In this document: piece by piece, positions 1-42,766 of the stretch
Position numbering within the stretch: the first letter of the stretch is position 1
Layout of the letters: each line of letters starts with the position of its first letter
From: Candidatus Diapherotrites archaeon CG08_land_8_20_14_0_20_34_12
GTDB taxonomy: Archaea; Iainarchaeota; Iainarchaeia; Iainarchaeales; 0-14-0-20-34-12
Assembly: GCA_002779065.1 (NCBI GenBank)
Contig: PEXL01000017.1
Location: forward strand, 1 to 42,766
DNA length: 42,766 nt
Direction of reading: 5' to 3'
The notes under the pieces: generated by a model
Told to the model about the DNA's origin: nothing
Database searches by the model: none
The model's input: the letters and a program-made list of their open reading frames with translations, nothing else
Translations under genes and position numbers: made by a program

Positions 1-28
1 TTCCAACAAATACAGTCATATGGGTCAC

Positions 29-58
29 AATAAATAGAGGCGCAAACCTCTATTTATT
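29..58 (+). terminator. Perfect 12-bp hairpin, possibly the terminator of a + strand gene ending at the window edge
   Basis: AATAAATAGAGG-cgcaaa-CCTCTATTTATT read directly. Plus-strand frame 1 is open from position 1 to a TAA at 31-33. Confidence 0.3.
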
Positions 59-88
59 CCCATTTATAAAGGATTTCTACAGAGCTCT

Positions 89-214
89 ATGAGCGGTTCA
101 AATGCAGTATATGCAAAGATTGAGAAACCGGAGTTACGCAGAGATGTTAATTTAAGTGGAGTTGCAGCAATCGGATTGAGGATTAAAGCAACAGATTTAA
201 GGAAAGGCAGATAA
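89..214 (+). CDS. Speculative 41-aa small protein (MSGSNAVYAKIEKPELRRDVNLSGVAAIGLRIKATDLRKGR)
   Basis: ATG lies 18 nt downstream of TTTATAAA (63-70), the leaderless-type spacing seen at other genes here. Its stop is embedded in a hairpin plus T-run. It is below the ORF-track size cut-off and no family was recognised. Confidence 0.2.
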   Translation: MSGSNAVYAKIEKPELRRDVNLSGVAAIGLRIKATDLRKGR

Positions 215-235
215 GAAAGAAATATCTGCCTTTGT
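206..235. terminator. Hairpin plus T-run, possibly a bidirectional terminator
   Basis: GGCAGATA-N9-TATCTGCC followed by TTTGT on the + strand. The complement gives a hairpin followed by TTTCC on the - strand. Confidence 0.3.
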
Positions 236-385
236 AATGTTTGTGACATACTATGCATCATAAATGATGTAGCTTCCTAATTCATCGCTTCTTTATTGAG
301 AAGCTCCAAAGGCATACAGGCCCTGCCCAGACCCACTTCATATTTTATTTTTATAAGAATACCAGCGCTTTCAGCCTTGTATTCT
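215..385 (-). ncRNA. Candidate structured non-coding transcript driven by the motif-1/TATA promoter
   Basis: A TATA (416-409, - strand) preceded by motif copy 1 points leftwards, but no ATG occurs at the leaderless distance. The first ATG (341-339) opens only a 19-codon ORF. The region has locally G+C-rich hairpins (AAGAATAC-N16-GTATTCTT, GCTTCT-N6-AGAAGC, CATCAT-tt-ATGATG). Ends are guessed. Confidence 0.25.
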
Positions 386-408
386 TGATATAAGTTTGTA
401 ATTTGTAG

Positions 409-444
409 TATTTAAATCATGTGAAAGAGTAGATTTCCGGTGAA
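409..444 (-). promoter_or_regulatory. Promoter: TATA box (TTTAAATA on the - strand, 409-416) plus conserved upstream motif copy 1 (427-444)
   Basis: Plus strand reads GAGTAGATTTCCGGTGAA, 10 nt from the TATA box. The architecture matches the HerA, NurA, PolB-like and NTase promoters. Confidence 0.5.
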
Positions 445-524
445 ATATTCACTTTCATCTACTTCTTAAAAGAGACAAATTTCACGCTCATAAAGGTTTA
501 ATAACCTAGTTATCTATTTGCAAT

Positions 525-1094
525 ATGGAACCAGACTTAATTCTATTTGATGATCTTGAAGAAATTTCTAAGCAAGCAAATCTTTTGGATTTAAAACATA
601 TAATAATTGCTAAATCTTTTTCTTCAAAAGAGGATATTAAGAAATTTAGGGGGAAGATTAACTTTTCAAAATCTAATTTAGAAATAAGAATTTGTCATTT
701 AATAGGAAAAACCAATAACAAAGAGCTTGAGAGTTTTCTAAATACTGCGGATTTTATCTGTATGTTGGGTGATTCATTAAAAAATGTCAGCTTTGCCTCA
801 AGCAATAAAAAATTTGATTTTATTTTAATGCAATTTGACAAAAATCCGCAGATGATAATAGATAAAGAAACTTTAATGAATGCTAAAATAAATGAGGTTG
901 AAATTTTATTGCCGATTTCAGCAATATTAAATTCAAATATTTACAACAAAGCAGCAATCATGCAAAAGTATGCAGCAATAATAAAAATATGCAAAAAGGT
1001 TGGTTGTAAGCTTGGAATAGTAAGCGGAGCTGCCTGCAAGGAAGAAATGAGAAATAAAAAGAATTTGGATAGTATAATTGAATTACTGAAGTAA
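525..1094 (+). CDS. Possible RNase P protein component 3 (Rpp30/Rnp3-like)
   Basis: 189 aa. The C-terminal pattern KVGCKLGIVSGAACKEEMRNKKNLDSIIELL resembles the SgA...R...l tail of the archaeal Rpp30 TIM-barrel. This is based on motif recall only. Confidence 0.4.
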   Translation: MEPDLILFDDLEEISKQANLLDLKHIIIAKSFSSKEDIKKFRGKINFSKSNLEIRICHLIGKTNNKELESFLNTADFICMLGDSLKNVSFASSNKKFDFILMQFDKNPQMIIDKETLMNAKINEVEILLPISAILNSNIYNKAAIMQKYAAIIKICKKVGCKLGIVSGAACKEEMRNKKNLDSIIELLK

Positions 1095-1104
1095 GTGGTC
1101 AAAA

Positions 1105-2178
1105 ATGTTAGTAAAAACAAAATCCGGAACAAAACATTATAGAACATTGTGGCTTGAAGGAAAAAATGTAAGAATGATAAACCAGTTGAAAATACCGCAT
1201 GAATTTGAAATTGCCACCTTGAAAAATTACAAGGAAACCGCTGAAGCTATAAGAAATATGACTGTAAGAGGGGCTGGTGCTATTGGAATAAGCGGGGCAT
1301 ATGGGATTTATCAGGCAGTTTCTTCAGCAAATAAAAACAATTATTTGCAATATATAAGAAAAGCTGCTGATTTTTTGAGAGCAACAAGGCCAACAGCATA
1401 TGATTTATTTTATAGCGTAGATCATGTCCTAAAAACAATTAAAGATTCTGATAATTTTGAGGAAGCAAAAAAGGCTGCTTTGAAAGATGCTGAAATGCTT
1501 GCTGAAAAAAATGCAAATGCTGGCAAAAGGATTGGGCAATATGGGGAAAAATTAATAAAAAATAATTTTAGAATACTAACACATTGCAACGCAGGCTGGC
1601 TTGGGTTTGTGGATTGGGGTTCTGCACTTGCGCCAATATATGCAGCAAAAAGAGCTGGAAAAAAACTTTTTGTCTTTGTTGATGAAACAAGACCTAGGCT
1701 TCAAGGTGCGAGATTAACTGCATGGGAACTTTATAATGAGGATATTAAACATGCAGTAATTGCAGACAACGCTGCCGGGTATTATATGCAAAAAGGCGAG
1801 ATTGATATGTGCATTGTGGGAGCAGATAGGATATTAATGCATAACGGCCTGACAGCAAACAAGATAGGCACATATGAAAAAGCTGTTCTTGCAAAGGAGA
1901 ACAACATTCCGTTTTATGTTGCAGCCCCAACATCAACATTTGATTTGAAATCTAAGGAAATTCCAATTGAAGAAAGAAGCCAAGATGAAGTGTTGTTTGT
2001 TGAGGGGAATTGTGGTGGGAAAATTACTAATGTTGCAATATCCCACAAAAATGCAAAAGCAAAAAATCCTGCATTTGATATTACTTCAAGTAAATATATT
2101 ACTGCCTTCATAACAGAAAAAGGAATATTCAAACCAAATAAATTGAAAAGATTAGAAAAAATGCTTAAGGATAAATGA
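1105..2178 (+). CDS. mtnA: S-methyl-5-thioribose-1-phosphate isomerase (eIF-2B alpha/beta/delta family, MtnA type)
   Basis: TVRGAGAIG, THCNAG, ETRPRLQGARLTAWEL, VGADRI, ANKIGTY, NPAFDIT and ITEKG are all present, and the protein aligns by eye along bacterial MtnA. Confidence 0.85.
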   Translation: MLVKTKSGTKHYRTLWLEGKNVRMINQLKIPHEFEIATLKNYKETAEAIRNMTVRGAGAIGISGAYGIYQAVSSANKNNYLQYIRKAADFLRATRPTAYDLFYSVDHVLKTIKDSDNFEEAKKAALKDAEMLAEKNANAGKRIGQYGEKLIKNNFRILTHCNAGWLGFVDWGSALAPIYAAKRAGKKLFVFVDETRPRLQGARLTAWELYNEDIKHAVIADNAAGYYMQKGEIDMCIVGADRILMHNGLTANKIGTYEKAVLAKENNIPFYVAAPTSTFDLKSKEIPIEERSQDEVLFVEGNCGGKITNVAISHKNAKAKNPAFDITSSKYITAFITEKGIFKPNKLKRLEKMLKDK

Positions 2179-2765
2179 TTAAAATGCCTGAGATCTATGT
2201 TGGAGTAAAATTCAAAACTATTTTTTTAAAGAAAGAAGTCCCTAAAGGAAAACTGAATAAAAAATTGATTGAAATTGGAAAGAAAATTGCAAAATACGAG
2301 CTGAACGGGAATATGGGCTGGGGCAATATAAGTTACAGATTTGAAAATGGCTTTGTGATAAATGCCACAAAGGAGAACATTGGGCATCTGGATGAAAAAA
2401 AACTTGTTTTTGTAAAGTCTGTTGATTGGAAGAAAAAATGTGTAAAAGGCATTGGCCTAAAAGAACCTAGTTCAGAATGTTTTATGCATGCCGCTGCTTA
2501 TGAGTTAAGGAAAGACGTTAATGTTGTGCTGCATCTGCATGATGATTTGGTTTTAAAGCATGCAAAAGAACTCGGGATTAAAGAAACAATAAATGAAAAA
2601 CCATATGGAACAATTGAATTGGCAGAAGAAATCAAAAAAGTTCTTGGGATGAGGAATTGCGTTGCAATAAAGAACCACGGAATTCTGGCATTAGGGAAAA
2701 ATATCAGAGAAGCTTTTGATTTGGCATTAAAAATGCATAAAAAATCTGAAGAGTTGAAAAAATAA
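2175..2765 (+). CDS. Class II aldolase/adducin-family protein (MtnB/Ald2-like)
   Basis: Metal-ligand pattern VVLHLHDD and NHGILALG. Overlaps the mtnA stop by 4 nt. Confidence 0.7.
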   Translation: MIKMPEIYVGVKFKTIFLKKEVPKGKLNKKLIEIGKKIAKYELNGNMGWGNISYRFENGFVINATKENIGHLDEKKLVFVKSVDWKKKCVKGIGLKEPSSECFMHAAAYELRKDVNVVLHLHDDLVLKHAKELGIKETINEKPYGTIELAEEIKKVLGMRNCVAIKNHGILALGKNIREAFDLALKMHKKSEELKK

Positions 2766-2774
2766 TCAGCTATC

Positions 2775-3809
2775 TTACGGATTTAAAATTACCTTCATTG
2801 ATTCGTCTGCCTTTGCAACCAACCGGAAACCTTTCTGTGCCTCATCTAATGGCAAGTTATGGGTAATTAAATCGCTTACAGTAACTTTTTTTGATTTAAT
2901 TAGGTTAATAGCTTCTTCAAGGTCTAAGGGAGACGCTGCATAACTTGTTTTTAATGTGATTTCATTCCTCCAAAGATTGCTTAGGGATAAGCAAGTTTTG
3001 TCCTCTGGCTTAGGAACCGCAAAAAATAAAATTGTGCCACCTCTTTCTATTGAATTGAAGGATTGTTCAATTGCGGAACTTGCCCCTGTGCATACTATGA
3101 CACGATCTACTAAAAGGCCATTATTGAAAGATTTTATTTTTTCTATGATATTTTCCCTTGCATCTATTGCAATTGCCCCTAATTTTTTTGCAAAATTCAA
3201 ACGAAATTCTGAGATGTCTGTTGCAAATATTTTTTTTATGCCAAGGGATTTTGCGAGCTTTATGTGCAATAAACCTGAAATTCCAGAACCTAAAACAAGC
3301 AAGGATTCTGCTGATTTTATATCTGCCAATCTCTGCCCTCTGACAACACAGCCTAAGGGTTCAATAAAAGTGGCATCATCAAAGGAAACCTCTTTTGGCA
3401 ATAAAAATGTTCCTTTTTCAACATTTATCTTTGGCACTTGCAGGTATTGTGAAAATCCCCCTGGATAAAAATTTGTTTTGTGCAGGGTTTCACAAGCAGT
3501 ATGATGGCTTTGCTTGCAGTAATGGCAATTGCCACAGGGAACATGATGGGAAACAAAAACTCCCTCTCCTTTCCTGAATTTTTTTACTTTTTTTCCTACT
3601 TGGATTATTTCTCCTGAAATTTCATGCCCTAAAACACGTGGGGCTGTCTTTATGCGATACCATTCCAAAACATCAGAGCCGCAAATACCTGAAGAAATTA
3701 CTTTAACAAGAATTTCGTCTTTTGAGATTTCAGGAATTTGCATTTCTTCAATTCGCACATCATTGTTGTTGTAATACATTGCAACTTTCATTTTTTCCAT
3801 GAAAATCAA
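2775..3809 (-). CDS. Zinc-dependent alcohol dehydrogenase (MDR family, threonine/sorbitol dehydrogenase-like)
   Basis: GICGSDV, GHEISGEI, structural-zinc CGNCHYC and Rossmann motif GSGISG. The true start is probably an internal Met (MKVAMYY). Confidence 0.8.
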   Translation of the reverse strand: MIFMEKMKVAMYYNNNDVRIEEMQIPEISKDEILVKVISSGICGSDVLEWYRIKTAPRVLGHEISGEIIQVGKKVKKFRKGEGVFVSHHVPCGNCHYCKQSHHTACETLHKTNFYPGGFSQYLQVPKINVEKGTFLLPKEVSFDDATFIEPLGCVVRGQRLADIKSAESLLVLGSGISGLLHIKLAKSLGIKKIFATDISEFRLNFAKKLGAIAIDARENIIEKIKSFNNGLLVDRVIVCTGASSAIEQSFNSIERGGTILFFAVPKPEDKTCLSLSNLWRNEITLKTSYAASPLDLEEAINLIKSKKVTVSDLITHNLPLDEAQKGFRLVAKADESMKVILNP

Positions 3810-3831
3810 AGGTGTTTATTGTATTGATAAA

Positions 3832-4632
3832 TTAATCAAATTTTTTCTGCTTTTCCTTCTTGCCTTTCTCAAACAAATCGAGCGCTTCATTTACATTAAA
3901 GCCGTCATGCACTATTGACCTTACTGCCTTTATCATTGCTACAGGATAATCTGATTGAAATATATTACGGCCCATATCAACCCCTACAGCACCTTCTGAA
4001 ATTGCATTATAAGCAAGTTCAAGCGCTTCTTTTTCTGAAACCTTTGTGCCGCCTGCAACCACTATTGGAACCGGACACGAATCTACTATTTGTGAGAAAT
4101 CCTTACAATAATAAGTTTTTACAAAATGTGCTCCAAGTTCAGCAGCAATCCTGCAGGCCAATCCTAAATATCTTGCATCCCTGCCCATATCTTTCCCAAC
4201 AGCAGTTACTGCCAAAACCGGCATTCCACATTGTTCACCTTCATCAACAAGCTTCGCCAAATTTAACAATGTCTGCCTTTCATATTGGGCACCAACAAAG
4301 ATTGATAAAGCAACAGCAGAAGCATTCAACCTTAAAGCATCTTCCATTGCACAGGTAAGACCCTCATTTGAAAGTTCTGTTAAAACACTGGTACCGCCTG
4401 AAACCCTAAGAACAATGGGAACTTCGATTTTGTCTGAAACACTTGCCCTCAAAACACCACGCGTAAGCATTAAAGCATCAGCATATTGCTGCAATGCTGA
4501 AATTGTTTCTACGGGTTTTTTCAAGCCAGTAGTAGGCCCTAAAAAATAGCCGTGGTCTACTGCCAGCATGACTGTTTTGCCTGTTTTTGGCTTGATTATT
4601 TTTGATAACCTATTTTTCAATCCCCAGCTCAT
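3832..4632 (-). CDS. Class I aldolase of the DhnA / MJ0400 family (FBP aldolase or ADH synthase type)
   Basis: VDHG, LRVSGGTS, Schiff-base region FVKTYY, VVAGG and GRNIFQ. Collinear by eye with MJ0400-type sequences. Confidence 0.8.
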   Translation of the reverse strand: MSWGLKNRLSKIIKPKTGKTVMLAVDHGYFLGPTTGLKKPVETISALQQYADALMLTRGVLRASVSDKIEVPIVLRVSGGTSVLTELSNEGLTCAMEDALRLNASAVALSIFVGAQYERQTLLNLAKLVDEGEQCGMPVLAVTAVGKDMGRDARYLGLACRIAAELGAHFVKTYYCKDFSQIVDSCPVPIVVAGGTKVSEKEALELAYNAISEGAVGVDMGRNIFQSDYPVAMIKAVRSIVHDGFNVNEALDLFEKGKKEKQKKFD

Positions 4633-4819
4633 AAAAATACCTCAGAACATAAAAGTGATAGTACATTAAAGAGCATTCAAAAAATGCTCTAATTAATGTC
4701 TTTTAATATTAAACAATAAAAGTGGTAAATTATATAAGCAGATTGCTGACTACTCTCAATATGAAAAGGCCTTCAAAATTAGTGGCTACTTAATTTAACT
4801 CATTAAAAACAGTGATTTG

Positions 4820-5368
4820 ATGCTAAATAAGAAAAAAGAAATCCTGCCCTCAAGGGAAGAATGCATTAAACTAATAAGGGAAAATAATCCTGAAAATGTT
4901 GTAAAGCATTCGCTTATTGTGAATAAAATTGCGATGTATCTAGGAAAAAAATTAAAGAAAAAAGGAAAGAAAATTAATTTGGATTTGCTTGATAGGGCAA
5001 GTTTATTGCATGATATTGATAAAATTGAGAGCCTGAGGAATGGAAATCATGGGGTAATTGGGGAAAAAATGCTTAAAGAAAAAGGACTGCACAAAATTGC
5101 TAAAATTGTAAGAAAACATGTTCTGGATCAGATACTGCTTGGTTTTGATTCATTGGAAGAGAAGATTGTTTTTTATGCTGACAAAAGGGTTGTTGATGAT
5201 AAAATTGTTTCTTTAGATGAAAGATTAAAATATATCCTAAATAGATATGGGCATTTAAATAAAAAATTGCAGAAAAGATATTCTGAAATTGAAAAAAAAA
5301 TAAATAAATTAGAAAAGAATATTTTCTCTGAAATAAAGATATCTAAGGAGTTAAAAGAACTCAAGTAA
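4820..5368 (+). CDS. HD-domain phosphohydrolase
   Basis: H...LLHDIDK motif. The ATG at 4820 follows the TTG used by the ORF track. Confidence 0.65.
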   Translation: MLNKKKEILPSREECIKLIRENNPENVVKHSLIVNKIAMYLGKKLKKKGKKINLDLLDRASLLHDIDKIESLRNGNHGVIGEKMLKEKGLHKIAKIVRKHVLDQILLGFDSLEEKIVFYADKRVVDDKIVSLDERLKYILNRYGHLNKKLQKRYSEIEKKINKLEKNIFSEIKISKELKELK

Positions 5369-5432
5369 AATAAACTTTAAAGTTGTTATTTGCAAAGGGT
5401 AAATATTAAACTGTTTCTTTTCTGATTTTTTA

Positions 5433-5789
5433 ATGCTAAGAGAGCATTGGTTAACGCGAATAGCCTTAGGCTGCGCAATTTTCGGATTAATAATCCTCGC
5501 ATTTTATTATGAAAAGTCAGAATGCGAATGGAAAACGATTAATGGAATAAGCAAGGATTCTGCTGGCTCAAAAGTCTCAATATTTGGCAGAATAAGAGAA
5601 ATAAAACAGTATGAAAATTCAATAAGTTTTCAGGTGTATGACGGAAATACAATAAATGCGGTGATATTCAACCCCGCAAAGGAGGATTTTATCCAAATAC
5701 AGGATAATGATTTGCTAAACATTTGCGGTTCTGTTTCTAAGTATAAAGGCAAACTTGAAATAATCGTGGAGAGTTTTAAGGTTGTTTGA
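5433..5789 (+). CDS. Membrane-anchored OB-fold (tRNA_anti-like) protein
   Basis: N-terminal TM helix followed by an OB-like pattern (VSIFGRI...FQVYDG...ICGSVSKYKGKLEI). Confidence 0.5.
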   Translation: MLREHWLTRIALGCAIFGLIILAFYYEKSECEWKTINGISKDSAGSKVSIFGRIREIKQYENSISFQVYDGNTINAVIFNPAKEDFIQIQDNDLLNICGSVSKYKGKLEIIVESFKVV

Positions 5790-6972
5790 AATACTTGGGT
5801 ATATTTTGGCCGGCTGTTTTCTTGGGATAATAAGTGGGATTTTGCCCGGCATTCACATAAACCTGTTGTCAATATTGCTAACAAAATATGTTCCAAATGC
5901 GGACATAAATATCGCTGCCTGTATAATTGCAATGGGCATAGTCCATTCTTTTGTTGATTTTATCCCAAGCATTTGTTTTGGGGTTCCTCAAGAGGATAAT
6001 TATTTGAGTGTATTGCCAGGGCACAGATATTTTCTAAAAGGGCAGGCGTACAAAGCAATAATGCTGACTGTTACTGGTGGATTATTCGGGATAATTTTAG
6101 GGCTATTATTTCTGCCATTATTTTTTAGCATTGGAACAAAATTTTTTTATGAAATAAGAAAATATCTGGCATATGTGCTAATTGGAACTATTTTTATGAT
6201 GGTTTTTTCAGAAAAAGAAAACAAAAAATTTTGGGCCATGCTTATTGTAGCACTTTCGGGATTCTTGGGTTTTTTAATCTTAAGGAATGGTTCTTCGGAG
6301 AATGGAATTTTTGCCGCAATAACTGGTTTTTTTGGGATAAGCACTTTACTAGAATCAATATCCACAAATAGCTGCACAAAAAAGCAAATAATAACTGAAT
6401 TTTCATTTAGAAAATTTGATGCTATTAAAAGTCCTATTTTAAGCATTATTGGCGGATCTATTGTTGCTTTAATTCCCGGCTTGGGATCAAATCAGGCTGC
6501 TTTTTTAATACGTGAAATCCAAGGAAAAATCAAAACATCAAATTATTTAATGATGATTGGCGGAATAAATGCAGTAAATTTAATGCTATCTTTTTTTGCA
6601 CTTTATTCAATCGGAAAGGGGCGTAGCGGTCCTGCTTTAGTAATACAAAACCTAATCCACTTAAATTCAGATCAAATATTGCTAATAATTGCAACAGTAT
6701 TAATAGCTGCTTCTTTTGGGGTTTTTATTACAATTTTAATTTCTAAAAAATTATTAAATGCATTAAATGAAGTAGATTACAAAAAACTGAATATTGGAAT
6801 TTTAATTTTTATAATATTTCTTACAATTGTATTGTGCAATTGGCATGAATTAATAATTGCTGGCACTGCAACTAGCATTGGAATTCTAACTATAAAAACA
6901 AAGGTAAAAAGAAGCCTTTGCATGGCTTTTTTGATTGTGCCGATCACTCTTTTTTACATTACCTTACTATAA
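5782..6972 (+). CDS. Polytopic membrane protein, possibly TctA/DUF112-like
   Basis: About 10 hydrophobic segments. TTG start overlaps the upstream gene by 8 nt. The family assignment is a guess. Confidence 0.45.
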   Translation: MFEILGYILAGCFLGIISGILPGIHINLLSILLTKYVPNADINIAACIIAMGIVHSFVDFIPSICFGVPQEDNYLSVLPGHRYFLKGQAYKAIMLTVTGGLFGIILGLLFLPLFFSIGTKFFYEIRKYLAYVLIGTIFMMVFSEKENKKFWAMLIVALSGFLGFLILRNGSSENGIFAAITGFFGISTLLESISTNSCTKKQIITEFSFRKFDAIKSPILSIIGGSIVALIPGLGSNQAAFLIREIQGKIKTSNYLMMIGGINAVNLMLSFFALYSIGKGRSGPALVIQNLIHLNSDQILLIIATVLIAASFGVFITILISKKLLNALNEVDYKKLNIGILIFIIFLTIVLCNWHELIIAGTATSIGILTIKTKVKRSLCMAFLIVPITLFYITLL

Positions 6973-7428
6973 ATTAAATGAAGCAACTTCTCCATCTTCA
7001 TCTATTTCTTCCTTCAAGACTTTTTTCTCAAAGAATTTGCCTAAAATAAGTACGATTATAGATAAACCGGTTGCATAAGCAGCAATTGTGTATAAGCCCA
7101 TACCAATAACCATGCCTATTGCTGAAACAGTCCAAATATTTGCTGCGGTTGTTAATCCTTTAACATAATTCTGGCCTTTATAAATTACTCCAGCTCCTAA
7201 AAAACCTACTCCTGTAACAATGCCTGCGGCAATTCTTGATGGATCTACATTCCCCTCAAAAGAGAGTGATGCTAAAGTAAATACTGTAGAGCCTAATGCA
7301 ACTAATGCATGCGTTCTTAATCCGGCATACCCTTGCCCTCTTTTACTTAATTCTCTTTCCAATCCAAAGAATATTCCAACTATTAAAGATAATGACAAAC
7401 GCCATATGAGTTCTGATTCGGATAACAT
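6967..7428 (-). CDS. MgtC/SapB-family membrane protein
   Basis: GLERE...GLRTHALVALGS and the hydrophobic profile are typical of MgtC. Confidence 0.7.
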   Translation of the reverse strand: MLSESELIWRLSLSLIVGIFFGLERELSKRGQGYAGLRTHALVALGSTVFTLASLSFEGNVDPSRIAAGIVTGVGFLGAGVIYKGQNYVKGLTTAANIWTVSAIGMVIGMGLYTIAAYATGLSIIVLILGKFFEKKVLKEEIDEDGEVASFNL

Positions 7429-7486
7429 AATATCAGTAACAAATAGGCATTAGGAATTAATATTCTTTTCTAAGCACTGTGTTTTT

Positions 7487-7855
7487 ATGTATCTTATAAA
7501 AAAAGAGACACTTGAAATGATAATACATGCTGCAAAAAATACGTATCCTAAAGAATTTATAGGGTTATTAGGAAGCAGACTTGAAAATAATGTGATTGAC
7601 GAATTAATATTGACCCATTCTGAATATGGGAACAGTACTTCTTCTATATATATGGACTCAAAACCAGTTGATAATAGCATAATTGGTTCTGTACACAGCC
7701 ACCCTACTAATTCCAATAATCCTTCAGATGAGGATATTCATAGCTTTCCGAAATTTGGGAAAATACATTTAATAATCTCGTATCCCTTTAATATAAATGC
7801 AATAAAAATGTTTGACTCTAAAGGTAAACTGGTGGAATTTAAAGTGATTCAATGA
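7487..7855 (+). CDS. JAB/MPN (JAMM) metalloprotease-domain protein
   Basis: EFIGLLGS glutamate and JAMM motif HSHPTNSNNPSDEDI. Confidence 0.75.
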   Translation: MYLIKKETLEMIIHAAKNTYPKEFIGLLGSRLENNVIDELILTHSEYGNSTSSIYMDSKPVDNSIIGSVHSHPTNSNNPSDEDIHSFPKFGKIHLIISYPFNINAIKMFDSKGKLVEFKVIQ

Positions 7856-9051
7856 AAAAAATACTGCTCATGATCTTAGACGGTGTGGGGGACAGGCCTT
7901 CAAAATGTTTAGAGAACAGAACTCCGCTTGGGGCAGCAAGAATTCCAAATATAGACTCACTGATTAAGAATAGTCTTTGTGGATTAATGGATTCTGTTGG
8001 AAAAGGGATTAAACCAGAATCAGATAATGCTCATTTGAGCATATTCGACTATAACCTTAAAAAATATTATACTGGAAGGGGCCCTCTTGAAGCATCTGGC
8101 CTAGAAATGAAAATGAACCATGGTGATATTGCATTTAGGGCCAATTTTGCAACAATTGATGATTCTGGAATAATAAAAGATAGAAGAACGGGGAGAATTG
8201 AATCAGTAAAGCCATTTGTAAATAAATTAAATGGGATGAAAATTGATGGAATAAAATTTTTGCTAAAAGCAGGGACTTCCCATAGGGCCTGTTTAATTAT
8301 GAGAGGCAAGGGATTAGGCAGCAAAATCTCGGACAATGATCCTCACAAAACAGGGGTAAAACCCATTTTAATAAAAGCTTTAAATTCAGGTAAAGAAGCT
8401 AAATTTACCGCTGATGTTTTAAATAAGTTTTTAGAAAAAGCAAACCATATATTAGATGAAATGAAATTGAATAAAGAAAGGAATAAGCAGGGTAAATTAA
8501 AAGCAAATTATCTGCTAGTAAGAGGGGCAGGAATTTATAAAAAAATCCCAACATTTAAAGAAAAATATAAATTAAATGCTTGTTGCATTGCTGGTGGCGG
8601 ATTGTATAAGGGGGTGGCAAGGGCTACAGGAATGAAAATATTGAAAGTAAAGGGAGCTACAGGTACTTTAGAAACTGATATTAATGCTAAAATAAATGCG
8701 GCTATTAATGCGTTTAAAAAATATAATTTTGTTTTTGTTCACATAAAGGGAACCGATATATTGGGGCATGATGGAAAATGCAAAGAAAAAATGGAATTCA
8801 TTGAAAAAATAGATTCTAAATTAAAACCAATAATTAAATTGAAAAATACCGTTATTGTTATCACTGGTGACCATAGCACCCCTTGCAGGATAAAGGATCA
8901 TTCAGCAGATCCTGTTCCTTTAATGATTTTTTGCAATAAAAATGATCAGATAAAGCATTTTTCAGAAAAGGATTGTGGTGCAGGCAGTTTAGGCCGAATT
9001 TTGGGCACAGATTTAATGCCAATACTTTTAAAATTGGCAAAAAATAAATAA
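7852..9051 (+). CDS. apgM: Cofactor-independent phosphoglycerate mutase, archaeal type
   Basis: ILDGVGDRP, HIKGTDILGHDG and GDHSTP. Length of about 400 aa. Overlaps the JAB gene by 4 nt. Confidence 0.85.
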   Translation: MKKILLMILDGVGDRPSKCLENRTPLGAARIPNIDSLIKNSLCGLMDSVGKGIKPESDNAHLSIFDYNLKKYYTGRGPLEASGLEMKMNHGDIAFRANFATIDDSGIIKDRRTGRIESVKPFVNKLNGMKIDGIKFLLKAGTSHRACLIMRGKGLGSKISDNDPHKTGVKPILIKALNSGKEAKFTADVLNKFLEKANHILDEMKLNKERNKQGKLKANYLLVRGAGIYKKIPTFKEKYKLNACCIAGGGLYKGVARATGMKILKVKGATGTLETDINAKINAAINAFKKYNFVFVHIKGTDILGHDGKCKEKMEFIEKIDSKLKPIIKLKNTVIVITGDHSTPCRIKDHSADPVPLMIFCNKNDQIKHFSEKDCGAGSLGRILGTDLMPILLKLAKNK

Positions 9052-9107
9052 ACGCAAAAATATGCTCAGATTAGGTTTAAATAGAACTAATTTTTAATAT
9101 ATACAAC

Positions 9108-9515
9108 ATGAACAAAAAAGGCCAGATTAGTTTAGATTTAATTATTGCGATAATAATCACATTTATATTTGCTGGGGCTATGCAGTCAATAATTGCAGGA
9201 ATGAATGAAACTCAGAAAGAAATTGGCGTAATAAATCAGCAGAAAGAAATTGGGAATAAGATTTCTGAGATTTTAACAACAAGCAAGAATCTTGCAGATG
9301 GTTCATTTAATGTTAAGTATTTGATCCCAAATGTTATTGTTTTGGGAAATAAAGAATCGGGTTGTAACATAGCAATAACCCAAGGACAAATAAAAATAAG
9401 TTCAGTATTTGATTCTAAAGTTATAGAAAGCACAATTATTCATAACTCAAGTATTTTATATTTAAAAAAGGCAAATCCTAAATGTGGTGAATATGTTGAG
9501 ATTCAAAAGATATAA
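9108..9515 (+). CDS. Archaeal type IV pilin-like protein (class III signal peptide)
   Basis: N-terminus MNKKGQISLDLIIAIIITFIFAG, i.e. a KG/Q cleavage-type motif followed by a hydrophobic helix. Confidence 0.6.
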   Translation: MNKKGQISLDLIIAIIITFIFAGAMQSIIAGMNETQKEIGVINQQKEIGNKISEILTTSKNLADGSFNVKYLIPNVIVLGNKESGCNIAITQGQIKISSVFDSKVIESTIIHNSSILYLKKANPKCGEYVEIQKI

Positions 9516-10023
9516 TCAAAATGGCCAGATATTCAGTATTGATGCCCTTGTTGCCTTAATAATTGCCACTTTAGTATTAGGGATTACCCTACAAGTGATG
9601 GAATCACAAAGCTATAACCTTAAACAAGAACAGGTATTTAATGAAATAAAAACAATCGGGCATAATGCTGCTAATTTGATTGTATCACTCCCTGAAAGCA
9701 CTTGTGATTTAATGGCAGAAGATGGCATTACTAAACTAATTAATTTAAATAATTGCATTGATTCCCAAAAATTATCTGCATTAACCAAAGATTCTTTGGG
9801 AATACCTACTGGATATAGTTGTAAAATAGGCAATCAAACTAATAATATGGCTACGTGTAATGATGATCCAAGTACGGCAACAAATGTTTATTCTGAAAAA
9901 AGGATTGTTCTAATGCATGCTGGAAATGTAACAAAGAATAATTTCAATGCTTGCTTTAATGGATTGCCTACTTGCGCTTTAAAAAATGAAAAAAATTGGA
10001 TAGAGGTAAAGCTATGGAAATGA
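9493..10023 (+). CDS. Archaeal type IV pilin-like protein
   Basis: MLRFKRYNQNGQIFSIDALVALIIATLVLG. Overlaps the upstream gene. Confidence 0.6.
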   Translation: MLRFKRYNQNGQIFSIDALVALIIATLVLGITLQVMESQSYNLKQEQVFNEIKTIGHNAANLIVSLPESTCDLMAEDGITKLINLNNCIDSQKLSALTKDSLGIPTGYSCKIGNQTNNMATCNDDPSTATNVYSEKRIVLMHAGNVTKNNFNACFNGLPTCALKNEKNWIEVKLWK

Positions 10024-10286
10024 GAGGCGTAATATTCAGCATGGATGCTATTGTTGCAGTCTCCGCAATATTAGTATTGCTGGGAACTTGGGCTTATGTT
10101 AGCAATGTAAATGATAAACATACGCTAAAATTTGCAGACTTAAATTCAAACGATGCCTCAACCATTGGATTATATTTGAATGAAAATGGATACGGTACGA
10201 GCGCAAAAGAATTTGCGTGCAATAGCTATGTGAAATATTCTGAGGCAGCTTTTACAAAAAAAGAATTCTGTGAGGGTTTAAAATGA
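10014..10286 (+). CDS. Archaeal type IV pilin-like protein (short)
   Basis: MEMRGVIFSMDAIVAVSAILVLLG. Overlapping operon member. Confidence 0.5.
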   Translation: MEMRGVIFSMDAIVAVSAILVLLGTWAYVSNVNDKHTLKFADLNSNDASTIGLYLNENGYGTSAKEFACNSYVKYSEAAFTKKEFCEGLK

Positions 10287-10762
10287 ACTGCAAAGGATTA
10301 TACTCCGGAGTATTTGGGCTTATGGCAATATTAGTCGCAAGTTTACTTTTAACAACCACATATTCTTCAATTAAAACAAATCCAAATCAGAGCATTAGTG
10401 ACGAAATGCTTAAGGTGAAAAAAGCTTGGCAGAATATTTACCTTTCTGCTGACTCCATAAGCACTTCTGAATTCGGAAAAATAGCAACTGATGTTTGCCC
10501 TATTGGGAACGGTGCTTTATTACAGACTACTTTAACCCCTTTATTTACTCAGCTTGTTACTGAGATAAACAAAGGTAATGTACTATGTTCTAATCCTATA
10601 ATTTCCAATATATCAATAGCACAGCAAGGTTCTAACTGTAATTTATCTTTTAACCTTAAGATTTATTGCAAAAAGGAAAATAAGAAGGACAATAAAGTAA
10701 CAACAATGGTTGATTATGATAAAACAGCGGCAATAATGAGTACAAAAATATTACAACCTTGA
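10283..10762 (+). CDS. Pilin-like or secreted protein
   Basis: MNCKGLYSGVFGLMAILVASLLL N-terminus. Overlaps the upstream gene by 4 nt. Confidence 0.45.
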   Translation: MNCKGLYSGVFGLMAILVASLLLTTTYSSIKTNPNQSISDEMLKVKKAWQNIYLSADSISTSEFGKIATDVCPIGNGALLQTTLTPLFTQLVTEINKGNVLCSNPIISNISIAQQGSNCNLSFNLKIYCKKENKKDNKVTTMVDYDKTAAIMSTKILQP

Positions 10763-11587
10763 TCAAACTAATTTCTCCAAAATTTTAGAAATGCCAGAAT
10801 CATACTGGATTGCTTTTTTTCTTTCTAAAGATATTTCTTTTGGCAAACCTAAACTAACTGAAAGTTTTCTAAGAATCCTTTTTCTTAAAAAATCTTCTTT
10901 TGATTTCACATTTTGTTTAGCATCAAAGGCTAATGCTTGAATAATGAATTCCTTTTCCAAATAAGGCGCTTTTAATTCGAGATGAAAATATTTTGCAAGA
11001 GCGAAATCTCTCTTCAAGTTATCCCCCCATAAATTCAGGAGTTTATTCCATCGCAGATCATCAAGATAGGAATAATTTTTGCCAGATTCAAGTGCTCTCC
11101 TAAATTCGTCATAACCAAAAAAGAGTTCGTCTGCCCCCTGACCGCAAAAAACTGTGTTAAATCCAGAATCTTTAACTTCATTAAGTGCAAAATAAATCGG
11201 GGTTGCAATACTTAACTGTAATTTATTATCTGTTTTTATGATTTTTTCAATTTTAGCAACTTCTTTTCCAATTTCTTCAGCAGATAATATTTTAATATGC
11301 AAATCCAAATGCATGAGTTTAGCATATTTTTTAGCTCTTTCAACTGCTGCACTTTTTTCAGTTCCAACAGTAAAAAGCTTTATTTTTACTTTTTCAGAAA
11401 CAAGCTTTGCAATAAGGCTTGAATCAATGCCGCCAGAAAATAAAACTGCTGCTTTTTTCAAATCCTTTGTTTCACAAAAAATGGATTGCAAAAGTGCTTC
11501 TTTAAGTTCCTTTAAGCTTGATTTCACAGGAATAGCTGGTTTAAGGCCGGTTATGCTGCTTTTTCTAAAAATATCGCCTTTTTGCAT
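10763..11587 (-). CDS. PP-loop ATP pyrophosphatase, asparagine synthetase C-terminal-domain-like (no glutaminase domain)
   Basis: SGGIDSS PP-loop and CGQGADELFFGY. Confidence 0.7.
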   Translation of the reverse strand: MQKGDIFRKSSITGLKPAIPVKSSLKELKEALLQSIFCETKDLKKAAVLFSGGIDSSLIAKLVSEKVKIKLFTVGTEKSAAVERAKKYAKLMHLDLHIKILSAEEIGKEVAKIEKIIKTDNKLQLSIATPIYFALNEVKDSGFNTVFCGQGADELFFGYDEFRRALESGKNYSYLDDLRWNKLLNLWGDNLKRDFALAKYFHLELKAPYLEKEFIIQALAFDAKQNVKSKEDFLRKRILRKLSVSLGLPKEISLERKKAIQYDSGISKILEKLV

Positions 11588-11642
11588 ACTTAAAAATGCA
11601 GTAAAATATTAATAAAGAATTGGCTTCAATCTTAGGGATATT

Positions 11643-13094
11643 ATGAACATTACAAAAAACCATTATTTGATTATTGGGCTTATTGTGATTATTTTTGCCG
11701 GTGTTTTTTTAATTACCGGGATCAAACCGGCCCAAGAAGAAAAAAGCAATGTTCAGTACTATGCTTTTAGTGAAGCTGAACCGGATTTGAAAACTGCTTC
11801 TTTTGATGATGCAGTTAGCGCAAATCTGCAATTAACTCTGTATAATCAGGGCTTTGGTTTGATTAAAGAAGCAAAAACCTTTGATTTGAAGCAGGGGGCA
11901 AACCTTGTTGATTATGAAAATGTTGCTGATACAATTGAGTCAGACACTTTATTATATGAAGACAAGGAAGGAAAAACAAAATTAGAAGAATTTACCTACA
12001 ATTATGATACTGCAAATAATTCTGCATTACTGCAGAAAAGCCTAGATAAAACAATAAAAGTAGAAACTAAGCAAGGAAAAGGATTTGAAGGAAAATTACT
12101 TTCTTATGGGGATTCAATTTTATTGGAAACTGCAAGCGGAATTGTTTCAGTATTAAATGCCGAAATTGAAAATATAAATTTCGGTCAGATTTCTGATTTA
12201 AAAACAAAACCAACCATTAAAATGAAGGTATGGGCAGATGCTGAAGGGCAGGCAATTGCTAATTTAGCATATATGGCTACAGGATTAGGTTGGGAAACTA
12301 AATATGTGAGTAAATTATCAGATGAGACAGATAAAATAACCTTAGATGGCTGGGTTTTAATGAAAAATAATTCTGGCAAAAACTATGATAATGCAAAAGT
12401 AAAGTTAGTTGCAGGGGAAGTAAACAAAGCACAGAATTACTATGCTTATGATACAATGTCTAAATCTGCAGCAATGCCTGAAGCAGCCAGTTATGGGGCA
12501 GGAATAAGCGAACAAGCAGTATTTGAATACCATCTTTATTCTTTGAAAAATTTAGTTACAATAATGAATAAAGAAGAAAAAGAATTCAGCATGCTTGTTA
12601 GCAAGGATATACCAATAATTAGGGAATATATAGTAAATAACTATTCAGATAAAGTAAATGCAATAATAAAATTCAAGAATTCTGAGGAAAGCAATCTCGG
12701 GGTTCCTTTGCCAGCAGGAACAATAAAGTTCTATAAAGAAGATAGCGAAGGAAGCATACAATTTATTGGTGAAGACAGCATTACCCACACACCAAAAGAT
12801 AAAGAAGTTGAATTATCAATCGGAACTGTTTTTGATATAACCGCAGATAGTAAAGAAACAAAAACAGAAAAGGTCGGACAAAGTTGTGAGAAAAACTATT
12901 ATGAAACAAAGATTTTGAACAGTAAAGATAATCATGTAACTATTTATGTGAAACAAAGCACATATGGTGATTCAAAGGTAACAGAATCAAGCCATACATA
13001 TGAGCAGGAAGACTCGCAGACATTAAAATTTACTGTTCCAGTAAAAGCAGGCAAGGAAGAGAAGTTAACATATGCAATATTAAGATGTTGGTAA
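11643..13094 (+). CDS. Membrane-anchored extracellular protein, possibly DUF4139-like
   Basis: N-terminal TM helix followed by a 450-aa beta-rich-looking region. The family name is recalled only weakly. Confidence 0.4.
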   Translation: MNITKNHYLIIGLIVIIFAGVFLITGIKPAQEEKSNVQYYAFSEAEPDLKTASFDDAVSANLQLTLYNQGFGLIKEAKTFDLKQGANLVDYENVADTIESDTLLYEDKEGKTKLEEFTYNYDTANNSALLQKSLDKTIKVETKQGKGFEGKLLSYGDSILLETASGIVSVLNAEIENINFGQISDLKTKPTIKMKVWADAEGQAIANLAYMATGLGWETKYVSKLSDETDKITLDGWVLMKNNSGKNYDNAKVKLVAGEVNKAQNYYAYDTMSKSAAMPEAASYGAGISEQAVFEYHLYSLKNLVTIMNKEEKEFSMLVSKDIPIIREYIVNNYSDKVNAIIKFKNSEESNLGVPLPAGTIKFYKEDSEGSIQFIGEDSITHTPKDKEVELSIGTVFDITADSKETKTEKVGQSCEKNYYETKILNSKDNHVTIYVKQSTYGDSKVTESSHTYEQEDSQTLKFTVPVKAGKEEKLTYAILRCW

Positions 13095-13110
13095 TCCAAC
13101 ATCTTTTTTC
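13083..13110 (+). terminator. Hairpin plus T6 terminator overlapping the stop codon of the upstream gene
   Basis: AGATGTTGG-taat-CCAACATCT followed by TTTTTT. Confidence 0.5.
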
Positions 13111-13166
13111 TATTTTTTTATTCTAACTAATATAGTGCTTGATTTTAATTAATCAGCACATAAAAA

Positions 13167-14960
13167 TTAGTCTGAATCTGCTGAAATATAATAATATTCC
13201 CCTTTTTTCTTCTGTTCCTGATCCTTTACTGAATCAAGTTTATTTACCCTTGGCCGACCTGATTGAGGATCTCTCCTATAAGTAATGCTTAAGTCTTTTA
13301 GGAATAAGTTCATTCCTTCTCTCATTTCTTTAGGTTCAGAAGCAAAGCATGATTCTGCCGGCTTGCCTGAAAATATAATCAAGCGGTCCGCCAGATAATC
13401 CATAAAAACAATATCGTGGTCAACAACAATACATGATCTTTGGGTAGCGGAAACAATAGAACGGATTGCATCAGCTACTTGCAACCTATCTTCAATATCA
13501 ATAAATGCAGAAGGCTCATCTAAAAGAATTAAATTGGAATCTCTGCATAAAGCAAGAGAAATTGCGACCTTTTGCAGTTCCCCTCCGCTTAATTTATCTA
13601 ATTTTTTCTCAAACAAGCGCTCAAGGTTAAATCTTCTGTTTATTTCATTCCTAAATAATTCATTGTCAATATTTGCACTAGTTAATAGATCCTGAACAGT
13701 TACCCCTTTTTCTGGTTTAAGGTACTGTGGTTTATATGCAATCTTAAACCTAAAATTTAATTCGGATTCAGCATTATCTGGTTTTAATAAGCCTGCAAGC
13801 ATTTTTACAAACGTTGTTTTACCTGTAGCATTTGGCCCTAAAATTCCTAAAATCTCCTGCTTTCTAATTATTCCGCTTTGTGCTTTCAAACTAAATTGGG
13901 AATATTTCTTTTCCAATTCAGGGTATTCCAACAAAATATCTTTTGAAACCGCGCGGTATGCAGCACCCATATTGAAAGAAAGAGATTTATCCCTAATCCG
14001 AATATTTTCAGTTTTCAAAAAACCATCCAGATACTCATTTATTCCATTTCTTACACTCCTTGTATCTGAAACAACACCGTATGCTGCCTGCTCACCAAAT
14101 AAGATATGAATATAATCACTCAAATAATCTAAAACAGCTAAATCATGCTCAACAACCATAATTGAAGAATCCTTTGCAAGCTCTCTTATTAAATTAGCTG
14201 CTTTCAATCTTTGCTTTACATCTAAATAACTTGTAGGTTCATCAAAGAAATAGAAGTCTGCTTTTTTCAAGAAAGTAGCAGCTATTGCTATTCTCTGTAA
14301 TTCTCCGCCTGAAACCTGGGTAATATCATTTTCCAATATGTTCGAAATATCTAATTTTTCTGCTACTTCGCTTAATCTTTTTTTCTCATCTGCTTTTTTT
14401 AGTAAATCAATTACCTTTCCTTTTGCCTTTTCCGGTATTTTATCTATTGCTTGCGGCTTTAATACTGTTTTTACATTTCCTAAACTTAAGACTTCAAAAA
14501 AGCCTTGCAATTCCTTGCCTCTAAAATGCTTTATTATCTTTTCATGGGTTGTTTTTTCATCAAAATTCGCAAAATTTGGAAGGATTTTTCCTGAGAGAAT
14601 GGAAAGCGCTGTACTTTTTCCAATTCCATTCCTTCCAATTAAGCCAACAACAGAACCTTTTTTTGGATTTGGCAAACCGTACAAACGGAAAGAATTTCTT
14701 GCATATTCGTGAATAGGGTCTTCAAGCTTTGCAGTAAGATTAATGATTGTTATTGCTTTGAATGGGCAAATGTGCGAACATATCTTGCAGCCAATACATA
14801 ATATTTCTGAGATTAGTGGTTTTCCTCTTTCCGGATCTTTAATTATGCATTCTTTTTTCTGCCTATTCACCGGGCAGGCAGAAATGCAAGCATAGTTACA
14901 TTTCTCAGGCTGGCATAACTCGTAGTCAATAACTGCTATTTTTATCTGTCTTGGCTCCAT
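13167..14960 (-). CDS. abcE1: ABCE1 (RNase L inhibitor homologue), ribosome-recycling ATPase
   Basis: MEPRQIKIAV..., two 4Fe-4S clusters (CQPEKCNYACISACP, CIGCKICSHICP), two Walker A motifs (GRNGIGKST, GPNATGKTT) and two LSGGELQ signatures. The upstream 91 codons of the track ORF are rejected. Confidence 0.9.
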   Translation of the reverse strand: MEPRQIKIAVIDYELCQPEKCNYACISACPVNRQKKECIIKDPERGKPLISEILCIGCKICSHICPFKAITIINLTAKLEDPIHEYARNSFRLYGLPNPKKGSVVGLIGRNGIGKSTALSILSGKILPNFANFDEKTTHEKIIKHFRGKELQGFFEVLSLGNVKTVLKPQAIDKIPEKAKGKVIDLLKKADEKKRLSEVAEKLDISNILENDITQVSGGELQRIAIAATFLKKADFYFFDEPTSYLDVKQRLKAANLIRELAKDSSIMVVEHDLAVLDYLSDYIHILFGEQAAYGVVSDTRSVRNGINEYLDGFLKTENIRIRDKSLSFNMGAAYRAVSKDILLEYPELEKKYSQFSLKAQSGIIRKQEILGILGPNATGKTTFVKMLAGLLKPDNAESELNFRFKIAYKPQYLKPEKGVTVQDLLTSANIDNELFRNEINRRFNLERLFEKKLDKLSGGELQKVAISLALCRDSNLILLDEPSAFIDIEDRLQVADAIRSIVSATQRSCIVVDHDIVFMDYLADRLIIFSGKPAESCFASEPKEMREGMNLFLKDLSITYRRDPQSGRPRVNKLDSVKDQEQKKKGEYYYISADSD

Positions 14961-15018
14961 ATAGTAGAGAAGTATTGAATACTTTATATATTTATTTAGT
15001 TCACACAAAAGAATAACT

Positions 15019-16056
15019 ATGAGAATATTAAAAATTGATGAATCCCATGGTTTTCTCGAGGTAATTCCTGAGACATTAGATGACCTATGGCATCTTGAGC
15101 GAATAATTGATGCCAAGGATGTTATTTCTGCAAAAACGACCAGGAAAATCAAGGGAGAGGAAGGAAAGGATACTGAAAGAATTACAATGTACTTAGACTT
15201 GGAAGTAGAAAAATCTTCTTTTGAAAAATTCAATGAAGCCTTAAAGGTTCAGGGCATAATTATTGGCGGGAAACCTGAGGAATATATTGAATTAAAAAGC
15301 CATCATTCGATTTCAATTGGTTTAGGCGATATTGTCAAAATTCACAAAAAAACAATAAAAAAATATCAAATTGAAAGATTAGAAAAGGCACAAAAAGCAA
15401 CACACGCACAAAAATTATTGGCTGTATGTTTAGATGATGATTTTGCCGAGTTTTTTGTAATAAAAGAATTTGGAATAGATAGGAAAGGTGTAATAAATTC
15501 CGGAAAAAGCGGCAAAAGATTTGAGGAGGAAGATTGGCGGAAAGGGTATTTTGCAGAGATAGCAAAAAAACTAATTGAATCAAATCAAAATAATGTTTTA
15601 ATTGCGGGCCCTGGATTTACTAAAGATGATTTGTATAAATATCTGCAGGACAAGAAACTAAAATCAAAGATTTTTATTGAATCTTGCGGAAATGCCGGTT
15701 CGGCGGGATTAAATGAATTATTAAAATCAAACAAATTGCAAAAAGCGATAAAAGAAAATGAAATAATTAAAGAAGCGCAGCTTATGGAAAGGGTTTTACT
15801 TGAACTCGGTAAAAATTCTGGATTAGTTGTTTATGGTGAAAGCGAGATTGAAAATGCACTAAATGCAAGAGCGATAGAAGAATTGCTTTTACTTGATTCT
15901 TTGTTGGTTGATAAGAGAAACCTTGCTGAAAGAATTTTAGATTTGGCTGAAAAACAAAGGGCAAAAGTGCATATCTTTAGCAATGAAAATGATGCCGGCA
16001 AAAAACTTGAAGGCTTTGGCGGAATAATTGCTATTTTAAGATATAAAATGTACTAG
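15019..16056 (+). CDS. pelA: Pelota/Dom34 mRNA surveillance protein
   Basis: N-terminus MRILKIDESHGFLEVIPETLDDLWHLERII and an eRF1-like C-terminal half. Confidence 0.85.
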   Translation: MRILKIDESHGFLEVIPETLDDLWHLERIIDAKDVISAKTTRKIKGEEGKDTERITMYLDLEVEKSSFEKFNEALKVQGIIIGGKPEEYIELKSHHSISIGLGDIVKIHKKTIKKYQIERLEKAQKATHAQKLLAVCLDDDFAEFFVIKEFGIDRKGVINSGKSGKRFEEEDWRKGYFAEIAKKLIESNQNNVLIAGPGFTKDDLYKYLQDKKLKSKIFIESCGNAGSAGLNELLKSNKLQKAIKENEIIKEAQLMERVLLELGKNSGLVVYGESEIENALNARAIEELLLLDSLLVDKRNLAERILDLAEKQRAKVHIFSNENDAGKKLEGFGGIIAILRYKMY

Positions 16057-16128
16057 CCAGAATGTGAGCAGTATATTTAAATAATCTTTATATTCAAAAT
16101 CTATTATATCCTTTCGGGTGCTATTTTT

Positions 16129-17685
16129 ATGGATGCTGAACATAAGTGCGGAATTGCTGCAGTAAATATTTCTGATTCTTTGAAAAATCATCCATTAGGT
16201 GGTGCTTCTTACTATCTGCACAAATTGCTTCTGCAACAGCAGAACCGCGGCCAGTTAAGTGCTGGAATTACTACTTATAACGGCAACAGGCCTGAACTTC
16301 TTTATACCTACAAGGAGCTTGGTTCAGTAAATAAAGTATTCAGGATGCATCATAAGACCAAATATGAAAACATAATGAGAAAATACAATGGCTTAATGGG
16401 CATAGGGCACATAAGATATGCTACCTGCGGAGCTGATGATTTTAAAAATGTGCAGCCATTTGAAAAACTGCATGGCAGAAAATGGAAATGGTTTTCATTT
16501 GCATTTAATGGGAATATTGCAAATTTCCCTGAATTAAAGAAAGAATTAAAAGACAAGGGATATCATCTAATGATGGGTTCAGATACTGAAGCATTAATGC
16601 ATTATATGGCCAAGGGATTGGCTGGGGACAAAAAGGTTGAGATAGAAGATGTATTCTCAGGCCTAGCAGACAAACTTGATGGGGCATATTCAATAGCCCA
16701 CCTAAATGCCGAGGGCGAACTTTCATTAATAAGGGATCCTTGGGGATTCAGGCCTTTGGTATATGGTAAAACTAATGGGTTGTTTTGTGCTGCCAGTGAA
16801 AGTGCAGCCTTAACGAATCTTGACATTAATACATTTGAATCATTGGAGCCTGGGCATATCCTAAAAATAAAGGATGGAAAAATCGAGAAAAAAAGATTTT
16901 CAGAAAACAAAAGAAAAGCACACTGCATGTTTGAATGGGTTTACTTTGCAAATGTTTCTTCGGTAATTGATGATGTTTCAGTATATGATATTCGCTATAA
17001 TTTAGGGGGATTGCTTGCAAAAAAGGAAACAGAAAAATTGGACAAGGATTGTGTTGTTGTTCCTGTCCCTGATACGGCAAAGCCTGCTGCTGATGGATTT
17101 GCAATTGAATTAGGATTGACAATCAAGGAAGGATTAATAAGAAACAGGTATGTTGGAAGGACATTTATTGAAGGAACTGACAGGGCAGAAAGGGTAAAGG
17201 ATAAATTTACACTTAACAGAACAGTTCTTGAAGGCAAAAAGATATTCCTTATAGAGGATAGTATTGTAAGAGGCACTACCTGCAAAACCTTAATCCAGTA
17301 CTTAAAAGAAAAAGGTGGGGCAAAGGAAGTGCACATCAGGGTTTCTGCACCAATAATATTCTTCCCGTGCTTTTATGGAATCGATATGAGCACAATGGAT
17401 GAATTGATTGCAAACCGGTTACTTTCTGGGAAGGATATCATAAATCGCATGGAAAATGCCCCTATGGAAGAATATGATGAAAAAACGGTTGAGAAAATAA
17501 GAAAAGAATTGAAAGCTGACTCTTTAATTTATCAAACTGTTGATGATTTAATAAAAGCCATTGGAAAACCCAAAAAGGATTTATGTACTGCCTGCCTTAC
17601 TGGGGATTATCCAACTGAATATGGCAAGGTTCTTGTAAAAAAAGCCCTTCAGGAAAGGGGCTGTAAAATAAGGACTTACGAGTAA
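16129..17685 (+). CDS. purF: Amidophosphoribosyltransferase
   Basis: Ntn cysteine (CGIAAV) and PRTase motif IFLIEDSIVRGTT, plus PVPDTAKPAA. Confidence 0.85.
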   Translation: MDAEHKCGIAAVNISDSLKNHPLGGASYYLHKLLLQQQNRGQLSAGITTYNGNRPELLYTYKELGSVNKVFRMHHKTKYENIMRKYNGLMGIGHIRYATCGADDFKNVQPFEKLHGRKWKWFSFAFNGNIANFPELKKELKDKGYHLMMGSDTEALMHYMAKGLAGDKKVEIEDVFSGLADKLDGAYSIAHLNAEGELSLIRDPWGFRPLVYGKTNGLFCAASESAALTNLDINTFESLEPGHILKIKDGKIEKKRFSENKRKAHCMFEWVYFANVSSVIDDVSVYDIRYNLGGLLAKKETEKLDKDCVVVPVPDTAKPAADGFAIELGLTIKEGLIRNRYVGRTFIEGTDRAERVKDKFTLNRTVLEGKKIFLIEDSIVRGTTCKTLIQYLKEKGGAKEVHIRVSAPIIFFPCFYGIDMSTMDELIANRLLSGKDIINRMENAPMEEYDEKTVEKIRKELKADSLIYQTVDDLIKAIGKPKKDLCTACLTGDYPTEYGKVLVKKALQERGCKIRTYE

Positions 17686-17738
17686 CTAATTAATAATTAA
17701 AAAAATTAATTACCTGGTTCAACAGAACTACTTTACTT

Positions 17739-18083
17739 TTAGTAATATTTGGTTCCGTCACCAGTAAGGATCACTAATTTATAATTACTGCCTTTTTCTT
17801 TTATTGCAGCCATTAATGCTGTGTGTTCCTTTCCTATTCCAGAAATCAGAGAGATTATTAACTCTCCATTAGGTAATTTTTCCTTTATTATGTTCTTCAA
17901 AACTTCAAAACCAGTTCTTGCATTGATTAAGACCCAGTCACATTGCTTTGATGGAGCAAAGTGTTCTTTACCAAAATCATTGCTAATAAGCAAGATATTG
18001 TCAAAAGACTCTTCCTGTATCAAACGGGCTATGTGCCCCCACGTTCCTCGGCCTTTACCAAGAATTGCAACAAAACTTGCCAT
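17739..18083 (-). CDS. Hypothetical protein (114 aa)
   Basis: Clean ORF in an intergenic-sized slot. No motif recognised. Confidence 0.4.
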   Translation of the reverse strand: MASFVAILGKGRGTWGHIARLIQEESFDNILLISNDFGKEHFAPSKQCDWVLINARTGFEVLKNIIKEKLPNGELIISLISGIGKEHTALMAAIKEKGSNYKLVILTGDGTKYY

Positions 18084-18164
18084 TTTGTTCCTCCTTTAAC
18101 TTATATATAATAAAATTAAGCTATATATTATAATATAAATATACAAGATTACGGCTAATTTATC

Positions 18165-19763
18165 TTAAATCAGGCTTTTTGCCATATAAGGCCCTTCTTT
18201 GTGGTATTTATGGTATTTTGAATAATATTGCTTAACCCCTAAACCAGATATAACAACCATTTTTTTACGGTCAAATACATTTAAGGCTAAGTGTTCTGCT
18301 TCTTTAATTAAGGCAGATCCCAAACCCCTGTGCTGTACTGCTTCATCCTTGGATATGCCCAAGGGAACAGATTCGCCAAACACCCTTAATTCTCTAATAA
18401 TTGCTGCTTTATCTTTAATTTCTTTTCTAAAAGAGTTCTCCGGAATCCTTAATCTGCAAAAACCATATAGTGAATCATTTTTGTCATATGAAATAAATAA
18501 GTCAGTTCCTTTGCTTGCTTCATACATATTAACATTTAATTTCAGGTTATCTAAACCAAATTTACTCAAATCAATTTTATCATTTGCTAGCTGCAATCCT
18601 ATTTCCCTACAGCGTATGCATGAGCATTTTTTGTTTTTGCGTTTTAATTTTTCATGCACAATTTGTCTCAAATTTCCTGCTTTTACTCCGGCAACAATTA
18701 AATCTGCTGGAATGTCCCTTTGAATTCTCATAATTCTAACATATTTTGGCAAAATGCTTTTTACATTAGCAATCATATCTGCTGCTTTTTCAGTATCCAG
18801 TGGTTTGTATTTTCCTTCCTTATATAATTTGTATAATTTTGAGCTTTTTACAACCAAACAAGGATAAATCTTCAGCATATCCGGCCTGAAATCAGGGTTA
18901 GAAAACATTTCTTCAAAGGAATTATAATCGTCTTGCAATTTTGTGAATGGCAAACCAGGCATTGTATGATAAGTAACTTTAAAGCCTGCATCTTTCAAAT
19001 TTCGTGTTGCTTCAATTACCTCTTCAACTGTGTGCCCTCTATTTATTTTTTTATAAATTTCATTGTTTAATATCTGCACACCTATTTCACAATGAGTTCC
19101 TGCTAACTCAAGCATGCGATCCACTTCTTTTTTTGTGCAATAATCTGGCCTTGTTTCATAGGTAATGCCAATAACCCTTCTCTTTGAGGTTTCAGCCATC
19201 TTTTTTGCTGTCTCAAATGACTTGCAATTCTTTTCAGTAACTGCATTCAATGCTTTTCTTACAAAATCTGTTTGATAGGGCCTATCGGTGGATAAAAAAG
19301 TGCCTCCCATCACGATAAGCTGAATCTTTTCAGCACTATGGCCTATTAATTCAAGCTGTTCGATTCTATTTTTGGCTTGTAAATAAGCATCAAAGTTATT
19401 CTGCAATGCACGCATGGTTGCTGGTTCTCTCCCGGTATAACTTTTTGGGGTTTCTGAATCAACCATTGAAGTAGGGCAATATAAACAGTTACCTGGGCAT
19501 TTATGGGGTTTTACCATTACTGCCACAGAAACAATACCTGAGCTAGACCTTGTTTTCTTTTTTGTGAGTAAGGTGTGGGCTTTTTTTGATGGATTTTTAA
19601 TGGATGAAAGAATATCCCCGTTTGTTGGAAGTTCGGATATTGAAAATTCACTTGCCAAATTTAATTTAACTTTTTGAAGCTCCGCTATATCTTTAATTTT
19701 ATCTTTGTCTATAAGGTCTGCTATTTTTTTAGAATATTCTTTCAAATTAATATTTTTTTTCAT
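18165..19763 (-). CDS. elp3: Elp3-type tRNA U34 modification enzyme (radical SAM plus GNAT)
   Basis: CPGNCLYCP radical-SAM cluster motif and C-terminal GNAT motif QHRGLGSALI. Confidence 0.85.
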   Translation of the reverse strand: MKKNINLKEYSKKIADLIDKDKIKDIAELQKVKLNLASEFSISELPTNGDILSSIKNPSKKAHTLLTKKKTRSSSGIVSVAVMVKPHKCPGNCLYCPTSMVDSETPKSYTGREPATMRALQNNFDAYLQAKNRIEQLELIGHSAEKIQLIVMGGTFLSTDRPYQTDFVRKALNAVTEKNCKSFETAKKMAETSKRRVIGITYETRPDYCTKKEVDRMLELAGTHCEIGVQILNNEIYKKINRGHTVEEVIEATRNLKDAGFKVTYHTMPGLPFTKLQDDYNSFEEMFSNPDFRPDMLKIYPCLVVKSSKLYKLYKEGKYKPLDTEKAADMIANVKSILPKYVRIMRIQRDIPADLIVAGVKAGNLRQIVHEKLKRKNKKCSCIRCREIGLQLANDKIDLSKFGLDNLKLNVNMYEASKGTDLFISYDKNDSLYGFCRLRIPENSFRKEIKDKAAIIRELRVFGESVPLGISKDEAVQHRGLGSALIKEAEHLALNVFDRKKMVVISGLGVKQYYSKYHKYHKEGPYMAKSLI

Positions 19764-19814
19764 GGCAAGCGTGCCTCAATAATTAGAAAATAAATGAGTG
19801 CTTTTTACACTCAT

Positions 19815-20588
19815 TTAGGAAATATATGTGAGGATTGCATCAATAAGATAAAAAGTAATTATTGATGGCGCTGTGAATGGCAATCCTGAAATCACTGAAA
19901 AAAATTTCCCTTTTAATGTTGGATTTACAGTCAAACTGGCATCAAAAATGCTTGAATTATTATTGAGCTTAGAATCCGCATTGAATTTGAAATCATATTT
20001 CCCATATCCTTGTGGCCTTACCTCTAATTGATATTCTTGGCTTGTATTAGGTTTCATAGTTATTGTTAATGGCTTGAACCAATGGGTTGGGAGATTGCTT
20101 TTTACCTCAAGAGAATGTTCTGCAATGCTGTCATTAACGCATTTCAAGGCAAAGGTTGTTGTTTCACCTACTAAAATTGTTTTATTTAAAGAAGCTATTC
20201 CGCATTTTAGTAAAGTATTTGTAACAACAATTTGGACAGTAAAAATATCTTCAATAAGATTGTTTTTTGCTATAAATCTTATGTTCTGGGTTCTTGCATC
20301 AGATGCTTTTGGAATCATTAAATTAATTGTAAAACTTTTATCAAATTCTTCTATAGAATAATTCCAAAAAAGGGGCAATGTTTTATCATCTAAAAGTATT
20401 GAGTCCCAAGAACCATTAGTGTATTGTTTTGAAACAACAATGGTAACTGTTTCTCCTGGTTGTGCATTTCCTAGCAAAGTTGTTTCTCCTGAACTAAGCT
20501 GCTTTACCGTAGGTTCTAACAATTTTACATCAGCAAATGCAGTAGGAATGAGAATGATTAATACGAACAATAATAATTTTTTATGCAT
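19815..20588 (-). CDS. Secreted or cell-surface protein with signal peptide and C-terminal TM anchor
   Basis: N-terminus MHKKLLLFVLIILIPTAFA and a hydrophobic C-terminus. Confidence 0.5.
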   Translation of the reverse strand: MHKKLLLFVLIILIPTAFADVKLLEPTVKQLSSGETTLLGNAQPGETVTIVVSKQYTNGSWDSILLDDKTLPLFWNYSIEEFDKSFTINLMIPKASDARTQNIRFIAKNNLIEDIFTVQIVVTNTLLKCGIASLNKTILVGETTTFALKCVNDSIAEHSLEVKSNLPTHWFKPLTITMKPNTSQEYQLEVRPQGYGKYDFKFNADSKLNNNSSIFDASLTVNPTLKGKFFSVISGLPFTAPSIITFYLIDAILTYIS

Positions 20589-20672
20589 AGTCCCCCTCTA
20601 TTAATAAAGATAATCTAATGTATATTGATAGTATATATGATTTTTATAAATATGCCTTAAAGAGCCTAAATA

Positions 20673-21311
20673 ATGAAGATATTAGCTATTAGTGACATTC
20701 ATAATGAGATCCAGAACCTTGATAAATTACTGTGGAGCATTAATAAAAAGGATGTTGATTTAACCATAATTTGCGGGGATATAACTAATTATGGCCCAAA
20801 GGATTATGCTGAAAGGATCATTGATAAATTTGCTTTTGCAAAACTTTTAGCCATACCTGGAAACCTTGACTTAAATGAAGTTTTAACTCTGCTTGAAACA
20901 AAAAATATTTCAATACATGGAAAAAGACTGAAACTAGATGGTTTTAATGTTGCCGGATATGGGGGAGGATTAGTTGGAAGTGCCGGAGTAATCTTAAATA
21001 TGGAAGAAAAAATCAAAAGGGATTTGGCAAAAATAGTTGATAGTAAAACTATGCTAGTTACACATCTGCCCCCAATAAATTCAACATTAGATAATGCTGA
21101 TGGGAAGCACATTGGCAGCAAGGCTGTTAGAGAAATAATTGAAACAAAAAAACCTTTCTTGCATTTATGCGGACATGCGCATGAATCTCCGGCTGAAGAA
21201 AAAATAAATGAAACTTTTTGCATAAATGTTGGTTCAGTAAAGAATTTTGTTGGGACACTAATCGAAATTGATGGCAGTAAAAACATTTCCTGTAAGAGGC
21301 TGAAATTTTAA
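20673..21311 (+). CDS. Small calcineurin-like metallophosphoesterase
   Basis: ISDIHN, CGDITNYG, PGNLD and CGHAHE. Confidence 0.75.
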   Translation: MKILAISDIHNEIQNLDKLLWSINKKDVDLTIICGDITNYGPKDYAERIIDKFAFAKLLAIPGNLDLNEVLTLLETKNISIHGKRLKLDGFNVAGYGGGLVGSAGVILNMEEKIKRDLAKIVDSKTMLVTHLPPINSTLDNADGKHIGSKAVREIIETKKPFLHLCGHAHESPAEEKINETFCINVGSVKNFVGTLIEIDGSKNISCKRLKF

Positions 21312-21958
21312 TGGAGAAAAAATCCTCAAATACAAAAAACAGCAGAAAAATATCACAAAAAGCCAATCTGGAGGAAAACCGTTTCAAGATGGTTAAGGAA
21401 AGGCATCGCAAAACATTTGAAGAAGCATTAGCAAAAGGAAAGATGGATGAAAAACTAGTTAATTTTTGCAAATATGTTTCTTCTACCAGAAATTACTTCA
21501 CATCTTCATGCTGTTCTGGAAGGATTTTGTTATTAAGAATTGAGGGGAATGATAGGGATAAAAGAAATTGTCATTTTCACAGGAAATGGCATGATATTGT
21601 TTCACTTTCTGAAGTTTTAGCAGGAATAAATGAGGATACTAAAGGCAGGATATGGTTTAAGGTTGAACCATTTATTCTGCATTTGGGCTGCAAAGATCTT
21701 GAAAATGCAAAAAAAATACTTGAAGTAATGAAATTAGCCGGCATTAAAAGGGGTGGCATAATTGTTGCTAAAGAAGGAAAATTTATGGTTGAATTTATGG
21801 GAACCCAGGAAATGTCATTTTTAGCCAAAGAAGATGATGCTATTTTAGTGGATAAAGGATATTTGGAAAATGCAGTTAATGAAGCTAATCGAAAAATGAC
21901 TGTAAATGAAGAAATGCTTATTCGCTTAGAAAAAGAGGTAAGAAAAAAATTGAAATAA
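21311..21958 (+). CDS. taw3: tRNA wybutosine-synthesis protein 3 (Taw3/TYW3-like methyltransferase)
   Basis: SSCCSGRI motif and the overall size are typical of TYW3. Confidence 0.6.
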   Translation: MEKKSSNTKNSRKISQKANLEENRFKMVKERHRKTFEEALAKGKMDEKLVNFCKYVSSTRNYFTSSCCSGRILLLRIEGNDRDKRNCHFHRKWHDIVSLSEVLAGINEDTKGRIWFKVEPFILHLGCKDLENAKKILEVMKLAGIKRGGIIVAKEGKFMVEFMGTQEMSFLAKEDDAILVDKGYLENAVNEANRKMTVNEEMLIRLEKEVRKKLK

Positions 21959-21973
21959 TGCCAAAGGATAAAA

Positions 21974-22525
21974 ATGGGTTTTGATATAATGCCAAGCAGG
22001 ATGAAAAGAATCTTTATTGCAGTGAATTTGCCGGATGAGATAAAAGAATCATTCCAAAAGCTAATTGAAAAACTGCCTAAAGAAAAAGTAAAGGCTGTGA
22101 AAAAAGAAAATCTTCACATTACAATGAAATTTTTGGGGGACATTCCTGAAGAAAAGCTCGCTGAAATCTATAGCAAACTCCAAGATTTGAATAAATTTGT
22201 GAAATTTGAAGTTGAGCTTTCAGATATTGGCTTTTTCAAAACAAGGATCTTATGGATAGGCATTACTAAAGGAAAGGAGATGCTTGAAAATATTGCTAAA
22301 GAAATTGAGAATCTCTTGGCTTTAAATAAAGAGGAATTTACAAGCCATATTACAATTGCAAGAAATAAGTTTTTAGGGTCTGAAGAATTTAAATTATTAG
22401 CTGGGGAATTAAAAAAGATTAAAATTTCCGGGAAATTCACTGTTAAAAGCATCGATGTGATGGAATCGGTTCTTGAAAAAGCCGGATCTAATTATAAGAT
22501 ACTTAAAAGAATTGAATTGAAATAA
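21974..22525 (+). CDS. thpR: RNA 2',3'-cyclic phosphodiesterase (2H family, ThpR/LigT)
   Basis: Two HxT motifs, HITMKF and HITIAR. Confidence 0.8.
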   Translation: MGFDIMPSRMKRIFIAVNLPDEIKESFQKLIEKLPKEKVKAVKKENLHITMKFLGDIPEEKLAEIYSKLQDLNKFVKFEVELSDIGFFKTRILWIGITKGKEMLENIAKEIENLLALNKEEFTSHITIARNKFLGSEEFKLLAGELKKIKISGKFTVKSIDVMESVLEKAGSNYKILKRIELK

Positions 22526-22555
22526 AAAATGATTAAGGAATTAAAATTCATTAAA

Positions 22556-24085
22556 TTAGTAGGTTTTTGACACTTCTTTTAGTAAAATCTCTGGCTCTGA
22601 ATAATATTGCTGAACTCTTTTTTCCACTTCGTGATGCTCTCTTATGCCTTTTTCCAGCATCCACTGCAAAATATGTTGCCTAATAAGCAATTCATCCTTT
22701 ATCTGTCTTTTATTCATAAAGGTTCGTTCAGCTAAAACTTCTAATAAATGTGAAGGAACATCGGATCTATCAACAGAATCATTAGTTTTATTCCATTCAT
22801 AAACATTGCTTAGCAGTACCTTATCCTCCATTCTGCTAATCTCTGCTATCTCTTTTACTCGCCTAATTACTCCTTTGTTTTTATCATACATTTTTACCAT
22901 CACAATACTCAGATCAAGCAAGGGAAGCAAGCTCTCTGGCACACTCATTGGTGGGCTTTTTAACCTTGATAGCATTTCCTTCGATGAATTTGAATGGAAT
23001 GTCCCTAGCACACCTTTATGGCCTGTATCCATTGCTATGAATAATGTTTGCGCTTCAGGACCTCTTACTTCTCCAACAATTATTCTGTCGGGCCTCATTC
23101 TCAAAACATTTACTAACAAATCTTCCATAGATGCTTTTGTAACTGATTCTAAACGAACAGAATTTTCTCTGCTCCCTAAATCTAATTCTAAAGTATCTTC
23201 AATGGTAAGAAGCCTGTTATTATAGGGAATAAAACTGATTAGCGTATTTACTAATGTTGTTTTTCCCGATCCTGCCCCGCCAGTAACAATCAAGTTCATT
23301 GGATCTATTTTTAATCCTTCGACAGTTACCCAAAGAAAAGCTGCGCTTTCCAAACTTATTGTTTTATTCTGGATAAGATCAATTATAGAGTAAGGGACAT
23401 TACTGAATTTTCTTATAGTTAAAGTATGACCTAAAGGAGTAACTGAAGAATATGTTGCATTAGCCCTATCCCCATCAGGAAGTCTTGCATCAAGCAATGG
23501 ATCATTTTCATCAATTTTCTTATTTACACTAAAGGCAATTTTATTTAGCAAATGCTCAATCTGTTCCTTGCCTATTATAATGTTTGTTTTGCACATCCCG
23601 TACTTTCTGTGAAATACAAAAACTGATTGGTTAATTCCATTAACCATTATTTCTTCCAGGTTAGGATCTCTTTTGAGATCCGCCAAAGCCCCAAAACCGA
23701 TTGAACTGTCAAGTATTGCTTCAGCAAAATCATTTGGGTCTTCAATCTCCTTGAAAATATTCTGAATCATTTTTGAAATTTTACTTTTTAATTCGTTAAA
23801 TTCTTCTTCTGAAGGCAGCCTTTGCACTAATTGTTCTGACTCGATATATTGCACAATAAATTGCAGATCATCTAAACAATTTTCCTTTGTAACCCCTGGA
23901 AGTTTGGCTTTTAGTTCAGAAAGAGTAAGCTTTCTTAATAAAAATCTGCTCAATGCATAAATATCGGATAACTCATTTTCAGAAAAGAGTTGTTCTAAAT
24001 GGTATAAATTATAAGGAAATGATTGGTATAATGTAAAATTCTTATATGACTCTAGCAATCTTTGGCCAGTATTTATTGCAGACAT
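22556..24085 (-). CDS. Type II/IV secretion-family ATPase (FlaI/PilB/VirB11-like)
   Basis: Walker A GGAGSGKTT, RPDRIIVGEVRG and His-box GTFHSNS. Confidence 0.8.
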   Translation of the reverse strand: MSAINTGQRLLESYKNFTLYQSFPYNLYHLEQLFSENELSDIYALSRFLLRKLTLSELKAKLPGVTKENCLDDLQFIVQYIESEQLVQRLPSEEEFNELKSKISKMIQNIFKEIEDPNDFAEAILDSSIGFGALADLKRDPNLEEIMVNGINQSVFVFHRKYGMCKTNIIIGKEQIEHLLNKIAFSVNKKIDENDPLLDARLPDGDRANATYSSVTPLGHTLTIRKFSNVPYSIIDLIQNKTISLESAAFLWVTVEGLKIDPMNLIVTGGAGSGKTTLVNTLISFIPYNNRLLTIEDTLELDLGSRENSVRLESVTKASMEDLLVNVLRMRPDRIIVGEVRGPEAQTLFIAMDTGHKGVLGTFHSNSSKEMLSRLKSPPMSVPESLLPLLDLSIVMVKMYDKNKGVIRRVKEIAEISRMEDKVLLSNVYEWNKTNDSVDRSDVPSHLLEVLAERTFMNKRQIKDELLIRQHILQWMLEKGIREHHEVEKRVQQYYSEPEILLKEVSKTY

Positions 24086-24146
24086 TTGTTTAATATAAGT
24101 AGAAAGAATTATTTAATGGTTATCCCTTAAGAATTAAGGAAAGAAT

Positions 24147-25532
24147 ATGGTCAAAAATATGGAAGCTATGCTTTCAAAAATAGTCAAAAGGATAAAGCCT
24201 TCGAAAACAGAAAAAGAAGCAGAAAAAAAGCTTATTGATAAGATTTTCGGCAAAATTAAGAAGATTGAAGGAAAGCATATTGAGGTAATGCATTGTGGTT
24301 CTTCTGCACGCGATACAGACATTGGTGGAGACAAAGATTTGGATATTTTTGTTTTGTTCCCAAAAAAAATGAAAAGGGCTGAATTTGAAAAAGAAGGGTT
24401 AAGGATAGGCAGAACTGTTTTCAAAGGTAAAAAATGGGAGGAATGTTATTCTGAACATCCTTATGTTAGGGGGCAAATGGATAACTTTGTAATTGAGATA
24501 GTACCTTCATATAAAGTAGAAGATGCTTCTGCAATGCAAAGCGCTGTTGACCGAAGCCCTTTACACCAAAAATATCTGCTTGAAAGGTTAACTGAAAAGC
24601 AAAAGGATGAAATAAGACTGTTAAGGGCATTTTTGAAGGGCATTGATTGTTATGGCGCTAAATTAAAGGTAAATTCAATGCCTGGTTATGCTGTTGAATT
24701 GTTGATTTTATACTATGGATCTTTTATGGGGTGTATAAAAGCTGCAGCAAATTGGAAGAATGGTGAAATAATTGACATTGAAAAACACTATTCCGATCCA
24801 AGTGAAGCAAAAAAGAAATTTAACCATCATTTAAATTTAGTAGACCCTACTGATAAAAACCGAAATGTGGCTGCTGCTGTGAGCTATAATCAATTTGCAA
24901 GATTTATTGCTGCTTGCAGAAAATTCCTGGAAAAACCAAATGAAAGATTCTTCTTCCCTGAGAAGAAAAAAGGATGGCCAATAAGTAAAATTAAGAAGAT
25001 GTTTAAGGAAAAAGAGATTTTAATTCTAAAGATACCTTACCCAAAAAATGCAATCAGTGATGTAGTTTATGGGCAGATAAAAAATCTTACTAAAAAAATG
25101 AAAACCCGGCTTAAATTAAATGATTTTATTGTAAAATCGAGCGGAGAATGGACAGATGAGAAAAGTATTATTGTAAATGCGTTTGAATTTGAATCACTTG
25201 AAATTGAAAGAGTCAAAAAACATTTGGGGCCGGAAATAGCAGATGCAAAAAATGCTGCCATTTTCCTAAAATCACACAAAAAGATCATTTCTGGGCCAAT
25301 AATTGAAAATGGGCGCTGGGTAATTGAAAAAGAAAGGAAATTCTGGAATGCAAAAGAATTTTTGAAAGCTGAAATAAAAAAGATTGTGGTGAAAGATCCA
25401 TTAAATAAAACAATAAAGAAAGCAAGGGTTGTTGAGGAAAAGGATATTTTGCCTATTTACAAAAAGGATTGTGAATTTGCTTCATTTATTACTGCTTTTT
25501 TAAAAAACCGGGAAGATTTTTTGGATTGGTAG
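24147..25532 (+). CDS. cca: CCA-adding enzyme, archaeal class I tRNA nucleotidyltransferase
   Basis: GSSARDTDIGGDKDLDIFVLF and RSPLHQKYL. Confidence 0.85.
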   Translation: MVKNMEAMLSKIVKRIKPSKTEKEAEKKLIDKIFGKIKKIEGKHIEVMHCGSSARDTDIGGDKDLDIFVLFPKKMKRAEFEKEGLRIGRTVFKGKKWEECYSEHPYVRGQMDNFVIEIVPSYKVEDASAMQSAVDRSPLHQKYLLERLTEKQKDEIRLLRAFLKGIDCYGAKLKVNSMPGYAVELLILYYGSFMGCIKAAANWKNGEIIDIEKHYSDPSEAKKKFNHHLNLVDPTDKNRNVAAAVSYNQFARFIAACRKFLEKPNERFFFPEKKKGWPISKIKKMFKEKEILILKIPYPKNAISDVVYGQIKNLTKKMKTRLKLNDFIVKSSGEWTDEKSIIVNAFEFESLEIERVKKHLGPEIADAKNAAIFLKSHKKIISGPIIENGRWVIEKERKFWNAKEFLKAEIKKIVVKDPLNKTIKKARVVEEKDILPIYKKDCEFASFITAFLKNREDFLDW

Positions 25533-25595
25533 ATTTTTAATTTTAAACGACCCCGGAGGGACTCGAACCCTCAACCCCCAGGTAACTTCACCAAG

Positions 25596-25655
25596 CCTTT
25601 TTCTTTCTTTTCTAAAGAAAGAAAAAGGCTAGGTCTTATCCAAAAAGAAAGAAAA
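25596..25655 (+). repeat. Y-hairpin-R plus mirror-R element, copy A1 (inside the tRNA-Arg intron)
   Basis: CCTTTTTCTTTCTT-ttcta-AAGAAAGAAAAAGG, linker CTAGGTCTTATCC, then AAAAAGAAAGAAAA. Confidence 0.7.
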
Positions 25656-25684
25656 TACTAATTATGCTTATTTTACAAGCAATA

Positions 25685-25749
25685 TTTCTCTTTTTTCTTT
25701 TGGCAACCTACATTTTCTTTTTTCTCTTTCTAAGAGAAAAAAGAAAAGG
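25685..25749 (-). repeat. Y-hairpin-R plus mirror-R element, copy A2 (inside the tRNA-Arg intron, opposite orientation)
   Basis: Minus strand: TTTTCTTTTTTCTCTT-aga-AAGAGAAAAAAGAAAA, linker TGTAGGTTGCC, then AAAAGAAAAAAGAGAAA, which is the exact mirror of R1. Confidence 0.7.
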
Positions 25750-25867
25750 CGGACCGAAGCCTGATGCTCTTCCAATTGAGCTACGGGGCCTAACGTACCT
25801 ATTTAAATAATTATTATAAGAATTTAAAGTAATATAACACAAATATAACTCAAATTTTGGTGATTTA

Positions 25868-26026
25868 ATGGTTAGAAAATGCACTATCTGCAACAAAGAG
25901 GTAACAAATGACTATGTTGAATTCAAGTGCCCGAAATGCTTGAAAACGGCAATTATACGATGTGAGAGCTGCAGAAAAACTTCAAAAGAATACACTTGTA
26001 GTGATTGTGGCTTTATAGGCCCATAA
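25868..26026 (+). CDS. Zn-ribbon protein (four CxxC), the type usually found upstream of aEF-1beta
   Basis: 52 aa, MVRKCTICNK...CPKC...CESC...CSDC. Below the ORF-track cut-off. Sits directly upstream of the EF-1beta gene. Confidence 0.7.
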   Translation: MVRKCTICNKEVTNDYVEFKCPKCLKTAIIRCESCRKTSKEYTCSDCGFIGP

Positions 26027-26043
26027 ATATAGAAGGGATGTAA

Positions 26044-26301
26044 ATGGGAAGTACACTTGTAATTTATAAAATATACCCAAATGAAGTCGGGGAAGAGGAT
26101 AAGATTGTTGAATCCTTAAAGAAAATAACAATTGGGGAAGTAAAAGACATTAAGAAAGAACCTGTTGCTTTTGGCATGTATGTTGTAAGGGTCGGAGTTT
26201 TATTCCAAGAAAAGCAGGAAAAGTTAGAAGAATTTGAAAAGGCAATAAGAGCCATTAAGGAAGTAAGCGATGTCGAAGTTGAGGGAATGACTCTTCTCTA
26301 A
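26044..26301 (+). CDS. ef1b: Translation elongation factor aEF-1 beta
   Basis: 85 aa. VIYKIYP...EPVAFGM...VEVEGMTLL is typical of aEF-1beta. Confidence 0.8.
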   Translation: MGSTLVIYKIYPNEVGEEDKIVESLKKITIGEVKDIKKEPVAFGMYVVRVGVLFQEKQEKLEEFEKAIRAIKEVSDVEVEGMTLL

Positions 26302-26371
26302 TCTTCTTTATTTTTTCTATTTATTGGTTAAATCGCTCAATTTTAAAGAGTATTTTACCTAATTCTAATTA

Positions 26372-28744
26372 ATGATTACAAAGCTTAGGTTAGAAAACTG
26401 GAAGACCCATAAGGATTCTGAACTTGAATTTGATAAAGGAACAAATGTACTTATTGGAAAAATGGGCTCTGGGAAAACATCAGTAATTGAAGCTATTTGC
26501 TATGCTTTATTTGGCACATTTCCTGCATTAAACAGGAAAGAGGTTTCAATTGAAGAGGTTATATTAAGCAAACCTTATGAAGAAGATAATGCTTCTTTAA
26601 CACTTGAATTCAGATATGGCAAAAGTAATTATTCCGTTAACAGAAAAATCCTAAAAAAGAAAACAAATCAAGCAACTTTGTATGAAAATGGCCGTTTAAT
26701 TGCCGGCCCTCAAGTTACTGAGGTTAACAAAAAGATTGAGGATATTTTGAAAATAAACTATGAAATATTTTCAAGAGCTATTTTTTCAGAACAAAATCAG
26801 ATTGACTATTTTTTAAAGTTGAGCCCACAGCAAAGGAAGCAGAGCTTTGATGAAATGCTTGCTTTGGACAGATATGAAAGGGTAAGGGCTGGTGCAGTAA
26901 AAGTAAGAAACAAAATGAAAATATTGCTTGCTTTGAAGAAGGATTCCTTAGCCAGATTATTAGAATCATTTGATGAAAAGGAACTAAAGGAAATATTGAA
27001 AAAACTTGAAGAAACTAAAGAAAGATTGGGGTCAATTAATTCAGAAATAAGCCAAAAAGAAAAAATTGTAAAAGAATTTGATATTAAAATAAAGGAATTG
27101 GAAAAAATTCGGGTTCTTTTTGAGAATTCAAGAAGGAAACAGATAGAATACAGCACGAAACTTGATACACTTCAGCAGGAAATTGCCGGATTTACTGCGG
27201 CAAAATATGAAGTTTCTGAAATAAAAAAAGAGATTGAAAAATTAGAAAAAGAGATTGAAAAAATAAATGATGCAAAATCAGAAATAAACAGCTTGAAGGC
27301 CTTAATTGAGGATAAAACAAAAAGGAAAATTTCTTTGGATAAGGTTATTTTATCTATAAAATCAAAAAACCCTTTGGGGGTTAATGAAAAGGATATTGAA
27401 GAAAAGATTTTAGGATTAAACAAAAAAATAAAGGATCTAGAAGAATTGATTGACGGAAGTGCGGAAGATATTGAAAAATTAGAAGAAAAAAGGTCTAAAA
27501 ACAAGGAAGAAATTGGTTGTGTTTGTGAAAGAATAAATAATCATAAAAAAGAACATGACAATCTAAAAGGATTGCATGCAAAATGCCCTATCTGCAAGCA
27601 AGCAGTTGATGAAACACTAAAGAAAAACCTTTCAAAAGAAAATGAAGCTTGCATTTCTAAAGAAGAAAAAGTGCTTGATGGGTTGAAAGGCGAATTGGGG
27701 GAGCTTGAGAAAAAGATTGAACTTACAAGAACTGAAGAAAAAGAACAGAGAAAATTATTTGAAACATTAAATAAAGAAATTCAGGCCCTAGAAGGTTCAA
27801 AAAAAGACATTCAGATGCTGCTTGAGAATGAAAAACAGGCAGAATTGCTAAAAAAAGATATATGCAATTTGAATGAAAAACAGGAGAAAGCTTCGAAATT
27901 AATTGCGAAAGAAGATATTTCTGAGAAAAAGAAGGAAATTGAAAAGAATACTGAGATCTTAAGAAAGATAGAAAAAAGTGAAACTGCTGAAAAGATAAAA
28001 AAAGATCTAAAAGGAATAGAATCTCAATTAAAAGAGATAAAATATGACAGGGATGAAGAGATAGAAATAAGGGCAATTTTTGAAAGGGAAAAAGAAACTA
28101 TAAGAAGTTTAGGTAAAGAGCTTGAAACCAAAACGGAATGGATTAATGAGGCTGGGAAAAGGAAGATTTCAATAGAATCAATGGAAAAAAATATAGGAGA
28201 ATTGAAAAGGGGGATTGAAAATATTGAAAAGTCAAATGAAAAAATTGCTATATTTACCAATACGTTAATTGAAACACAAAATAGTCTCAGAACATTACTT
28301 ATTGAAACAATAAATGATGCAATGGGTGATTTATGGTGGAGAATTTACCCTTATAAAGATTATTCTTCTTTGAAAATAGATATTTCTGAAGGGGATTATG
28401 TTTTGATGATAAAAACCCCTACAAAATGGCAGAGGATTGAGGGATTGTTGAGTGGGGGGGAAAGAAGTGCCGCAGCATTAACAATCAGATTGGCATTCTC
28501 ACTTGTATTGGCATCAAATTTAAGCTGGCTGATATTGGATGAACCGACTCACAATTTAGACAGGATGACTATTTCAAGGTTAAGCCTGCTGATGAGGGAG
28601 CATATGCCAACCCTGATTGAACAAATATTTTTGATAACGCATGATAGTGAGATGGAAAATGCTGCTTCATCCAAGGTTTATTTCCTTGAAAGAAATAAGG
28701 ATGAGGAAGGCATTACTAAGCCGATAGTTCAAGATGTGGAATAA
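26372..28744 (+). CDS. rad50: Rad50 DNA double-strand break repair ATPase
   Basis: Walker A GKMGSGKTS, long coiled coil with zinc hook CPICKQ, signature LSGGERSAAAL and Walker B LILDEPTHNLD. Confidence 0.9.
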   Translation: MITKLRLENWKTHKDSELEFDKGTNVLIGKMGSGKTSVIEAICYALFGTFPALNRKEVSIEEVILSKPYEEDNASLTLEFRYGKSNYSVNRKILKKKTNQATLYENGRLIAGPQVTEVNKKIEDILKINYEIFSRAIFSEQNQIDYFLKLSPQQRKQSFDEMLALDRYERVRAGAVKVRNKMKILLALKKDSLARLLESFDEKELKEILKKLEETKERLGSINSEISQKEKIVKEFDIKIKELEKIRVLFENSRRKQIEYSTKLDTLQQEIAGFTAAKYEVSEIKKEIEKLEKEIEKINDAKSEINSLKALIEDKTKRKISLDKVILSIKSKNPLGVNEKDIEEKILGLNKKIKDLEELIDGSAEDIEKLEEKRSKNKEEIGCVCERINNHKKEHDNLKGLHAKCPICKQAVDETLKKNLSKENEACISKEEKVLDGLKGELGELEKKIELTRTEEKEQRKLFETLNKEIQALEGSKKDIQMLLENEKQAELLKKDICNLNEKQEKASKLIAKEDISEKKKEIEKNTEILRKIEKSETAEKIKKDLKGIESQLKEIKYDRDEEIEIRAIFEREKETIRSLGKELETKTEWINEAGKRKISIESMEKNIGELKRGIENIEKSNEKIAIFTNTLIETQNSLRTLLIETINDAMGDLWWRIYPYKDYSSLKIDISEGDYVLMIKTPTKWQRIEGLLSGGERSAAALTIRLAFSLVLASNLSWLILDEPTHNLDRMTISRLSLLMREHMPTLIEQIFLITHDSEMENAASSKVYFLERNKDEEGITKPIVQDVE

Positions 28745-28761
28745 ATTAAAAGGGCAAAGGA

Positions 28762-28959
28762 TTAGGCAGCTTCTGCTTCCTGGTTCTTCAAGCGGGTAAT
28801 ATAACCGGCAATAACATTCCTTTCTTCTTTTGAATAAGGCATCTCTAATTGCTGTAATACTTTTTTGTTTTTATCAAAATCTGCGCTAAATCTATCCCCA
28901 ATTAGCTCTAAAAGATTCTCGGCTTTTGCTTTTATTGCTTTTGAAATCGCTTTTCCCAT
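28762..28959 (-). CDS. rps17e: 30S ribosomal protein S17e
   Basis: MGKAISKAIKAKAENLL...FDKNKK...RNVIAGYITRL. The start is taken at the MGK Met. Confidence 0.75.
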   Translation of the reverse strand: MGKAISKAIKAKAENLLELIGDRFSADFDKNKKVLQQLEMPYSKEERNVIAGYITRLKNQEAEAA

Positions 28960-28974
28960 AGTAGGTATCACCTA

Positions 28975-29184
28975 TTAAAAATCAATTATTTCAATAATTC
29001 CATTAGGATATTGCCTTAGCACACTCAAAGGCAGAACTTTTTTATCTAATTCTTTTTTTGCTATATTATAACAAGTATCTTCCTTATCCACTTTCAACAA
29101 AGCAGGAGCCCCAAACGATAATTGCAATGCTCTTGCACTTATTAAACGTGTTTTTTCAAAACGTGTCAATACCATTTTCTTCAC
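28975..29184 (-). CDS. rpoK: DNA-directed RNA polymerase subunit K (Rpo6)
   Basis: LTRFEKTRLISARALQLSFGAPALL is the hallmark Rpo6 segment. Confidence 0.8.
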   Translation of the reverse strand: MKKMVLTRFEKTRLISARALQLSFGAPALLKVDKEDTCYNIAKKELDKKVLPLSVLRQYPNGIIEIIDF

Positions 29185-29336
29185 CCAAAAATAATGCCTA
29201 AAAATGCGATAATTTATAATCTAATTAATATTTTGTACTAATAGTTACCACAGCAAAAGAAATAAAAACCATGGCTAATGCTTGCTATCGGATTAAATAG
29301 GCCCAAAAAGCCATTTTATGAAGGAATTAGCCTAAA

Positions 29337-30851
29337 TTAGAAATAAAAATCAGCATGATGGTTATTGCAAATAGGCATCAAAATGTCTTTTTTCAGGAAG
29401 AAGTCGGGAGTCAAATATTCTCCTTGTATAAAGATTTTATTACAAAATGAGTCGATTGCAATGATTCTTGTTCCTTCTTTTTTCATGATTTCCGACCATT
29501 CTGCAATCAAAGACTGTTGCTTGCTCCTGAATGACTCTGCAATCACTTTTGAATAATACTGGTTCTTTGTATCAAGCAAAAAATTAGGCACTTTATTAAA
29601 GATGGCATTTAACAAATTTGAATATTGTTTCATGAAATAATAATTCAAATCAGATTCCAATAACATCAATGCATTCAATTTATATTGATGCAAGAATATT
29701 TTTTCATAGGATTCAATATTTGAATTTATTTTTTCTGATTTTGAGGATATCATTTCTATCGCATTGCTCAAAAATGATTTTTCATTTCTGCAAGACCAGT
29801 GTAACTCATTATTATTGGGTAAAATTTCAGCAAATCCTTCTTTCTGCAAGATTTTTGCATCTTCAATTGGGATTTTATAAGAATCGCCAAAGAAGAATGG
29901 CCCTATTGGGATATTTTTTGTCAAGAATTCTGCTTTTCTTGCCAATCTTCTTTCCTTATTTGAATTTCCAAGGTGGAATTTGTTTGAAAAATCTGAAAAC
30001 CTTGAATCATAGTAAAAAGCATCCGATAAAAAACGTACAGAAACTAGTGAATTTGGAAAAATATTCCCAGAATAAATATTTTCAGGGATGCAGCAAGCAC
30101 AATTATTTGTTTCTGAACCGATATTTTCTTTTATAATAACCTTTGGCCAAATCTTGGAGAAATCCAATTCCATAAGGTTTTGGAATCTGCCCCTAACCGA
30201 TTCATTTGAGATGAATATATTTGAATTATCTTTAGTGGGAAATATTTTTTCCTGCAAAAATAAGCTATTTTGGATTAGCATTTCAAGTTGATGCCTTTTT
30301 TTCAGTGGAACTTTCTGAAAGGGAATTGCAAGGAGATTGGAAAGCAGCAAGCAATTTGTTAATTGTTTTGCTGCCTTCTTATCCTCAGAACGCAGATTGG
30401 TTATGAGAGAATCCAGAGGGCTCTCAAAAAACTCTAGGAGAAGCAAGGGAAACGAAAACATATTTTGTTTATTAGGAATATCTGCATCCAAAGTAAATAG
30501 ATCAAAATAACTCCATCCATTAAGGAGTAAGAATTGCCTTTCTGGTTCAAGCATAAAGGTTTCTTTCTTGGCAAAATAACATCGCAATTCTTTTAATTTA
30601 GAATAATTCTTGCCAATAACCTTTATATTTTTTTTATTTTGTAAAAGTTTGAATGAATTAATTCCTAAAAGATTGATTTTTTCATCAAGAAGTTTTTCAT
30701 TTGAATCAGATTTGTGAATGAATAAAACTGGGTAAAAATCATAATTTTTAGTTATTTTGGTTTCTCTGTTTGAAAATTCAACTGTTATTCTTCTTTTTTC
30801 ATTTAAGTATGTTGCGTTGCTTAACCAAAGTGTGCCGGGTGTGGAAGACAT
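29337..30851 (-). CDS. Truncated, apparently inactivated family-B DNA polymerase-like protein
   Basis: By eye: a PolB N-terminal-like DFYPVLFI; a motif-B-like KLNALMLLESDLNYYF (compare KLLANSFYGYYG); and a motif-C region AESFRSKQQSLIAEWSEIMKKEGTRIIAIDSFCNKIFIQG (compare AESVTAWGR...VLYIDTDGLYATIPG) in which DTD is replaced by DSF. Confidence 0.45.
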   Translation of the reverse strand: MSSTPGTLWLSNATYLNEKRRITVEFSNRETKITKNYDFYPVLFIHKSDSNEKLLDEKINLLGINSFKLLQNKKNIKVIGKNYSKLKELRCYFAKKETFMLEPERQFLLLNGWSYFDLFTLDADIPNKQNMFSFPLLLLEFFESPLDSLITNLRSEDKKAAKQLTNCLLLSNLLAIPFQKVPLKKRHQLEMLIQNSLFLQEKIFPTKDNSNIFISNESVRGRFQNLMELDFSKIWPKVIIKENIGSETNNCACCIPENIYSGNIFPNSLVSVRFLSDAFYYDSRFSDFSNKFHLGNSNKERRLARKAEFLTKNIPIGPFFFGDSYKIPIEDAKILQKEGFAEILPNNNELHWSCRNEKSFLSNAIEMISSKSEKINSNIESYEKIFLHQYKLNALMLLESDLNYYFMKQYSNLLNAIFNKVPNFLLDTKNQYYSKVIAESFRSKQQSLIAEWSEIMKKEGTRIIAIDSFCNKIFIQGEYLTPDFFLKKDILMPICNNHHADFYF

Positions 30852-30872
30852 ACTAAAACTGCAGTTTTAAAG

Positions 30873-30939
30873 TATTTAAAGAAAAGCAAAGAGAGTGGAT
30901 TTCCGGTGAAATTTCTAAAGCTAAGTGATTTCCGCTGAA
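30873..30939 (-). promoter_or_regulatory. Promoter of the PolB-like gene: TATA (30873-30880), motif copy 2a (30893-30910) and a tandem degenerate copy 2b (30924-30939)
   Basis: Plus strand reads GAGTGGATTTCCGGTGAA and AGTGATTTCCGCTGAA. The TATA is 21 nt from the ATG, and motif 2a is 12 nt from the TATA. Confidence 0.55.
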
Positions 30940-30945
30940 CACCTT

Positions 30946-31623
30946 TTATTCATAGAGCACTGAATCTGCGTGCTGGCAATATTTTCTATATATAGCATAT
31001 ATTAAAGAAGCGTATTTTATCGGCAAGGCGTCTGCCAGACCATAAATATTCTGCTGCATCTCCATATGTCTTATTCTGCCTTCTTCAGGGATTAATCCTC
31101 TTATTGCCCCAACATCCACGATTGCCCTTGATGCTCTTTCTTGTTGATTTTGTTTTTTGCCCTTAAAATAAATCAACCAGGGCTCAAGAACTTTTCTTCC
31201 TGTATCAATCCACAGTTCATTGTTGTGTAGTATTGCCAGATCTCTAGCTAAACCTGCTGCAATAGAGCGTGCATTTTGAAATGAATCTATCATAGAAGGG
31301 TCTTTAAACAAATCAACTGACATATATACATTATCTTTTGATAAATCCCGCACAAATAAAAAATCATCAGATAGGTGATCAGCCTTGCCCGTCGGAATTC
31401 CCAAATCTCTTAATTTGCCCAGTAAACTCCTATGCCAATCCGGATTTTGGCCTTCGAACTGCTTAGCCAAAAAATATTTTCTTCTTTGTGGGTTCCCCCT
31501 GTGAAATATATCAATCCTAGTGGTATCCATTCCTGGCTGTATGACCCATCCTTTAACAAGCTTTTGCTCTCTTGCCTGTGCTGCTTTTTTTCTATGTGCT
31601 ACGCTTCTTTTTGGCCAAGGCAT
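30946..31623 (-). CDS. Uncharacterised Arg-rich protein, paralogue of 35407-36051 (family A)
   Basis: Shares IPT.K, LF.RDLSK, DL..DP, ARDLAI.HNN, EPWL.YF and ASRAI.DVGAI with the 214-aa paralogue. Lies 41 nt downstream of herA. Confidence 0.6.
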   Translation of the reverse strand: MPWPKRSVAHRKKAAQAREQKLVKGWVIQPGMDTTRIDIFHRGNPQRRKYFLAKQFEGQNPDWHRSLLGKLRDLGIPTGKADHLSDDFLFVRDLSKDNVYMSVDLFKDPSMIDSFQNARSIAAGLARDLAILHNNELWIDTGRKVLEPWLIYFKGKKQNQQERASRAIVDVGAIRGLIPEEGRIRHMEMQQNIYGLADALPIKYASLIYAIYRKYCQHADSVLYE

Positions 31624-31664
31624 ACTAATAATTTGGACAAATATTTAATATTACTTACCGAAGA

Positions 31665-34600
31665 CTATGGGAGAAATTCTGCTGTTTCTTCCCTTGTTTT
31701 GTCTGCAGATTGCTCAAATTTCAGGGCTGCATCTTCCAAGGAAATTTCGTGCTTGCTTGGCATTGATTTTCTGTACCTTACCTTAAAAAATAATGGATAG
31801 CCTGTTGCTTCTCCAACAAGTAGGGCTTCCCCTACCTGCAATGAATTTATTATGCCAAAGCTTCTTTGGTCAATTCCTTCTGAAGATTCTGCTATATGCT
31901 TCAGATCATTTGGATTTGTAATACGCAGAATCATATGGGTTGAGCATTGTGATAGTGTTGTTGTATCTAATTGAACTGGCCTTTGGGAGATAATACAAAG
32001 AGACATACCAAACTTTCTTCCTTCCCTTGCAATTGTCCTTAAAATAGAACGGGAGATTGCTGATTCTTCTGAAACATGTTCAGGACACCACTGGTGTGCT
32101 TCCTCTGCAATTAAAAGGGTTGGAGGAATTACATTGGATTTCCTTTCATCAAACAGCTTGTTTGCAAAATAACTTACTATCATCTGCTTTTTTTTCATAT
32201 TAACTACATCTGAGAAATCAATTATTGTTAAAGTTCCTGGCTTAATTAATTCGGAAATTGCGGGCATATCTGTCCTTGCAAATAAATTGTAGGACATTAA
32301 ATCATCAATCCAGCCAAGTAAGGGGAATTTTGAATTCTGTTTTATATTATTATCTTTTAGGATTGCATCCTTTACATGTGACCAATCAAAAGGGCCTAAT
32401 CCTTTCCGCATATCCTCTTTCAAACAAGATAAAATTCTGCTCAGATCTCTTTTCTGCGGTGCGGTCAAACCAGGAATAATTCCTGCTAACATATGAACAC
32501 TCATTTTAGGAACAGCAATTCTGATATTTTGTGCTTTGATGATTTTTGTTCTGTCAGAAAAATCCTCATATTTGCCATCTTTCACTGGCTGGGCAAAGCT
32601 TGAATACTCGCCATGAGGGTCCAAAACCACTATTGCAATTCTGCCTTTTTGCTTTGGCCTATTAAGGAGTTCTTCAATTAGGCAAGCTGTGGAAAAACTA
32701 TTGTGAATAATCAAGTTATTTGCAACAAAATTGTGCTCTTCCACACACAAATCATAAACATACTTTTTGTCATAATCAACCTCTTCAACAGATTTAATCG
32801 CATCAAAAAACAAGCCATCAGAAACAAGAGTATGTAAAAAATCGAGTTTCTCCCTGATTTCGGGCAATTGCTTTTCTTTATCTATTGAAATAATAAAAAG
32901 ATTGTATAAAACCTTGTAAATATTTGAATATTTTATTGTATTTAGGGGATTATAAGAATAGCCATCCAAATATTGACCCCTAAATCCACTTCTGCAGCAT
33001 AATTCTCCTATCTCATAGCCAAGATTTTTGCACAAAACTCTAATTTGATTGGCTATTTGCTTAAAATCTAAATTAGTTATTGTATCTATCCCTAAATCTG
33101 ATTCATTTTCTAAAGCCAGAACATTTTTGGCCAAATAAAAGGTGTTTATAGTTGGTTCTGTTAAACCCCTTACTACTCTTCTTGCAGTAGTGTTTGAAAC
33201 CTTTGTATTCTTGGCAATTTTGTTAAAATCATATTTAGAATAGGCATTCACAAGTATTTGCTTTGCATCTTCTTCTGTCAAGTTAGGCATAACATAAAAT
33301 AATTTTTTTGTTTGGGTTATTGCGCTATGAATGTTCGCATAATTATGCTCAAATTCAGCTAGTAAAGATCTTAATGAAATAGGAGTCGGATCATCATGCC
33401 TTTCATTTAGTGACAAATAATTGGCAATATTGACAAATTGGTTTTGGGTTAAATTGAGCTTATTTTTTAGGAAACCTAAGGTATGTTTAATGTTGGGAAT
33501 TACCCTAACGTTTGAATTTGATTTTTTTAGAGAACATTCCTTGAGCGCTTTTGCTTTATAATCTATTAAAAGAGTTAATTCATTATTTAATATGTTTAAA
33601 TAATCTGCACCTCCTAAAAATAATCTGCCATATTGTTTGCCCTTAACTGTTTTTATCTTTCTTATTGGGTTTAATTTAAAGCGCAAAACTATTTGCTCTA
33701 TGTTGTCTAACATTTGCTTGCTGGCAAGGGTTATCTCAATATGTGATTTCTTGGAACAAACATAACCATCACAATCAATAAATGCACTCAAAAAAGCAGC
33801 CAAAACTGATTTTTTACTTAATAGAATTTCCTTGGGCACATATTTGGTCCAACTTGAATTAGTAAAACCTAGCTTAAACAAGCTATCTGCTAAAAGCTTG
33901 TTATAAATCCTAAGTTCAATATCCCTCTTTCTGTTAATATTTGCGACAATGCCCAACAGTTTTGCCAGGTTACTAAAATCGTCCCTAATTAAATTAGAAC
34001 TATTGGTAAAACTAATAGTTTGACCTCCGTTATGTCCTTCTGCTAACAAATAGGCCATGAACCTTGCAAAATTTTCATCAACCATAATCTTTGCAGGAAT
34101 TCTAGAAGACCGTACTTTTAATGTTTTTATTTTAGAGCATATCTCCAAAAAATTCATATCTAATTTGTCACAAATTAATTTAAGATTATTTAGAGAAACT
34201 CCAGGGTAGGATAATAAATATTGCAGTTTTCTTGATGGCATATTAACAATTCTAGAGAACTCCTTCATTGAATATTTTTCAAAGAGTTTTGACTTTAATT
34301 CAGCTAAAATGGATTTATCATCAACCCTGACCTTAGTAGAATTCTCCCATAATTGTACAAAATCAATTATTTGTTCCGAACCCGCTATTTGAGGCATTGC
34401 CGTAATTAGATAATCTTTTTTAGCAAGATTTTTAGCTTGAACCCAGTTTATTTGCTCATTTAGAATAGGTATTGGGTGTTCTGGAGTAACTAATAATTGT
34501 TTGCCTGTTCTTGTTTTGATTTTGAACATTTTTTTAGGGGCTTTCCTGCGCATAAATGCCTTAATTTCAGAAGCTATTGGTTGATTATTTTCATCCAATG

Positions 34601-35261
34601 AAATTACTTTCAAATTATTTGGGTTAATATCACACAATTCAACATTGTCTTCAATTACTTTTTTATTTTCCAAATGCTTGTCGACAAGCTCGCCAAGCTT
34701 TACTGTGTCACCATTACCCAACAATATTTCAAGATTATAATCTCCGCATTTTCCGGAACCAGACATTGCCATAATTGCAAGGTGTTTTTTTAACATGCGA
34801 GTCATATTCAATTTTACTGGAAGATCATGATGTTCAACATTGCCTAAATGCATTCCAGATTCATCAAAATGGAAGAATTTCTTCAGTTTTTCATTGTCTG
34901 CAATCCTTACCTTTGAACCAGGACTTGGGGGGAAACTTGGCCTGTAAAAATTATCGCCGGAATAAACACCTAAAGGTTTTGTGTTTGCTACAAGATATTC
35001 CCATTCATGCACAGGGAATTGCTCAAACAACGCTTGGCCCTTTGATTCAAATTCCTTTACTGAATCAGCCCTTTCAAAATATTTATTAGTTCTAAAAACA
35101 TCCATTACCAATGCAATAAAATTCCCACTTGCATTTTCGATCTCAACAAATTGCCCTCTATGTATCAAACCGGAGGTAACAACAAAATCTGCAGTGCTAG
35201 GGCTTGGAGAATTAATTGCAGATATAACTGTTCCAACTGTTTGTGCATTCTTTGCGACCAT
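31665..35261 (-). CDS. herA: HerA hexameric DNA translocase/helicase, interrupted by an intein in the Walker A motif
   Basis: Exteins give a P-loop GSGK|S, Walker B LLIAEEAHQW, and ISQRPVQLDTTTLSQCSTHMILRITNPND. The spliced product would be 515 aa. Confidence 0.85.
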   Translation of the reverse strand: MVAKNAQTVGTVISAINSPSPSTADFVVTSGLIHRGQFVEIENASGNFIALVMDVFRTNKYFERADSVKEFESKGQALFEQFPVHEWEYLVANTKPLGVYSGDNFYRPSFPPSPGSKVRIADNEKLKKFFHFDESGMHLGNVEHHDLPVKLNMTRMLKKHLAIMAMSGSGKCGDYNLEILLGNGDTVKLGELVDKHLENKKVIEDNVELCDINPNNLKVISLDENNQPIASEIKAFMRRKAPKKMFKIKTRTGKQLLVTPEHPIPILNEQINWVQAKNLAKKDYLITAMPQIAGSEQIIDFVQLWENSTKVRVDDKSILAELKSKLFEKYSMKEFSRIVNMPSRKLQYLLSYPGVSLNNLKLICDKLDMNFLEICSKIKTLKVRSSRIPAKIMVDENFARFMAYLLAEGHNGGQTISFTNSSNLIRDDFSNLAKLLGIVANINRKRDIELRIYNKLLADSLFKLGFTNSSWTKYVPKEILLSKKSVLAAFLSAFIDCDGYVCSKKSHIEITLASKQMLDNIEQIVLRFKLNPIRKIKTVKGKQYGRLFLGGADYLNILNNELTLLIDYKAKALKECSLKKSNSNVRVIPNIKHTLGFLKNKLNLTQNQFVNIANYLSLNERHDDPTPISLRSLLAEFEHNYANIHSAITQTKKLFYVMPNLTEEDAKQILVNAYSKYDFNKIAKNTKVSNTTARRVVRGLTEPTINTFYLAKNVLALENESDLGIDTITNLDFKQIANQIRVLCKNLGYEIGELCCRSGFRGQYLDGYSYNPLNTIKYSNIYKVLYNLFIISIDKEKQLPEIREKLDFLHTLVSDGLFFDAIKSVEEVDYDKKYVYDLCVEEHNFVANNLIIHNSFSTACLIEELLNRPKQKGRIAIVVLDPHGEYSSFAQPVKDGKYEDFSDRTKIIKAQNIRIAVPKMSVHMLAGIIPGLTAPQKRDLSRILSCLKEDMRKGLGPFDWSHVKDAILKDNNIKQNSKFPLLGWIDDLMSYNLFARTDMPAISELIKPGTLTIIDFSDVVNMKKKQMIVSYFANKLFDERKSNVIPPTLLIAEEAHQWCPEHVSEESAISRSILRTIAREGRKFGMSLCIISQRPVQLDTTTLSQCSTHMILRITNPNDLKHIAESSEGIDQRSFGIINSLQVGEALLVGEATGYPLFFKVRYRKSMPSKHEISLEDAALKFEQSADKTREETAEFLP
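32700..34748 (-). mobile_element. 683-aa intein with a LAGLIDADG homing-endonuclease domain
   Basis: Cys1 directly follows MSGSGK (CGDYNLEILL). The C-terminus is NNLIIHN with +1 Ser restoring GKS. LAGLIDADG blocks are FMAYLLAEGHNG and FLSAFIDCDGYV. Hint block B is LLVTPEHP. Confidence 0.85.
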
Positions 35262-35282
35262 AATTAACTAAACAAAAAGTTG

Positions 35283-35318
35283 TTTATAAAGGATTGCGAA
35301 GAGTAGATTTCCGCTGAA
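35283..35318 (-). promoter_or_regulatory. herA promoter: TATA (35283-35290) plus motif copy 3 (35301-35318)
   Basis: Plus strand reads GAGTAGATTTCCGCTGAA. The motif is 10 nt from TTTATAAA, which is 21 nt from the herA ATG. Confidence 0.55.
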
Positions 35319-35324
35319 TGGCCC

Positions 35325-35400
35325 CTTTCTTTTCTTAAAAAGAAAAGAAAGACCCCAGGGTTCAAAGAAAAGAAGGAAAATTTTGCAAGAAAAAAGAAGG
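35325..35400 (+). repeat. Y-hairpin-R plus mirror-R element, copy B (with a third purine tract)
   Basis: CTTTCTTTTCTT-aaa-AAGAAAAGAAAG, linker ACCCCAGGGTTC, AAAGAAAAGAAGG, AAAATTTTGC, then AAGAAAAAAGAAGG. Confidence 0.7.
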
Positions 35401-35406
35401 ATAAAA

Positions 35407-36051
35407 TTATTTTCTATATTTTTTATACGTAGCTTCTATCTGACTTCGATAATCTGGGAAGTGTTCAGTTAATCTGAACAAATTAGGCCTCATCGGATCA
35501 GAATCAAAATCAGCATATGCCTTGCGGCTGTAATAGATTGCACCAACATCAGTTATTGCCCTTGATGCGATATGCGCTGATTCGTGTTTTGGGCTCCGGA
35601 AATAAAGCAACCAAGGTTCTGTAACACTCCTGCCTTTAAGTATAAATAATCCGTTATTATGCATTATTGCCAAATCCCTTGCAATGCCTTTTATTAATGA
35701 TTCGGCATTCACACACCCTTGAATAATATCAGGATCGAAATGTAAATCCAAAGCAATTGTTCTGCCGCCTTTTGACAAATCCCTTGCGAAAAGATATTTT
35801 CTTTCTGAAATTCCCTCCACCTTGGCAGTTGGAATTTTTAATTTCCGCAATCTGGAAAAGATGGCTTTATGCCTTCTGGCAACAGCACTTTCAGAAGCAG
35901 AAGTATGCTGAAAAAATCTTTTTCGTAAAAGATGTTTCTTGCGATAACCTCTGCCTGAAGCAAATGCAAGAACCTCTATGGCATCCCTTCCACTATTCCT
36001 TGAACCTGTCTGCCTTGCTTTGGCAAACCTTATTCTGTTTGGCTTAGGCAT
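35407..36051 (-). CDS. Uncharacterised Arg-rich protein, paralogue of 30946-31623 (family A)
   Basis: See the paralogue entry. The N-terminus MPKPNRIRFAKARQ is basic. Confidence 0.6.
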   Translation of the reverse strand: MPKPNRIRFAKARQTGSRNSGRDAIEVLAFASGRGYRKKHLLRKRFFQHTSASESAVARRHKAIFSRLRKLKIPTAKVEGISERKYLFARDLSKGGRTIALDLHFDPDIIQGCVNAESLIKGIARDLAIMHNNGLFILKGRSVTEPWLLYFRSPKHESAHIASRAITDVGAIYYSRKAYADFDSDPMRPNLFRLTEHFPDYRSQIEATYKKYRK

Positions 36052-36107
36052 ACCTGAATTATGCAGGCATTAGATTTTATCTTTTGCTGATAAATAGCAC
36101 ATTACTT

Positions 36108-36536
36108 TTAGAGTTCATTCTTGCAGATAAATACAAGCAGCTCAACAAGCACCTGATTCATTGAATAAGCAAACAGGCCAATTGCGCCAAAAAAGAAAAG
36201 ATCTGTAGGGGTTGGGGTTAATTTGAACTGGGCAAGCATTGCAAATGTTGCAGTATATATTGCAACAAGCAAAATGGCAATATTTATTGCATGCCTCTTG
36301 AAATTCCAGCGTTCAAGCCTAACTGTTCTGCCAAGCAAAGCTTCAATTGCAGGCCTTGCTGCCAAGAGCCAGGCTGCAAAAAAGAGGATTGCATTTACAA
36401 AAAAAGGAATATAGGAAAATTCTTGGCTTGGTGTTTCAGGAACGCTTGCAACAAGGTAAGCAAGCCAATATGCAATAAGCGTTCCAAATAATAAAGTGAT
36501 TTTTATAAAACCAAAAATTATTTTCATTGCATCCAT
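36108..36536 (-). CDS. Small integral membrane protein (about 4 TM helices)
   Basis: Hydrophobic profile. No family recognised. Confidence 0.5.
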   Translation of the reverse strand: MDAMKIIFGFIKITLLFGTLIAYWLAYLVASVPETPSQEFSYIPFFVNAILFFAAWLLAARPAIEALLGRTVRLERWNFKRHAINIAILLVAIYTATFAMLAQFKLTPTPTDLFFFGAIGLFAYSMNQVLVELLVFICKNEL

Positions 36537-36610
36537 AAAAGAAACCAGATAACATACTTAGAATTAGACATTATTAAAAATAAATGCTAGCTTAAGTTAT
36601 TTGGTCAACT

Positions 36611-37177
36611 ATGCCAAAAAGTCCTAATGCAAGAAGAGGTTGGCATGCTGCAAAGATCGCTTCCTTTAGGGAAGAATTAAAGCGCAGGCCTGTGCAAAAA
36701 AAGGATTACCCAAAGATAATAGAGCATTATAGGGAAAGGATTGATGATTGCTTTGATTCTAATATGGAAACAGATGGCTTGAGTGGCTAGGTAAGGGGTT
36801 ATATTGAATTTGACAAAGGCGTTGACAGAATGTGGCATGATTTTAACCAATTAGGGCTTCGCAATTGGGAATAGCATAGTGTAGTGCCACAGATAAGGGA
36901 AAGGTATTTCGAGCTGAAAGCTCGATTCCTTAATTTAATAAAAGGCGAGGCAAAAGCATATTGTGGATTTATTGCAAAAGACATTTATGAAAGTGCAAGG
37001 CGCGGAAGGCCTTTCACCCTAAGCACATTCCAGGAAGCTGCAAGGAATCAAATAGAGCATGCACTCGAATTGCTACCGGCAACTGAAAGGAATGAGGTAC
37101 TGGAAGCATATGGAAAGGGCATGGGAATAATAGAAGACGCCTTGGGGAAGAAATTAAATGGTTTAAAAAGGCCTTGA
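36611..37177 (+). pseudogene. Single 189-codon reading frame interrupted only by two in-frame TAG codons. It is a pseudogene, three small ORFs, or a read-through gene.
   Basis: Sub-ORFs are 36611-36790 (MPKSPNARRGWHAAK..., 59 aa), 36830-36874, and 36884-37177 (GTG start, 97 aa). TAGs lie at 36788-36790 and 36872-36874, and the final stop is TGA. All three sub-ORFs are in the same frame. Confidence 0.4.
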
Positions 37178-38248
37178 ATCTCTTCGCATTAATCGGAAAT
37201 TAGTGCCTAATTTATCTGCTATTTTATTAAAAATAAATTCAATTTCGTCTGGATTTAAACCTGCCCTTAAATCTGCTTCAATTAGGGGAGAAGGAAATGC
37301 ATATTCCCTGTGCAATGAAGATACTTGATAAATTACTGAAGAAATTTTATCTATAAATTCTGTTAGTTTTTGACTTTTTTCATTGCTTAGGAATTCAATC
37401 CTTAAAGCACGGTCGTATTTTGAGGGTTTTAAATAACAGACATTTACTGCTTTAGAATATTTTTCATTGAAATCTGAAAGAATAGGGTGTTGTTCAATAT
37501 CAACTGTGTAAGGGAAGGCCGCAGTTCTTTCTTTTTCTTTAAGCAAATGATCCAAAAGAACTGAATCATAACAATCATCAAATTTAGATTTATTTTGCTC
37601 GGAAACAAAATTTTGTTGAATTATTTCCCTGAATCTTGAGCCCCGAGAATCTTCAATGCAGCCAATTAAAATTGTGCCATTGTCTTCAGCTGCTTTATAT
37701 AAACTTTCAAATAAAGAAATTACTTTTGAATATGAGCTTGTTACCTTTGAATCCTTCCTTGGCTTGTCCGCATGTTGCGGGATGATTGAACCATCAAGCA
37801 GGCAGTATTCTGGCTTGTGTTTTTCAATTATCTCTTTTGCCAAACTGATCTCTTCAAACAAGCGGTATAAGCTCTTTGAAACAGAACTTTCATCCAATTG
37901 TAAAGCGCCATTAATAAAAATCGGTTTTGGGAATGAAAACATTTCTGGATAATATTCTGCCTTTTCAAGAGTGCTATTTTTATAAGAAAAAAGGACTGAT
38001 GCTGTCCTTATAAAAAGTAAATCAAACGAATATAGATTCTTGCCAACAAAACCGGAATCAACCGCCGCAATTCTTGAATTTAAATGATGTTCAGCTATTG
38101 GAAAAACCAATTGCTCTTCGAGCAAAGGGCTTTTTCCTTCATTTTTTAAATATTTTTTTGGGAGAATTTCCTTAACAGCTTCGCTTCTCTTTGATTCATT
38201 TATTTTTATATTTTCAACTGCTTCTGAAATGATTTTGAGTGGATTCAT
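37163..38248 (-). CDS. nurA: NurA-like 5'-3' nuclease
   Basis: IAAVDSGF and CLLDGSIIPQ resemble NurA catalytic Asp motifs. The size (361 aa) and herA neighbourhood fit. The start is taken at MNPLKII, 24 nt downstream of a TATA. Confidence 0.6.
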   Translation of the reverse strand: MNPLKIISEAVENIKINESKRSEAVKEILPKKYLKNEGKSPLLEEQLVFPIAEHHLNSRIAAVDSGFVGKNLYSFDLLFIRTASVLFSYKNSTLEKAEYYPEMFSFPKPIFINGALQLDESSVSKSLYRLFEEISLAKEIIEKHKPEYCLLDGSIIPQHADKPRKDSKVTSSYSKVISLFESLYKAAEDNGTILIGCIEDSRGSRFREIIQQNFVSEQNKSKFDDCYDSVLLDHLLKEKERTAAFPYTVDIEQHPILSDFNEKYSKAVNVCYLKPSKYDRALRIEFLSNEKSQKLTEFIDKISSVIYQVSSLHREYAFPSPLIEADLRAGLNPDEIEFIFNKIADKLGTNFRLMRRDSRPF

Positions 38249-38272
38249 CTGAAATAAAGTGGAAAAATGAAG

Positions 38273-38308
38273 TATATAAAGAAGTGGAAAGAGTGGATTT
38301 CCGGTGAA
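38273..38308 (-). promoter_or_regulatory. nurA promoter: TATA (38273-38280) plus motif copy 4 (38291-38308)
   Basis: Plus strand reads GAGTGGATTTCCGGTGAA, 10 nt from TTTATATA. Confidence 0.55.
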
Positions 38309-38313
38309 CCCAT

Positions 38314-38394
38314 CCTTTTCTTTCTTTCGCAAAGAAAGAAAAGTCTAGGTGCTGACAAAAGAAAGAAAACTTAGTTGCCAAAAGAGAAAGAAAA
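38314..38394 (+). repeat. Y-hairpin-R plus mirror-R element, copy C (with a third purine tract)
   Basis: CCTTTTCTTTCTTT-cgc-AAAGAAAGAAAAG, linker TCTAGGTGCTGAC, AAAAGAAAGAAAA, CTTAGTTGCC, then AAAAGAGAAAGAAAA. Confidence 0.7.
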
Positions 38395-38562
38395 TTATCT
38401 TGAAGATAATTTATTCTGCTGCCTGCTCCAGACTTTATTCGGGGTTTTTTTAAGCCAAGCTGCATAAGCGTCAATAAATTGCAGTCTTTGTTCAAAATTC
38501 CTTTTCTTTTCCTCTTCAAGCTCCCTTAAGTCTGATTTTGTAAGTTTTAGTAATTTTTCCAT
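38395..38562 (-). CDS. Small 55-aa protein overlapping the end of the NTase gene (MEKLLKLTKSDLRELEEEKKRNFEQRLQFIDAYAAWLKKTPNKVWSRQQNKLSSR)
   Basis: The ATG overlaps the last 16 nt of the upstream ORF. The composition looks protein-like. It is below the ORF-track cut-off. Confidence 0.4.
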   Translation of the reverse strand: MEKLLKLTKSDLRELEEEKKRNFEQRLQFIDAYAAWLKKTPNKVWSRQQNKLSSR

Positions 38563-39155
38563 AAAATCCTCTCGGCTTCCTTTTGGACCATTAATTCCTT
38601 AATATGTGATTTTAACAAATCAATATCCAAATGTTCTTTAAATACTTTATATAAGTGCCTTGCATCTTCAAAATCCTTCTCGCTACCTAACTTGAGCTTG
38701 AATGCAATCTGCAATTCTATTTCAGAAGTATTCAATTTATTGCTATTTAACAAAACTTCAACTTTATTTATTAAAGAATAATTATTATATTTTGTTTTCG
38801 GGAACTTTATCTCACAGTTTGGGATGAAAGTATTTTTTAATGCAAACCGGATTGCAAGCTTTTCTTTCAGGTAATTTTCATAGGCATCCTTGGCATCTGC
38901 TGCATTTAAGCAGTCAAATTCTTTCACCAAATCATTCCAAAATTCCTGAAATTTGCTAAACGGCATTTCTTCGATGAAAAAATCAACATCTTCTGTTTCC
39001 CTGCTTCTTCCAAATAAAATTGCAATATAACCAGAAATGATCACATAATCAATTTTGTGTTTTTTAAGCATCTTTACAAATTTAAGCACAAAGCGATCAA
39101 GCGGAGAAAGCTCTTTTTTGAATGAAATTTTATTTTTAGAAAAAGCCAATTCCAT
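38547..39155 (-). CDS. Nucleotidyltransferase-fold protein (AbiEii/MNT-like pattern)
   Basis: ISGYIAILFGRSRETEDVDFFI resembles the G[SG]-x-G-x-R-x-T-x-D[IV]D motif of the minimal NTase fold. Confidence 0.45.
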   Translation of the reverse strand: MELAFSKNKISFKKELSPLDRFVLKFVKMLKKHKIDYVIISGYIAILFGRSRETEDVDFFIEEMPFSKFQEFWNDLVKEFDCLNAADAKDAYENYLKEKLAIRFALKNTFIPNCEIKFPKTKYNNYSLINKVEVLLNSNKLNTSEIELQIAFKLKLGSEKDFEDARHLYKVFKEHLDIDLLKSHIKELMVQKEAERILWKNY

Positions 39156-39174
39156 AAATAGAACTTATTGAAAG

Positions 39175-39212
39175 CATTTAAATTGGTTTTCAAGGAGCAG
39201 ATTTCCGCTGAA
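39175..39212 (-). promoter_or_regulatory. NTase operon promoter: TATA (39175-39182) plus motif copy 5 (39195-39212)
   Basis: Plus strand reads GAGCAGATTTCCGCTGAA, 12 nt from TTTAAATG, which is 19 nt from the ATG. Confidence 0.5.
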
Positions 39213-39281
39213 TTAGCTGCGCTTTGGCGCTAAAACAAAGAAATCAATCTGTTTTTATTATTGTTTGTGATTAATTTGATT

Positions 39282-39638
39282 ATGAATTATAAACAAGTGA
39301 TTGTAATCAGGGCAGACCTAAAAATGGGCAAGGGGAAAATTGCCGCGCAATCAAGCCATGCTTCTTTGGCAGCATATGAAAAAGCCTTGAATAAAGAGCC
39401 TGACTGGGTGGAAGAATGGAAGAGCATTGGGCAGGAAAAGGTTGTTTTAAAGGTTGGAAGTGAAAAGGAATTGCTTGAGATGTTTGAAGCTGTTAAAAAA
39501 AGGTTTCAGGGCATGCCTGCATTAATAACTGATGCTGGGCATACTCAAATTGTGGCAGGAACAAAAACCTGCTTTGCTGTTGGCCCTGTACCTGAGACCG
39601 AAATAGATAAAATAACTGGCAAGCTTAAATTAATATAA
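39282..39638 (+). CDS. pth2: Peptidyl-tRNA hydrolase, archaeal/eukaryotic Pth2 type
   Basis: VIVIRADLKMGKGKIAAQSSHASLAAY and AVGP. The ATG at 39282 is preferred over the TTG at 39261. Confidence 0.85.
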   Translation: MNYKQVIVIRADLKMGKGKIAAQSSHASLAAYEKALNKEPDWVEEWKSIGQEKVVLKVGSEKELLEMFEAVKKRFQGMPALITDAGHTQIVAGTKTCFAVGPVPETEIDKITGKLKLI

Positions 39639-39659
39639 TAAAGAGTTAGGGGGGAGAAC

Positions 39660-40142
39660 ATGATGGAAAAGTATGTATTTAGCAGAGTTTTCTTGGTTTT
39701 TTTCTTGCTCCTTGTAATGTTTGGGTTATTGGGCTTAGGCAATAATGTAAAAAGCCCATTAAATAAAAATAATTTTTTCGGATTTGCAACATTATGGCAA
39801 GCACCGGAAGGAACTAATTTGGAAGAAACACCTGTAGAAAATCAGCAGCAGGCATTGCAATCAGAAAAACCTGTTTTAAGTGCATTAAAAGTTGCATTAT
39901 GCTTGAAAGATGCTGGTGCAAAAATATATGGAATATATTGGAGTGAACATACTGCTAAACAAAGAGAAATATTGGGGGAGTATTTCAAATACTTAACCTA
40001 TGTTGAATGCCAAACAGGCAATGAAATACTGCCTGAATGTGAAGGAGTCAAGGTTTCAGAATATCCTTTATGGGTAATAAATGGCAAAAAACTGAAAGGA
40101 GAGCAAACTTTGGAACAATTGGCAACTGCTGCCGGCTGCTAA
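39660..40142 (+). CDS. Secreted thioredoxin-fold protein related to the Trx-like domain of VKOR fusions, with its CxxC motif lost
   Basis: GAKIYGIYWSEHTAKQREILG...YVEC...PEC...EYPLWVINGK aligns by eye with GAKMYGAYWCPHCHEQKELFG...YVEC...SYPTWIINGR. CPHC is replaced by SEHT. Confidence 0.55.
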   Translation: MMEKYVFSRVFLVFFLLLVMFGLLGLGNNVKSPLNKNNFFGFATLWQAPEGTNLEETPVENQQQALQSEKPVLSALKVALCLKDAGAKIYGIYWSEHTAKQREILGEYFKYLTYVECQTGNEILPECEGVKVSEYPLWVINGKKLKGEQTLEQLATAAGC

Positions 40143-40195
40143 ACTGCTTTTGAGAACAGGATTAAATTTATTAAAAGAACTTTCATAAGCATAGT

Positions 40196-40849
40196 ATGCT
40201 TGCAAGGAAAAAAAGAGTGTTTGTTTTTTTTGCTATAATTTATGTCATATTTATTTCTGTTTTTCTGTATTTGCTCTTTTTTAATTCAGGATTAACATTG
40301 GATAGGGAAATAACCCCTAATGGGGAAAAACTTTTTTTAAGCAATGAAGCTTCACACATAATCAATAATATAGATATAATTGATGAAAAAGGAAACAAAA
40401 TAGGCTTTATTGCTGAATTAAAACCAAAAGAAAAGAAGGTTATTGAAGTTCCAAAAGAAATAATAAAAATAACGGCAAATGCGCCATGGCATGTTCCTGT
40501 CAGCATAGCAATAATTAAAATTGAGGCCGGTGTTCCTCTTAATTTAAGTGCAAATTACCCAAAAAAGGTAAAGGTTGGAACAGTATTCAAGATTTATCTT
40601 GAAATTTGCTCGGATGAGATGAAAACCGGGGAGATAGAAACAAGCATAGCTTCAGATTTATTGAAAACTGATGATATGGATACAGATAATGATAAGCTAT
40701 TTGAAAGAACTATTGCTATGAATGGCCAAAAATGCATTAATGAAGACTTTGAATTTGAGGCAATAGGAAAAGGAACTGCACAGATAATATTTAAATTAAA
40801 AGCACTAAATACTATAAAGGAATTAAAGGTAGAGATGGTGATTGAATAA
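40196..40849 (+). CDS. Membrane-anchored hypothetical protein
   Basis: N-terminal TM helix. No motif recognised. Confidence 0.45.
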   Translation: MLARKKRVFVFFAIIYVIFISVFLYLLFFNSGLTLDREITPNGEKLFLSNEASHIINNIDIIDEKGNKIGFIAELKPKEKKVIEVPKEIIKITANAPWHVPVSIAIIKIEAGVPLNLSANYPKKVKVGTVFKIYLEICSDEMKTGEIETSIASDLLKTDDMDTDNDKLFERTIAMNGQKCINEDFEFEAIGKGTAQIIFKLKALNTIKELKVEMVIE

Positions 40850-41511
40850 TGCCTGCTAAAGAAGTTCAAAAAGAATCCAGTATTATCCAAATAATACAGG
40901 ATATGGTAAAAAATGGTGAATCTGAAGAAAAAATAATTGCCACTTTGCAATCTCTTGGGGTAGAACCGGAAAAGGCAAAAAGGCTTCTTTTATTGGGGCA
41001 AGCAGATACCTTTGCACTATTGAGGAATGAGATCAGCAAAATAGTTGCCAATGACTTGGAAAAGGAAAAGCCAAAAACGGTGAAATATCTGCAGGAGCAA
41101 TCGGATATTGTAAGCAAGGAAATGAAAAAAAGGGTAAGTGCGGAAGTAATGGGGGATCTTGAAAAATATGAAAAAAATGTTACAGGGCAAAGCAAGACAT
41201 TTCAACAGCAGATGGGGGATAATATAAAAGCAGTAACTGATTTAACTGACAGGACTAAGAATGCATTAAATGAATTAGGGTTAAGGATTAATACAATTGA
41301 GAAGGATATGGAAGAATTGAAGATTAAGGGTGTAGGGTCAAGAAATAAATTCATTTCATTTGGATTATTATTCCTTGGATTAATCTTCTGCTTCAGCGCA
41401 TTATATCTGTTTTTTACAAATGCCCAGGTAATGAGCATGGAGAACATAATAATTACTGTAGTGATGGCATTAGTAGGAATAACAATTTTGTTTGTTGCTA
41501 CGCTTGTGTAA
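40849..41511 (+). CDS. Coiled-coil protein with C-terminal TM helices
   Basis: The ATG overlaps the upstream stop (TAATG). Two hydrophobic helices lie at the C-terminus. Confidence 0.45.
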   Translation: MPAKEVQKESSIIQIIQDMVKNGESEEKIIATLQSLGVEPEKAKRLLLLGQADTFALLRNEISKIVANDLEKEKPKTVKYLQEQSDIVSKEMKKRVSAEVMGDLEKYEKNVTGQSKTFQQQMGDNIKAVTDLTDRTKNALNELGLRINTIEKDMEELKIKGVGSRNKFISFGLLFLGLIFCFSALYLFFTNAQVMSMENIIITVVMALVGITILFVATLV

Positions 41512-41536
41512 ACAGGACAAGAAATTTTTTAATATC

Positions 41537-42301
41537 TTAAGGGTTTCTCCTTCTTGGTGCTTTTCTTTCAACTAATTCTAATTGTTTAGCTAGCACTGAA
41601 AGATTAGATATTGTGCCCAAAGCATTATTTACTTCTTTAGGATTTTTCATAAAATAAATAGATTCCTGAAATGCTGCTATTCCAGATAAACATCTTTCAT
41701 AAGGAGACATATGTGCGCTTGCGGTTATTGCAGAAATTCTTCCTGGAAATTCTGTTTCTTTCAGTGATGGAAAATCCTTTTCAAATTCTAAACCAATAAC
41801 TGCTTTTTTAATTCCTGATAAAATACCATTTACTAAAGAATCAGTTCTTCTTCTTTCTTTGTGTGCTTCGCTTTTTACGCCTTTGGCCAGTTTGGGGTAA
41901 TTTCTCTCTGGGTTGCTTCTTCTTGGCAAATCTTTTTCAGGTTTACCTTTAAGTGGCATCCTTCTTCCAAGCGCTTGCCCAGCCGACCTGTTTATTGTTT
42001 CAAGGGCATTTGCTCGCTCTGCTGATGTGCCCATGGAATAAATTGCTTCATTAAATGCGCCGATAAGTGCAGTTTCCCTTTCAGTACGGAAAAAATGCGG
42101 GCTCAGGGTTATTGCTACAATCCTGTCAAAGACAGGAGTATTTTTTATTGAGGGAAATTCTTCTTCAAGGTCTGCTTCAATATGAGCTACCGCAGTAAGC
42201 AATTTCCTCCTTCTAGCTGAACGGTCAGTGCTTCTTCTTAGACTAATGCCTCTTTTTGGATTTCGTGCAACCGGTTTTCTTGCAGAAGTTCTTTGTGGCA
42301 T
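41537..42301 (-). CDS. Arg-rich protein with an internal tandem domain duplication (family B)
   Basis: The start is taken at MPQRTSARKPVARNPKRG. Two roughly 75-aa repeats share FPS.K.T.F..RI.AIT.S.H...ER....AF.E.IY.M......NAL.TI. Confidence 0.55.
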   Translation of the reverse strand: MPQRTSARKPVARNPKRGISLRRSTDRSARRRKLLTAVAHIEADLEEEFPSIKNTPVFDRIVAITLSPHFFRTERETALIGAFNEAIYSMGTSAERANALETINRSAGQALGRRMPLKGKPEKDLPRRSNPERNYPKLAKGVKSEAHKERRRTDSLVNGILSGIKKAVIGLEFEKDFPSLKETEFPGRISAITASAHMSPYERCLSGIAAFQESIYFMKNPKEVNNALGTISNLSVLAKQLELVERKAPRRRNP

Positions 42302-42391
42302 ACTAAAAGAATACGCACAAATCAATTAAAGATATTTCGGCTTGTAAATCCTTTTTAAAGGTTCTCGTTTATTATAATGATATTGATTTCT

Positions 42392-42568
42392 ATGATGTTT
42401 CTTGAATTAGAACAGATTATTGTTGAATTGGAAAGAAGGTCCTTAGCTGAAAACAGCGTAAGAAGAAGGGTATTAATTAAGGAAGCAATTGAACGCCTGA
42501 AAAAAGTAAAATCTTTGCTTGATGAAGAAGAAAAAGAAAAGACAATGAACAAAGAATCAAAGCATTAA
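42392..42568 (+). CDS. Small coiled-coil protein, speculative
   Basis: MMFLELEQIIVELERRSLAEN...EEEKEK. No family recognised. Confidence 0.3.
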   Translation: MMFLELEQIIVELERRSLAENSVRRRVLIKEAIERLKKVKSLLDEEEKEKTMNKESKH

Positions 42569-42612
42569 ATTCGTTTTTTAAATCCTATTCTAAAGAGTTA
42601 TTTGTACAAAAT

Positions 42613-42702
42613 GGGCCCGTAGCTCAGTTGGCAGAGCACCAGACTCTTAGTTCAATAAAAGGAGCTATCTGGGTGTCCTGGGTTCGAATCCCAGCGGGCT
42701 CG
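42613..42702 (+). tRNA. tRNA-Lys(CUU) with a 17-nt intron (42650-42666) at position 37/38
   Basis: GGGCCCG TA GCTC AGTTGGCA GAGC A CCAGA CT CTT A [gttcaataaaaggagct] A TCTGG GTGTC CTGGG TTCGAAT CCCAG CGGGCTC G. BHB central helix is CTCT/GGAG. No CCA is encoded. Confidence 0.9.
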
Positions 42703-42711
42703 TTACCGAAC

Positions 42712-42764
42712 CTCTCTTTTCTTTACGAAAGAAAAGAGAGTTGAGGTGTGTCAGAGAAAAGAAA
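42712..42764 (+). repeat. Y-hairpin-R plus mirror-R element, copy D (9 nt downstream of tRNA-Lys, cut by the window end)
   Basis: CTCTCTTTTCTTT-acg-AAAGAAAAGAGAG, linker TTGAGGTGTGTC, then AGAGAAAAGAAA, the mirror of R1. Confidence 0.7.
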
Positions 42765-42766
42765 CC

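Follow-up and report, generated by a model that had tools for sequence, protein, structure and literature searches.

A 170-nt intron in a predicted tRNA-Arg(UCG) gene of a Diapherotrites archaeon contains two inverted copies of a pyrimidine/purine hairpin element with a mirror tract

A tRNA-Arg(UCG) gene that, judged by its sequence, is intact and carries a genuine intron lies at 25790..25548 (−) of contig PEXL01000017.1 from Candidatus Diapherotrites archaeon CG08_land_8_20_14_0_20_34_12, which was analysed over its full 42,766 nt and is called the window below. The intron consists of two inverted copies, A and B, of a ~55–70-nt element, flanking a 29-nt centre. Read in sense, the element comprises a pyrimidine third strand, a linker of ~11 nt, a pyrimidine arm, a 3-nt loop, a purine arm and a GC tail, and the comparison of many copies indicates that selection holds the three tracts in register. 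In the reading that we prefer, and regard as roughly evenly poised, the gene would be functional and its intron, cut by the archaeal splicing endonuclease (EndA), would have been enlarged by two copies of this selected three-strand module. The first-pass annotation of the stretch had recognised the BHB and the two mirror copies, and this anatomy stands. It had missed the wide family to which the copies belong and the rule that governs their orientation, and the best splice-competent fold contains no strict h'. The locus is laid out as follows:

25548..25790, minus strand: tRNA-Arg(UCG) gene including the intron (Rfam tRNA model, ARAGORN intron mode, spliced cloverleaf)
25754..25790, minus strand: 5' exon, tRNA positions 1-37, with CUUC (32-35) at 25759..25756 and G36, G37 at 25755..25754
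25584..25753, minus strand: intron, 170 nt, at position 37/38 (Rfam tRNA model, ARAGORN, folding z = -7.4)
25685..25753, sense on the plus strand, antisense in the tRNA transcript: element A (covariance model, 70.4 bits), with third-strand tract 25685-25701, linker GGCAACCTACA 25702-25712, pyrimidine arm 25713-25728, loop 25729-25731, purine arm 25732-25747 and tail GGCGGA 25748-25753
25656..25684, minus strand: centre, 29 nt, with a 7-bp hairpin at 25681..25665 (direct reading, folding)
25590..25655, minus strand, sense in the tRNA transcript: element B (covariance model, 51.7 bits), with third-strand tract 25655..25642, linker 25641..25629, pyrimidine arm 25628..25614, loop 25613..25611, purine arm 25610..25596 and an extended stem ACCUAGCC.../...GGCUUGGU down to 25590
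25584..25589, minus strand: GAAG (25589..25586), the 3' strand of the 4-bp core helix, and the last intron bases UU in the 3' bulge (direct reading, constrained fold)
25548..25583, minus strand: 3' exon, tRNA positions 38-73 (direct reading, ARAGORN, in-silico splicing)

Detection of the gene needed the intron mode of ARAGORN and the E-value mode of Rfam; it was missed by ARAGORN in default mode and by Rfam at the gathering threshold. The Rfam tRNA model, scoring 42.4 bits (E = 1.4e-7), covered 25548-25790 (−) and placed an insert of 173 nt within the anticodon loop, and ARAGORN reported tRNA-Arg(tcg) at c[25548,25790] with an intron i(38,170). Splicing in silico gave a product of 73 nt, again called tRNA-Arg(tcg) by ARAGORN, which forms a perfect cloverleaf with every stem paired. 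Direct reading of the junctions showed that the 5' exon ends in ...CAGG-CUUC-GG, that the intron starts with U-CCGCC and ends in ...GGCUUGGU-GAAG-UU, and that the 3' exon starts with A-CCUGG. The core splice motif is a 4-bp helix, CUUC(32-35)/GAAG, between two 3-nt bulges, G36 G37|U and UU|A38. A 170-nt intron at the canonical 37/38 site, with a drawable BHB, had been proposed from the letters alone, and its coordinates proved exact by the Rfam model, ARAGORN and direct reading. The same locus was assembled identically and independently in at least three metagenomes, with an identical intron in L001, L002 and L004, and is therefore not an assembly artefact.

Archaeal BHB tRNA introns at 37/38 are cut by EndA, and their exons are joined by RtcB. 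The window intron resembles them in its canonical site, in its 4-bp core between 3-nt bulges, in its intact exons and in having a short counterpart in a relative. It differs from the usual ones by a length about ten times what is usual in this genome, whose other introns measure 17 nt in tRNA-Lys (ARAGORN) and 41 nt, which bears out the earlier remark on the tRNA-Lys intron, and by the replacement of the outer helix with two autonomous hairpins. Instead of a C/D box RNA or a homing-endonuclease ORF, it holds a genome-wide repeat in two copies; a scan of the intron for C/D boxes (UGAUGA, CUGA) and for ORFs found none, as already stated from the bare sequence.

When the cloverleaf and the core helix were enforced, folding gave −93.1 kcal/mol, versus −94.8 kcal/mol unconstrained. 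At this cost of 1.7 kcal/mol both splice sites adjoin stable hairpins, in keeping with the view that the intron ends lie at hairpins: intron nucleotides 2-5 are paired inside hairpin A, and hairpin B lies flush with the core helix. A strict outer helix h', as in the hBHBh' form, is absent from the most stable splice-competent fold, and the motif is of the relaxed form. The sole outer-helix candidate, CGCC/GGUG, overlaps the core helix. Cleavage would therefore need a splicing endonuclease of relaxed specificity.

The stem of element A is 16 bp long and perfect, its mirror tract matches at 16/16 positions, and the end of its tail coincides exactly with the 5' splice site. Element B has a 15-bp stem and a mirror tract matching at 13/15 positions. 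On the tRNA strand the centre hairpin includes one G.U pair. This stem and mirror analysis agrees with the first description of the intron as two inverted pyrimidine/purine mirror elements around a small hairpin. Perfect pyrimidine/purine hairpins of at least 12 bp occur five times in the window, versus zero in each of 100 dinucleotide shuffles, which excludes chance. Rfam microRNA and leader families matched over the hairpins at low scores and were discarded as noise; no credible Rfam family other than tRNA was found for the element. Runs of T4-T6 in the pyrimidine arm begin 8 nt into the intron and could act as archaeal termination signals.

The two copies are not equivalent at the RNA level. 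As transcribed, element A reads pyrimidine arm, loop, purine arm, linker and purine third strand, and the formation of an RNA triple helix by this copy is doubtful. RNA triplexes with a purine third strand are disputed (review PMC7583470). Only copy B is oriented to give the well-established U.A-U type of RNA triplex. At the level of sequence, two U-rich strands and a downstream A-rich tract are found together in one transcript for element B and for the leader copies in L008, L073 and L122, not for antisense copies such as element A. Because copy A takes the purine-third-strand form in the transcript, an RNA-level role cannot explain that its mirror tract is kept.

A metagenome scan brought to light about 40 distinct copies of the element. 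The query was a single pattern, the linker TTTTGGCAACNTACATTTT, and the sample is biased towards one subfamily; about two thirds of the 119 matches arose by chance and had no element. Viral contigs yielded no copy, their single pattern match being a chance one. Members of the family scored 42-81 bits with the covariance model, on one strand only, and their hosts are contigs with protein relatives named Diapherotrites and Woesearchaeota (DPANN). We found no published description of such a family of triplex-hairpin elements. The common module is a perfect pyrimidine/purine hairpin of 10-16 bp with a 3-nt loop, lengthened at its base by pairing between the linker and the GC-rich tail. At ~11 nt, the linker, or second loop, has the recurrent sequence GGCAAC-N-TACA, and its pairing partner is a GGC-N-G tail. 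The family is ~80% A/T, with isolated C/G positions and tracts of variable sequence. One 69-nt copy, identical to element A, lies 1 nt before tRNA-Glu in L073 and L056; its borders are sharp, its flanks are unrelated, and the same sequence is used in both orientations.

In 20 different copies, 237 of the 246 layers fit U.A-U or C+.G-C triples at register 0. The G-C layers were isomorphic at this register in 34/39 cases, versus 0-6 of ~36 at shifted registers. The possibility that the third tract and the pyrimidine arm form an ordinary Watson-Crick helix was considered and rejected: direct orientation fits 4-13 of ~37 C/G layers, versus 34/39 for the mirror. Within the hairpin and the linker-tail helix, 96.3% of cells were paired and compensatory changes affected 9/13 pairs, which none of 500 shuffles matched. 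In terms of blocks, the second is the reverse complement of the first and the third is the mirror of the second. All three tracts have changed together between orthologous copies, for example in the tRNA-His trailers of L070/L141 versus L140, and changed in concert between the tRNA-Ser introns of L076 and L082. Copies within one genome differ in their C/G positions, yet the three tracts are matched in each. To our knowledge, mirror repeats cannot be generated by polymerases, so that matched tracts need selection at each site. We also know of few natural triple helices with 10-16 consecutive layers, the known ones being bacterial DNA repeats or RNA stability elements of eukaryotes or viruses. 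Three-way co-variation over dozens of copies is comparative evidence stronger than that for most proposed triplexes.

The position of the copies relative to RNA ends follows a simple rule: the base of the hairpin is always turned towards the mature RNA. Upstream of tRNAs, four sense copies are separated from position +1 by 0-2 nt; at least four antisense copies lie 2-8 nt past tRNA 3' ends. Introns that start with N(0-2)-CYGCC and a pyrimidine arm were found in tRNA-Tyr (two lineages), tRNA-Ser, tRNA-Glu, tRNA-Gly (two lineages) and an insertion of the 23S rRNA. In the window intron 1 nt precedes the CYGCC-type start, and in at least six other tRNA introns and a 23S rRNA insertion a single copy of the element begins at intron nucleotides 1-3; the window intron is the two-copy extreme of this recurring type. 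Single-copy introns extend only 20-35 nt beyond the element. In their minimum-energy folds the 5' CYGC pairs with a downstream GCRG as a normal outer helix, not with the linker, and none of the minimum-energy folds of the other element-bearing introns showed a clean 4-bp core. Occupied sites are shared by distant lineages: the element is found in the tRNA-Val(UAC) leaders of both L008 and L122, and tRNA-His trailers carry it across species whose HisRS is 71-74% identical to that of L070.

Related tRNA introns have been proposed to spread among tRNA genes in Thermoproteales. In a similar way, the Arg, Tyr, Ser, Glu and Gly introns and that of the 23S rRNA share the module and their ends, N(0-2)-CYGCC... 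and ...GUU. Unlike the Thermoproteales introns, they belong to DPANN hosts, and the three-strand module also occurs outside introns, in tRNA leaders, and in both orientations.

Presence of the element is patchy. The comparison with an orthologous tRNA-Arg in a relative, which had been suggested as a check, was run on MAG H52-bin046_1, the closest relative, whose CCA enzyme is 90% identical and whose flanks align. The orthologous gene has an intron of ~13 nt at the same site, with no element, and no element was found in 21 kb of this MAG. The changes in the T arm between the two genes preserve stem pairing. At the tRNA-His site, L138/L139 have TTTATTTTT (oligo-T) in place of the element that is present in L070, L140 and L141. 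A close homologue of a 214-aa neighbouring gene, sought as a way to reach the relative's HerA/NurA sites, was not found.

From these comparisons the following scheme may be drawn for the preferred reading, that of a functional gene with an enlarged intron. EndA, recognising the BHB motif, would remove the intron at 37/38. The ancestral intron would have been short and would have grown to 170 nt through two inverted triplex-hairpin modules. As the third tract of the module mirrors the pyrimidine arm, each layer might form a T/U.A-T/U or C+.G-C triple, and the module sits so that the foot of its hairpin faces an edge of mature RNA, be it a tRNA 5' end, a tRNA 3' end or a 5' splice site. In copy A the extended hairpin would run from intron nucleotide 2, directly behind the 5' bulge; that of copy B would end at the nucleotide preceding the 4-bp core helix, and the third-strand tracts of A and B would pair with each other around the centre hairpin. 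The placement of the hairpins suggests, at somewhat less than an even chance, that they serve as rigid "bookends" which would shield tRNA folding from a 170-nt A/U-rich spacer, replace h' and keep the splice sites presented. The excised intron, probably circularised, would then be a very stable by-product. Both ideas voiced in the first-pass annotation, that the excised intron may be a stable RNA or that the elements may help to present the splice sites, likewise remain inferences.

Other readings of the element and of the locus must be weighed against this one. A possible, if rather unlikely, one is that the element is a selfish, mobile structured repeat of the MITE or REP type, whose triplex serves only its own propagation (for instance through recognition of a single-stranded intermediate) and which persists at places that encode nothing or from which RNA processing excises it; the tRNA-Arg intron, as a tolerated landing pad, would simply have been hit twice. 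Like REP/BIME and MITE repeats, the element is short, abundant, hairpin-forming, intergenic and patchy, with identical copies at unrelated loci. The sharp borders and unrelated flanks of the 69-nt copy in L073 and L056, the absence from the 90%-identity relative, the replacement in L138/L139 and the occurrence of ~6 copies within 53 kb, of either orientation and in numerous contexts, would all be expected of such a repeat. However, the arms have no fixed core, and neither terminal inverted repeats, nor an adjacent RAYT or transposase, nor target-site duplications at the compared borders of copy A and L073 were found; viral contigs yielded no copy either. The element further departs from these repeats by its extra mirror tract and its orientation relative to RNA ends, and the tail-towards-RNA rule would need an unknown targeting mechanism. 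Mobility also accords poorly with tracts that are matched in each copy despite differing C/G positions, and with occupation of the same tRNA-Val(UAC) leaders and tRNA-His trailers in distant lineages. A pseudogene, or T-rich elements working as bidirectional terminators with the exons transcribed separately (split tRNA), appears highly improbable to us. It would account for the T4-T6 runs from 8 nt past the 5' exon, for terminator-like positions after genes and for the oligo-T at the tRNA-His site in L138/L139, but the exons are intact, the T-arm changes keep pairing and the core splice motif is preserved. The exons are moreover contiguous and in order within 243 nt, with no evident internal promoter, unlike those of a split or permuted gene, and the 20-35 nt past the element in single-copy introns are too short for an internal promoter. 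The terminator idea was set aside since the element also resides inside introns, tRNA leaders and the 23S rRNA insertion, the last two being necessarily transcribed through. No second tRNA-Arg(UCG) was seen among the contigs examined, a small part of the genome.

The remaining alternatives place the triplex itself at the centre, in DNA or in RNA. The element could be a DNA-level intrastrand triplex, an archaeal A/T-rich counterpart of PIT/BoxC/TMECO that affects transcription, replication or recombination as its tracts fold on single-stranded or supercoiled DNA beside heavily transcribed stable-RNA genes; the intron RNA would be irrelevant and simply spliced out. We consider this quite unlikely. 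In its favour, the three-tract relation is kept whichever strand is transcribed, tRNA-His trailers and all single-copy introns having only the purine-third-strand RNA form, and one identical copy serves both orientations. TMECO (PMC4666352) has its blocks in the same order: pyrimidine arm, loop, purine arm, loop and purine third strand. TMECO loci are likewise intergenic, multi-copy and strain-variable. As in PIT/BoxC/TMECO (Holder et al. 2015, PMC4666352), three consecutive homopyrimidine/homopurine blocks on one strand make a hairpin plus a mirror, in multi-copy, non-coding sequences that vary between close strains. TMECO itself is G/C-rich and of the purine motif; its blocks measure 9 nt, its second loop measures 3 nt and its consensus is CCCTCNCCC-N3-6-GGGNGAGGG-N3-GGGNGAGGG (PMC4666352). 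The archaeal element departs from this consensus, being A/T-rich, with variable blocks of 10-16 nt and a second loop of ~11 nt, and unlike the bacterial elements it is tied to tRNA/rRNA processing sites and introns. Against a role in DNA, TMECO intrastrand triplexes were not stably detected in vivo, and harm would be expected from a structure that stalls polymerases within a 23S rRNA gene and at least seven tRNA genes. Orientation follows mature-RNA ends and not the direction of replication, being mixed within 20 kb. Finally, a conserved junction pair that is G.U on one strand is A.C on the opposite one, and in the L101 variant a G.U remains on the transcribed strand, which hints at a constraint at the RNA level. 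An RNA role of the MALAT1/MEN-beta type, in which the triple helix would have a 3' end made by RNase P or the endonuclease and tucked in by the linker-tail pairs, yielding long-lived functional small RNAs including the intron, seems very unlikely. Sense copies do have MALAT1's order of tracts (U-rich, U-rich, A-rich), with isolated C+.G-C among U.A-U layers. The C residues are always isolated, which fits the pyrimidine motif, and the tail and linker pair. The leader copies end 0-2 nt before tRNA +1, so that RNase P would make the 3' end at the foot of the triplex, as it makes that of MALAT1, and in L008 and L073 the element is preceded, at a distance of ~30-37 nt, by TATA-like boxes. In contrast to MALAT1/MEN-beta (ENE), the element is a plain hairpin with a linker-attached third strand, without U-rich internal loop, A-minor architecture, long cargo or any sequence or Rfam similarity. 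Most copies in precursors of stable RNAs have the opposite orientation in the host transcript (all single-copy introns, the trailers and the rRNA spacer copies), and the leader copies have no cargo RNA upstream, nothing indicating a function for such RNAs. A broader proposal, that DPANN systematically set a three-strand fold at the cleavage sites of tRNA/rRNA precursors, is one that we also doubt, at about the level of the mobile repeat. In it, the sense form would be the first archaeal MALAT1-type blunt-ended triplex, with a 3' end cut by RNase P or the endonuclease, and the tRNA-Arg intron would be an exceptionally stable, probably circular, triple-helix RNA.

The hosts are ultrasmall archaea with very compact genomes, and the element lies exactly at sites cut by RNase P, RNase Z and the splicing endonuclease. 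If functional, it would be a new structural module for archaeal RNA processing, and the intron would show that a short intron can grow tenfold with the presentation of its splice sites retained. If it acts in DNA, it would be the clearest case yet of selection on an intrastrand triplex. A practical consequence concerns annotation, as default tRNA finders (ARAGORN in default mode, Rfam at the gathering threshold) overlook such genes.

Three further members of the family were located in the window with the covariance model:

42704..42764, minus strand: copy 8 nt past tRNA-Lys(CUU) (42612-42703, +), tail towards the tRNA 3' end
38307..38394, minus strand: copy directly 3' of the stop codon of a 55-aa gene, upstream of the NurA promoter
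35316..35401, minus strand: copy between gene 35407..36051(−) and the HerA promoter

A 20-nt box, TTCASCGGAAATCYACTC, was considered as a part of the element or as a C/D RNA and rejected; it is an independent box upstream of promoters and also occurs at element-free sites. A search with this promoter box for a link between L073 and the genome of the window gave zero matches. Every hairpin is accompanied by a mirror tract, on one side and never on both. The copies at 38307..38394 and 35316..35401 each have an additional tract upstream, a mirror tract at 38394..38380 in the first and a pyrimidine tract in the second.

The tRNA-Arg(UCG) gene was missed by default ARAGORN and by Rfam at its gathering threshold. 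With introns allowed, the kind of tRNAscan-type search that the first-pass annotation had proposed, ARAGORN called tRNA-Arg(tcg) at c[25548,25790] and placed a 170-nt intron at position 38. The Rfam tRNA model, run in E-value mode, aligned end to end with 25548-25790 on the minus strand, scoring 42.4 bits (E = 1.4e-7) and leaving a 173-nt insert in the anticodon loop. The gene and the intron parts, in the tRNA direction, are as follows.

25790..25548, minus strand: tRNA-Arg(UCG) gene with intron (direct reading, Rfam and ARAGORN)
Minus strand: 5' exon, GGCCCCGUAGCUCAAUUGGAAGAGCAUCAGGCUUCGG (direct reading)
25584-25753, minus strand: 170-nt insert between the two exons
Minus strand: intron start, U, then CCGCC (direct reading)
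Minus strand: element A arms, 16-nt pyrimidine arm, loop AGA, 16-nt purine arm
Minus strand: element A remainder, UGUAGGUUGCC, then a purine tract that is an exact mirror (16/16) of the purine arm
Minus strand: intron centre, 29 nt with a 7-bp hairpin
Minus strand: element B third strand, a pyrimidine tract, 13/15 mirror of the following arm
Minus strand: element B remainder, linker GGAUAAGACCUAG, 15-nt pyrimidine arm, loop AGA, 15-nt purine arm
Minus strand: intron end, CUUGGU, GAAG, UU
Minus strand: 3' exon, ACCUGGGGGUUGAGGGUUCGAGUCCCUCCGGGGUCG (direct reading)

Splicing in silico produced a 73-nt cloverleaf without flaws. The core helix pairs CUUC (positions 32-35) with the GAAG that sits just 5' of the final two intron bases, and leaves bulges G36-G37-U and U-U-A38. 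The first-pass annotation had placed the intron at exactly these coordinates; its core motif was borne out by direct reading, and C/D boxes and ORFs, which it had reported as missing from the intron, were looked for and none was present. Its description was thus accurate, whereas its interpretation (a stable excised RNA, or elements that help present the splice motif) is supported in part only. The locus was found without differences in at least three independently assembled metagenomes, and is therefore no assembly artefact. In the same window, tRNA-Lys(CUU) (42612-42703), reported as 'tRNA-???' by default ARAGORN, was resolved by the intron mode as carrying a 17-nt intron.

Given the order of parts along the intron, element B is arranged as the reverse complement of element A. 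Folding of the intron is much better than that of its shuffles (z = -7.4), and refolding with the cloverleaf and the 4-bp helix enforced gave -93.1 kcal/mol, versus -94.8 kcal/mol for the unconstrained minimum. In the constrained fold, the extended hairpin of element A starts at intron nucleotide 2, directly after the 5' bulge, that of element B stops one base before GAAG, and the third-strand tracts of A and B pair mutually around the centre hairpin. A canonical outer helix is absent from the intron, the sole candidate (CGCC/GGUG) overlapping the core helix, so that the splice motif is of the relaxed kind; with three of the four structural features present, the intron belongs to the archaeal spliced introns in a relaxed form.

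Both elements belong to a wider family. The window contains exactly five perfect pyrimidine/purine hairpins of 12 bp or longer, against none in 100 dinucleotide shuffles, and each has a mirror tract on exactly one side, at a distance of 11-12 nt. Besides elements A and B, the window contains three copies.

42704-42764: copy 8 nt after tRNA-Lys
38307-38394: copy right after a small gene, before the NurA promoter
35316-35401: copy before the HerA promoter

A sixth copy, ten kilobases past the window end, ends on the first base of tRNA-Val(UAC) and has the linker GGCAAC-N-TACA in common with element A. Public metagenomes were scanned for this linker, which yielded about 40 distinct copies with the sense consensus third strand, GG-CAAC-N-UA-CA, pyrimidine arm, 3-4-nt loop, purine arm, GG-C-N'-G. 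A covariance model built on 21 copies gave members 42-81 bits for the sense strand, and the hairpin alone just 20-30 bits for the opposite one. The hosts are archaea, as shown by the spliced tRNA introns and the archaeal 23S rRNA that carry the element. The CCA enzyme of the window has named relatives in Candidatus Diapherotrites, and contig L070 (L-numbers designate contigs compared with the window) has them in Candidatus Woesearchaeota, so the family spans DPANN lineages. No published description of it was found in reviews of RNA triple helices or by full-text search. The covariance model also finds long variants of 86-111 nt with apparently enlarged loops (L091 282-392, directly 3' of a tRNA-Ser; L054 380-465). 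Two elements after protein genes have an additional upstream pyrimidine tract (window 38380-38394 and 35387-35401), joined in one of them by GGCAACTAAG; it is either a second candidate third strand or a U-tract run right after the stop codon.

The register of the three strands was examined in 20 canonical copies with differing tract sequences, aligned at the junction. In mirror orientation at register 0, 237 of 246 layers were isomorphic (T with A-T, C with G-C), and the third strand had a C in 34 of 39 G-C layers. Shifting the register by 1-3 reduced the fitting G-C layers to 0-6 of about 36, and in direct orientation 4-13 of about 37 fitted. Hairpin and junction positions were paired at 96.3%, with double changes in 9 of 13 pairs, a level approached neither by any of 500 column shuffles nor by a slid control; linker base N, which varies, and tail base N' form U-A (10 copies), C-G (7) or G-C (1) pairs. 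Between orthologous tRNA-His trailers, the three tracts are altered jointly, from TTTTTCTCTT / AAGAGAAAAA / AAAAAGAGAA in L070 and L141 to TTTTCTCTTT / AAAGAGAAAA / AAAAGAGAAA in L140, as they are between the orthologous tRNA-Ser introns of L076 and L082. Errors of copying yield direct or inverted repeats, not mirror repeats, and the mirror relation must therefore be maintained by selection. As judged from the aligned copies, it is the three-tract register that is under selection.

The module is also placed systematically at RNA processing sites, the hairpin base (tail side) being always turned towards the mature RNA. In four cases (L008 Val, L073 Glu, L122 Val and L122 Gly), a sense copy precedes tRNA position +1 by 0-2 nt; antisense copies follow tRNA 3' ends at a distance of 2-8 nt (window Lys, L021 Ser, L036 Arg, L070 His, L072 Val), and at three loci the tail is 2-3 nt from the stop codon of an opposite-strand gene. 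The element starts other tRNA introns (Tyr in L037 and L069/L111, Ser in L076/L082, Glu in L094, Gly in L101 and L107) and, identically oriented and spaced, a 71-nt insertion within domain V of archaeal 23S rRNA (L058, L047, L113), located in L058 at about 3-75 on the minus strand, position 2573/2574 of the Rfam model. Two further copies are seen in L058 upstream of the 23S 5' end (2848-2904 and 3001-3054).

In all introns started by the element, and in the 23S rRNA insertion, the exon end is followed by 0-2 bases (one in the window) and then, in this order, by CYGCC, pyrimidine arm, loop, purine arm, UGUARGUUGCC and mirror purine tract, which makes the window intron the two-copy member of a recurring intron type. 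No other case found has a second copy, in sense orientation, at its 3' splice site. In the minimum-energy fold of the single-copy introns, the CYGC start pairs with a downstream GCRG as an ordinary outer helix, and the first half of the mirror tract folds with a conserved CUUUUG. The wider family adds to the interest of the tRNA-Arg intron and does not explain it away.

Orthologous tRNA-Arg genes, whose comparison the first-pass annotation had suggested, differ in intron length. The closest relative, MAG archaeon H52-bin046_1, whose CCA enzyme is 90% identical, keeps the gene order, promoter region and T arm, and its tRNA-Arg(UCG) intron is only about 13 nt long; no element was found across 21 kb of syntenic DNA. 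On another contig from the same aquifer series, element A recurs as an identical 69-nt copy, sharply bordered and between unrelated flanks, 1 nt before a tRNA-Glu. At the tRNA-His site of Woesearchaeota, three relatives have the element and two (L138, L139) a plain TTTATTTTT tract, a clean presence/absence pair.

L138 2762-2775: TTTATTTTT tract just after tRNA-His

Taken together, the relative lacking the element, the identical copy and the tRNA-His site indicate gain, loss or copying within the family over short time scales. Certain sites nevertheless remain occupied over deep divergence, such as the tRNA-Val leader in L008 and L122. Compared with L016 (about 11386), a contig of the same 90%-identity relative, the stretch separating the tRNA-Arg 3' end from the stop codon of the CCA gene contains an additional AGATTTTTAATTTT in the window (25533-25547), and the D arm and anticodon stem of tRNA-Arg are far more diverged than the flanking protein genes.

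The gene is splice-competent, and its intron consists of two copies of a conserved module. In standard archaeal biology, endonuclease cleavage at both bulges is followed by ligation of the exons and by release and circularisation of the intron; the same would occur here, circularisation being probable. For the module itself we tentatively prefer, at somewhat less than even chance, the role of a rigid, fast-folding helical bookend, which would stop the long A/U-rich spacer from pairing with tRNA sequence and provide a helix beside the cleavage site. Copy A would occupy the 5'-strand spot where an outer helix should begin, and copy B would stack on the core helix on the 3' strand. A terminator role was considered and dropped, because the element is found within at least seven tRNA genes, within the 23S rRNA insertion and in leaders of tRNAs, and transcription has to pass through all of these.

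The weak point of the bookend role is the third strand. Element tracts are about 80% A/T with no two adjacent C residues, a composition that favours the pyrimidine-motif triplex (U.A-U with isolated C+.G-C) and, by established triplex chemistry, serves the purine motif poorly. Within the tRNA transcript, this well-established RNA triplex is possible for copy B only; copy A and all single-copy intron and trailer copies have a purine third strand in the transcript, with the mirror relation conserved. An A.A-U/G.G-C RNA triplex may form in these copies; the evidence on purine-motif triplexes with an RNA third strand is conflicting (PMC7583470). Alternatively, selection may act on a fold of single-stranded DNA; the family would then be an A/T-rich archaeal counterpart of the bacterial intrastrand triplex repeats PIT, BoxC and TMECO (PMC4666352), which it resembles in its way of working as a repeat, although it does not match the TMECO consensus. 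The three-strand fold may also serve propagation of the element itself; the family is as patchy as mobile repeats, but lacks their hallmarks. Strand-specific G.U pairs point to a constraint on the transcribed RNA: the conserved junction, A.C when read on the sense strand, is G.U on the antisense strand, a G.U pair is kept by L101 in tRNA-sense RNA, and the centre hairpin of the tRNA-Arg intron has a G.U pair on the tRNA strand only. These are small hints, too few to decide. The sense copies preceding a tRNA recall the arrangement of the MALAT1/MEN-beta stability triple helices, but the element has neither the ENE architecture nor any model match.

Beside tRNA-Arg, tRNA-maturation genes are clustered at window about 21300-25532 (L001 genes 165-4386): TYW3, a LigT / 2'-5' RNA ligase-like phosphoesterase and the CCA-adding enzyme, the last convergent with tRNA-Arg across a 15-nt gap. 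Unrelated genes (HerA, NurA and others) share an 18-nt box, TTCASCGGAAATCYACTC, placed 8-13 nt upstream of their TATA-like boxes; the window has five matches to it, versus 0.03 expected.

Window 427-444, 30893-30910, 35301-35318, 38291-38308 and 39195-39212, all minus strand: box TTCASCGGAAATCYACTC
L008 19691-19708 and L088 81-98: box TTCASCGGAAATCYACTC outside the window

The box occurs both with and without the element, so it probably serves as a promoter or transcription-factor site specific to the lineage. The HerA-like DUF87 ATPase gene (window 31665-35261, minus strand) is split by an intein with a LAGLIDADG endonuclease domain, as seen from Pfam hits, and NurA, Rad50 and an Mre11-like phosphoesterase are encoded nearby.

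Follow-up and report, generated by a model that had tools for sequence, protein, structure and literature searches.

What holds the genes around herA and nurA together in this tiny archaeon from groundwater, a member of the Iainarchaeota (Diapherotrites)? The original prediction, which was made from the 42.8-kb stretch of DNA analyzed here (hereafter the window; Table 1), described a set of separately promoted, motif-linked units interleaved with lineage-specific genes, and proposed that they form a co-regulated module with unknown partners, either a remodelled end-resection machine or a HerA-based defence module. Our analysis favors a different reading, to which we assign a probability of around 70%: the region is a DSB-repair neighbourhood that is part of a lineage-wide replication and recombination-repair regulon under the control of a predicted activator.

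Table 1. Positions of the promoter elements, repeats and genes discussed in the text
Feature	Position	Strand	Remarks
Sixth motif copy	432..444	-	TATA 411-416; heads ncRNA-like sequence
Rad50-like SMC ATPase	26372..28744	+	CPIC (CxxC) zinc hook; convergent with rpoK-rps17e block
rpoK (Rpb6) and rps17e	28762..29184	-	always directly 3' of the PolB-like gene in relatives
504-aa degenerate family-B DNA-polymerase-like (PolB-like) protein	29337..30851	-	Foldseek, HMM alignment, family alignment
Tandem motif pair	30898..30939 (30927-30939 and 30898-30910)	-	before PolB-like gene; TATA 30875-30880
225-aa protein, predicted Bud32/RIO-like kinase fold	30946..31623	-	begins 41 nt past herA stop
HerA helicase, 1198 aa (HAS barrel and DUF87 ATPase)	31665..35261	-	profile matches
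Motif copy TTCAGCGGAAATC	35306..35318	-	before herA; TATA 35285-35290; orthologous copies in L127, L136
Pyrimidine/purine palindromic repeat module	35320..35400	-	upstream of herA motif
214-aa paralogue of 225-aa protein	35407..36051	-	BLASTP, family profile
142-aa hydrophobic (membrane) protein	36108..36536	-	no family match; no motif upstream
Two small lineage-specific ORFs, 59 aa and 97 aa	36611..37177	+	between nurA and herA
NurA nuclease, 361 aa	37163..38248	-	Pfam NurA 4.3e-12; gene call
Motif copy TTCACCGGAAATC	38296..38308	-	before nurA; TATA 38275-38280; orthologous copy in L127
Pyrimidine-tract/purine-tract palindromic repeat module	38310..38395	-	directly upstream of nurA motif
DUF8150 protein, 55 aa	38395..38562	-	Pfam PF26477; 16-nt overlap with NTase gene
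DUF2204-type nucleotidyltransferase (NTase), 202 aa	38547..39155	-	Pfam PF09970, 27.1 bits
Motif copy TTCAGCGGAAATC	39200..39212	-	before NTase/55-aa pair; TATA 39177-39182, ATG 39155

The element TTCAsCGGAAATC was found in six exact copies in the window, all on the minus strand. When up to two mismatches were allowed there were eight matches against 1.76 expected, a number that was reached in none of 100 shuffles. The copies lead the NTase/55-aa pair, nurA, the intein-containing herA, the gene for the 504-aa protein (two copies, around 29 bp apart) and an ncRNA-like sequence at the left end, and precede none of the ~40 other genes in the window. At all five promoters a TATA box (TTTAWA) lies 15-17 nt downstream of the promoter-proximal copy, and at the four that drive protein genes the ATG follows 21-26 nt after this box, which fits leaderless mRNAs. 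In its extended, 18-base form the element reads TTCAsCGGAAATCyrCTC, followed by 10-12 nt and the TATA box, and it spans roughly positions -48 to -65 relative to the start. The left-end copy deviates in that the first ATG is found 69 nt past the TATA box; the conserved, structured ncRNA-like sequence behind it (~235-398, minus strand) is adjoined by an IS element in another assembly. The true start of NurA is the ATG at 38248 and not the TTG at 38332; the orthologues begin MNPLRIISEAVENIK. The claim that herA, nurA, the PolB-like gene and the NTase pair each follow a motif and a TATA box was thus borne out, and with a fixed geometry.

The element is conserved at orthologous promoters. In L127 it was recovered upstream of nurA and herA and, as a doublet, upstream of the PolB-like gene, and diverged copies (GCACCGGAAACCCGCCCC) occupy the same promoters in L128, with further variants in L170 and L171. 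The doublet before the PolB-like gene is kept in L127, L136, L146 and L128. Seen from the 504-aa protein, a relative with 67% identity carries the motif at the orthologous nurA, herA and PolB-like promoters and one with 32% identity carries the diverged form; the motif has been retained although the flanks have diverged. The idea of shared regulation therefore gains support from the relatives.

The regulation is not private to this locus, however. A metagenome scan for motif plus TATA box yielded 37 loci, or around 33 non-redundant promoters; as the pattern demanded a TATA box, promoters were selected by construction, whereas gene function was not, and the taxonomy of most matches was deduced from sequence similarity, not from labels. 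According to Pfam, the genes behind the element encode MCM (twice), Rad51/RadA, Hel308-like helicases (twice), a DEAD/ResIII helicase, HerA, NurA (twice), PolB-like proteins (three times) and an N6_N4 DNA methyltransferase, next to selfish or toxin genes, namely TnpB (four), LAGLIDADG (four), PIN and ParE. Exact copies also precede a DHH/DHH_CID/DHHA1 gene (GAN/RecJ-like) in L126 and a DNA methylase in L011, a named Iainarchaeum genome. Housekeeping genes for translation, metabolism or transport were found behind the motif in none of the loci scanned, and the same pattern had no match in 2.9 million viral contigs. Some genes of DNA metabolism do without it: rad50, and on the adjoining 10 kb hjc, a dnaG-like Toprim gene and tmk. 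Because the element also precedes MCM, RadA, Hel308-like and other genes in relatives, we favor a lineage-wide regulon over a private HerA module; of the proposed co-regulated module the shared motif stands, but the set is wider and extends to GAN/RecJ-like proteins, methylases, TnpB and homing endonucleases.

The repair genes of the region would then be expressed as separate leaderless transcription units and not as one operon. Most likely, a single sequence-specific transcription factor recognizes the element, directly upstream of BRE/TATA, and switches the genes on together; it is solely from this position of the element that activation is proposed in preference to repression. Control may be by the cell cycle or by damage. 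Selfish elements carry this signal as well, namely IS605-type TnpB, free-standing LAGLIDADG endonucleases, the PIN and ParE toxins and, in the window, the NTase/DUF8150 pair, in which the 55-aa gene is presumably co-transcribed with that of the NTase. On such genes the element would presumably time expression with the DNA transactions of the host.

Comparison with seven relatives (L127, L128, L136, L169, L170, L171 and L172) made clear which genes belong to the neighbourhood. The order nurA, herA, [variable genes], PolB-like gene, rpoK, rps17e and convergent rad50 is conserved across the Iainarchaeota, so that the linkage put forward in the original prediction holds in related genomes. The PolB-like gene is invariably part of the rad50 block, with herA upstream wherever the contig reaches far enough, and herA and nurA, which lie 1.9 kb apart in the window, are direct neighbours in L128, a more distant relative. 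Insertions concentrate in the intervals that separate nurA, herA and the PolB-like gene: the content of these hotspots varies among relatives, in which toxin-antitoxin genes of the HicAB and Fic types are found there. None of the relatives examined has the NTase/55-aa pair (for the NTase, this concerns the corresponding position in L127 and L128), the membrane protein, the 214-aa copy or the two plus-strand ORFs, and all of these resemble insertions into a hotspot of variable content. Among the proteins suggested as partners, only the PolB-like protein and the kinase-fold family are credible, on the basis of their recurrent linkage.

As had been suspected, the 504-aa protein resembles a family-B polymerase; it is catalytically degenerate and has no thumb. 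All of its top 50 Foldseek matches were PolB, and alignment to an HMM (to 5mdn) and within the family showed that motif A is partly retained, that motifs B and C are gone and that a thumb domain is lacking. There was no match to Pfam DNA_pol_B, and the family has a conserved NCxCCxPEN cysteine cluster. Given its constant membership of the block, it is a plausible new partner of the repair machinery.

The 225-aa protein, positioned directly after herA where a nuclease partner normally sits, is not a substitute for such a nuclease. Its AF2 model (mean pLDDT 82.9) matched PRPK/Bud32/Rio1 best in Foldseek (E 1e-6, TM ~0.53-0.58), although none of the kinase profiles matches the family at the level of sequence. 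The model thus points to a kinase fold of the Bud32/RIO type that lacks the catalytic loop and is shared by the 214-aa protein, whose paralogy was confirmed (40% identity, E 3e-41 in BLASTP). Within the family the HxD...N loop is not conserved, whereas the Asp at the DFG position and the beta3 Lys are, and the N-terminal tail is rich in Arg/Lys. Considering the missing loop, a nucleotide-binding or regulatory subunit is more likely than an active kinase. The family is very rare, with nine representatives among 1.84 billion proteins in a family-profile search. Two genomes have a member directly behind herA, a third has one next to rad50 and a fourth carries one within a GAN operon that is driven by the motif. 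The family also occurs between two aminoacyl-tRNA synthetase genes (L174), and it is missing from the interval between herA and the PolB-like gene in L128, L136 and L169. A role as a new partner of the repair machinery is plausible; co-transcription with herA is not proven, because the 41-nt gap holds an AT-rich, TATA-like stretch.

As predicted, rad50 lies on the other strand without a motif upstream, as established by the scan of the window, and a gene for Mre11 is neither adjacent to it nor present elsewhere in the window or on the adjoining 10 kb. The sole metallophosphatase of the window (20673-21311, 212 aa) was considered as Mre11 and rejected, as it is YfcE-like. This leaves some room for a remodelled end-resection machine, in which Mre11 has been lost and the 225-aa and PolB-like proteins replace it as structural or enzymatic subunits of a HerA-NurA-Rad50 complex. 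The constant place of the PolB-like gene and the occurrence of the kinase-like family beside herA and rad50 would agree with this, and passages in two papers connect Bud32/KEOPS and Rio1 with recombination or with the response to UV (PMC10989989, PMC7744417). Nevertheless, neither protein has a nuclease fold, Mre11 may be encoded beyond the stretch covered and the 225-aa family is not a constant companion of herA, so that we regard such a machine as unlikely, though the least unlikely of the alternatives.

We give far less credit to a defence or selfish module, in which HerA would act with the NTase/55-aa pair, the kinase-like proteins and the membrane protein in an anti-virus or abortive-infection system. 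HerA does match anti-phage models (119 bits for that of NCBIfam; also the HerA models of PADLOC), but the repair-type models score higher (159 and 147 bits). The protein carries a LAGLIDADG intein of 683 aa (~32700-34748) within the Walker A loop (P-loop), and its spliced form of 515 aa is similar in length to the intein-less orthologues of L128, L136 and L169 (511-515 aa). A weak AbiEii-type match of the NTase (E 0.005), the toxin-antitoxin genes that occupy the same intervals in relatives and the motif-bearing PIN and ParE toxins could be taken to favor defence. PADLOC had no match for the partner proteins, however, HerA is conserved without the accessory genes, nurA adjoins herA in L128, the block is syntenic with the core genes rpoK, rps17e, EF-1beta and rad50 across deep divergence, and MCM and RadA are driven by the same motif. 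Equally improbable is that the motif is no transcription-factor site, but an ORB-like Orc1/Cdc6 origin box or a part of a dispersed mobile repeat, intergenic by chance. Its core appears to resemble archaeal mini-ORB boxes (TTCCAGTGGAAAC), the palindromic repeat that accompanies it at the herA and nurA promoters (the module at nurA is a member of a dispersed repeat family) recurs inside a tRNA intron, and the motif is internal to IS605-like elements. The copies are scattered across >38 kb and numerous contigs and are never grouped as inverted pairs that flank an AT-rich unwinding region, which speaks against an origin. The motif is always gene-oriented at a fixed 15-17 nt from the TATA box, with the ATG of protein genes 21-39 nt past that box, and is kept at orthologous promoters with diverged flanks; as the repeat copy in the tRNA intron lacks the motif, the two are separable.

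The regulon reading can be set against several known systems. The herA-mre11-rad50-nurA cluster of Sulfolobales and Thermococcales is matched by a HerA with HAS barrel and FtsK-like ATPase, by a NurA-domain nuclease and a zinc-hook Rad50 within 12 kb, and by the adjacency of herA and nurA in L128. Here, in contrast, the genes form separate leaderless units with a common upstream motif, nurA and herA are separated by four unrelated genes, rad50 lacks the motif and is read from the opposite strand, no mre11 was found, and the block always includes the PolB-like gene and rpoK-rps17e. The assertion that the cluster is one operon in most archaea was too broad, as the passage concerned in PMC2288612 refers to most hyperthermophilic archaea. 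Bud32/PRPK (KEOPS) and the RIO kinases share with the 225/214-aa family the compact, two-lobed fold of ~220 aa, the DFG-position Asp and the beta3 Lys, but not the degenerate HxD...N loop or the Arg/Lys-rich tail, and the genomic context of Bud32/PRPK is kae1 instead of herA, rad50 or GAN. The 'inactivated' archaeal polymerases PolB2/Dpo2 (PMC4104785, PMC11791011) likewise combine a family-B fold and decayed catalytic motifs with a repair-associated context, yet the 504-aa protein is far more degenerate, without a DNA_pol_B match or thumb and with the NCxCCxPEN cluster, and its neighbours are herA, rpoK and rad50 instead of PPB2 (arCOG07300) and an inactivated RadA. In the Orc1-2/DDRE DNA-damage regulon of the Sulfolobales (PMC6061795), too, a short promoter element is common to DNA-transaction genes and one activator is proposed to bind it. 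The 20-bp consensus AATAGTTTCRGWDTACTCWS of that element has TTTCRG and TACTC blocks in common with aTTTCAGCGGAAATCTACTC, which may be coincidence; the spacing between the blocks is 6 nt wider here, the DDRE lies 23-55 nt before the ATG and our element upstream of the TATA box, and the targets are ups, ced, tfb3 and dpo2 there versus MCM, RadA, Hel308, HerA and NurA here. Finally, the bacterial SOS (LexA box) and the eukaryotic E2F/MCB regulons can serve as an analogy but no more: in these systems, too, a single cis-element governs replication together with repair genes, and mobile elements co-opt the signal, whereas the promoters here are of the archaeal TBP/TFB type.

The motif TTCAsCGGAAATC is present in six exact copies in the window, all on the minus strand, and when up to two mismatches are allowed eight matches are found against 1.76 expected, a number that was reached in no shuffle. 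At all five promoters the proximal copy is followed after 15-17 nt by the TATA box TTTAWA, and at the four promoters of protein genes the ATG lies 21-26 nt past that box, which implies leaderless mRNAs, with the element located around -48 to -65. Its conserved stretch reaches TTCAsCGGAAATCyrCTC. The targets are the pair formed by a nucleotidyltransferase (NTase) gene and a 55-aa gene, nurA, herA and the 504-aa gene, the last with two copies, 29 bp apart. At the sixth copy, which faces an ncRNA-like sequence, the first ATG comes 69 nt past the TATA box. The window scan gave no motif before rad50 or the 142/214-aa gene pair. All details of the original observation that could be checked were borne out, among them the 41-nt spacing between herA and the 225-aa gene and the paralogy of the 225- and 214-aa proteins (40% identity, E 3e-41).

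Features of the window and their positions
Feature	Position	Strand	Remark
ncRNA-like sequence	235-444	-	behind the sixth motif; span includes the motif
Sixth motif copy	432-444	-	
Remnant of IS605-like hairpin	445-460		aagtagatgaaagtg; precedes the motif
tRNA gene with intron	25548-25790	-	intron ~170 nt; Rfam tRNA 42.4 bits
rad50-like gene	26372-28744	+	convergent with the rpoK-rps17e end of the minus-strand block
rpoK, rps17e		-	follow the 504-aa gene
504-aa protein	29337-30851	-	PolB-like
225-aa protein	30946-31623	-	41-nt gap after herA
herA	31665-35261	-	Pfam DUF87
~70-nt conserved module	35320-35400, 38310-38395	-	directly 5' of the motif
214-aa protein	35407-36051	-	paralogue of the 225-aa protein
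142-aa membrane protein	36108-36536	-	upstream of the 214-aa gene
Two small ORFs	36611-37177	+	between nurA and the membrane-protein gene
nurA	37163-38248	-	Pfam NurA
55-aa DUF8150 gene	38395-38562	-	overlaps the nucleotidyltransferase gene
DUF2204 nucleotidyltransferase	38547-39155	-	Pfam DUF2204
262-aa protein	41537-42325	-	internal duplication
tRNA gene	42612-42703	+	92 nt; Rfam tRNA 58.3 bits

Several groundwater assemblies carry the same locus, the window being one end of a 63.8-kb contig. Comparison with loci of related genomes and metagenome contigs (in which '<' denotes a gene on the opposite strand) gave the order nurA, 406-aa unknown, herA (intein), 237-aa kinase-like, PolB-like, rpoK, <rad50, <EF-1beta for L127, where the 504-aa protein is 67% identical, and <PTH2, <136 aa, nurA, 40 aa, herA (no intein), Na/Ca exchanger, PolB-like, rpoK, rps17e, <rad50 for L128 (32% identical). 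At L136 herA is directly followed by the PolB-like gene, at L170, L171 and L172 the order PolB-like, rpoK, rps17e, <rad50 is found, and at L169 the PolB-like gene is flanked by HicAB, two unknown genes and Fic. From these gene orders a constant block emerges that consists of (nurA, herA), a variable slot, the PolB-like gene, rpoK, rps17e and a convergent rad50, with hotspots of insertion in the intervals between its genes. None of the relatives examined has the NTase pair, membrane protein, 214-aa copy or plus-strand ORFs seen in the window. The motif is kept together with this linkage of nurA, herA, PolB-like, rpoK, rps17e and rad50, in line with the co-regulated neighbourhood that had been proposed: L127 carries it, with one mismatch each, at the promoters of nurA, herA and the PolB-like gene, the last of which again has the doublet, and at the corresponding places L128 has a diverged form (GCACCGGAAACCCGCCCC), likewise with two copies at the PolB-like gene. 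At L170 and L171 the motif has drifted further.

Within the window, the 225-, 214-, 504-, 142-, 97-, 59- and 262-aa proteins had zero family matches in Pfam, NCBIfam and PADLOC. An N-terminus of the form MP(x)P(x)R/K and an Arg/Lys-rich tail are common to unrelated, lineage-specific proteins from the repair block and its vicinity, namely the 225-, 214- and 262-aa proteins and an ORF at 36611-36790 in the window, as well as those at 527-1444, 1600-2835 and 4069-5289 of L127; the window genes lie in G+C-richer stretches (0.37-0.39 vs ~0.32), and the shared ends may be a common tag or a sign of foreign origin. The duplication within the 262-aa protein comprises two ~100-aa segments of the form ...FPS(I/L)K.T.F..RI.AIT.S.H....... 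The anticodon of the tRNA at the right end was not resolved by ARAGORN, and this gene is probably another intron-containing tRNA. At the left end, the ncRNA-like sequence (~150 nt) contains no credible ORF, matched no Rfam family and is kept in two further contigs (L139, 1129-1330; L144, 480-683, minus strand), with 11 compensatory base-pair changes in the predicted multi-hairpin structure. Just beyond it a DDE_Tnp_1 transposase is found in another assembly (L166); the 63.8-kb contig of the window ends at this sequence.

JGI metagenome contigs were scanned for the motif followed by N8-12 and TTTAWA, and the downstream genes were identified using Pfam. In this way 37 loci were obtained, representing ~33 non-redundant promoters, with the ATG 21-39 nt past the TATA box in nearly all. 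Among 2.9 million viral contigs (IMG/VR) the same pattern was not matched once, so chance matches are rare. Thirteen promoters precede genes for cellular DNA transactions (MCM x2, RadA/Rad51, Hel308-like x2, one of which sits behind an 87-aa ORF, a DEAD/ResIII helicase, HerA, NurA x2, PolB-like x3 and an N6_N4 DNA methyltransferase), eight precede mobile-element nucleases (four TnpB, four LAGLIDADG endonucleases) and two precede toxins (PIN, ParE). About nine face small ORFs lacking an assignment or ncRNA-like sequences, and one (L142) is a probable false positive. Among the loci examined, the motif was never seen in front of a gene for translation, metabolism or transport. When genome contigs were scanned with the 18-nt motif alone, the matches listed were mostly chance bacterial ones; L109 was rejected as a chance match inside a coding region. 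Informative among the matches listed were only two named Iainarchaeum genomes, in which the motif precedes a DNA methylase (L011) or follows an OB-fold gene at the locus edge (L093). In the 10 kb adjoining the window the motif is present before another LAGLIDADG gene and absent before hjc, the Toprim protein gene and tmk.

The selfish nucleases and toxins that carry the promoter element of host repair genes include TnpB (L134, L145/L157, L149, L150), LAGLIDADG proteins (L129/L156, L131, L159, L164, L168), PIN (L130) and ParE (L160); where the element is IS605-like, the motif sits immediately inside a subterminal hairpin (gagaaatctacatct..aagatgtagatgaaag). At two loci (L132, L147) motif and TATA box are followed by a short conserved hairpin (GCTGAGCA..TGCTCGGC vs AGAGTGC..GCACTCG) and a tRNA gene, with no ORF, and this hairpin may be a small RNA belonging to the same regulon. 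A conserved module of ~70 nt, ordered as Y-tract, GCAACTA-like spacer, Y-tract, loop and complementary R-tract, is found directly 5' of the motif, both in the window and at L158, L140, L136, L153, L154, L147, L138 and L127. It occurs at many promoters of cellular repair genes (RadA, Hel308, HerA, NurA, MCM) and is missing from those of TnpB and LAGLIDADG genes; possible readings are those of a terminator/insulator, second regulatory site, triplex-prone element or MITE-like repeat. The intron of the tRNA at 25548-25790, a gene called neither by ARAGORN nor by the gathering-mode whole-window scan, largely consists of pyrimidine-/purine-tract palindromes (TTTTCTTTCTTT-AGA-AAAGAAAGAAAA), the same as those upstream of the herA and nurA motifs, and a GGCAAC..CCTAG spacer.

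Concerning the paralogous 225- and 214-aa proteins, a word-indexed homology search with the former recovered the query itself only, and an exhaustive HMM search of 1.84 billion cluster representatives yielded nine representatives of the family. There was no Pfam, NCBIfam or PDB sequence match, and the family profile recovered no kinase among PDB sequences; only fold comparison was informative. The confident AlphaFold (AF2) model built on the family alignment (mean pLDDT 82.9, pTM 0.80) has the predicted fold of the Bud32/RIO atypical protein kinases: the best PDB matches obtained with Foldseek are PRPK/Bud32 and Rio1 (E 1e-6 to 1e-4, TM about 0.53-0.58), including PRPK 7szc (E 1.3e-6), KEOPS Bud32 8k20_B and Rio1 4otp and 1ztf. 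D170, the Asp at the DFG position, is invariant, like P148, W149, R166, N192 and Y212, and one Lys on the second long strand is almost invariant; beyond helix alphaE, where the HxD...N catalytic loop is expected, the alignment columns lack conservation (IDT, ILK, ISG, ...). These features suggest that the family is no nuclease, and rather a pseudokinase or regulatory subunit that binds nucleotides. A kinase-like gene follows herA in the window and at L127, is divergent from rad50 at L172, and at L126 is the third gene of a tightly packed operon behind an exact motif (GAN/RecJ-like DHH, polyprenyl synthase, kinase-like). A counter-example is L174, where it lies between two aminoacyl-tRNA synthetase genes. 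The 207-aa protein of L169 was rejected as not kinase-like.

The 504-aa family comprises eight members in a word-indexed search. A 507-aa protein at L174 was rejected as a member, being MetRS. All top 50 Foldseek matches of the model (mean pLDDT 71) are family-B DNA polymerases (E 1e-6 to 2e-4), with a predicted palm and fingers architecture, although the global TM is low (0.25-0.28). The family profile aligned with Pyrobaculum PolB (5mdn) at E 0.019, collinear across the motif A, B and C regions (LDFSKIWP vs LDFSSMYP at motif A; RIIAIDS vs VIYGDTDS in the motif C region). Compared with active family-B polymerases, which have motifs A (DxxSLYPS), B (Kx3NSxYG) and C (YGDTDS), exonuclease motifs and a thumb, much has been lost: motif A is still recognizable as (D/N)FSxIWP, half of the members having Asn in place of the Asp, B and C show no conservation, and the chain stops shortly past the region of motif C, too early for a thumb domain to fit. 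Fold matches, collinear profile and motif decay together support the label degenerate PolB-like that the gene had received in the original prediction.

HerA was recognized by Pfam DUF87 (3.6e-24) and a weak HAS-barrel match, and NurA by Pfam NurA (4.3e-12), so that both the ATPase and the nuclease of the archaeal HerA-NurA end-resection system are present. A 683-aa LAGLIDADG intein lies within GSGK|S of the Walker A loop, and the spliced HerA (515 aa) equals an intein-less orthologue in length. The genes do not form a single operon with mre11 and rad50: herA and nurA have separate promoters, 1.9 kb lies between them (they are adjacent in L128), and rad50 is on the opposite strand. The 42.8-kb window contains no Mre11; its sole metallophosphatase, of 212 aa, was rejected as such, being YfcE-like and too short. 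In distant relatives an ORF of 40-58 aa encoding a zinc ribbon (CPQCG...CAKCG) overlaps the herA start (L128, 5671-5793; L169, 104-280); the window lacks it, and the motif promoter directly adjoins herA. The C-terminal half of the Rad50-like protein scored 139 bits with the NCBIfam arcadin-4 (Rkd4) model, below the cut-off and nearly equal to its scores with Rad50 models.

The region is best read as a single visible part of a regulon for DNA replication/repair in Iainarchaeota, lying over a conserved repair neighbourhood that gathers insertions. Of the module originally proposed, shared regulation and conserved linkage have stood; the motif is not private to the HerA/NurA neighbourhood, and also occurs at MCM, RadA and Hel308. 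The idea that the module is defence-like is disfavoured. HerA anti-phage systems (Sir2-HerA, DUF4297-HerA) pair HerA with a dedicated effector, whereas no partner or neighbour protein in the window matched PADLOC and Pfam revealed neither Sir2 nor DUF4297; moreover, the top scores of the spliced HerA, although below the curated cut-offs, were with models of double-strand-break-repair HerA (159 and 147 bits vs 119 bits with the anti-phage models), and the block is syntenic with core genes. That the motif copies would constitute a replication origin is excluded by their orientation, spacing and dispersion, no inverted clusters being found.

The other suggestion, a remodelled end-resection machine with new subunits, could draw on the lack of Mre11 in the window and on the PolB-like and kinase-like families being the only unknowns with recurrent linkage, but neither has a nuclease fold and we consider it unlikely. 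Both families may serve as accessory factors in archaeal end resection. In its fullest form, to which we would tentatively assign a probability of around 0.3, the regulon would be an E2F- or SOS-like programme: one activator site would coordinate the replication genes MCM and GAN with RadA, Hel308, HerA and NurA for recombination and repair; HerA-NurA-Rad50 would have gained two lineage-specific subunits, a dead PolB without a thumb and a pseudokinase of Bud32/RIO type, maybe as stand-ins for Mre11 or regulators of the complex; and TnpB elements, homing endonucleases and toxins would have copied the site to fire during host DNA transactions.

To our knowledge, the coordination of replication and repair genes in archaea is largely obscure outside the Sulfolobales, and we know of nothing on it for the uncultured, reduced-genome DPANN. 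A sharply defined 18-nt element with constant spacing to the TATA box, common to MCM, RadA, Hel308, HerA and NurA, makes for a testable regulon. Two uncharacterised families are flagged along with it: a PolB derivative, highly degenerate and in all cases linked to the herA-rad50 block, and a rare Bud32/RIO-like fold, lacking the catalytic loop, that recurs beside herA, rad50 and GAN. In addition, the promoters provide a clear case of mobile nucleases taking up a host regulatory signal. The motif being conserved, position-locked upstream of BRE/TATA and associated with a strongly DNA-biased target set, a single sequence-specific factor would bind it, and its position relative to BRE/TATA points to activation of transcription. 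With its doublet, the PolB-like gene may be under cooperative control. The inducing signal may be either a cell-cycle stage or DNA damage.

Several known systems invite comparison. MNT-type toxin-antitoxin pairs consist of a minimal NTase and a HEPN protein; the NTase of the window (DUF2204 27.1 bits, cut-off 20.3 bits; a weak Pfam AbiEii match) has a DUF8150 protein as partner instead. The known PolB2/Dpo2 group sits in an operon with PPB2 (arCOG07300) and an inactivated RadA and is recognized by PolB profiles (PMC4104785, PMC11791011). The 504-aa family is set apart from it by neighbourhood and Pfam profiles, with herA or variable genes upstream and rpoK-rps17e downstream in the window and seven further loci, and no DNA_pol_B match in any of the eight members even at E up to 10. 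Regarding the factor itself, no orc1/cdc6 or evident transcription-factor gene was found behind the motif among the loci examined, nor any orc1/cdc6 gene on the DNA examined. The motif core presumably recalls mini-ORB boxes. The consensus of the Orc1-2 damage response in Sulfolobus, AATAGTTTCRGWDTACTCWS, has the TTTCRG and TACTC blocks in common with the motif, although there they lie 6 nt closer together and the promoter position differs (PMC6061795). The resemblance to an Orc1-2/DDRE-type regulon, in which an ANTTTC-containing element is bound by an Orc1/Cdc6 paralogue, is partial; together with the likeness to mini-ORB boxes it makes such a paralogue a candidate for the factor binding the motif, as a lead and not a finding.

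Follow-up and report, generated by a model that had tools for sequence, protein, structure and literature searches.

A conserved promoter-proximal element of DNA-transaction genes in Diapherotrites archaea, probably the binding site of a single regulator

The compact 20-mer TTCASCGGAAATCYRCTCYY was found in a groundwater archaeon of the Diapherotrites (Iainarchaeota, DPANN), a group of tiny uncultivated organisms. It most probably serves one sequence-specific regulator of the Diapherotrites/Iainarchaeota as a promoter-proximal binding site, either an operator or an upstream activating site. This interpretation, put forward in the initial annotation of a stretch of 42,766 nucleotides of contig PEXL01000017.1 (hereafter the window), is supported by comparative genomics, from which we infer it here; the genes lying downstream of the element are best read as a lineage-specific DNA-transaction regulon. 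The motif was not found in any paper of the searchable literature.

A scan of the whole window with the exact 18-mer GAGYRGATTTCCGSTGAA returned five copies, all on the + strand and starting at positions 427, 30893, 35301, 38291 and 39195, while the number expected under dinucleotide shuffles was 0.00, so that a chance origin is excluded. Allowing 3 mismatches added no further copy; a sixth one, consisting of the core only (30927-30939), was found using the 13-nt core GATTTCCGSTGAA, and the six same-orientation copies first described are therefore five exact 18-mers plus one core-only site on one strand. The only other relaxed-core match in the window is located at 21578, within the TYW3 coding sequence; upstream of rad50, abcE1, pelota, elp3, purF and cca no copy was detected, so the absence of the motif reported for these genes holds even for relaxed copies. 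The element has a two-part architecture, with the 13-nt core TTCASCGGAAATC, conserved across diverged lineages, followed by a 3' extension, YRCTCYY, which drifts between lineages; the core also occurs alone as a second site located 27-30 bp upstream.

All the transcription units associated with these copies lie on the - strand, in the order motif, gap, TATA, gap, ATG. Copy 1 (TTCACCGGAAATCTACTCTT, 425..444) is placed 10 nt upstream of a TATA box (TTTAAATA, 409..416) and drives a structured non-coding RNA and not an ORF (200..390, ends estimated), the locus having been described as non-coding at the outset; this RNA terminates in a hairpin and then a T-tract, and has a homologue in locus L146 showing compensatory hairpin changes, with no match in Rfam. 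The PolB-like gene (29337..30851) carries a proximal copy (TTCACCGGAAATCCACTCTC, 30891..30910) 12 nt upstream of its TATA box (TTTAAATA, 30873..30880), itself 21 nt before the ATG at 30851, and the distal core-only copy (TTCAGCGGAAATC, 30927..30939) 29 bp upstream of the proximal one. The copy of herA (TTCAGCGGAAATCTACTCTT, 35299..35318) lies 10 nt upstream of the TATA box TTTATAAA (35283..35290), 21 nt before the ATG at 35261; the regulated unit (30946..35261) includes herA, which contains a LAGLIDADG intein (31665-35261), and a downstream 225-aa orphan gene (30946-31623), and co-transcription of both is inferred from the 41-nt gap between them and from the second gene having no promoter motif of its own. 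For nurA (37163..38248, 361 aa from the ATG at 38248) the copy TTCACCGGAAATCCACTCTT (38289..38308) is again 10 nt upstream of the TATA box (TTTATATA, 38273..38280), which precedes the ATG by 24 nt. The last copy (TTCAGCGGAAATCTGCTCCT, 39193..39212) is found 12 nt upstream of the TATA box TTTAAATG (39175..39182), 19 nt before the ATG at 39155, in a unit (38395..39155) composed of a DUF2204 nucleotidyltransferase gene, identified by Pfam (38547-39155), and an overlapping 55-aa DUF8150 gene, placed here by converting the L001 gene call to window coordinates.

The gene identities proposed at the outset were confirmed: Pfam matches were obtained for HerA with its intein, NurA and DUF2204, as well as for Pth2, and the fold of the 504-aa protein matches family-B DNA polymerases (Foldseek E 1e-6, probability 1.0), in agreement with a reduced PolB-like protein belonging to a family restricted to Diapherotrites. 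All five motif-to-TATA gaps initially given (10, 12, 10, 10 and 12 nt) were also reproduced. The proposal that these mRNAs are leaderless agrees with the 19-24 nt separating TATA and ATG in the four protein-coding units of the window, but does not extend to every member found elsewhere: at the radA promoter of L160, ~33 nt and a GGTGA precede the ATG.

The same word recurs at the same distance from a TATA box in other Diapherotrites genomes and metagenome contigs, being present in at least six named Iainarchaeum or unclassified-archaeon MAGs with GC contents of 34-49%. The mode of the gap is 10 nt (24 of 45 sites; range 8-13), and ATGs are found 19-60 nt beyond the TATA box across sites. When genome contigs were scanned imposing no TATA constraint, 6 of 7 Iainarchaeal matches had a TATA box at 8-14 nt on the downstream side, the seventh being followed by TATAAG, against 1 of 108 matches in other organisms; the bias toward promoters on which the initial annotation had staked its reading is present. 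As 10 nt (range 8-13) separate its end from the TATA box, the element would lie directly upstream of the BRE position, roughly at -41 to -60 from the transcription start. A fixed position and orientation relative to BRE/TATA are what a promoter-proximal operator should display.

The genes found downstream include herA, nurA, radA, mcm, hef, hel308 and the reduced PolB-like gene, together with selfish or defence genes: N4/N6 methylases, LAGLIDADG endonucleases, TnpB and toxin-antitoxin-type modules (PIN, RelE, HicB, nucleotidyltransferase). These assignments rely on Pfam (Rad51/RadA, MCM, DNA methylases, OrfB_IS605/TnpB, LAGLIDADG_3, PIN) and on NCBIfam (Hef nuclease, E 2e-90; Hel308-type helicases, E 1e-131 to 1e-190). 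None of the ~35 distinct sites precedes a ribosomal or central-metabolism gene, and the set shows the functional coherence expected of genes under one operator. The description of a small regulon centred on DNA-end processing needs correction: the presence of radA, mcm, hef, hel308, methylases, LAGLIDADG endonucleases, TnpB and toxin-antitoxin genes makes it neither small nor limited to that process. Since the metagenome sites were anchored on the exact 18-mer plus a TATA box, this sample of members is biased and incomplete, and understates variation within the clade. Moreover, a clear copy was not seen at the nurA promoters of the Diapherotrites loci L174, L175 and L177, which shows that regulon membership varies within the phylum.

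The nurA, herA and PolB-like promoters keep the element in L170, L171, L173 and L176, at protein identities of ~30% for the PolB-like protein (L170 and L171) and 41% for NurA (L176). At the orthologous promoters of these diverged relatives the CACCGGAAA core persists, whereas drift affects the 3' half, giving the footprints TTCA[CG][ACG]GGAAATCTACTC in L173, TTCACCGGAAACCCGCTC in L171, TTCACCGGAAACCCGGCC in L176 and CGCACCGGAAACCCGCCC in L170; the element was never present at the neighbouring rad50 and rpb6 promoters. The distal core-only site, 27-30 bp upstream, is likewise found at the PolB-like promoters of the window, L143, L152, L170, L173 and L176, and at the mcm promoter of L169. Conservation at orthologous promoters with diverging flanks is the behaviour expected of an operator. 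Among 39 distinct sites, the 10 nt upstream of the motif are almost or wholly uninformative (0.00-0.31 bits per position), and the sequence beyond the TATA box is unrelated. The longer conserved flanks that a dispersed repeat or MITE would carry were looked for in these 39 sites and not found; as the flanks are unconserved and all copies are phased to promoters, that origin is ruled out.

A mobile cassette carrying a promoter, or a recombination site such as an attC-like site of integrons or the end of an insertion sequence, travelling with selfish genes and landing ahead of repair genes, could account for the many mobile and defence genes downstream, for the four consecutive same-orientation units of the window with the motif at the start of each, for the one site that adjoins a tRNA 3' end (L105) and for the common promoter and leader that L146 and L150 have beyond the motif. 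We consider it highly improbable, because conservation in the 39 sites is limited to the 20-mer and TATA, inverted-repeat partners and target duplications are absent, and a scan of viral contigs gave chance matches only; besides, in the core single-copy genes herA, nurA and PolB-like the element has stayed at orthologous positions over deep divergence and has changed only gradually, indicating vertical inheritance under selection and not repeated insertion. That the motif marks instead the start of small RNAs on the + strand is scarcely credible. The TATA boxes are indeed near-palindromic (TATTTAAA and TTTATAAA are similar on both strands) and + strand hairpins occur directly 3' of the motif at 35325-35351 and 38308-38350; such hairpins, however, are the generic T-rich/A-rich terminators of this genome, also found without the motif after cca (25590, 25713) and after a tRNA (42705), and the ATG downstream of the motif is its conserved partner at more than 40 sites, with anything (3' ends of coding sequences, a tRNA or terminators) on the opposite side.

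The resemblance to the mini-ORB suggested in the initial annotation is modestly better than chance: the core agrees with TTCCAGTGGAACT, the mini-ORB of P. abyssi, at 9 of 12 positions, a value reached by shuffles in 0.8% of trials, and the S. solfataricus mORB (GATTTTCAGATGAAACG / TTTTCAGATGAAACG) at 9 of 13, reached by shuffles in 2.5% (boxes as published in PMC1904270 and PMC3089459). Complete and core-only sites occur side by side here as ORB and mini-ORB do, and mcm is among the flanking genes; these features would favour an ORB-type site bound by the Orc1/Cdc6 initiator, with a primary role in replication and a secondary association with promoters, as origin-like or initiator-titrating sites. 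Such a role is nonetheless very unlikely: the six copies of the window share one orientation, each lies at a fixed distance from its own TATA box and ATG, clustering never exceeds two sites, and no inverted pair flanks an AT-rich unwinding region, unlike the clustered, often inverted sites around such a region, with orc1/cdc6 adjoining, that characterize ORBs. No orc1/cdc6 gene was found near the copies or anywhere in the window, and the ~270 kb of archaeal loci scanned for one yielded neither that gene nor a replication origin. Of the 13-bp dyad-like ORB box, in which TTCC and GAA are invariant, the element contains both parts, spaced by N3, whereas the Pyrococcus core reads TTCC-N4-GAA, and P. 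abyssi Cdc6 binding in vivo is essentially confined to oriC, isolated mini-ORBs remaining unbound (PMC1904270). A core promoter extended by this element, which a specialised TFB/TBP paralogue would recognise and which would define an alternative promoter class for DNA-transaction genes, would explain the strict spacing to BRE/TATA. It has archaeal precedents in paralogue-specific promoter use and in TFB3 of the Sulfolobus damage response; TFB3 is mentioned as a damage-response gene (PMC6061795). We regard it as unlikely, since a normal BRE-sized gap, already holding a BRE-like CRAAA, separates the element from the TATA box, known TFB-DNA contacts stop short of -60, and the distal core-only copies better fit a separate DNA-binding protein.

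For the operator reading, one of the closest systems is the DDRE of Sulfolobales, a short promoter-proximal element of DNA-damage genes bound by a non-initiator Orc1/Cdc6 paralogue, Orc1-2, which activates or represses through it (PMC6061795, PMC9738581). Both elements are short, promoter-proximal and common to a set of DNA-damage-related archaeal genes; the published 20-bp consensus AATAGTTTCRGWDTACTCWS has TACTC at the same offset as the element described here, and the Sulfolobus orc1-2 promoter oligo contains CTACTCTCT. On the other hand, the DDRE hexamer ANTTTC is absent from our element, whose + strand reads RGATTTCC (GATTTC, with G at the first position, a 5/6 match), and the whole motif compared with the published orc1-2 and upsE promoter oligos performed no better than shuffles (0.94, 0.58). 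The Sulfolobus element also lies nearer the start codon (-23 to -55 relative to the ATG), and the highly up-regulated genes named there are upsA, upsE, tfb3 and cedA1, with radA, herA, nurA, hef and hel308 absent from the genes mentioned (PMC6061795, PMC9738581).

In composition the putative regulon is analogous to that of the SOS system. As in the E. coli SOS regulon, a single operator would serve a recombinase, repair helicases, a B-family accessory polymerase and the genes of toxin-antitoxin modules and mobile elements; the SOS sequence is unrelated, the SOS box is palindromic and the site here asymmetric, and the latter lies upstream of the core promoter and not over it. LexA is, to our knowledge, absent from Archaea. 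Archaeal upstream activator sites of the Ptr2 and TFB-RF1 type resemble the element in being immediately upstream of BRE/TATA with fixed phasing, in tandem at some promoters; those serve Lrp-type or other helix-turn-helix dimers at metabolic genes and consist of palindromes or short repeats, whereas here we find a 20-bp asymmetric word on promoters with a canonical TATA.

According to the operator reading, a regulator protein would bind the 20-bp site and contact or position TFB/TBP. Judged by the position of the site, activation is somewhat more likely than repression, which is left open as the TATA and BRE of the motif-bearing promoters look canonical, a feature less typical of activator-dependent archaeal promoters. 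The leading candidate for this factor, proposed tentatively, is a winged-helix protein of the Orc1/Cdc6 family, because the 13-nt core is modestly mini-ORB-like above chance. The regulon may respond to DNA damage or to the replication cycle, in a role like that of the SOS box or the Sulfolobus DDRE; it would bring end resection (herA, nurA), recombination (radA) and repair helicases and nuclease (hef, hel308) under one site, with the replicative helicase mcm and the reduced PolB-like protein in the same regulon, and DNA-acting selfish or defence genes seem to have taken up this promoter module as well. If this reading is true, one factor would switch DNA repair, recombination, replication and selfish DNA-cutting genes together in these archaea.

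The 18-mer pattern GAGYRGATTTCCGSTGAA was found five times in the 42.8-kb window (GC content 33%), at positions 427, 30893, 35301, 38291 and 39195, always on the + strand, against 0.00 copies expected from dinucleotide-preserving shuffles; a tolerance of three mismatches yielded zero extra copies in the window, and a sixth copy (30927-30939) was recovered through the 13-nt core GATTTCCGSTGAA, also written TTCASCGGAAAT. Read on the - strand, the order at each promoter-proximal copy is the motif, 10 or 12 intervening nt and a consensus TATA box (TTTAAATA, TTTATAAA, TTTATATA or TTTAAATG), and in four genes, those of a 504-aa protein, HerA, NurA (a protein that also occurs on groundwater metagenome contigs) and a DUF2204 nucleotidyltransferase, the TATA box lies 19-24 nt from the ATG. 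No ORF was found downstream of copy 1 (425-444), and rad50, abcE1, pelota, elp3, purF, cca and the remaining annotated genes of the window have no motif upstream. The motif coordinates and distances of the initial annotation were correct when pattern counts and TATA/ATG distances were re-measured, and its observation that the motif is missing before rad50, abcE1, pelota, elp3, purF and cca held as well.

The same 18-mer was searched for in one genome per prokaryotic species, with at least 116 matches; among the matches listed, nearly all were single matches in unrelated bacteria, approximately the number expected by chance, and at least eight fell in Iainarchaeum or unclassified-archaeon MAGs with a GC content of 34 to 49%. 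In these eight the flanks were unrelated to those of the window. A TATA box was present 9-12 nt downstream of the motif in all seven having enough flank, followed by an ATG about 20-25 nt past the TATA in six of them, the exception being L011, whose first long ORF begins 76 nt past the core. Among the matches listed, TWWAWA was located 8-14 nt downstream in 6/7 of the lineage matches (the seventh having TATAAG) versus 1/108 of the others. When 39 distinct sites were compared, the 10 nt preceding the motif carried essentially zero information, and conservation stopped two bases past CTC to restart at the TATA box; on this alignment the element is therefore compact, a 20-mer (TTCASCGGAAATCYRCTCYY) in phase with the core promoter, and not a portion of a longer dispersed repeat. 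The alternative raised at the outset, a repeat or MITE travelling with longer conserved flanks, is thus ruled out.

A viral origin was rejected too, as the 11 matches of the 18-mer in viral contigs were all in GC-rich coding sequence without a TATA box and are put down to chance. T-rich/A-rich hairpins abut two copies, and the same hairpins follow cca and the tRNA, where the motif is missing; they were considered as a component of the element and discarded as generic terminators, being present also at 25590, 25713 and 42705. Hairpins of the recurrent type pair a T/C-rich arm with its A/G-rich complement (CTTTCTTT...AAAGAAAG), leading to T-tracts on both strands, and are placed at gene and tRNA 3' ends (25590-25634, 25713-25747, 35325-35351, 38308-38350 and 42705-42747); these hairpins look like bidirectional terminators, and they also precede motif sites in many related contigs. 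The tRNA itself (42613-42702, +; 90 nt, Rfam 58 bits), directly followed by one of them, probably contains an intron; ARAGORN gave no anticodon.

Syntenic loci from other genomes and metagenome contigs were collected through homologues of two proteins, the PolB-like (504-aa) protein at 67% to 31% identity and NurA at about 41-51%. The element is kept at the orthologous promoters, with drift and with the TATA distance unchanged in all: it reads TTCA[CG][ACG]GGAAATCTACTC before nurA, herA and the PolB-like gene of L173, TTCACCGGAAACCCGCTC before the PolB-like gene of L171, TTCACCGGAAACCCGGCC and TTCACCGGAAGCCCGCTC before the PolB-like gene and nurA of L176, and CGCACCGGAAACCCGCCC before nurA and the PolB-like gene of L170. 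The nurA copy is unrecognisable in L174, L175 and L177, and the PolB-like promoter of L174 still has TTCAGGGGAAAT; neighbouring promoters in these loci, such as those of rad50 and rpb6, never have the element. The core CA-SC-GGAAA is conserved across the footprinted loci and the 3' extension is variable, as would be expected if a transcription factor and its site were evolving together. A second, core-only copy lies 27-30 bp upstream at PolB-like promoters (the window, L143, L152, L170, L173 and L176) and at mcm of L169, which suggests two protomers bound in tandem. Some public gene calls start upstream of both motif and TATA box, for the PolB-like gene in L171 (5013) and L174 (14668) and for nurA in L176 (4108); these calls are probably about 45-60 codons too long, and the operator-TATA-ATG geometry likely marks the true starts. 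Unlike herA and nurA, the gene rad50 (26372-28744, +) is never preceded by the operator; it is syntenic in L170, L172, L173 and L174 and has no recognisable mre11 next to it. The window has a single calcineurin-like candidate, a 212-aa metallophosphoesterase (20673-21311).

A TATA-anchored scan of JGI metagenomes added 32 further loci, whose downstream genes were identified with Pfam and NCBIfam. Among core genes of replication, recombination and repair, the motif precedes those for HerA (L143), NurA (L144, L156), RadA (L160), MCM (L169), the Hef nuclease/helicase (L149, E 2e-90), Hel308-type helicases (L164, and as the second gene of the unit in L147) and the 504-aa family (L097/L158, L143, L152). 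On the selfish or defence side it also precedes N4/N6 DNA methylases (L011, L103 and L141/L142, by Pfam), a possible methylase with only N-terminal likeness to that of L103 over a 35-aa fragment (L154), TnpB (L073, L155), PIN proteins (L062 by Pfam; L140 read by eye from the sequence), RelE-like and HicB-like modules seen by eye without profile matches (L163, L097) and a ComF-like protein (L145, weak NCBIfam match); a few further downstream genes are unknowns. Over about 35 distinct sites, no ribosomal, translation or central-metabolism gene was found under the element. LAGLIDADG endonucleases in free-standing form recur as well (L039, L105, L139/L159, L161, L168), many of them with an HTH at the N-terminus, together with members placed in this HTH family by N-terminal similarity, with no Pfam match (L162/L166). 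This family was tried as a domesticated regulator and rejected: both LAGLIDADG acidic residues are intact by eye, and its members are variable, multi-copy and look like active homing endonucleases. The element also shows selfish DNA-cutting genes that have apparently adopted the host's repair promoter. In bacteria, mobile elements and toxins are placed under LexA control, to which the selfish nucleases, transposases, methylases and toxin-antitoxin genes behind the element are a parallel.

Just eight homologues of the 504-aa family were detectable, all apparently from Diapherotrites. The label 'PolB-like' given in the initial annotation is supported, in the sense of a reduced family-B DNA-polymerase-like protein, by a weak profile match to PolB structure and by the AlphaFold model (pLDDT 71), which matched archaeal family-B DNA polymerases in Foldseek (E 1e-6, probability 1.0) though the TM-score was low, these enzymes being much longer; no canonical catalytic motif is evident by eye. 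Its gene (29337-30851, -) encodes an invariant C251/C253/C254 cluster and lies in a conserved neighbourhood, herA...PolB-like-rpb6-S17e-rad50. An intein bearing a LAGLIDADG homing-endonuclease domain (about residues 182-854) splits the window herA (31665-35261, -), as in L173 and L177; herA of L143, L170 and L174-L176 is without it (about 512 aa). Two orphan paralogues (225 aa, 30946-31623; 214 aa, 35407-36051; both -), 40% identical and with very basic N-termini, lie beside two copies, one of them within the putative herA transcription unit, with an orthologue in the same place in L173 (9144-9857). Protein search returned only the query, this orthologue being the sole addition, and the conserved 'ARDLAILHNN...DVGAI' is kinase-like by eye without a Pfam match. 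As a candidate regulator these paralogues were dropped, given the tiny family and the poor AF2 model (pLDDT 48). The unit at 38395-39155 (-), under the operator, consists of the DUF2204 nucleotidyltransferase gene and an overlapping 55-aa DUF8150 gene; a similar pair, an NTP_transf_2/Polbeta nucleotidyltransferase and a 55-aa gene for which no domain is recorded, directly follows the PolB-like gene in L175 (19205-20184), and such pairs resemble a minimal nucleotidyltransferase toxin-antitoxin module.

Copy 1 drives a structured non-coding RNA, about 190 nt long (200-390, -) and conserved in L146 (1190-1330). Both RNAs have in common GCCTTTGGAGC...AGCGATGAATTAGGAAGC, and three or more of their hairpins show compensatory changes. 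The MFE z-score is -2.0, and the locus matched no Rfam family even at E up to 1. In L150 the promoter and 40-nt leader of this RNA are followed by an ORF that is TnpB-like by eye (no Pfam match); the RNA gene may there have been hit by an insertion sequence.

Regarding the action of the element, if the TATA box is assumed to be centred near -26, the element would occupy about -41 to -60, directly upstream of the BRE position, and a BRE-like CRAAA is visible in the gap between element and TATA. Archaeal regulators with sites just upstream of BRE/TATA mostly recruit or stabilise TBP/TFB, and those with sites over or downstream of the TATA box repress. The phasing of element and TATA is strict (10 ± 2 nt), which would fit a stereospecific contact of a putative regulator with the pre-initiation complex. 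Because of this position and phasing, activation is weakly favoured over repression; the preference is tempered by strong-looking TATA and BRE sequences at the element promoters, and repression could be exerted by a large or oligomerising protein at -41 occluding the BRE. Judging from what the regulon contains, its trigger could be DNA damage, replication stress or the cell cycle. Readings of the element as an origin-type ORB (Orc1/Cdc6 origin box), as the promoter class of a specialised TFB/TBP, as a mobile cassette or recombination site, or as the start of a + strand small RNA each fail on geometry, flanks or vertical conservation.

As to a protein that would bind it, the likeness of the core to the mini-ORB, mentioned in the initial annotation, proved modest and above shuffles: the 13-nt core matches the P. 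abyssi mini-ORB TTCCAGTGGAACT (PMC1904270) at 9/12 positions, reached by 0.8% of composition-matched shuffles, and the S. solfataricus Orc1-1 mORB GATTTTCAGATGAAACG (PMC3089459) at 9/13, reached by 2.5%. Full and core-only versions coexist among ORB/mini-ORB boxes, the same split displayed by the element. A point against an Orc1/Cdc6 factor is that TTCC and GAA stand one base closer together in the element than in the Pyrococcus box. The damage-response regulator of Sulfolobus is the Orc1/Cdc6 paralogue Orc1-2 (PMC6061795). The hexamer ANTTTC of its DDRE damage element is not in our element, and likeness to the DDRE was rejected, since TACTC is common to the Sulfolobus 20-bp consensus but the whole-motif match to published oligos was not above shuffles. 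Screening every ORF of archaeal loci totalling about 270 kb for Walker-A brought up no orc1/cdc6 gene, and no origin was found there either. Binding by an Orc1/Cdc6-family protein is proposed here as a tentative and rather doubtful candidate, a different winged-helix or HTH protein being the alternative. With similar reserve, and as the less probable outcome, an SOS-like regulon of repair, recombination and replication in Diapherotrites might have as its master regulator an Orc1/Cdc6 member, possibly of the fast-evolving Orc1-2 cluster, acting through ORB-derived operators upstream of BRE/TATA that were captured by selfish nucleases, transposases, methylases and toxin-antitoxin genes.

In the literature, the motif string was found only in unrelated primer sequences among the 15 of 126 matches listed, and looking by keyword for a regulon of archaeal radA, herA and mcm gave nothing relevant. 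A promoter-proximal operator defining a regulon is of a well-known kind; the present operator, lineage and regulon composition appear undescribed. LexA is not known from archaea. The best-characterised archaeal damage regulon that we found is that of Sulfolobus Orc1-2/DDRE, in which the genes named as up-regulated, upsA, upsE, tfb3 and cedA1 (PMC6061795), are not repair enzymes. Here, a single cis-element links radA, herA, nurA, hef, hel308, mcm and the PolB-like gene across a DPANN phylum. For annotation, the element helps to correct over-long starts, flags a new non-coding RNA and ties a new PolB-like family to DNA metabolism. The 20-bp element is moreover a concrete probe for coordinated control of archaeal repair and replication, with a handful of candidate proteins, and bears on the question of whether Orc1-2-cluster proteins beyond the Sulfolobales control damage responses (PMC6061795); if an Orc1/Cdc6 member did turn out to be the regulator, damage and cell-cycle control derived from an initiator would reach past the Sulfolobales, to a regulon containing actual repair enzymes.

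Follow-up and report, generated by a model that had tools for sequence, protein, structure and literature searches.

Intrastrand triplex motifs of bacterial genomes (TMECO and the ITxF classes; Holder et al. 2015, PMC4666352; earlier work by Maher's group) carry three tracts on one strand, in the order pyrimidine stem, loop, purine stem, loop and second purine stem. They occur in many copies per genome, differ sharply in copy number between close relatives, and are linked to rearranged loci. TMECO is G/C-rich, with 9-nt stems and a 3-nt second loop, and is found in Proteobacteria, and no link to tRNA or rRNA genes or to introns is reported (tRNA and intron receive no mention in PMC4666352). 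Polypurine reverse-Hoogsteen (PPRH) hairpins are synthetic DNA clamps in which a mirror-symmetrical polypurine pair binds a pyrimidine target (PMC5220335), and a homopurine mirror repeat is also the defining requirement of H-DNA (PMC4666352; PMC11667243), which forms within duplex DNA and has short spacers. RNA 3'-end triple helices comprise the PAN ENE and the MALAT1/MEN-beta ENE with A-rich tract, which lies upstream of the RNase P-cleaved tRNA-like mascRNA; an ENE is a stem with a U-rich internal loop that clamps a 3' A-tail. Two further systems are relevant: the bulge-helix-bulge (BHB) introns of archaeal tRNA and rRNA genes, whose known cargo is a homing endonuclease open reading frame or a C/D box sRNA, and the REP/REPIN elements and integron attC sites, which are structured DNA repeats recognized by shape.

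The window analyzed here is a stretch of 42,766 nucleotides (contig PEXL01000017.1, positions 1 to 42,766) from Candidatus Diapherotrites archaeon CG08_land_8_20_14_0_20_34_12. It holds five perfect hairpins of 12 to 17 bp with 3-nt loops, each with one all-pyrimidine arm (Y) and one all-purine arm (R1) and each followed by a third purine tract (R2). The original prediction had described these five elements, named A1, A2, B, C and D, as a Y-loop-R1-linker-R2 arrangement in which R2 mirrors R1, and this observation is confirmed: all five are at the predicted places. They account for 5 of the 10 perfect hairpins of at least 9 bp in the window. A hairpin-only IUPAC pattern hits 3 times in the window, against 0.00 expected in 100 shuffles. 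Copies B and C have a further tract, R3, and D has R3 and R4 beyond the window end. The hairpin of copy C is identical in five other metagenome assemblies of the same species. The groundwater samples that yielded this contig are JGI 3300025021, 3300004208 and 3300025142, and ENA ERZ27293347. The coordinates of all features are collected in Table 1.

Table 1. Positions of the five elements and of neighboring features in the window
Feature	Position	Strand	Sequence or composition	Remark
Copy C, outer helix P1b, 5' strand	38308-38310	+	ACC	Pairs with GGT at 38348-38350 in the MFE fold
Copy C, internal loop	38311-38314	+	CATC	Follows the P1b 5' strand
Copy C, hairpin P1	38315-38343	+	Y arm CTTTTCTTTCTTT (38315-38327), loop CGC, R1 arm AAAGAAAGAAAAG (38331-38343)	Perfect 13 bp
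Copy C, linker	38344-38356	+	TCTAGGTGCTGAC	GGT at 38348-38350 is the 3' strand of P1b; the rest is the connector back to the foot of P1
Copy C, third tract R2	38357-38369	+	AAAAGAAAGAAAA	Mirror of R1 over 12 of 13 positions; a direct reading fits equally well
Copy C, extra purine tract R3	38380-38394	+	AAAAGAGAAAGAAAA	Abuts the stop codon (38395-38397, minus strand) of the DUF8150 gene
Copy B	35325-35401	+	P1 35325-35351 (12 bp), linker ACCCCAGGGTTC 35352-35363, R2 35364-35376, R3 35387-35401	Between the stop codon of a 214-aa gene (35407-35409, minus strand) and the herA promoter motif
tRNA-Arg(UCG) gene	25548-25790	-	5' exon 25754-25790, intron 25584-25753 (170 nt), 3' exon 25548-25583	Intron at position 37/38
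Copy A2	25685-25747	-	P1 25713-25747 (16 bp), linker TGTAGGTTGCC (25702-25712), R2 AAAAGAAAAAAGAGAAA (25685-25701), all read on the minus strand	Forward element at the 5' end of the intron; P1 starts 6 nt after the 5' splice site
Copy A1	25590-25655	+	P1b ACC 25590-25592 / GGT 25632-25634, hairpin 25594-25630 (17 bp), R2 25642-25655 on the plus strand	Inverted element at the 3' end of the intron; in the RNA it reads Y2-linker-Y1-loop-R and ends 10 nt before the 3' splice site
tRNA-Lys(CTT) gene	42613-42702	+		17-nt intron; Rfam 58.3 bits; also found by ARAGORN
Copy D	42705-42764	+	P1b ACC 42705-42707 / GGT 42745-42747, P1 42712-42740 (13 bp), R2 AGAGAAAAGAAA 42753-42764	3' trailer element
Promoter-proximal motif of nurA	38290-38308	-	TTCACCGGAAATCCACTCT	Not part of the element, which abuts it

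A hairpin-only search of metagenome collections retrieved at least 119 loci; because the core TTTCTTT/AAAGAAA was fixed in this search, the sample is biased towards that core. In 861 kb of DNA fetched from related loci (denoted below by L numbers), 145 such hairpins were present, against 0 in a block-shuffled control, and 106 of them had a full-length mirror tract. Across 98 non-redundant family members, the mirror reading of R2 was better in 62, the direct-repeat reading in 3, and 33 were tied (sign test, p = 2.5e-15), with 35 perfect mirrors and 5 perfect direct repeats. A tract matches its own hairpin perfectly in 36% of cases and another hairpin of the same length in 2.4%. Within the window, A2 scores 16/16 as a mirror against 14/16 as a direct repeat and D scores 12/13 against 10/13, whereas A1, B and C are ambiguous, as originally predicted. 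The asymmetric copies (A2, D, L068:724, L088, L103 and L086) also exclude a terminator/antiterminator-style alternative in which R2 pairs with Y, because R2 cannot pair antiparallel with Y in them. A chance by-product of low-complexity A/G-rich and T/C-rich sequence (microsatellite-like drift), with no structure under selection, was considered; in its favor, the genome is 33% GC, purine tracts of 10 nt or more are very common in its coding regions, and A1, B and C are individually ambiguous. This explanation is refuted by the shuffled controls, by the excess of mirrors, and by the positional rule and covariation described below.

The mirror relationship is kept while the sequence changes. Orthologous tRNA-Ser(TGA) introns in two Diapherotrites genomes, in which a neighboring protein is 88% identical, changed P1 from A3GA4GA3G to A5GAGA3G, and R2 changed from A3GA4GA3 to A3GAGA7, which is the mirror sense. 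Copy D behaves likewise when compared with its ortholog next to the same tRNA in the closest genome (H52; 87 to 90% protein identity), which has a changed stem end and a matching R2. In D and in the tRNA-Ser intron element, the element is conserved between relatives while loops, connectors and the surrounding spacer diverge. R2 follows the mirror of R1, not a direct copy, which is the geometry that an intramolecular triple helix needs.

The original prediction had proposed that the linkers share an AGGT or AGGGT core. AGGT is present in 4 of the 5 window linkers and B has AGGGT, but other linker families occur in the wider family (TGTTTCATCCCC, CGTTSACG, CCCTCGGGTTC and TGYAAGKTGCCC). The core is not a shared single-stranded signal but one strand of a small outer helix, P1b. 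The ACC/GGT pairing of copy C occurs also in A1, D, L007-D and L068:523, and is GCC/GGC in L068:724. P1b covaries in every context, with own-versus-other stability giving p values of 6e-4, 4e-3 and 9e-6 in three contexts. A further helix, P2, formed by linker plus tail, is significant only in one-element introns (p = 0.018) and not in trailers, leaders or other contexts, and was rejected as a core feature. Folding with ViennaRNA predicts only P1 and P1b. In two-element introns the MFE fold pairs R2 of one element with Y2' of its partner, but this was rejected since the two tracts are not complementary in tRNA-Arg or in the L085 16S intron, where each matches its own hairpin.

The genomic context had not been recognized in the original prediction. 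A1 and A2 lie at the two ends of an intron in an unannotated tRNA-Arg(UCG) gene, D starts 9 nt after tRNA-Lys, and a sixth copy sits 4 nt upstream of tRNA-Val, just beyond the window. The tRNA-Arg gene was missed by default ARAGORN and by Rfam at the gathering threshold, but was read by eye and found by ARAGORN with long introns allowed, which places the intron at position 38 between exon halves that make a complete tRNA; the acceptor stem forms in the fold (z = -7.0). Read by eye, CUUC (positions 32 to 35) can pair with GAAG just before the 3' splice site, and CGCC with GGUG, giving a 4-nt 5' bulge and a 3-nt 3' bulge, where a BHB has a 4-bp central helix between two 3-nt bulges, although the MFE fold does not show this pairing. 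The hairpin loop was also considered as a TATA box for tRNA-Val and rejected, because loops are CGC or ACG in other copies and the spacing is wrong.

The same placement is found in the wider family. Of 50 elements that could be placed by ARAGORN, 22 are at the intron 5' side, 17 in trailers, 6 in leaders and 5 at the intron 3' side. In all 50 the hairpin lies 2 to 12 nt from a tRNA end or splice site, with the third tract on the far side. Orientation follows exon proximity and not the direction of transcription, with 39 forward and 11 reverse copies. Further copies occur in a 16S rRNA intron at about E. coli position 908, which carries two elements, 10 nt after a 5S rRNA, and 6 nt after a C/D sRNA-like gene. 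The lineages represented are Diapherotrites and Altiarchaeota, small groundwater archaea. A scan of genome contigs gave only one related genome. The host introns resemble described BHB introns in being at the canonical 37/38 site or at a known 16S site and in having closing helices next to the splice sites. However, a conserved triplex-type hairpin module at one or both intron ends, shared with leaders and trailers, was not found in the literature that could be searched. Rfam searches at gathering and E-value thresholds matched no family and gave only spurious miRNA hits, and no description of such an archaeal element was found in the searchable literature, in keeping with the original prediction.

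B and C differ from most of the family in that they are not next to any stable RNA. They fill the spacer between the stop codon of an upstream minus-strand gene and the promoter of the next one, starting 0 to 5 nt after the stop codons and ending 6 nt before the promoter motif of nurA or herA. This flank was considered as a small RNA gene (a tRNA-like T-arm or a C/D box sRNA) and rejected: among the C, D', C' and D boxes only a CUGA or GUGA is present, and the flank is a promoter motif that occurs five times in the window, against 0.03 expected, and is conserved upstream of nurA and herA in the H52 genome without any hairpin element.

The original prediction had noted that the complementary-strand order Y2-linker-Y1-loop-R would allow U.A-U and C+.G-C triples, with a possible role as terminator or 3'-end stabilizer. 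Applied to these two copies, this reading is that the minus strand, with the order Y3-Y2-linker-Y1-loop-R, would form a U.A-U/C+.G-C triple helix at the 3' end of the upstream mRNA, like the ENE/MALAT1 elements, and would stabilize it or help to terminate it before the next promoter. The chemistry on that strand is the well-established pyrimidine motif, the order there and in leader-type copies is U-rich, U-rich, A-rich, B contains a T6 run, and leader-type copies, in which Y2-Y1-loop-R is followed by a tRNA 3 to 7 nt downstream, resemble the MALAT1 triple helix plus mascRNA. Nevertheless, this explanation is unlikely. It covers only 2 of the 6 copies in this genome and a minority of the family. 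An archaeal intrinsic terminator is an uninterrupted T run of about T5 or longer shortly after the gene; C has only T4 runs, while normal gene ends in the window have T5 to T7 runs, and if transcription ended in Y3 or Y2 the helix could not form. B and C are absent from the H52 genome, whose nurA and herA promoters are otherwise conserved. The topology also differs from an ENE, since a simple hairpin here takes a 5' or 3' third strand, and in 39 of the 50 placed copies the RNA carries the purine-motif order Y-R-R and not the MALAT1-like order. Most relatives are in tRNA or rRNA introns, leaders and trailers, and termination inside an intron or between promoter and tRNA would be harmful; a 3' UTR terminator or mRNA stabilizer is therefore not supported as the general function. 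The original interpretation is thus only partly supported, in its three-tract, non-random and mirror-conserving architecture and in the position of B and C.

Copy C and its four window relatives can be assigned with high confidence to a widespread family of modules with a fold-back triplex architecture. Each consists of a short outer helix P1b, an internal loop, a 10- to 17-bp hairpin P1 with one all-pyrimidine and one all-purine arm and a 3-nt loop, a connector, and a third tract that is the mirror image of the purine arm. The family lives mainly in the parts of stable-RNA genes that are cut out of the precursor, with a minority in spacers between protein genes. It shares with the bacterial intrastrand triplex motifs the three tracts on one strand, but it is A/T-rich, with 10- to 17-bp stems and a 6- to 14-nt connector that forms an extra helix, and it sits 2 to 12 nt from RNA processing sites in archaea. 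R1-linker-R2 with Y as the Watson-Crick target is exactly the designed PPRH clamp geometry, but here the pyrimidine target is provided in cis as a hairpin arm.

How the module works can be proposed only tentatively. In this view, it is transcribed as part of the precursor and folds on its own into a hairpin whose major groove is filled by the third tract, with A.A-U and G.G-C triples when R2 follows the hairpin and U.A-U and C+.G-C triples when Y2 precedes it. This would give a rigid, inert, all-purine/all-pyrimidine rod 2 to 12 nt from the processing site that cannot mispair with exon sequence and resists exonucleases and unwinding. It would therefore act as a bookend, so that the exon could fold and the splicing endonuclease (EndA), RNase P or RNase Z would meet a defined helix end, and would then leave with the discarded piece. 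Modules turn over fast and so probably spread by copying, and B and C would then be strays of the same family in mRNA 3' spacers. The three-way covariation, the placement next to exons, the covarying P1b, the conservation between relatives and the lineage range are results of the sequence analysis, whereas the formation of the triplex, its formation in RNA and the bookend role are inferred. Several findings weigh against the proposal. Both transcriptional orientations occur, so that the RNA would need two different triplex chemistries, and all-RNA purine-motif triplexes are regarded as weak, poly(A.A.U) being known only for short A strands. B and C are not next to any stable RNA and lie at synteny breakpoints relative to the closest genome, and direct repeats at two of 13 inverted doublets look like DNA-level insertion. 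In one-element introns P2 encloses R2 with only about 5 nt to spare, which is hard to combine with a full-length triplex. P1 shows almost no G.U pairs, which is unusual for a purely RNA-selected helix; a comparison of G.U with A.C mismatches to separate RNA-sense from DNA folding found too few imperfect stems for a result, and P1b counts were undecided.

A structured mobile DNA repeat, comparable to REP/REPIN elements or attC sites, is a doubtful alternative. One DNA strand would fold into the hairpin-plus-third-strand structure and be recognized by a recombinase or transposase through its shape, and insertions, as singletons or inverted doublets, would survive mainly where the RNA-processing machinery removes them, without need of a host function. 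In favor of this, the symmetry is like that of terminal inverted repeats, since in all doublets the hairpins face outward and the third tracts inward, and orientation is independent of the direction of transcription. Like REP/REPIN and attC units, short palindromic units occur as singletons and inverted doublets of 100 to 150 bp, are intergenic, genome specific and quickly gained and lost, and conserve structure more than sequence. A1, A2, B and C are absent from the H52 genome and only D is kept, L137 has a trailer element where L079 has a plain T7 terminator, and B and C lie at synteny breakpoints relative to the closest genome. Two of 13 inverted doublets, in L094 and L075, are flanked by direct repeats of a tRNA 3' segment (16 nt and roughly 25 nt), which looks like DNA-level insertion. 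P1 is almost always perfectly paired, with no G.T, linker families are shared within a lineage, and intrastrand triplex repeats are linked to genome rearrangement in bacteria (PMC4666352). On the other hand, a DNA recombinase would have to target the tRNA 5' end, the tRNA 3' end, position 37/38, a 16S site and the 3' ends of 5S and C/D sRNA genes, and what these sites share is RNA processing. Copies within this genome all differ in P1, unlike active MITEs, the two halves of a doublet differ in sequence, and no target duplication is seen at 11 of 13 doublets. No transposase or integrase gene lies in the 63-kb contig region seen, and no associated RAYT, IntI or other recombinase was seen. Orthologous copies keep the three-tract match over time, and tRNA-Ser introns with the same linker occur across contigs of 34 to 52% GC. 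The third mirror tract and the placement tight against RNA processing sites also differ from REP/REPIN and attC.

A duplex-DNA element is very unlikely. The R1/R2 mirror repeat would form H-DNA, and the palindrome a cruciform, under the negative supercoiling produced by heavy transcription of stable-RNA genes, acting as a supercoil sink, a polymerase barrier or a shield against integrases that target tRNA genes. The homopurine mirror repeat is present, the symmetry about the gene fits a DNA-level role, and the positions coincide with sublocations used by integrases, namely, the anticodon loop, the T-loop and the 3' end. However, the spacer between R1 and R2 is 6 to 14 bp, which is long for H-DNA, and is partly paired to upstream sequence in P1b. 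A block to polymerases inside an intron or between promoter and tRNA would harm the host gene, and H-DNA alone does not need the covarying P1b and P2 helices.

Default tRNA finders miss genes that carry these 70- to 180-nt introns, as with tRNA-Arg(UCG) here, and the tRNA complements of such genomes are therefore under-called; the module gives a simple search handle for finding the missing genes. A bolder reading, doubtful on present evidence but not excluded by it, is that the modules are a new class of natural triple helices that bracket the exons of tRNA, rRNA and small RNA precursors in Diapherotrites, Altiarchaeota and probably other DPANN-type archaea and act in RNA maturation, and they would include the first natural all-RNA purine-motif (A.A-U / G.G-C) triplexes. 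Alternatively, they would mark a family of splicing-endonuclease introns that moves between tRNA and rRNA genes at the RNA-processing sites themselves. If the fold forms in vivo, it would be a widespread natural triple helix with a clear three-way covariation signature, which is rare outside a handful of RNAs (telomerase RNA, MALAT1 and PAN, and some riboswitches). The family bears on how archaeal tRNA introns arise, move and persist, on why tRNA genes are so often disrupted and on whether non-B DNA drives genome rearrangement, and, if the fold forms in vivo, it would tie triple helices to tRNA and rRNA maturation in a poorly known part of the archaeal tree.

The window, which names attached to close homologs place in Candidatus Diapherotrites (Iainarchaeota), is 33% GC and carries archaeal genes that include an intein-containing HerA, NurA, Rad50, the CCA-adding enzyme and aEF-1beta. 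A scan for perfect hairpins of at least 9 bp with loops of 3 to 8 nt retrieved ten in the window, and five of these are the elements of the original prediction (copies A1, A2, B, C, and D), each with an all-pyrimidine 5' arm (Y), an all-purine 3' arm (R1), and a 3-nt loop. A hairpin-only IUPAC pattern hit three times in the window, against 0.00 expected from shuffles. The observation of five such elements therefore held, with all copies at the positions originally assigned to them.

Coordinates of the elements and of other features identified in the window and in retrieved loci (loci are designated L followed by a number)
Feature	Position	Strand	Description
Copy A1 hairpin	25594-25630		17 bp
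Copy A2 hairpin	25713-25747		16 bp
Copy B hairpin	35325-35351		12 bp
Copy C hairpin	38315-38343		13 bp
Copy D hairpin	42712-42740		13 bp
tRNA-Arg(UCG)	25548-25790	minus	170-nt intron at position 37/38
tRNA-Arg(UCG) ortholog, closest genome	L008, about 11386-11470		13-nt intron
tRNA-Lys(CTT)	42613-42702		17-nt intron at 37/38
tRNA-Lys(CTT), relative	L007, about 3905-4008		intron of about 30 nt, several positions upstream, in the anticodon stem
Promoter-proximal motif	426-444, 30892-30910, 35300-35318, 38290-38308, 39194-39212	minus	TTCAsCGGAAATCyACTCT
HerA	31665-35261	minus	interrupted by an intein with a LAGLIDADG homing-endonuclease domain
9-bp hairpin	38392-38412		AAATTATCT/AGATAATTT
Inverted doublet	L094:113-250		flanking direct repeat of 16 nt
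Inverted doublet	L075:4067-4248		flanking direct repeat of about 25 nt, imperfect
C/D box sRNA, canonical-looking	L043:3104-3160		boxes ATGATGA, CTGA, ATGATGA, CTGA; E = 0.0015, below the gathering score
Separate, highly conserved family	L024:109, L055:3377, L066:7176, L105:5317, L131:1527		Y2-GAU-CAAAC-P1-GUUUG-GGAAGGAG-N7-AUG

The genomic context of the copies could not be seen in the original prediction. The DNA on both sides of A1 and A2 is a tRNA read on the minus strand, which ARAGORN calls as tRNA-Arg(UCG) when long introns are allowed, whereas default ARAGORN and Rfam at the gathering threshold miss it. With the splice-site geometry read by eye, A2 starts 6 nt after the 5' splice site and reads Y-loop-R1-linker-R2 in the RNA, where R2 is the third tract, whereas A1 ends 10 nt before the 3' splice site and reads Y2-linker-Y1-loop-R. 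Copy D begins 9 nt after the discriminator base of the intron-containing tRNA-Lys(CTT). The same contig in another assembly (L001) extends past the window and shows a sixth copy, whose hairpin ends 4 nt upstream of tRNA-Val(TAC), with the third tract on the far side.

Copies B and C differ from the rest, as each fills the spacer between the stop codon of an upstream minus-strand gene and a promoter-proximal motif of the next gene, herA or nurA. The motif occurs five times in the window, against 0.03 expected, and is conserved upstream of nurA and herA in the closest genome, where the hairpin elements are absent, showing that it is not part of the element. Where the sequence was read (herA and nurA), the motif lies a few nucleotides upstream of a TATA box, and the other copies precede DUF2204, a 504-aa gene, and a site at the window edge. 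It is probably a regulon operator or promoter element. An intein-containing HerA is also present in locus L137. At copy C, the additional 9-bp hairpin overlaps the stop codon of the 55-aa DUF8150 gene, directly upstream (in the mRNA sense) of R3, an extra purine tract of this copy. The proposal in the original prediction that the elements act as 3'-end stabilizers or terminators can hold only for B and C, and there it is weakened by the T runs at gene ends, as C has only T4 runs whereas normal terminators in this genome are T5-T7 runs.

The closest genome is MAG archaeon H52-bin046_1, with NurA 87% and the CCA-adding enzyme 90% identical. Only D is kept in this genome, next to the same tRNA-Lys. 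The exons of tRNA-Lys(CTT) are identical in the two genomes, but the intron differs in length and position, which represents intron sliding or replacement. The tRNA-Arg(UCG) of this genome has a short intron and a very different exon sequence, so the gene seems to have been replaced. Copies B and C are missing, and the neighboring genes differ. Overall, about 35 kb of syntenic sequence in this genome holds one element, against five in the window.

To retrieve further relatives, sequence collections were searched for the hairpin only, YYYYYYTTTCTTTNNNAAAGAAARRRRRR, with no requirement on the flanks. Viral contigs gave 7 loci and metagenome contigs gave at least 119 loci, and the family sample was ascertained through this one core sequence. 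About 70 hits are perfect 11- to 19-bp hairpins in contigs of 30 to 60% GC. A custom scan of all 861 kb of retrieved DNA found 145 Y/R hairpins, of which 106 have a full-length mirror tract within 22 nt (at most 2 mismatches), whereas a block-shuffled control gave 0 hairpins. Five of the loci (L012, L015, L017, L097, and L016; IMG/VR and metagenome contigs of about 50% GC) show the same hairpin-plus-mirror-tract architecture with 7- to 8-nt linkers in contigs classed as viral, and one family among them has a C.A mismatch on the R2 strand, which would be a G.U pair on the other strand. A separate, highly conserved family sits directly in front of unrelated open reading frames in contigs of 42 to 49% GC, and looks like a bacterial repeat with the pyrimidine-motif order next to the ribosome-binding site.

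The mirror and direct readings of the third tract were compared across 98 nonredundant elements, each scored at its best offset under both readings. The mirror reading was better in 62 elements and the direct reading in 3, with 33 ties (sign test, p = 2.5e-15), and a perfect mirror was found in 35 elements against a perfect direct repeat in 5. A third tract matches its own hairpin perfectly in 36% of cases, and a different hairpin of the same length in 2.4%. The 48 hairpins that do not match the search pattern, and are thus less biased, give the same picture, as among the 37 with a third tract the mirror reading is better in 23 and the direct reading in 1, with 13 ties. Clear asymmetric cases are A2, D, L007-D (the copy at locus L007), L068:724, L088, L103, L086, and L041. 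In these, R2 cannot pair antiparallel with Y, which removes an alternative-hairpin explanation.

Two orthologous comparisons show the three tracts changing together. The first is D against its ortholog in the H52 genome. The second is the tRNA-Ser(TGA) intron in two Diapherotrites genomes in which a neighboring protein is 88% identical, where the hairpin (P1) goes from A3GA4GA3G to A5GAGA3G and R2 goes from A3GA4GA3 to A3GAGA7, while the linker stays TGYAAGTTGCCC.

The elements also contain features beyond those originally described. The 3 to 5 nt just outside P1 pair with the first part of the linker, after a 1x1 to 4x4 internal loop, to form an outer helix (P1b). This helix is more stable with its own partner than with the partners of other elements in every context, with p values of 6e-4 for introns, 4e-3 for trailers, and 9e-6 for unclassified copies. 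In the lineage of the window P1b is ACC...GGT, as seen in A1, C, D, L007-D, and L068:523, and it becomes GCC...GGC in L068:724. The AGGT core of the linkers, which the original prediction described as shared among the copies, is therefore the 3' strand of a helix. Other lineages use other linkers, namely, TGTTTCATCCCC, TGCTTCAGCCC, CGTTSACG, and CCCTCGGGTTC. A second helix (P2) forms between the end of the linker and the sequence after R2, but it is significant only in one-element introns (p = 0.018) and looks like part of intron closure. P1 itself is almost never imperfect, and G.T pairs are nearly absent.

With long introns allowed, ARAGORN places 50 elements relative to tRNA genes. Of these, 22 lie on the 5' side of a tRNA intron and 17 in a 3' trailer, all with the forward order in the RNA, whereas 6 lie in a 5' leader and 5 on the 3' side of a tRNA intron, all with the reverse order. 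In all 50 the hairpin faces the exon, at 2 to 8 nt from a tRNA end and 4 to 12 nt from a splice site. The host introns are 66 to 180 nt long and lie in tRNAs for at least 12 amino acids. A further 56 elements are unclassified, many of them at contig ends or next to tRNA-like flanks that ARAGORN did not call. Locus L085, which comes from an Altiarchaeota genome (lineage assignments rest on names attached to homologs of three proteins), carries an rRNA operon with many copies. Its 16S gene has a two-element intron of roughly 170 nt at about E. coli position 908, its spacer tRNA-Ala has a two-element intron plus a trailer element, and two facing elements lie within the 23S span. One element lies 10 nt after a 5S rRNA, and another, in the forward orientation, lies 6 nt after the C/D sRNA-like gene of locus L043.

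The main alternative to a role in the precursor RNA, considered somewhat less likely and in itself doubtful, is that the elements are mobile DNA repeats recognized by shape, like REPIN elements or attC sites. This view is favored by an orientation that is independent of the direction of transcription, by inverted doublets with the symmetry of terminal inverted repeats, by the location of B and C at synteny breakpoints, and by the near absence of wobble pairs in P1. In addition, two of 13 doublets, those of L094 and L075, are flanked by direct repeats of 16 to 25 nt that correspond to the T-loop-to-3'-end segment of a tRNA, which suggests insertion with target duplication or att-type recombination. 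Against this view stands the range of host sites, whose only common feature is RNA processing.

The nearest described kind of element is the intrastrand triplex motif of bacterial genomes (TMECO; PMC4666352), which is G/C-rich, has no reported link to tRNA genes or introns, and is associated with genome instability. The tract geometry equals that of synthetic PPRH clamps (PMC5220335) and of H-DNA mirror repeats. Leader-type copies recall MALAT1 plus mascRNA, but the topology differs. No Rfam family matches the elements, and no description of them was found in literature searches, which did not extend to subscription-only literature, or in a term search inside one paper on archaeal splicing endonucleases.

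The analysis thus establishes the three-way match between the tracts, the outer helix, the strict exon-proximal placement in excised parts of stable-RNA genes, the rapid gain and loss of copies, and the conservation of D and of the tRNA-Ser intron module between relatives. The fold and its role are inferred from sequence alone. It is tentatively proposed, in a model that does not exclude that of a mobile DNA repeat, that one strand folds into a hairpin whose major groove takes the third tract. In the precursor RNA, such a fold would make an inert, stable rod flush with the processing site, which would leave with the discarded piece.
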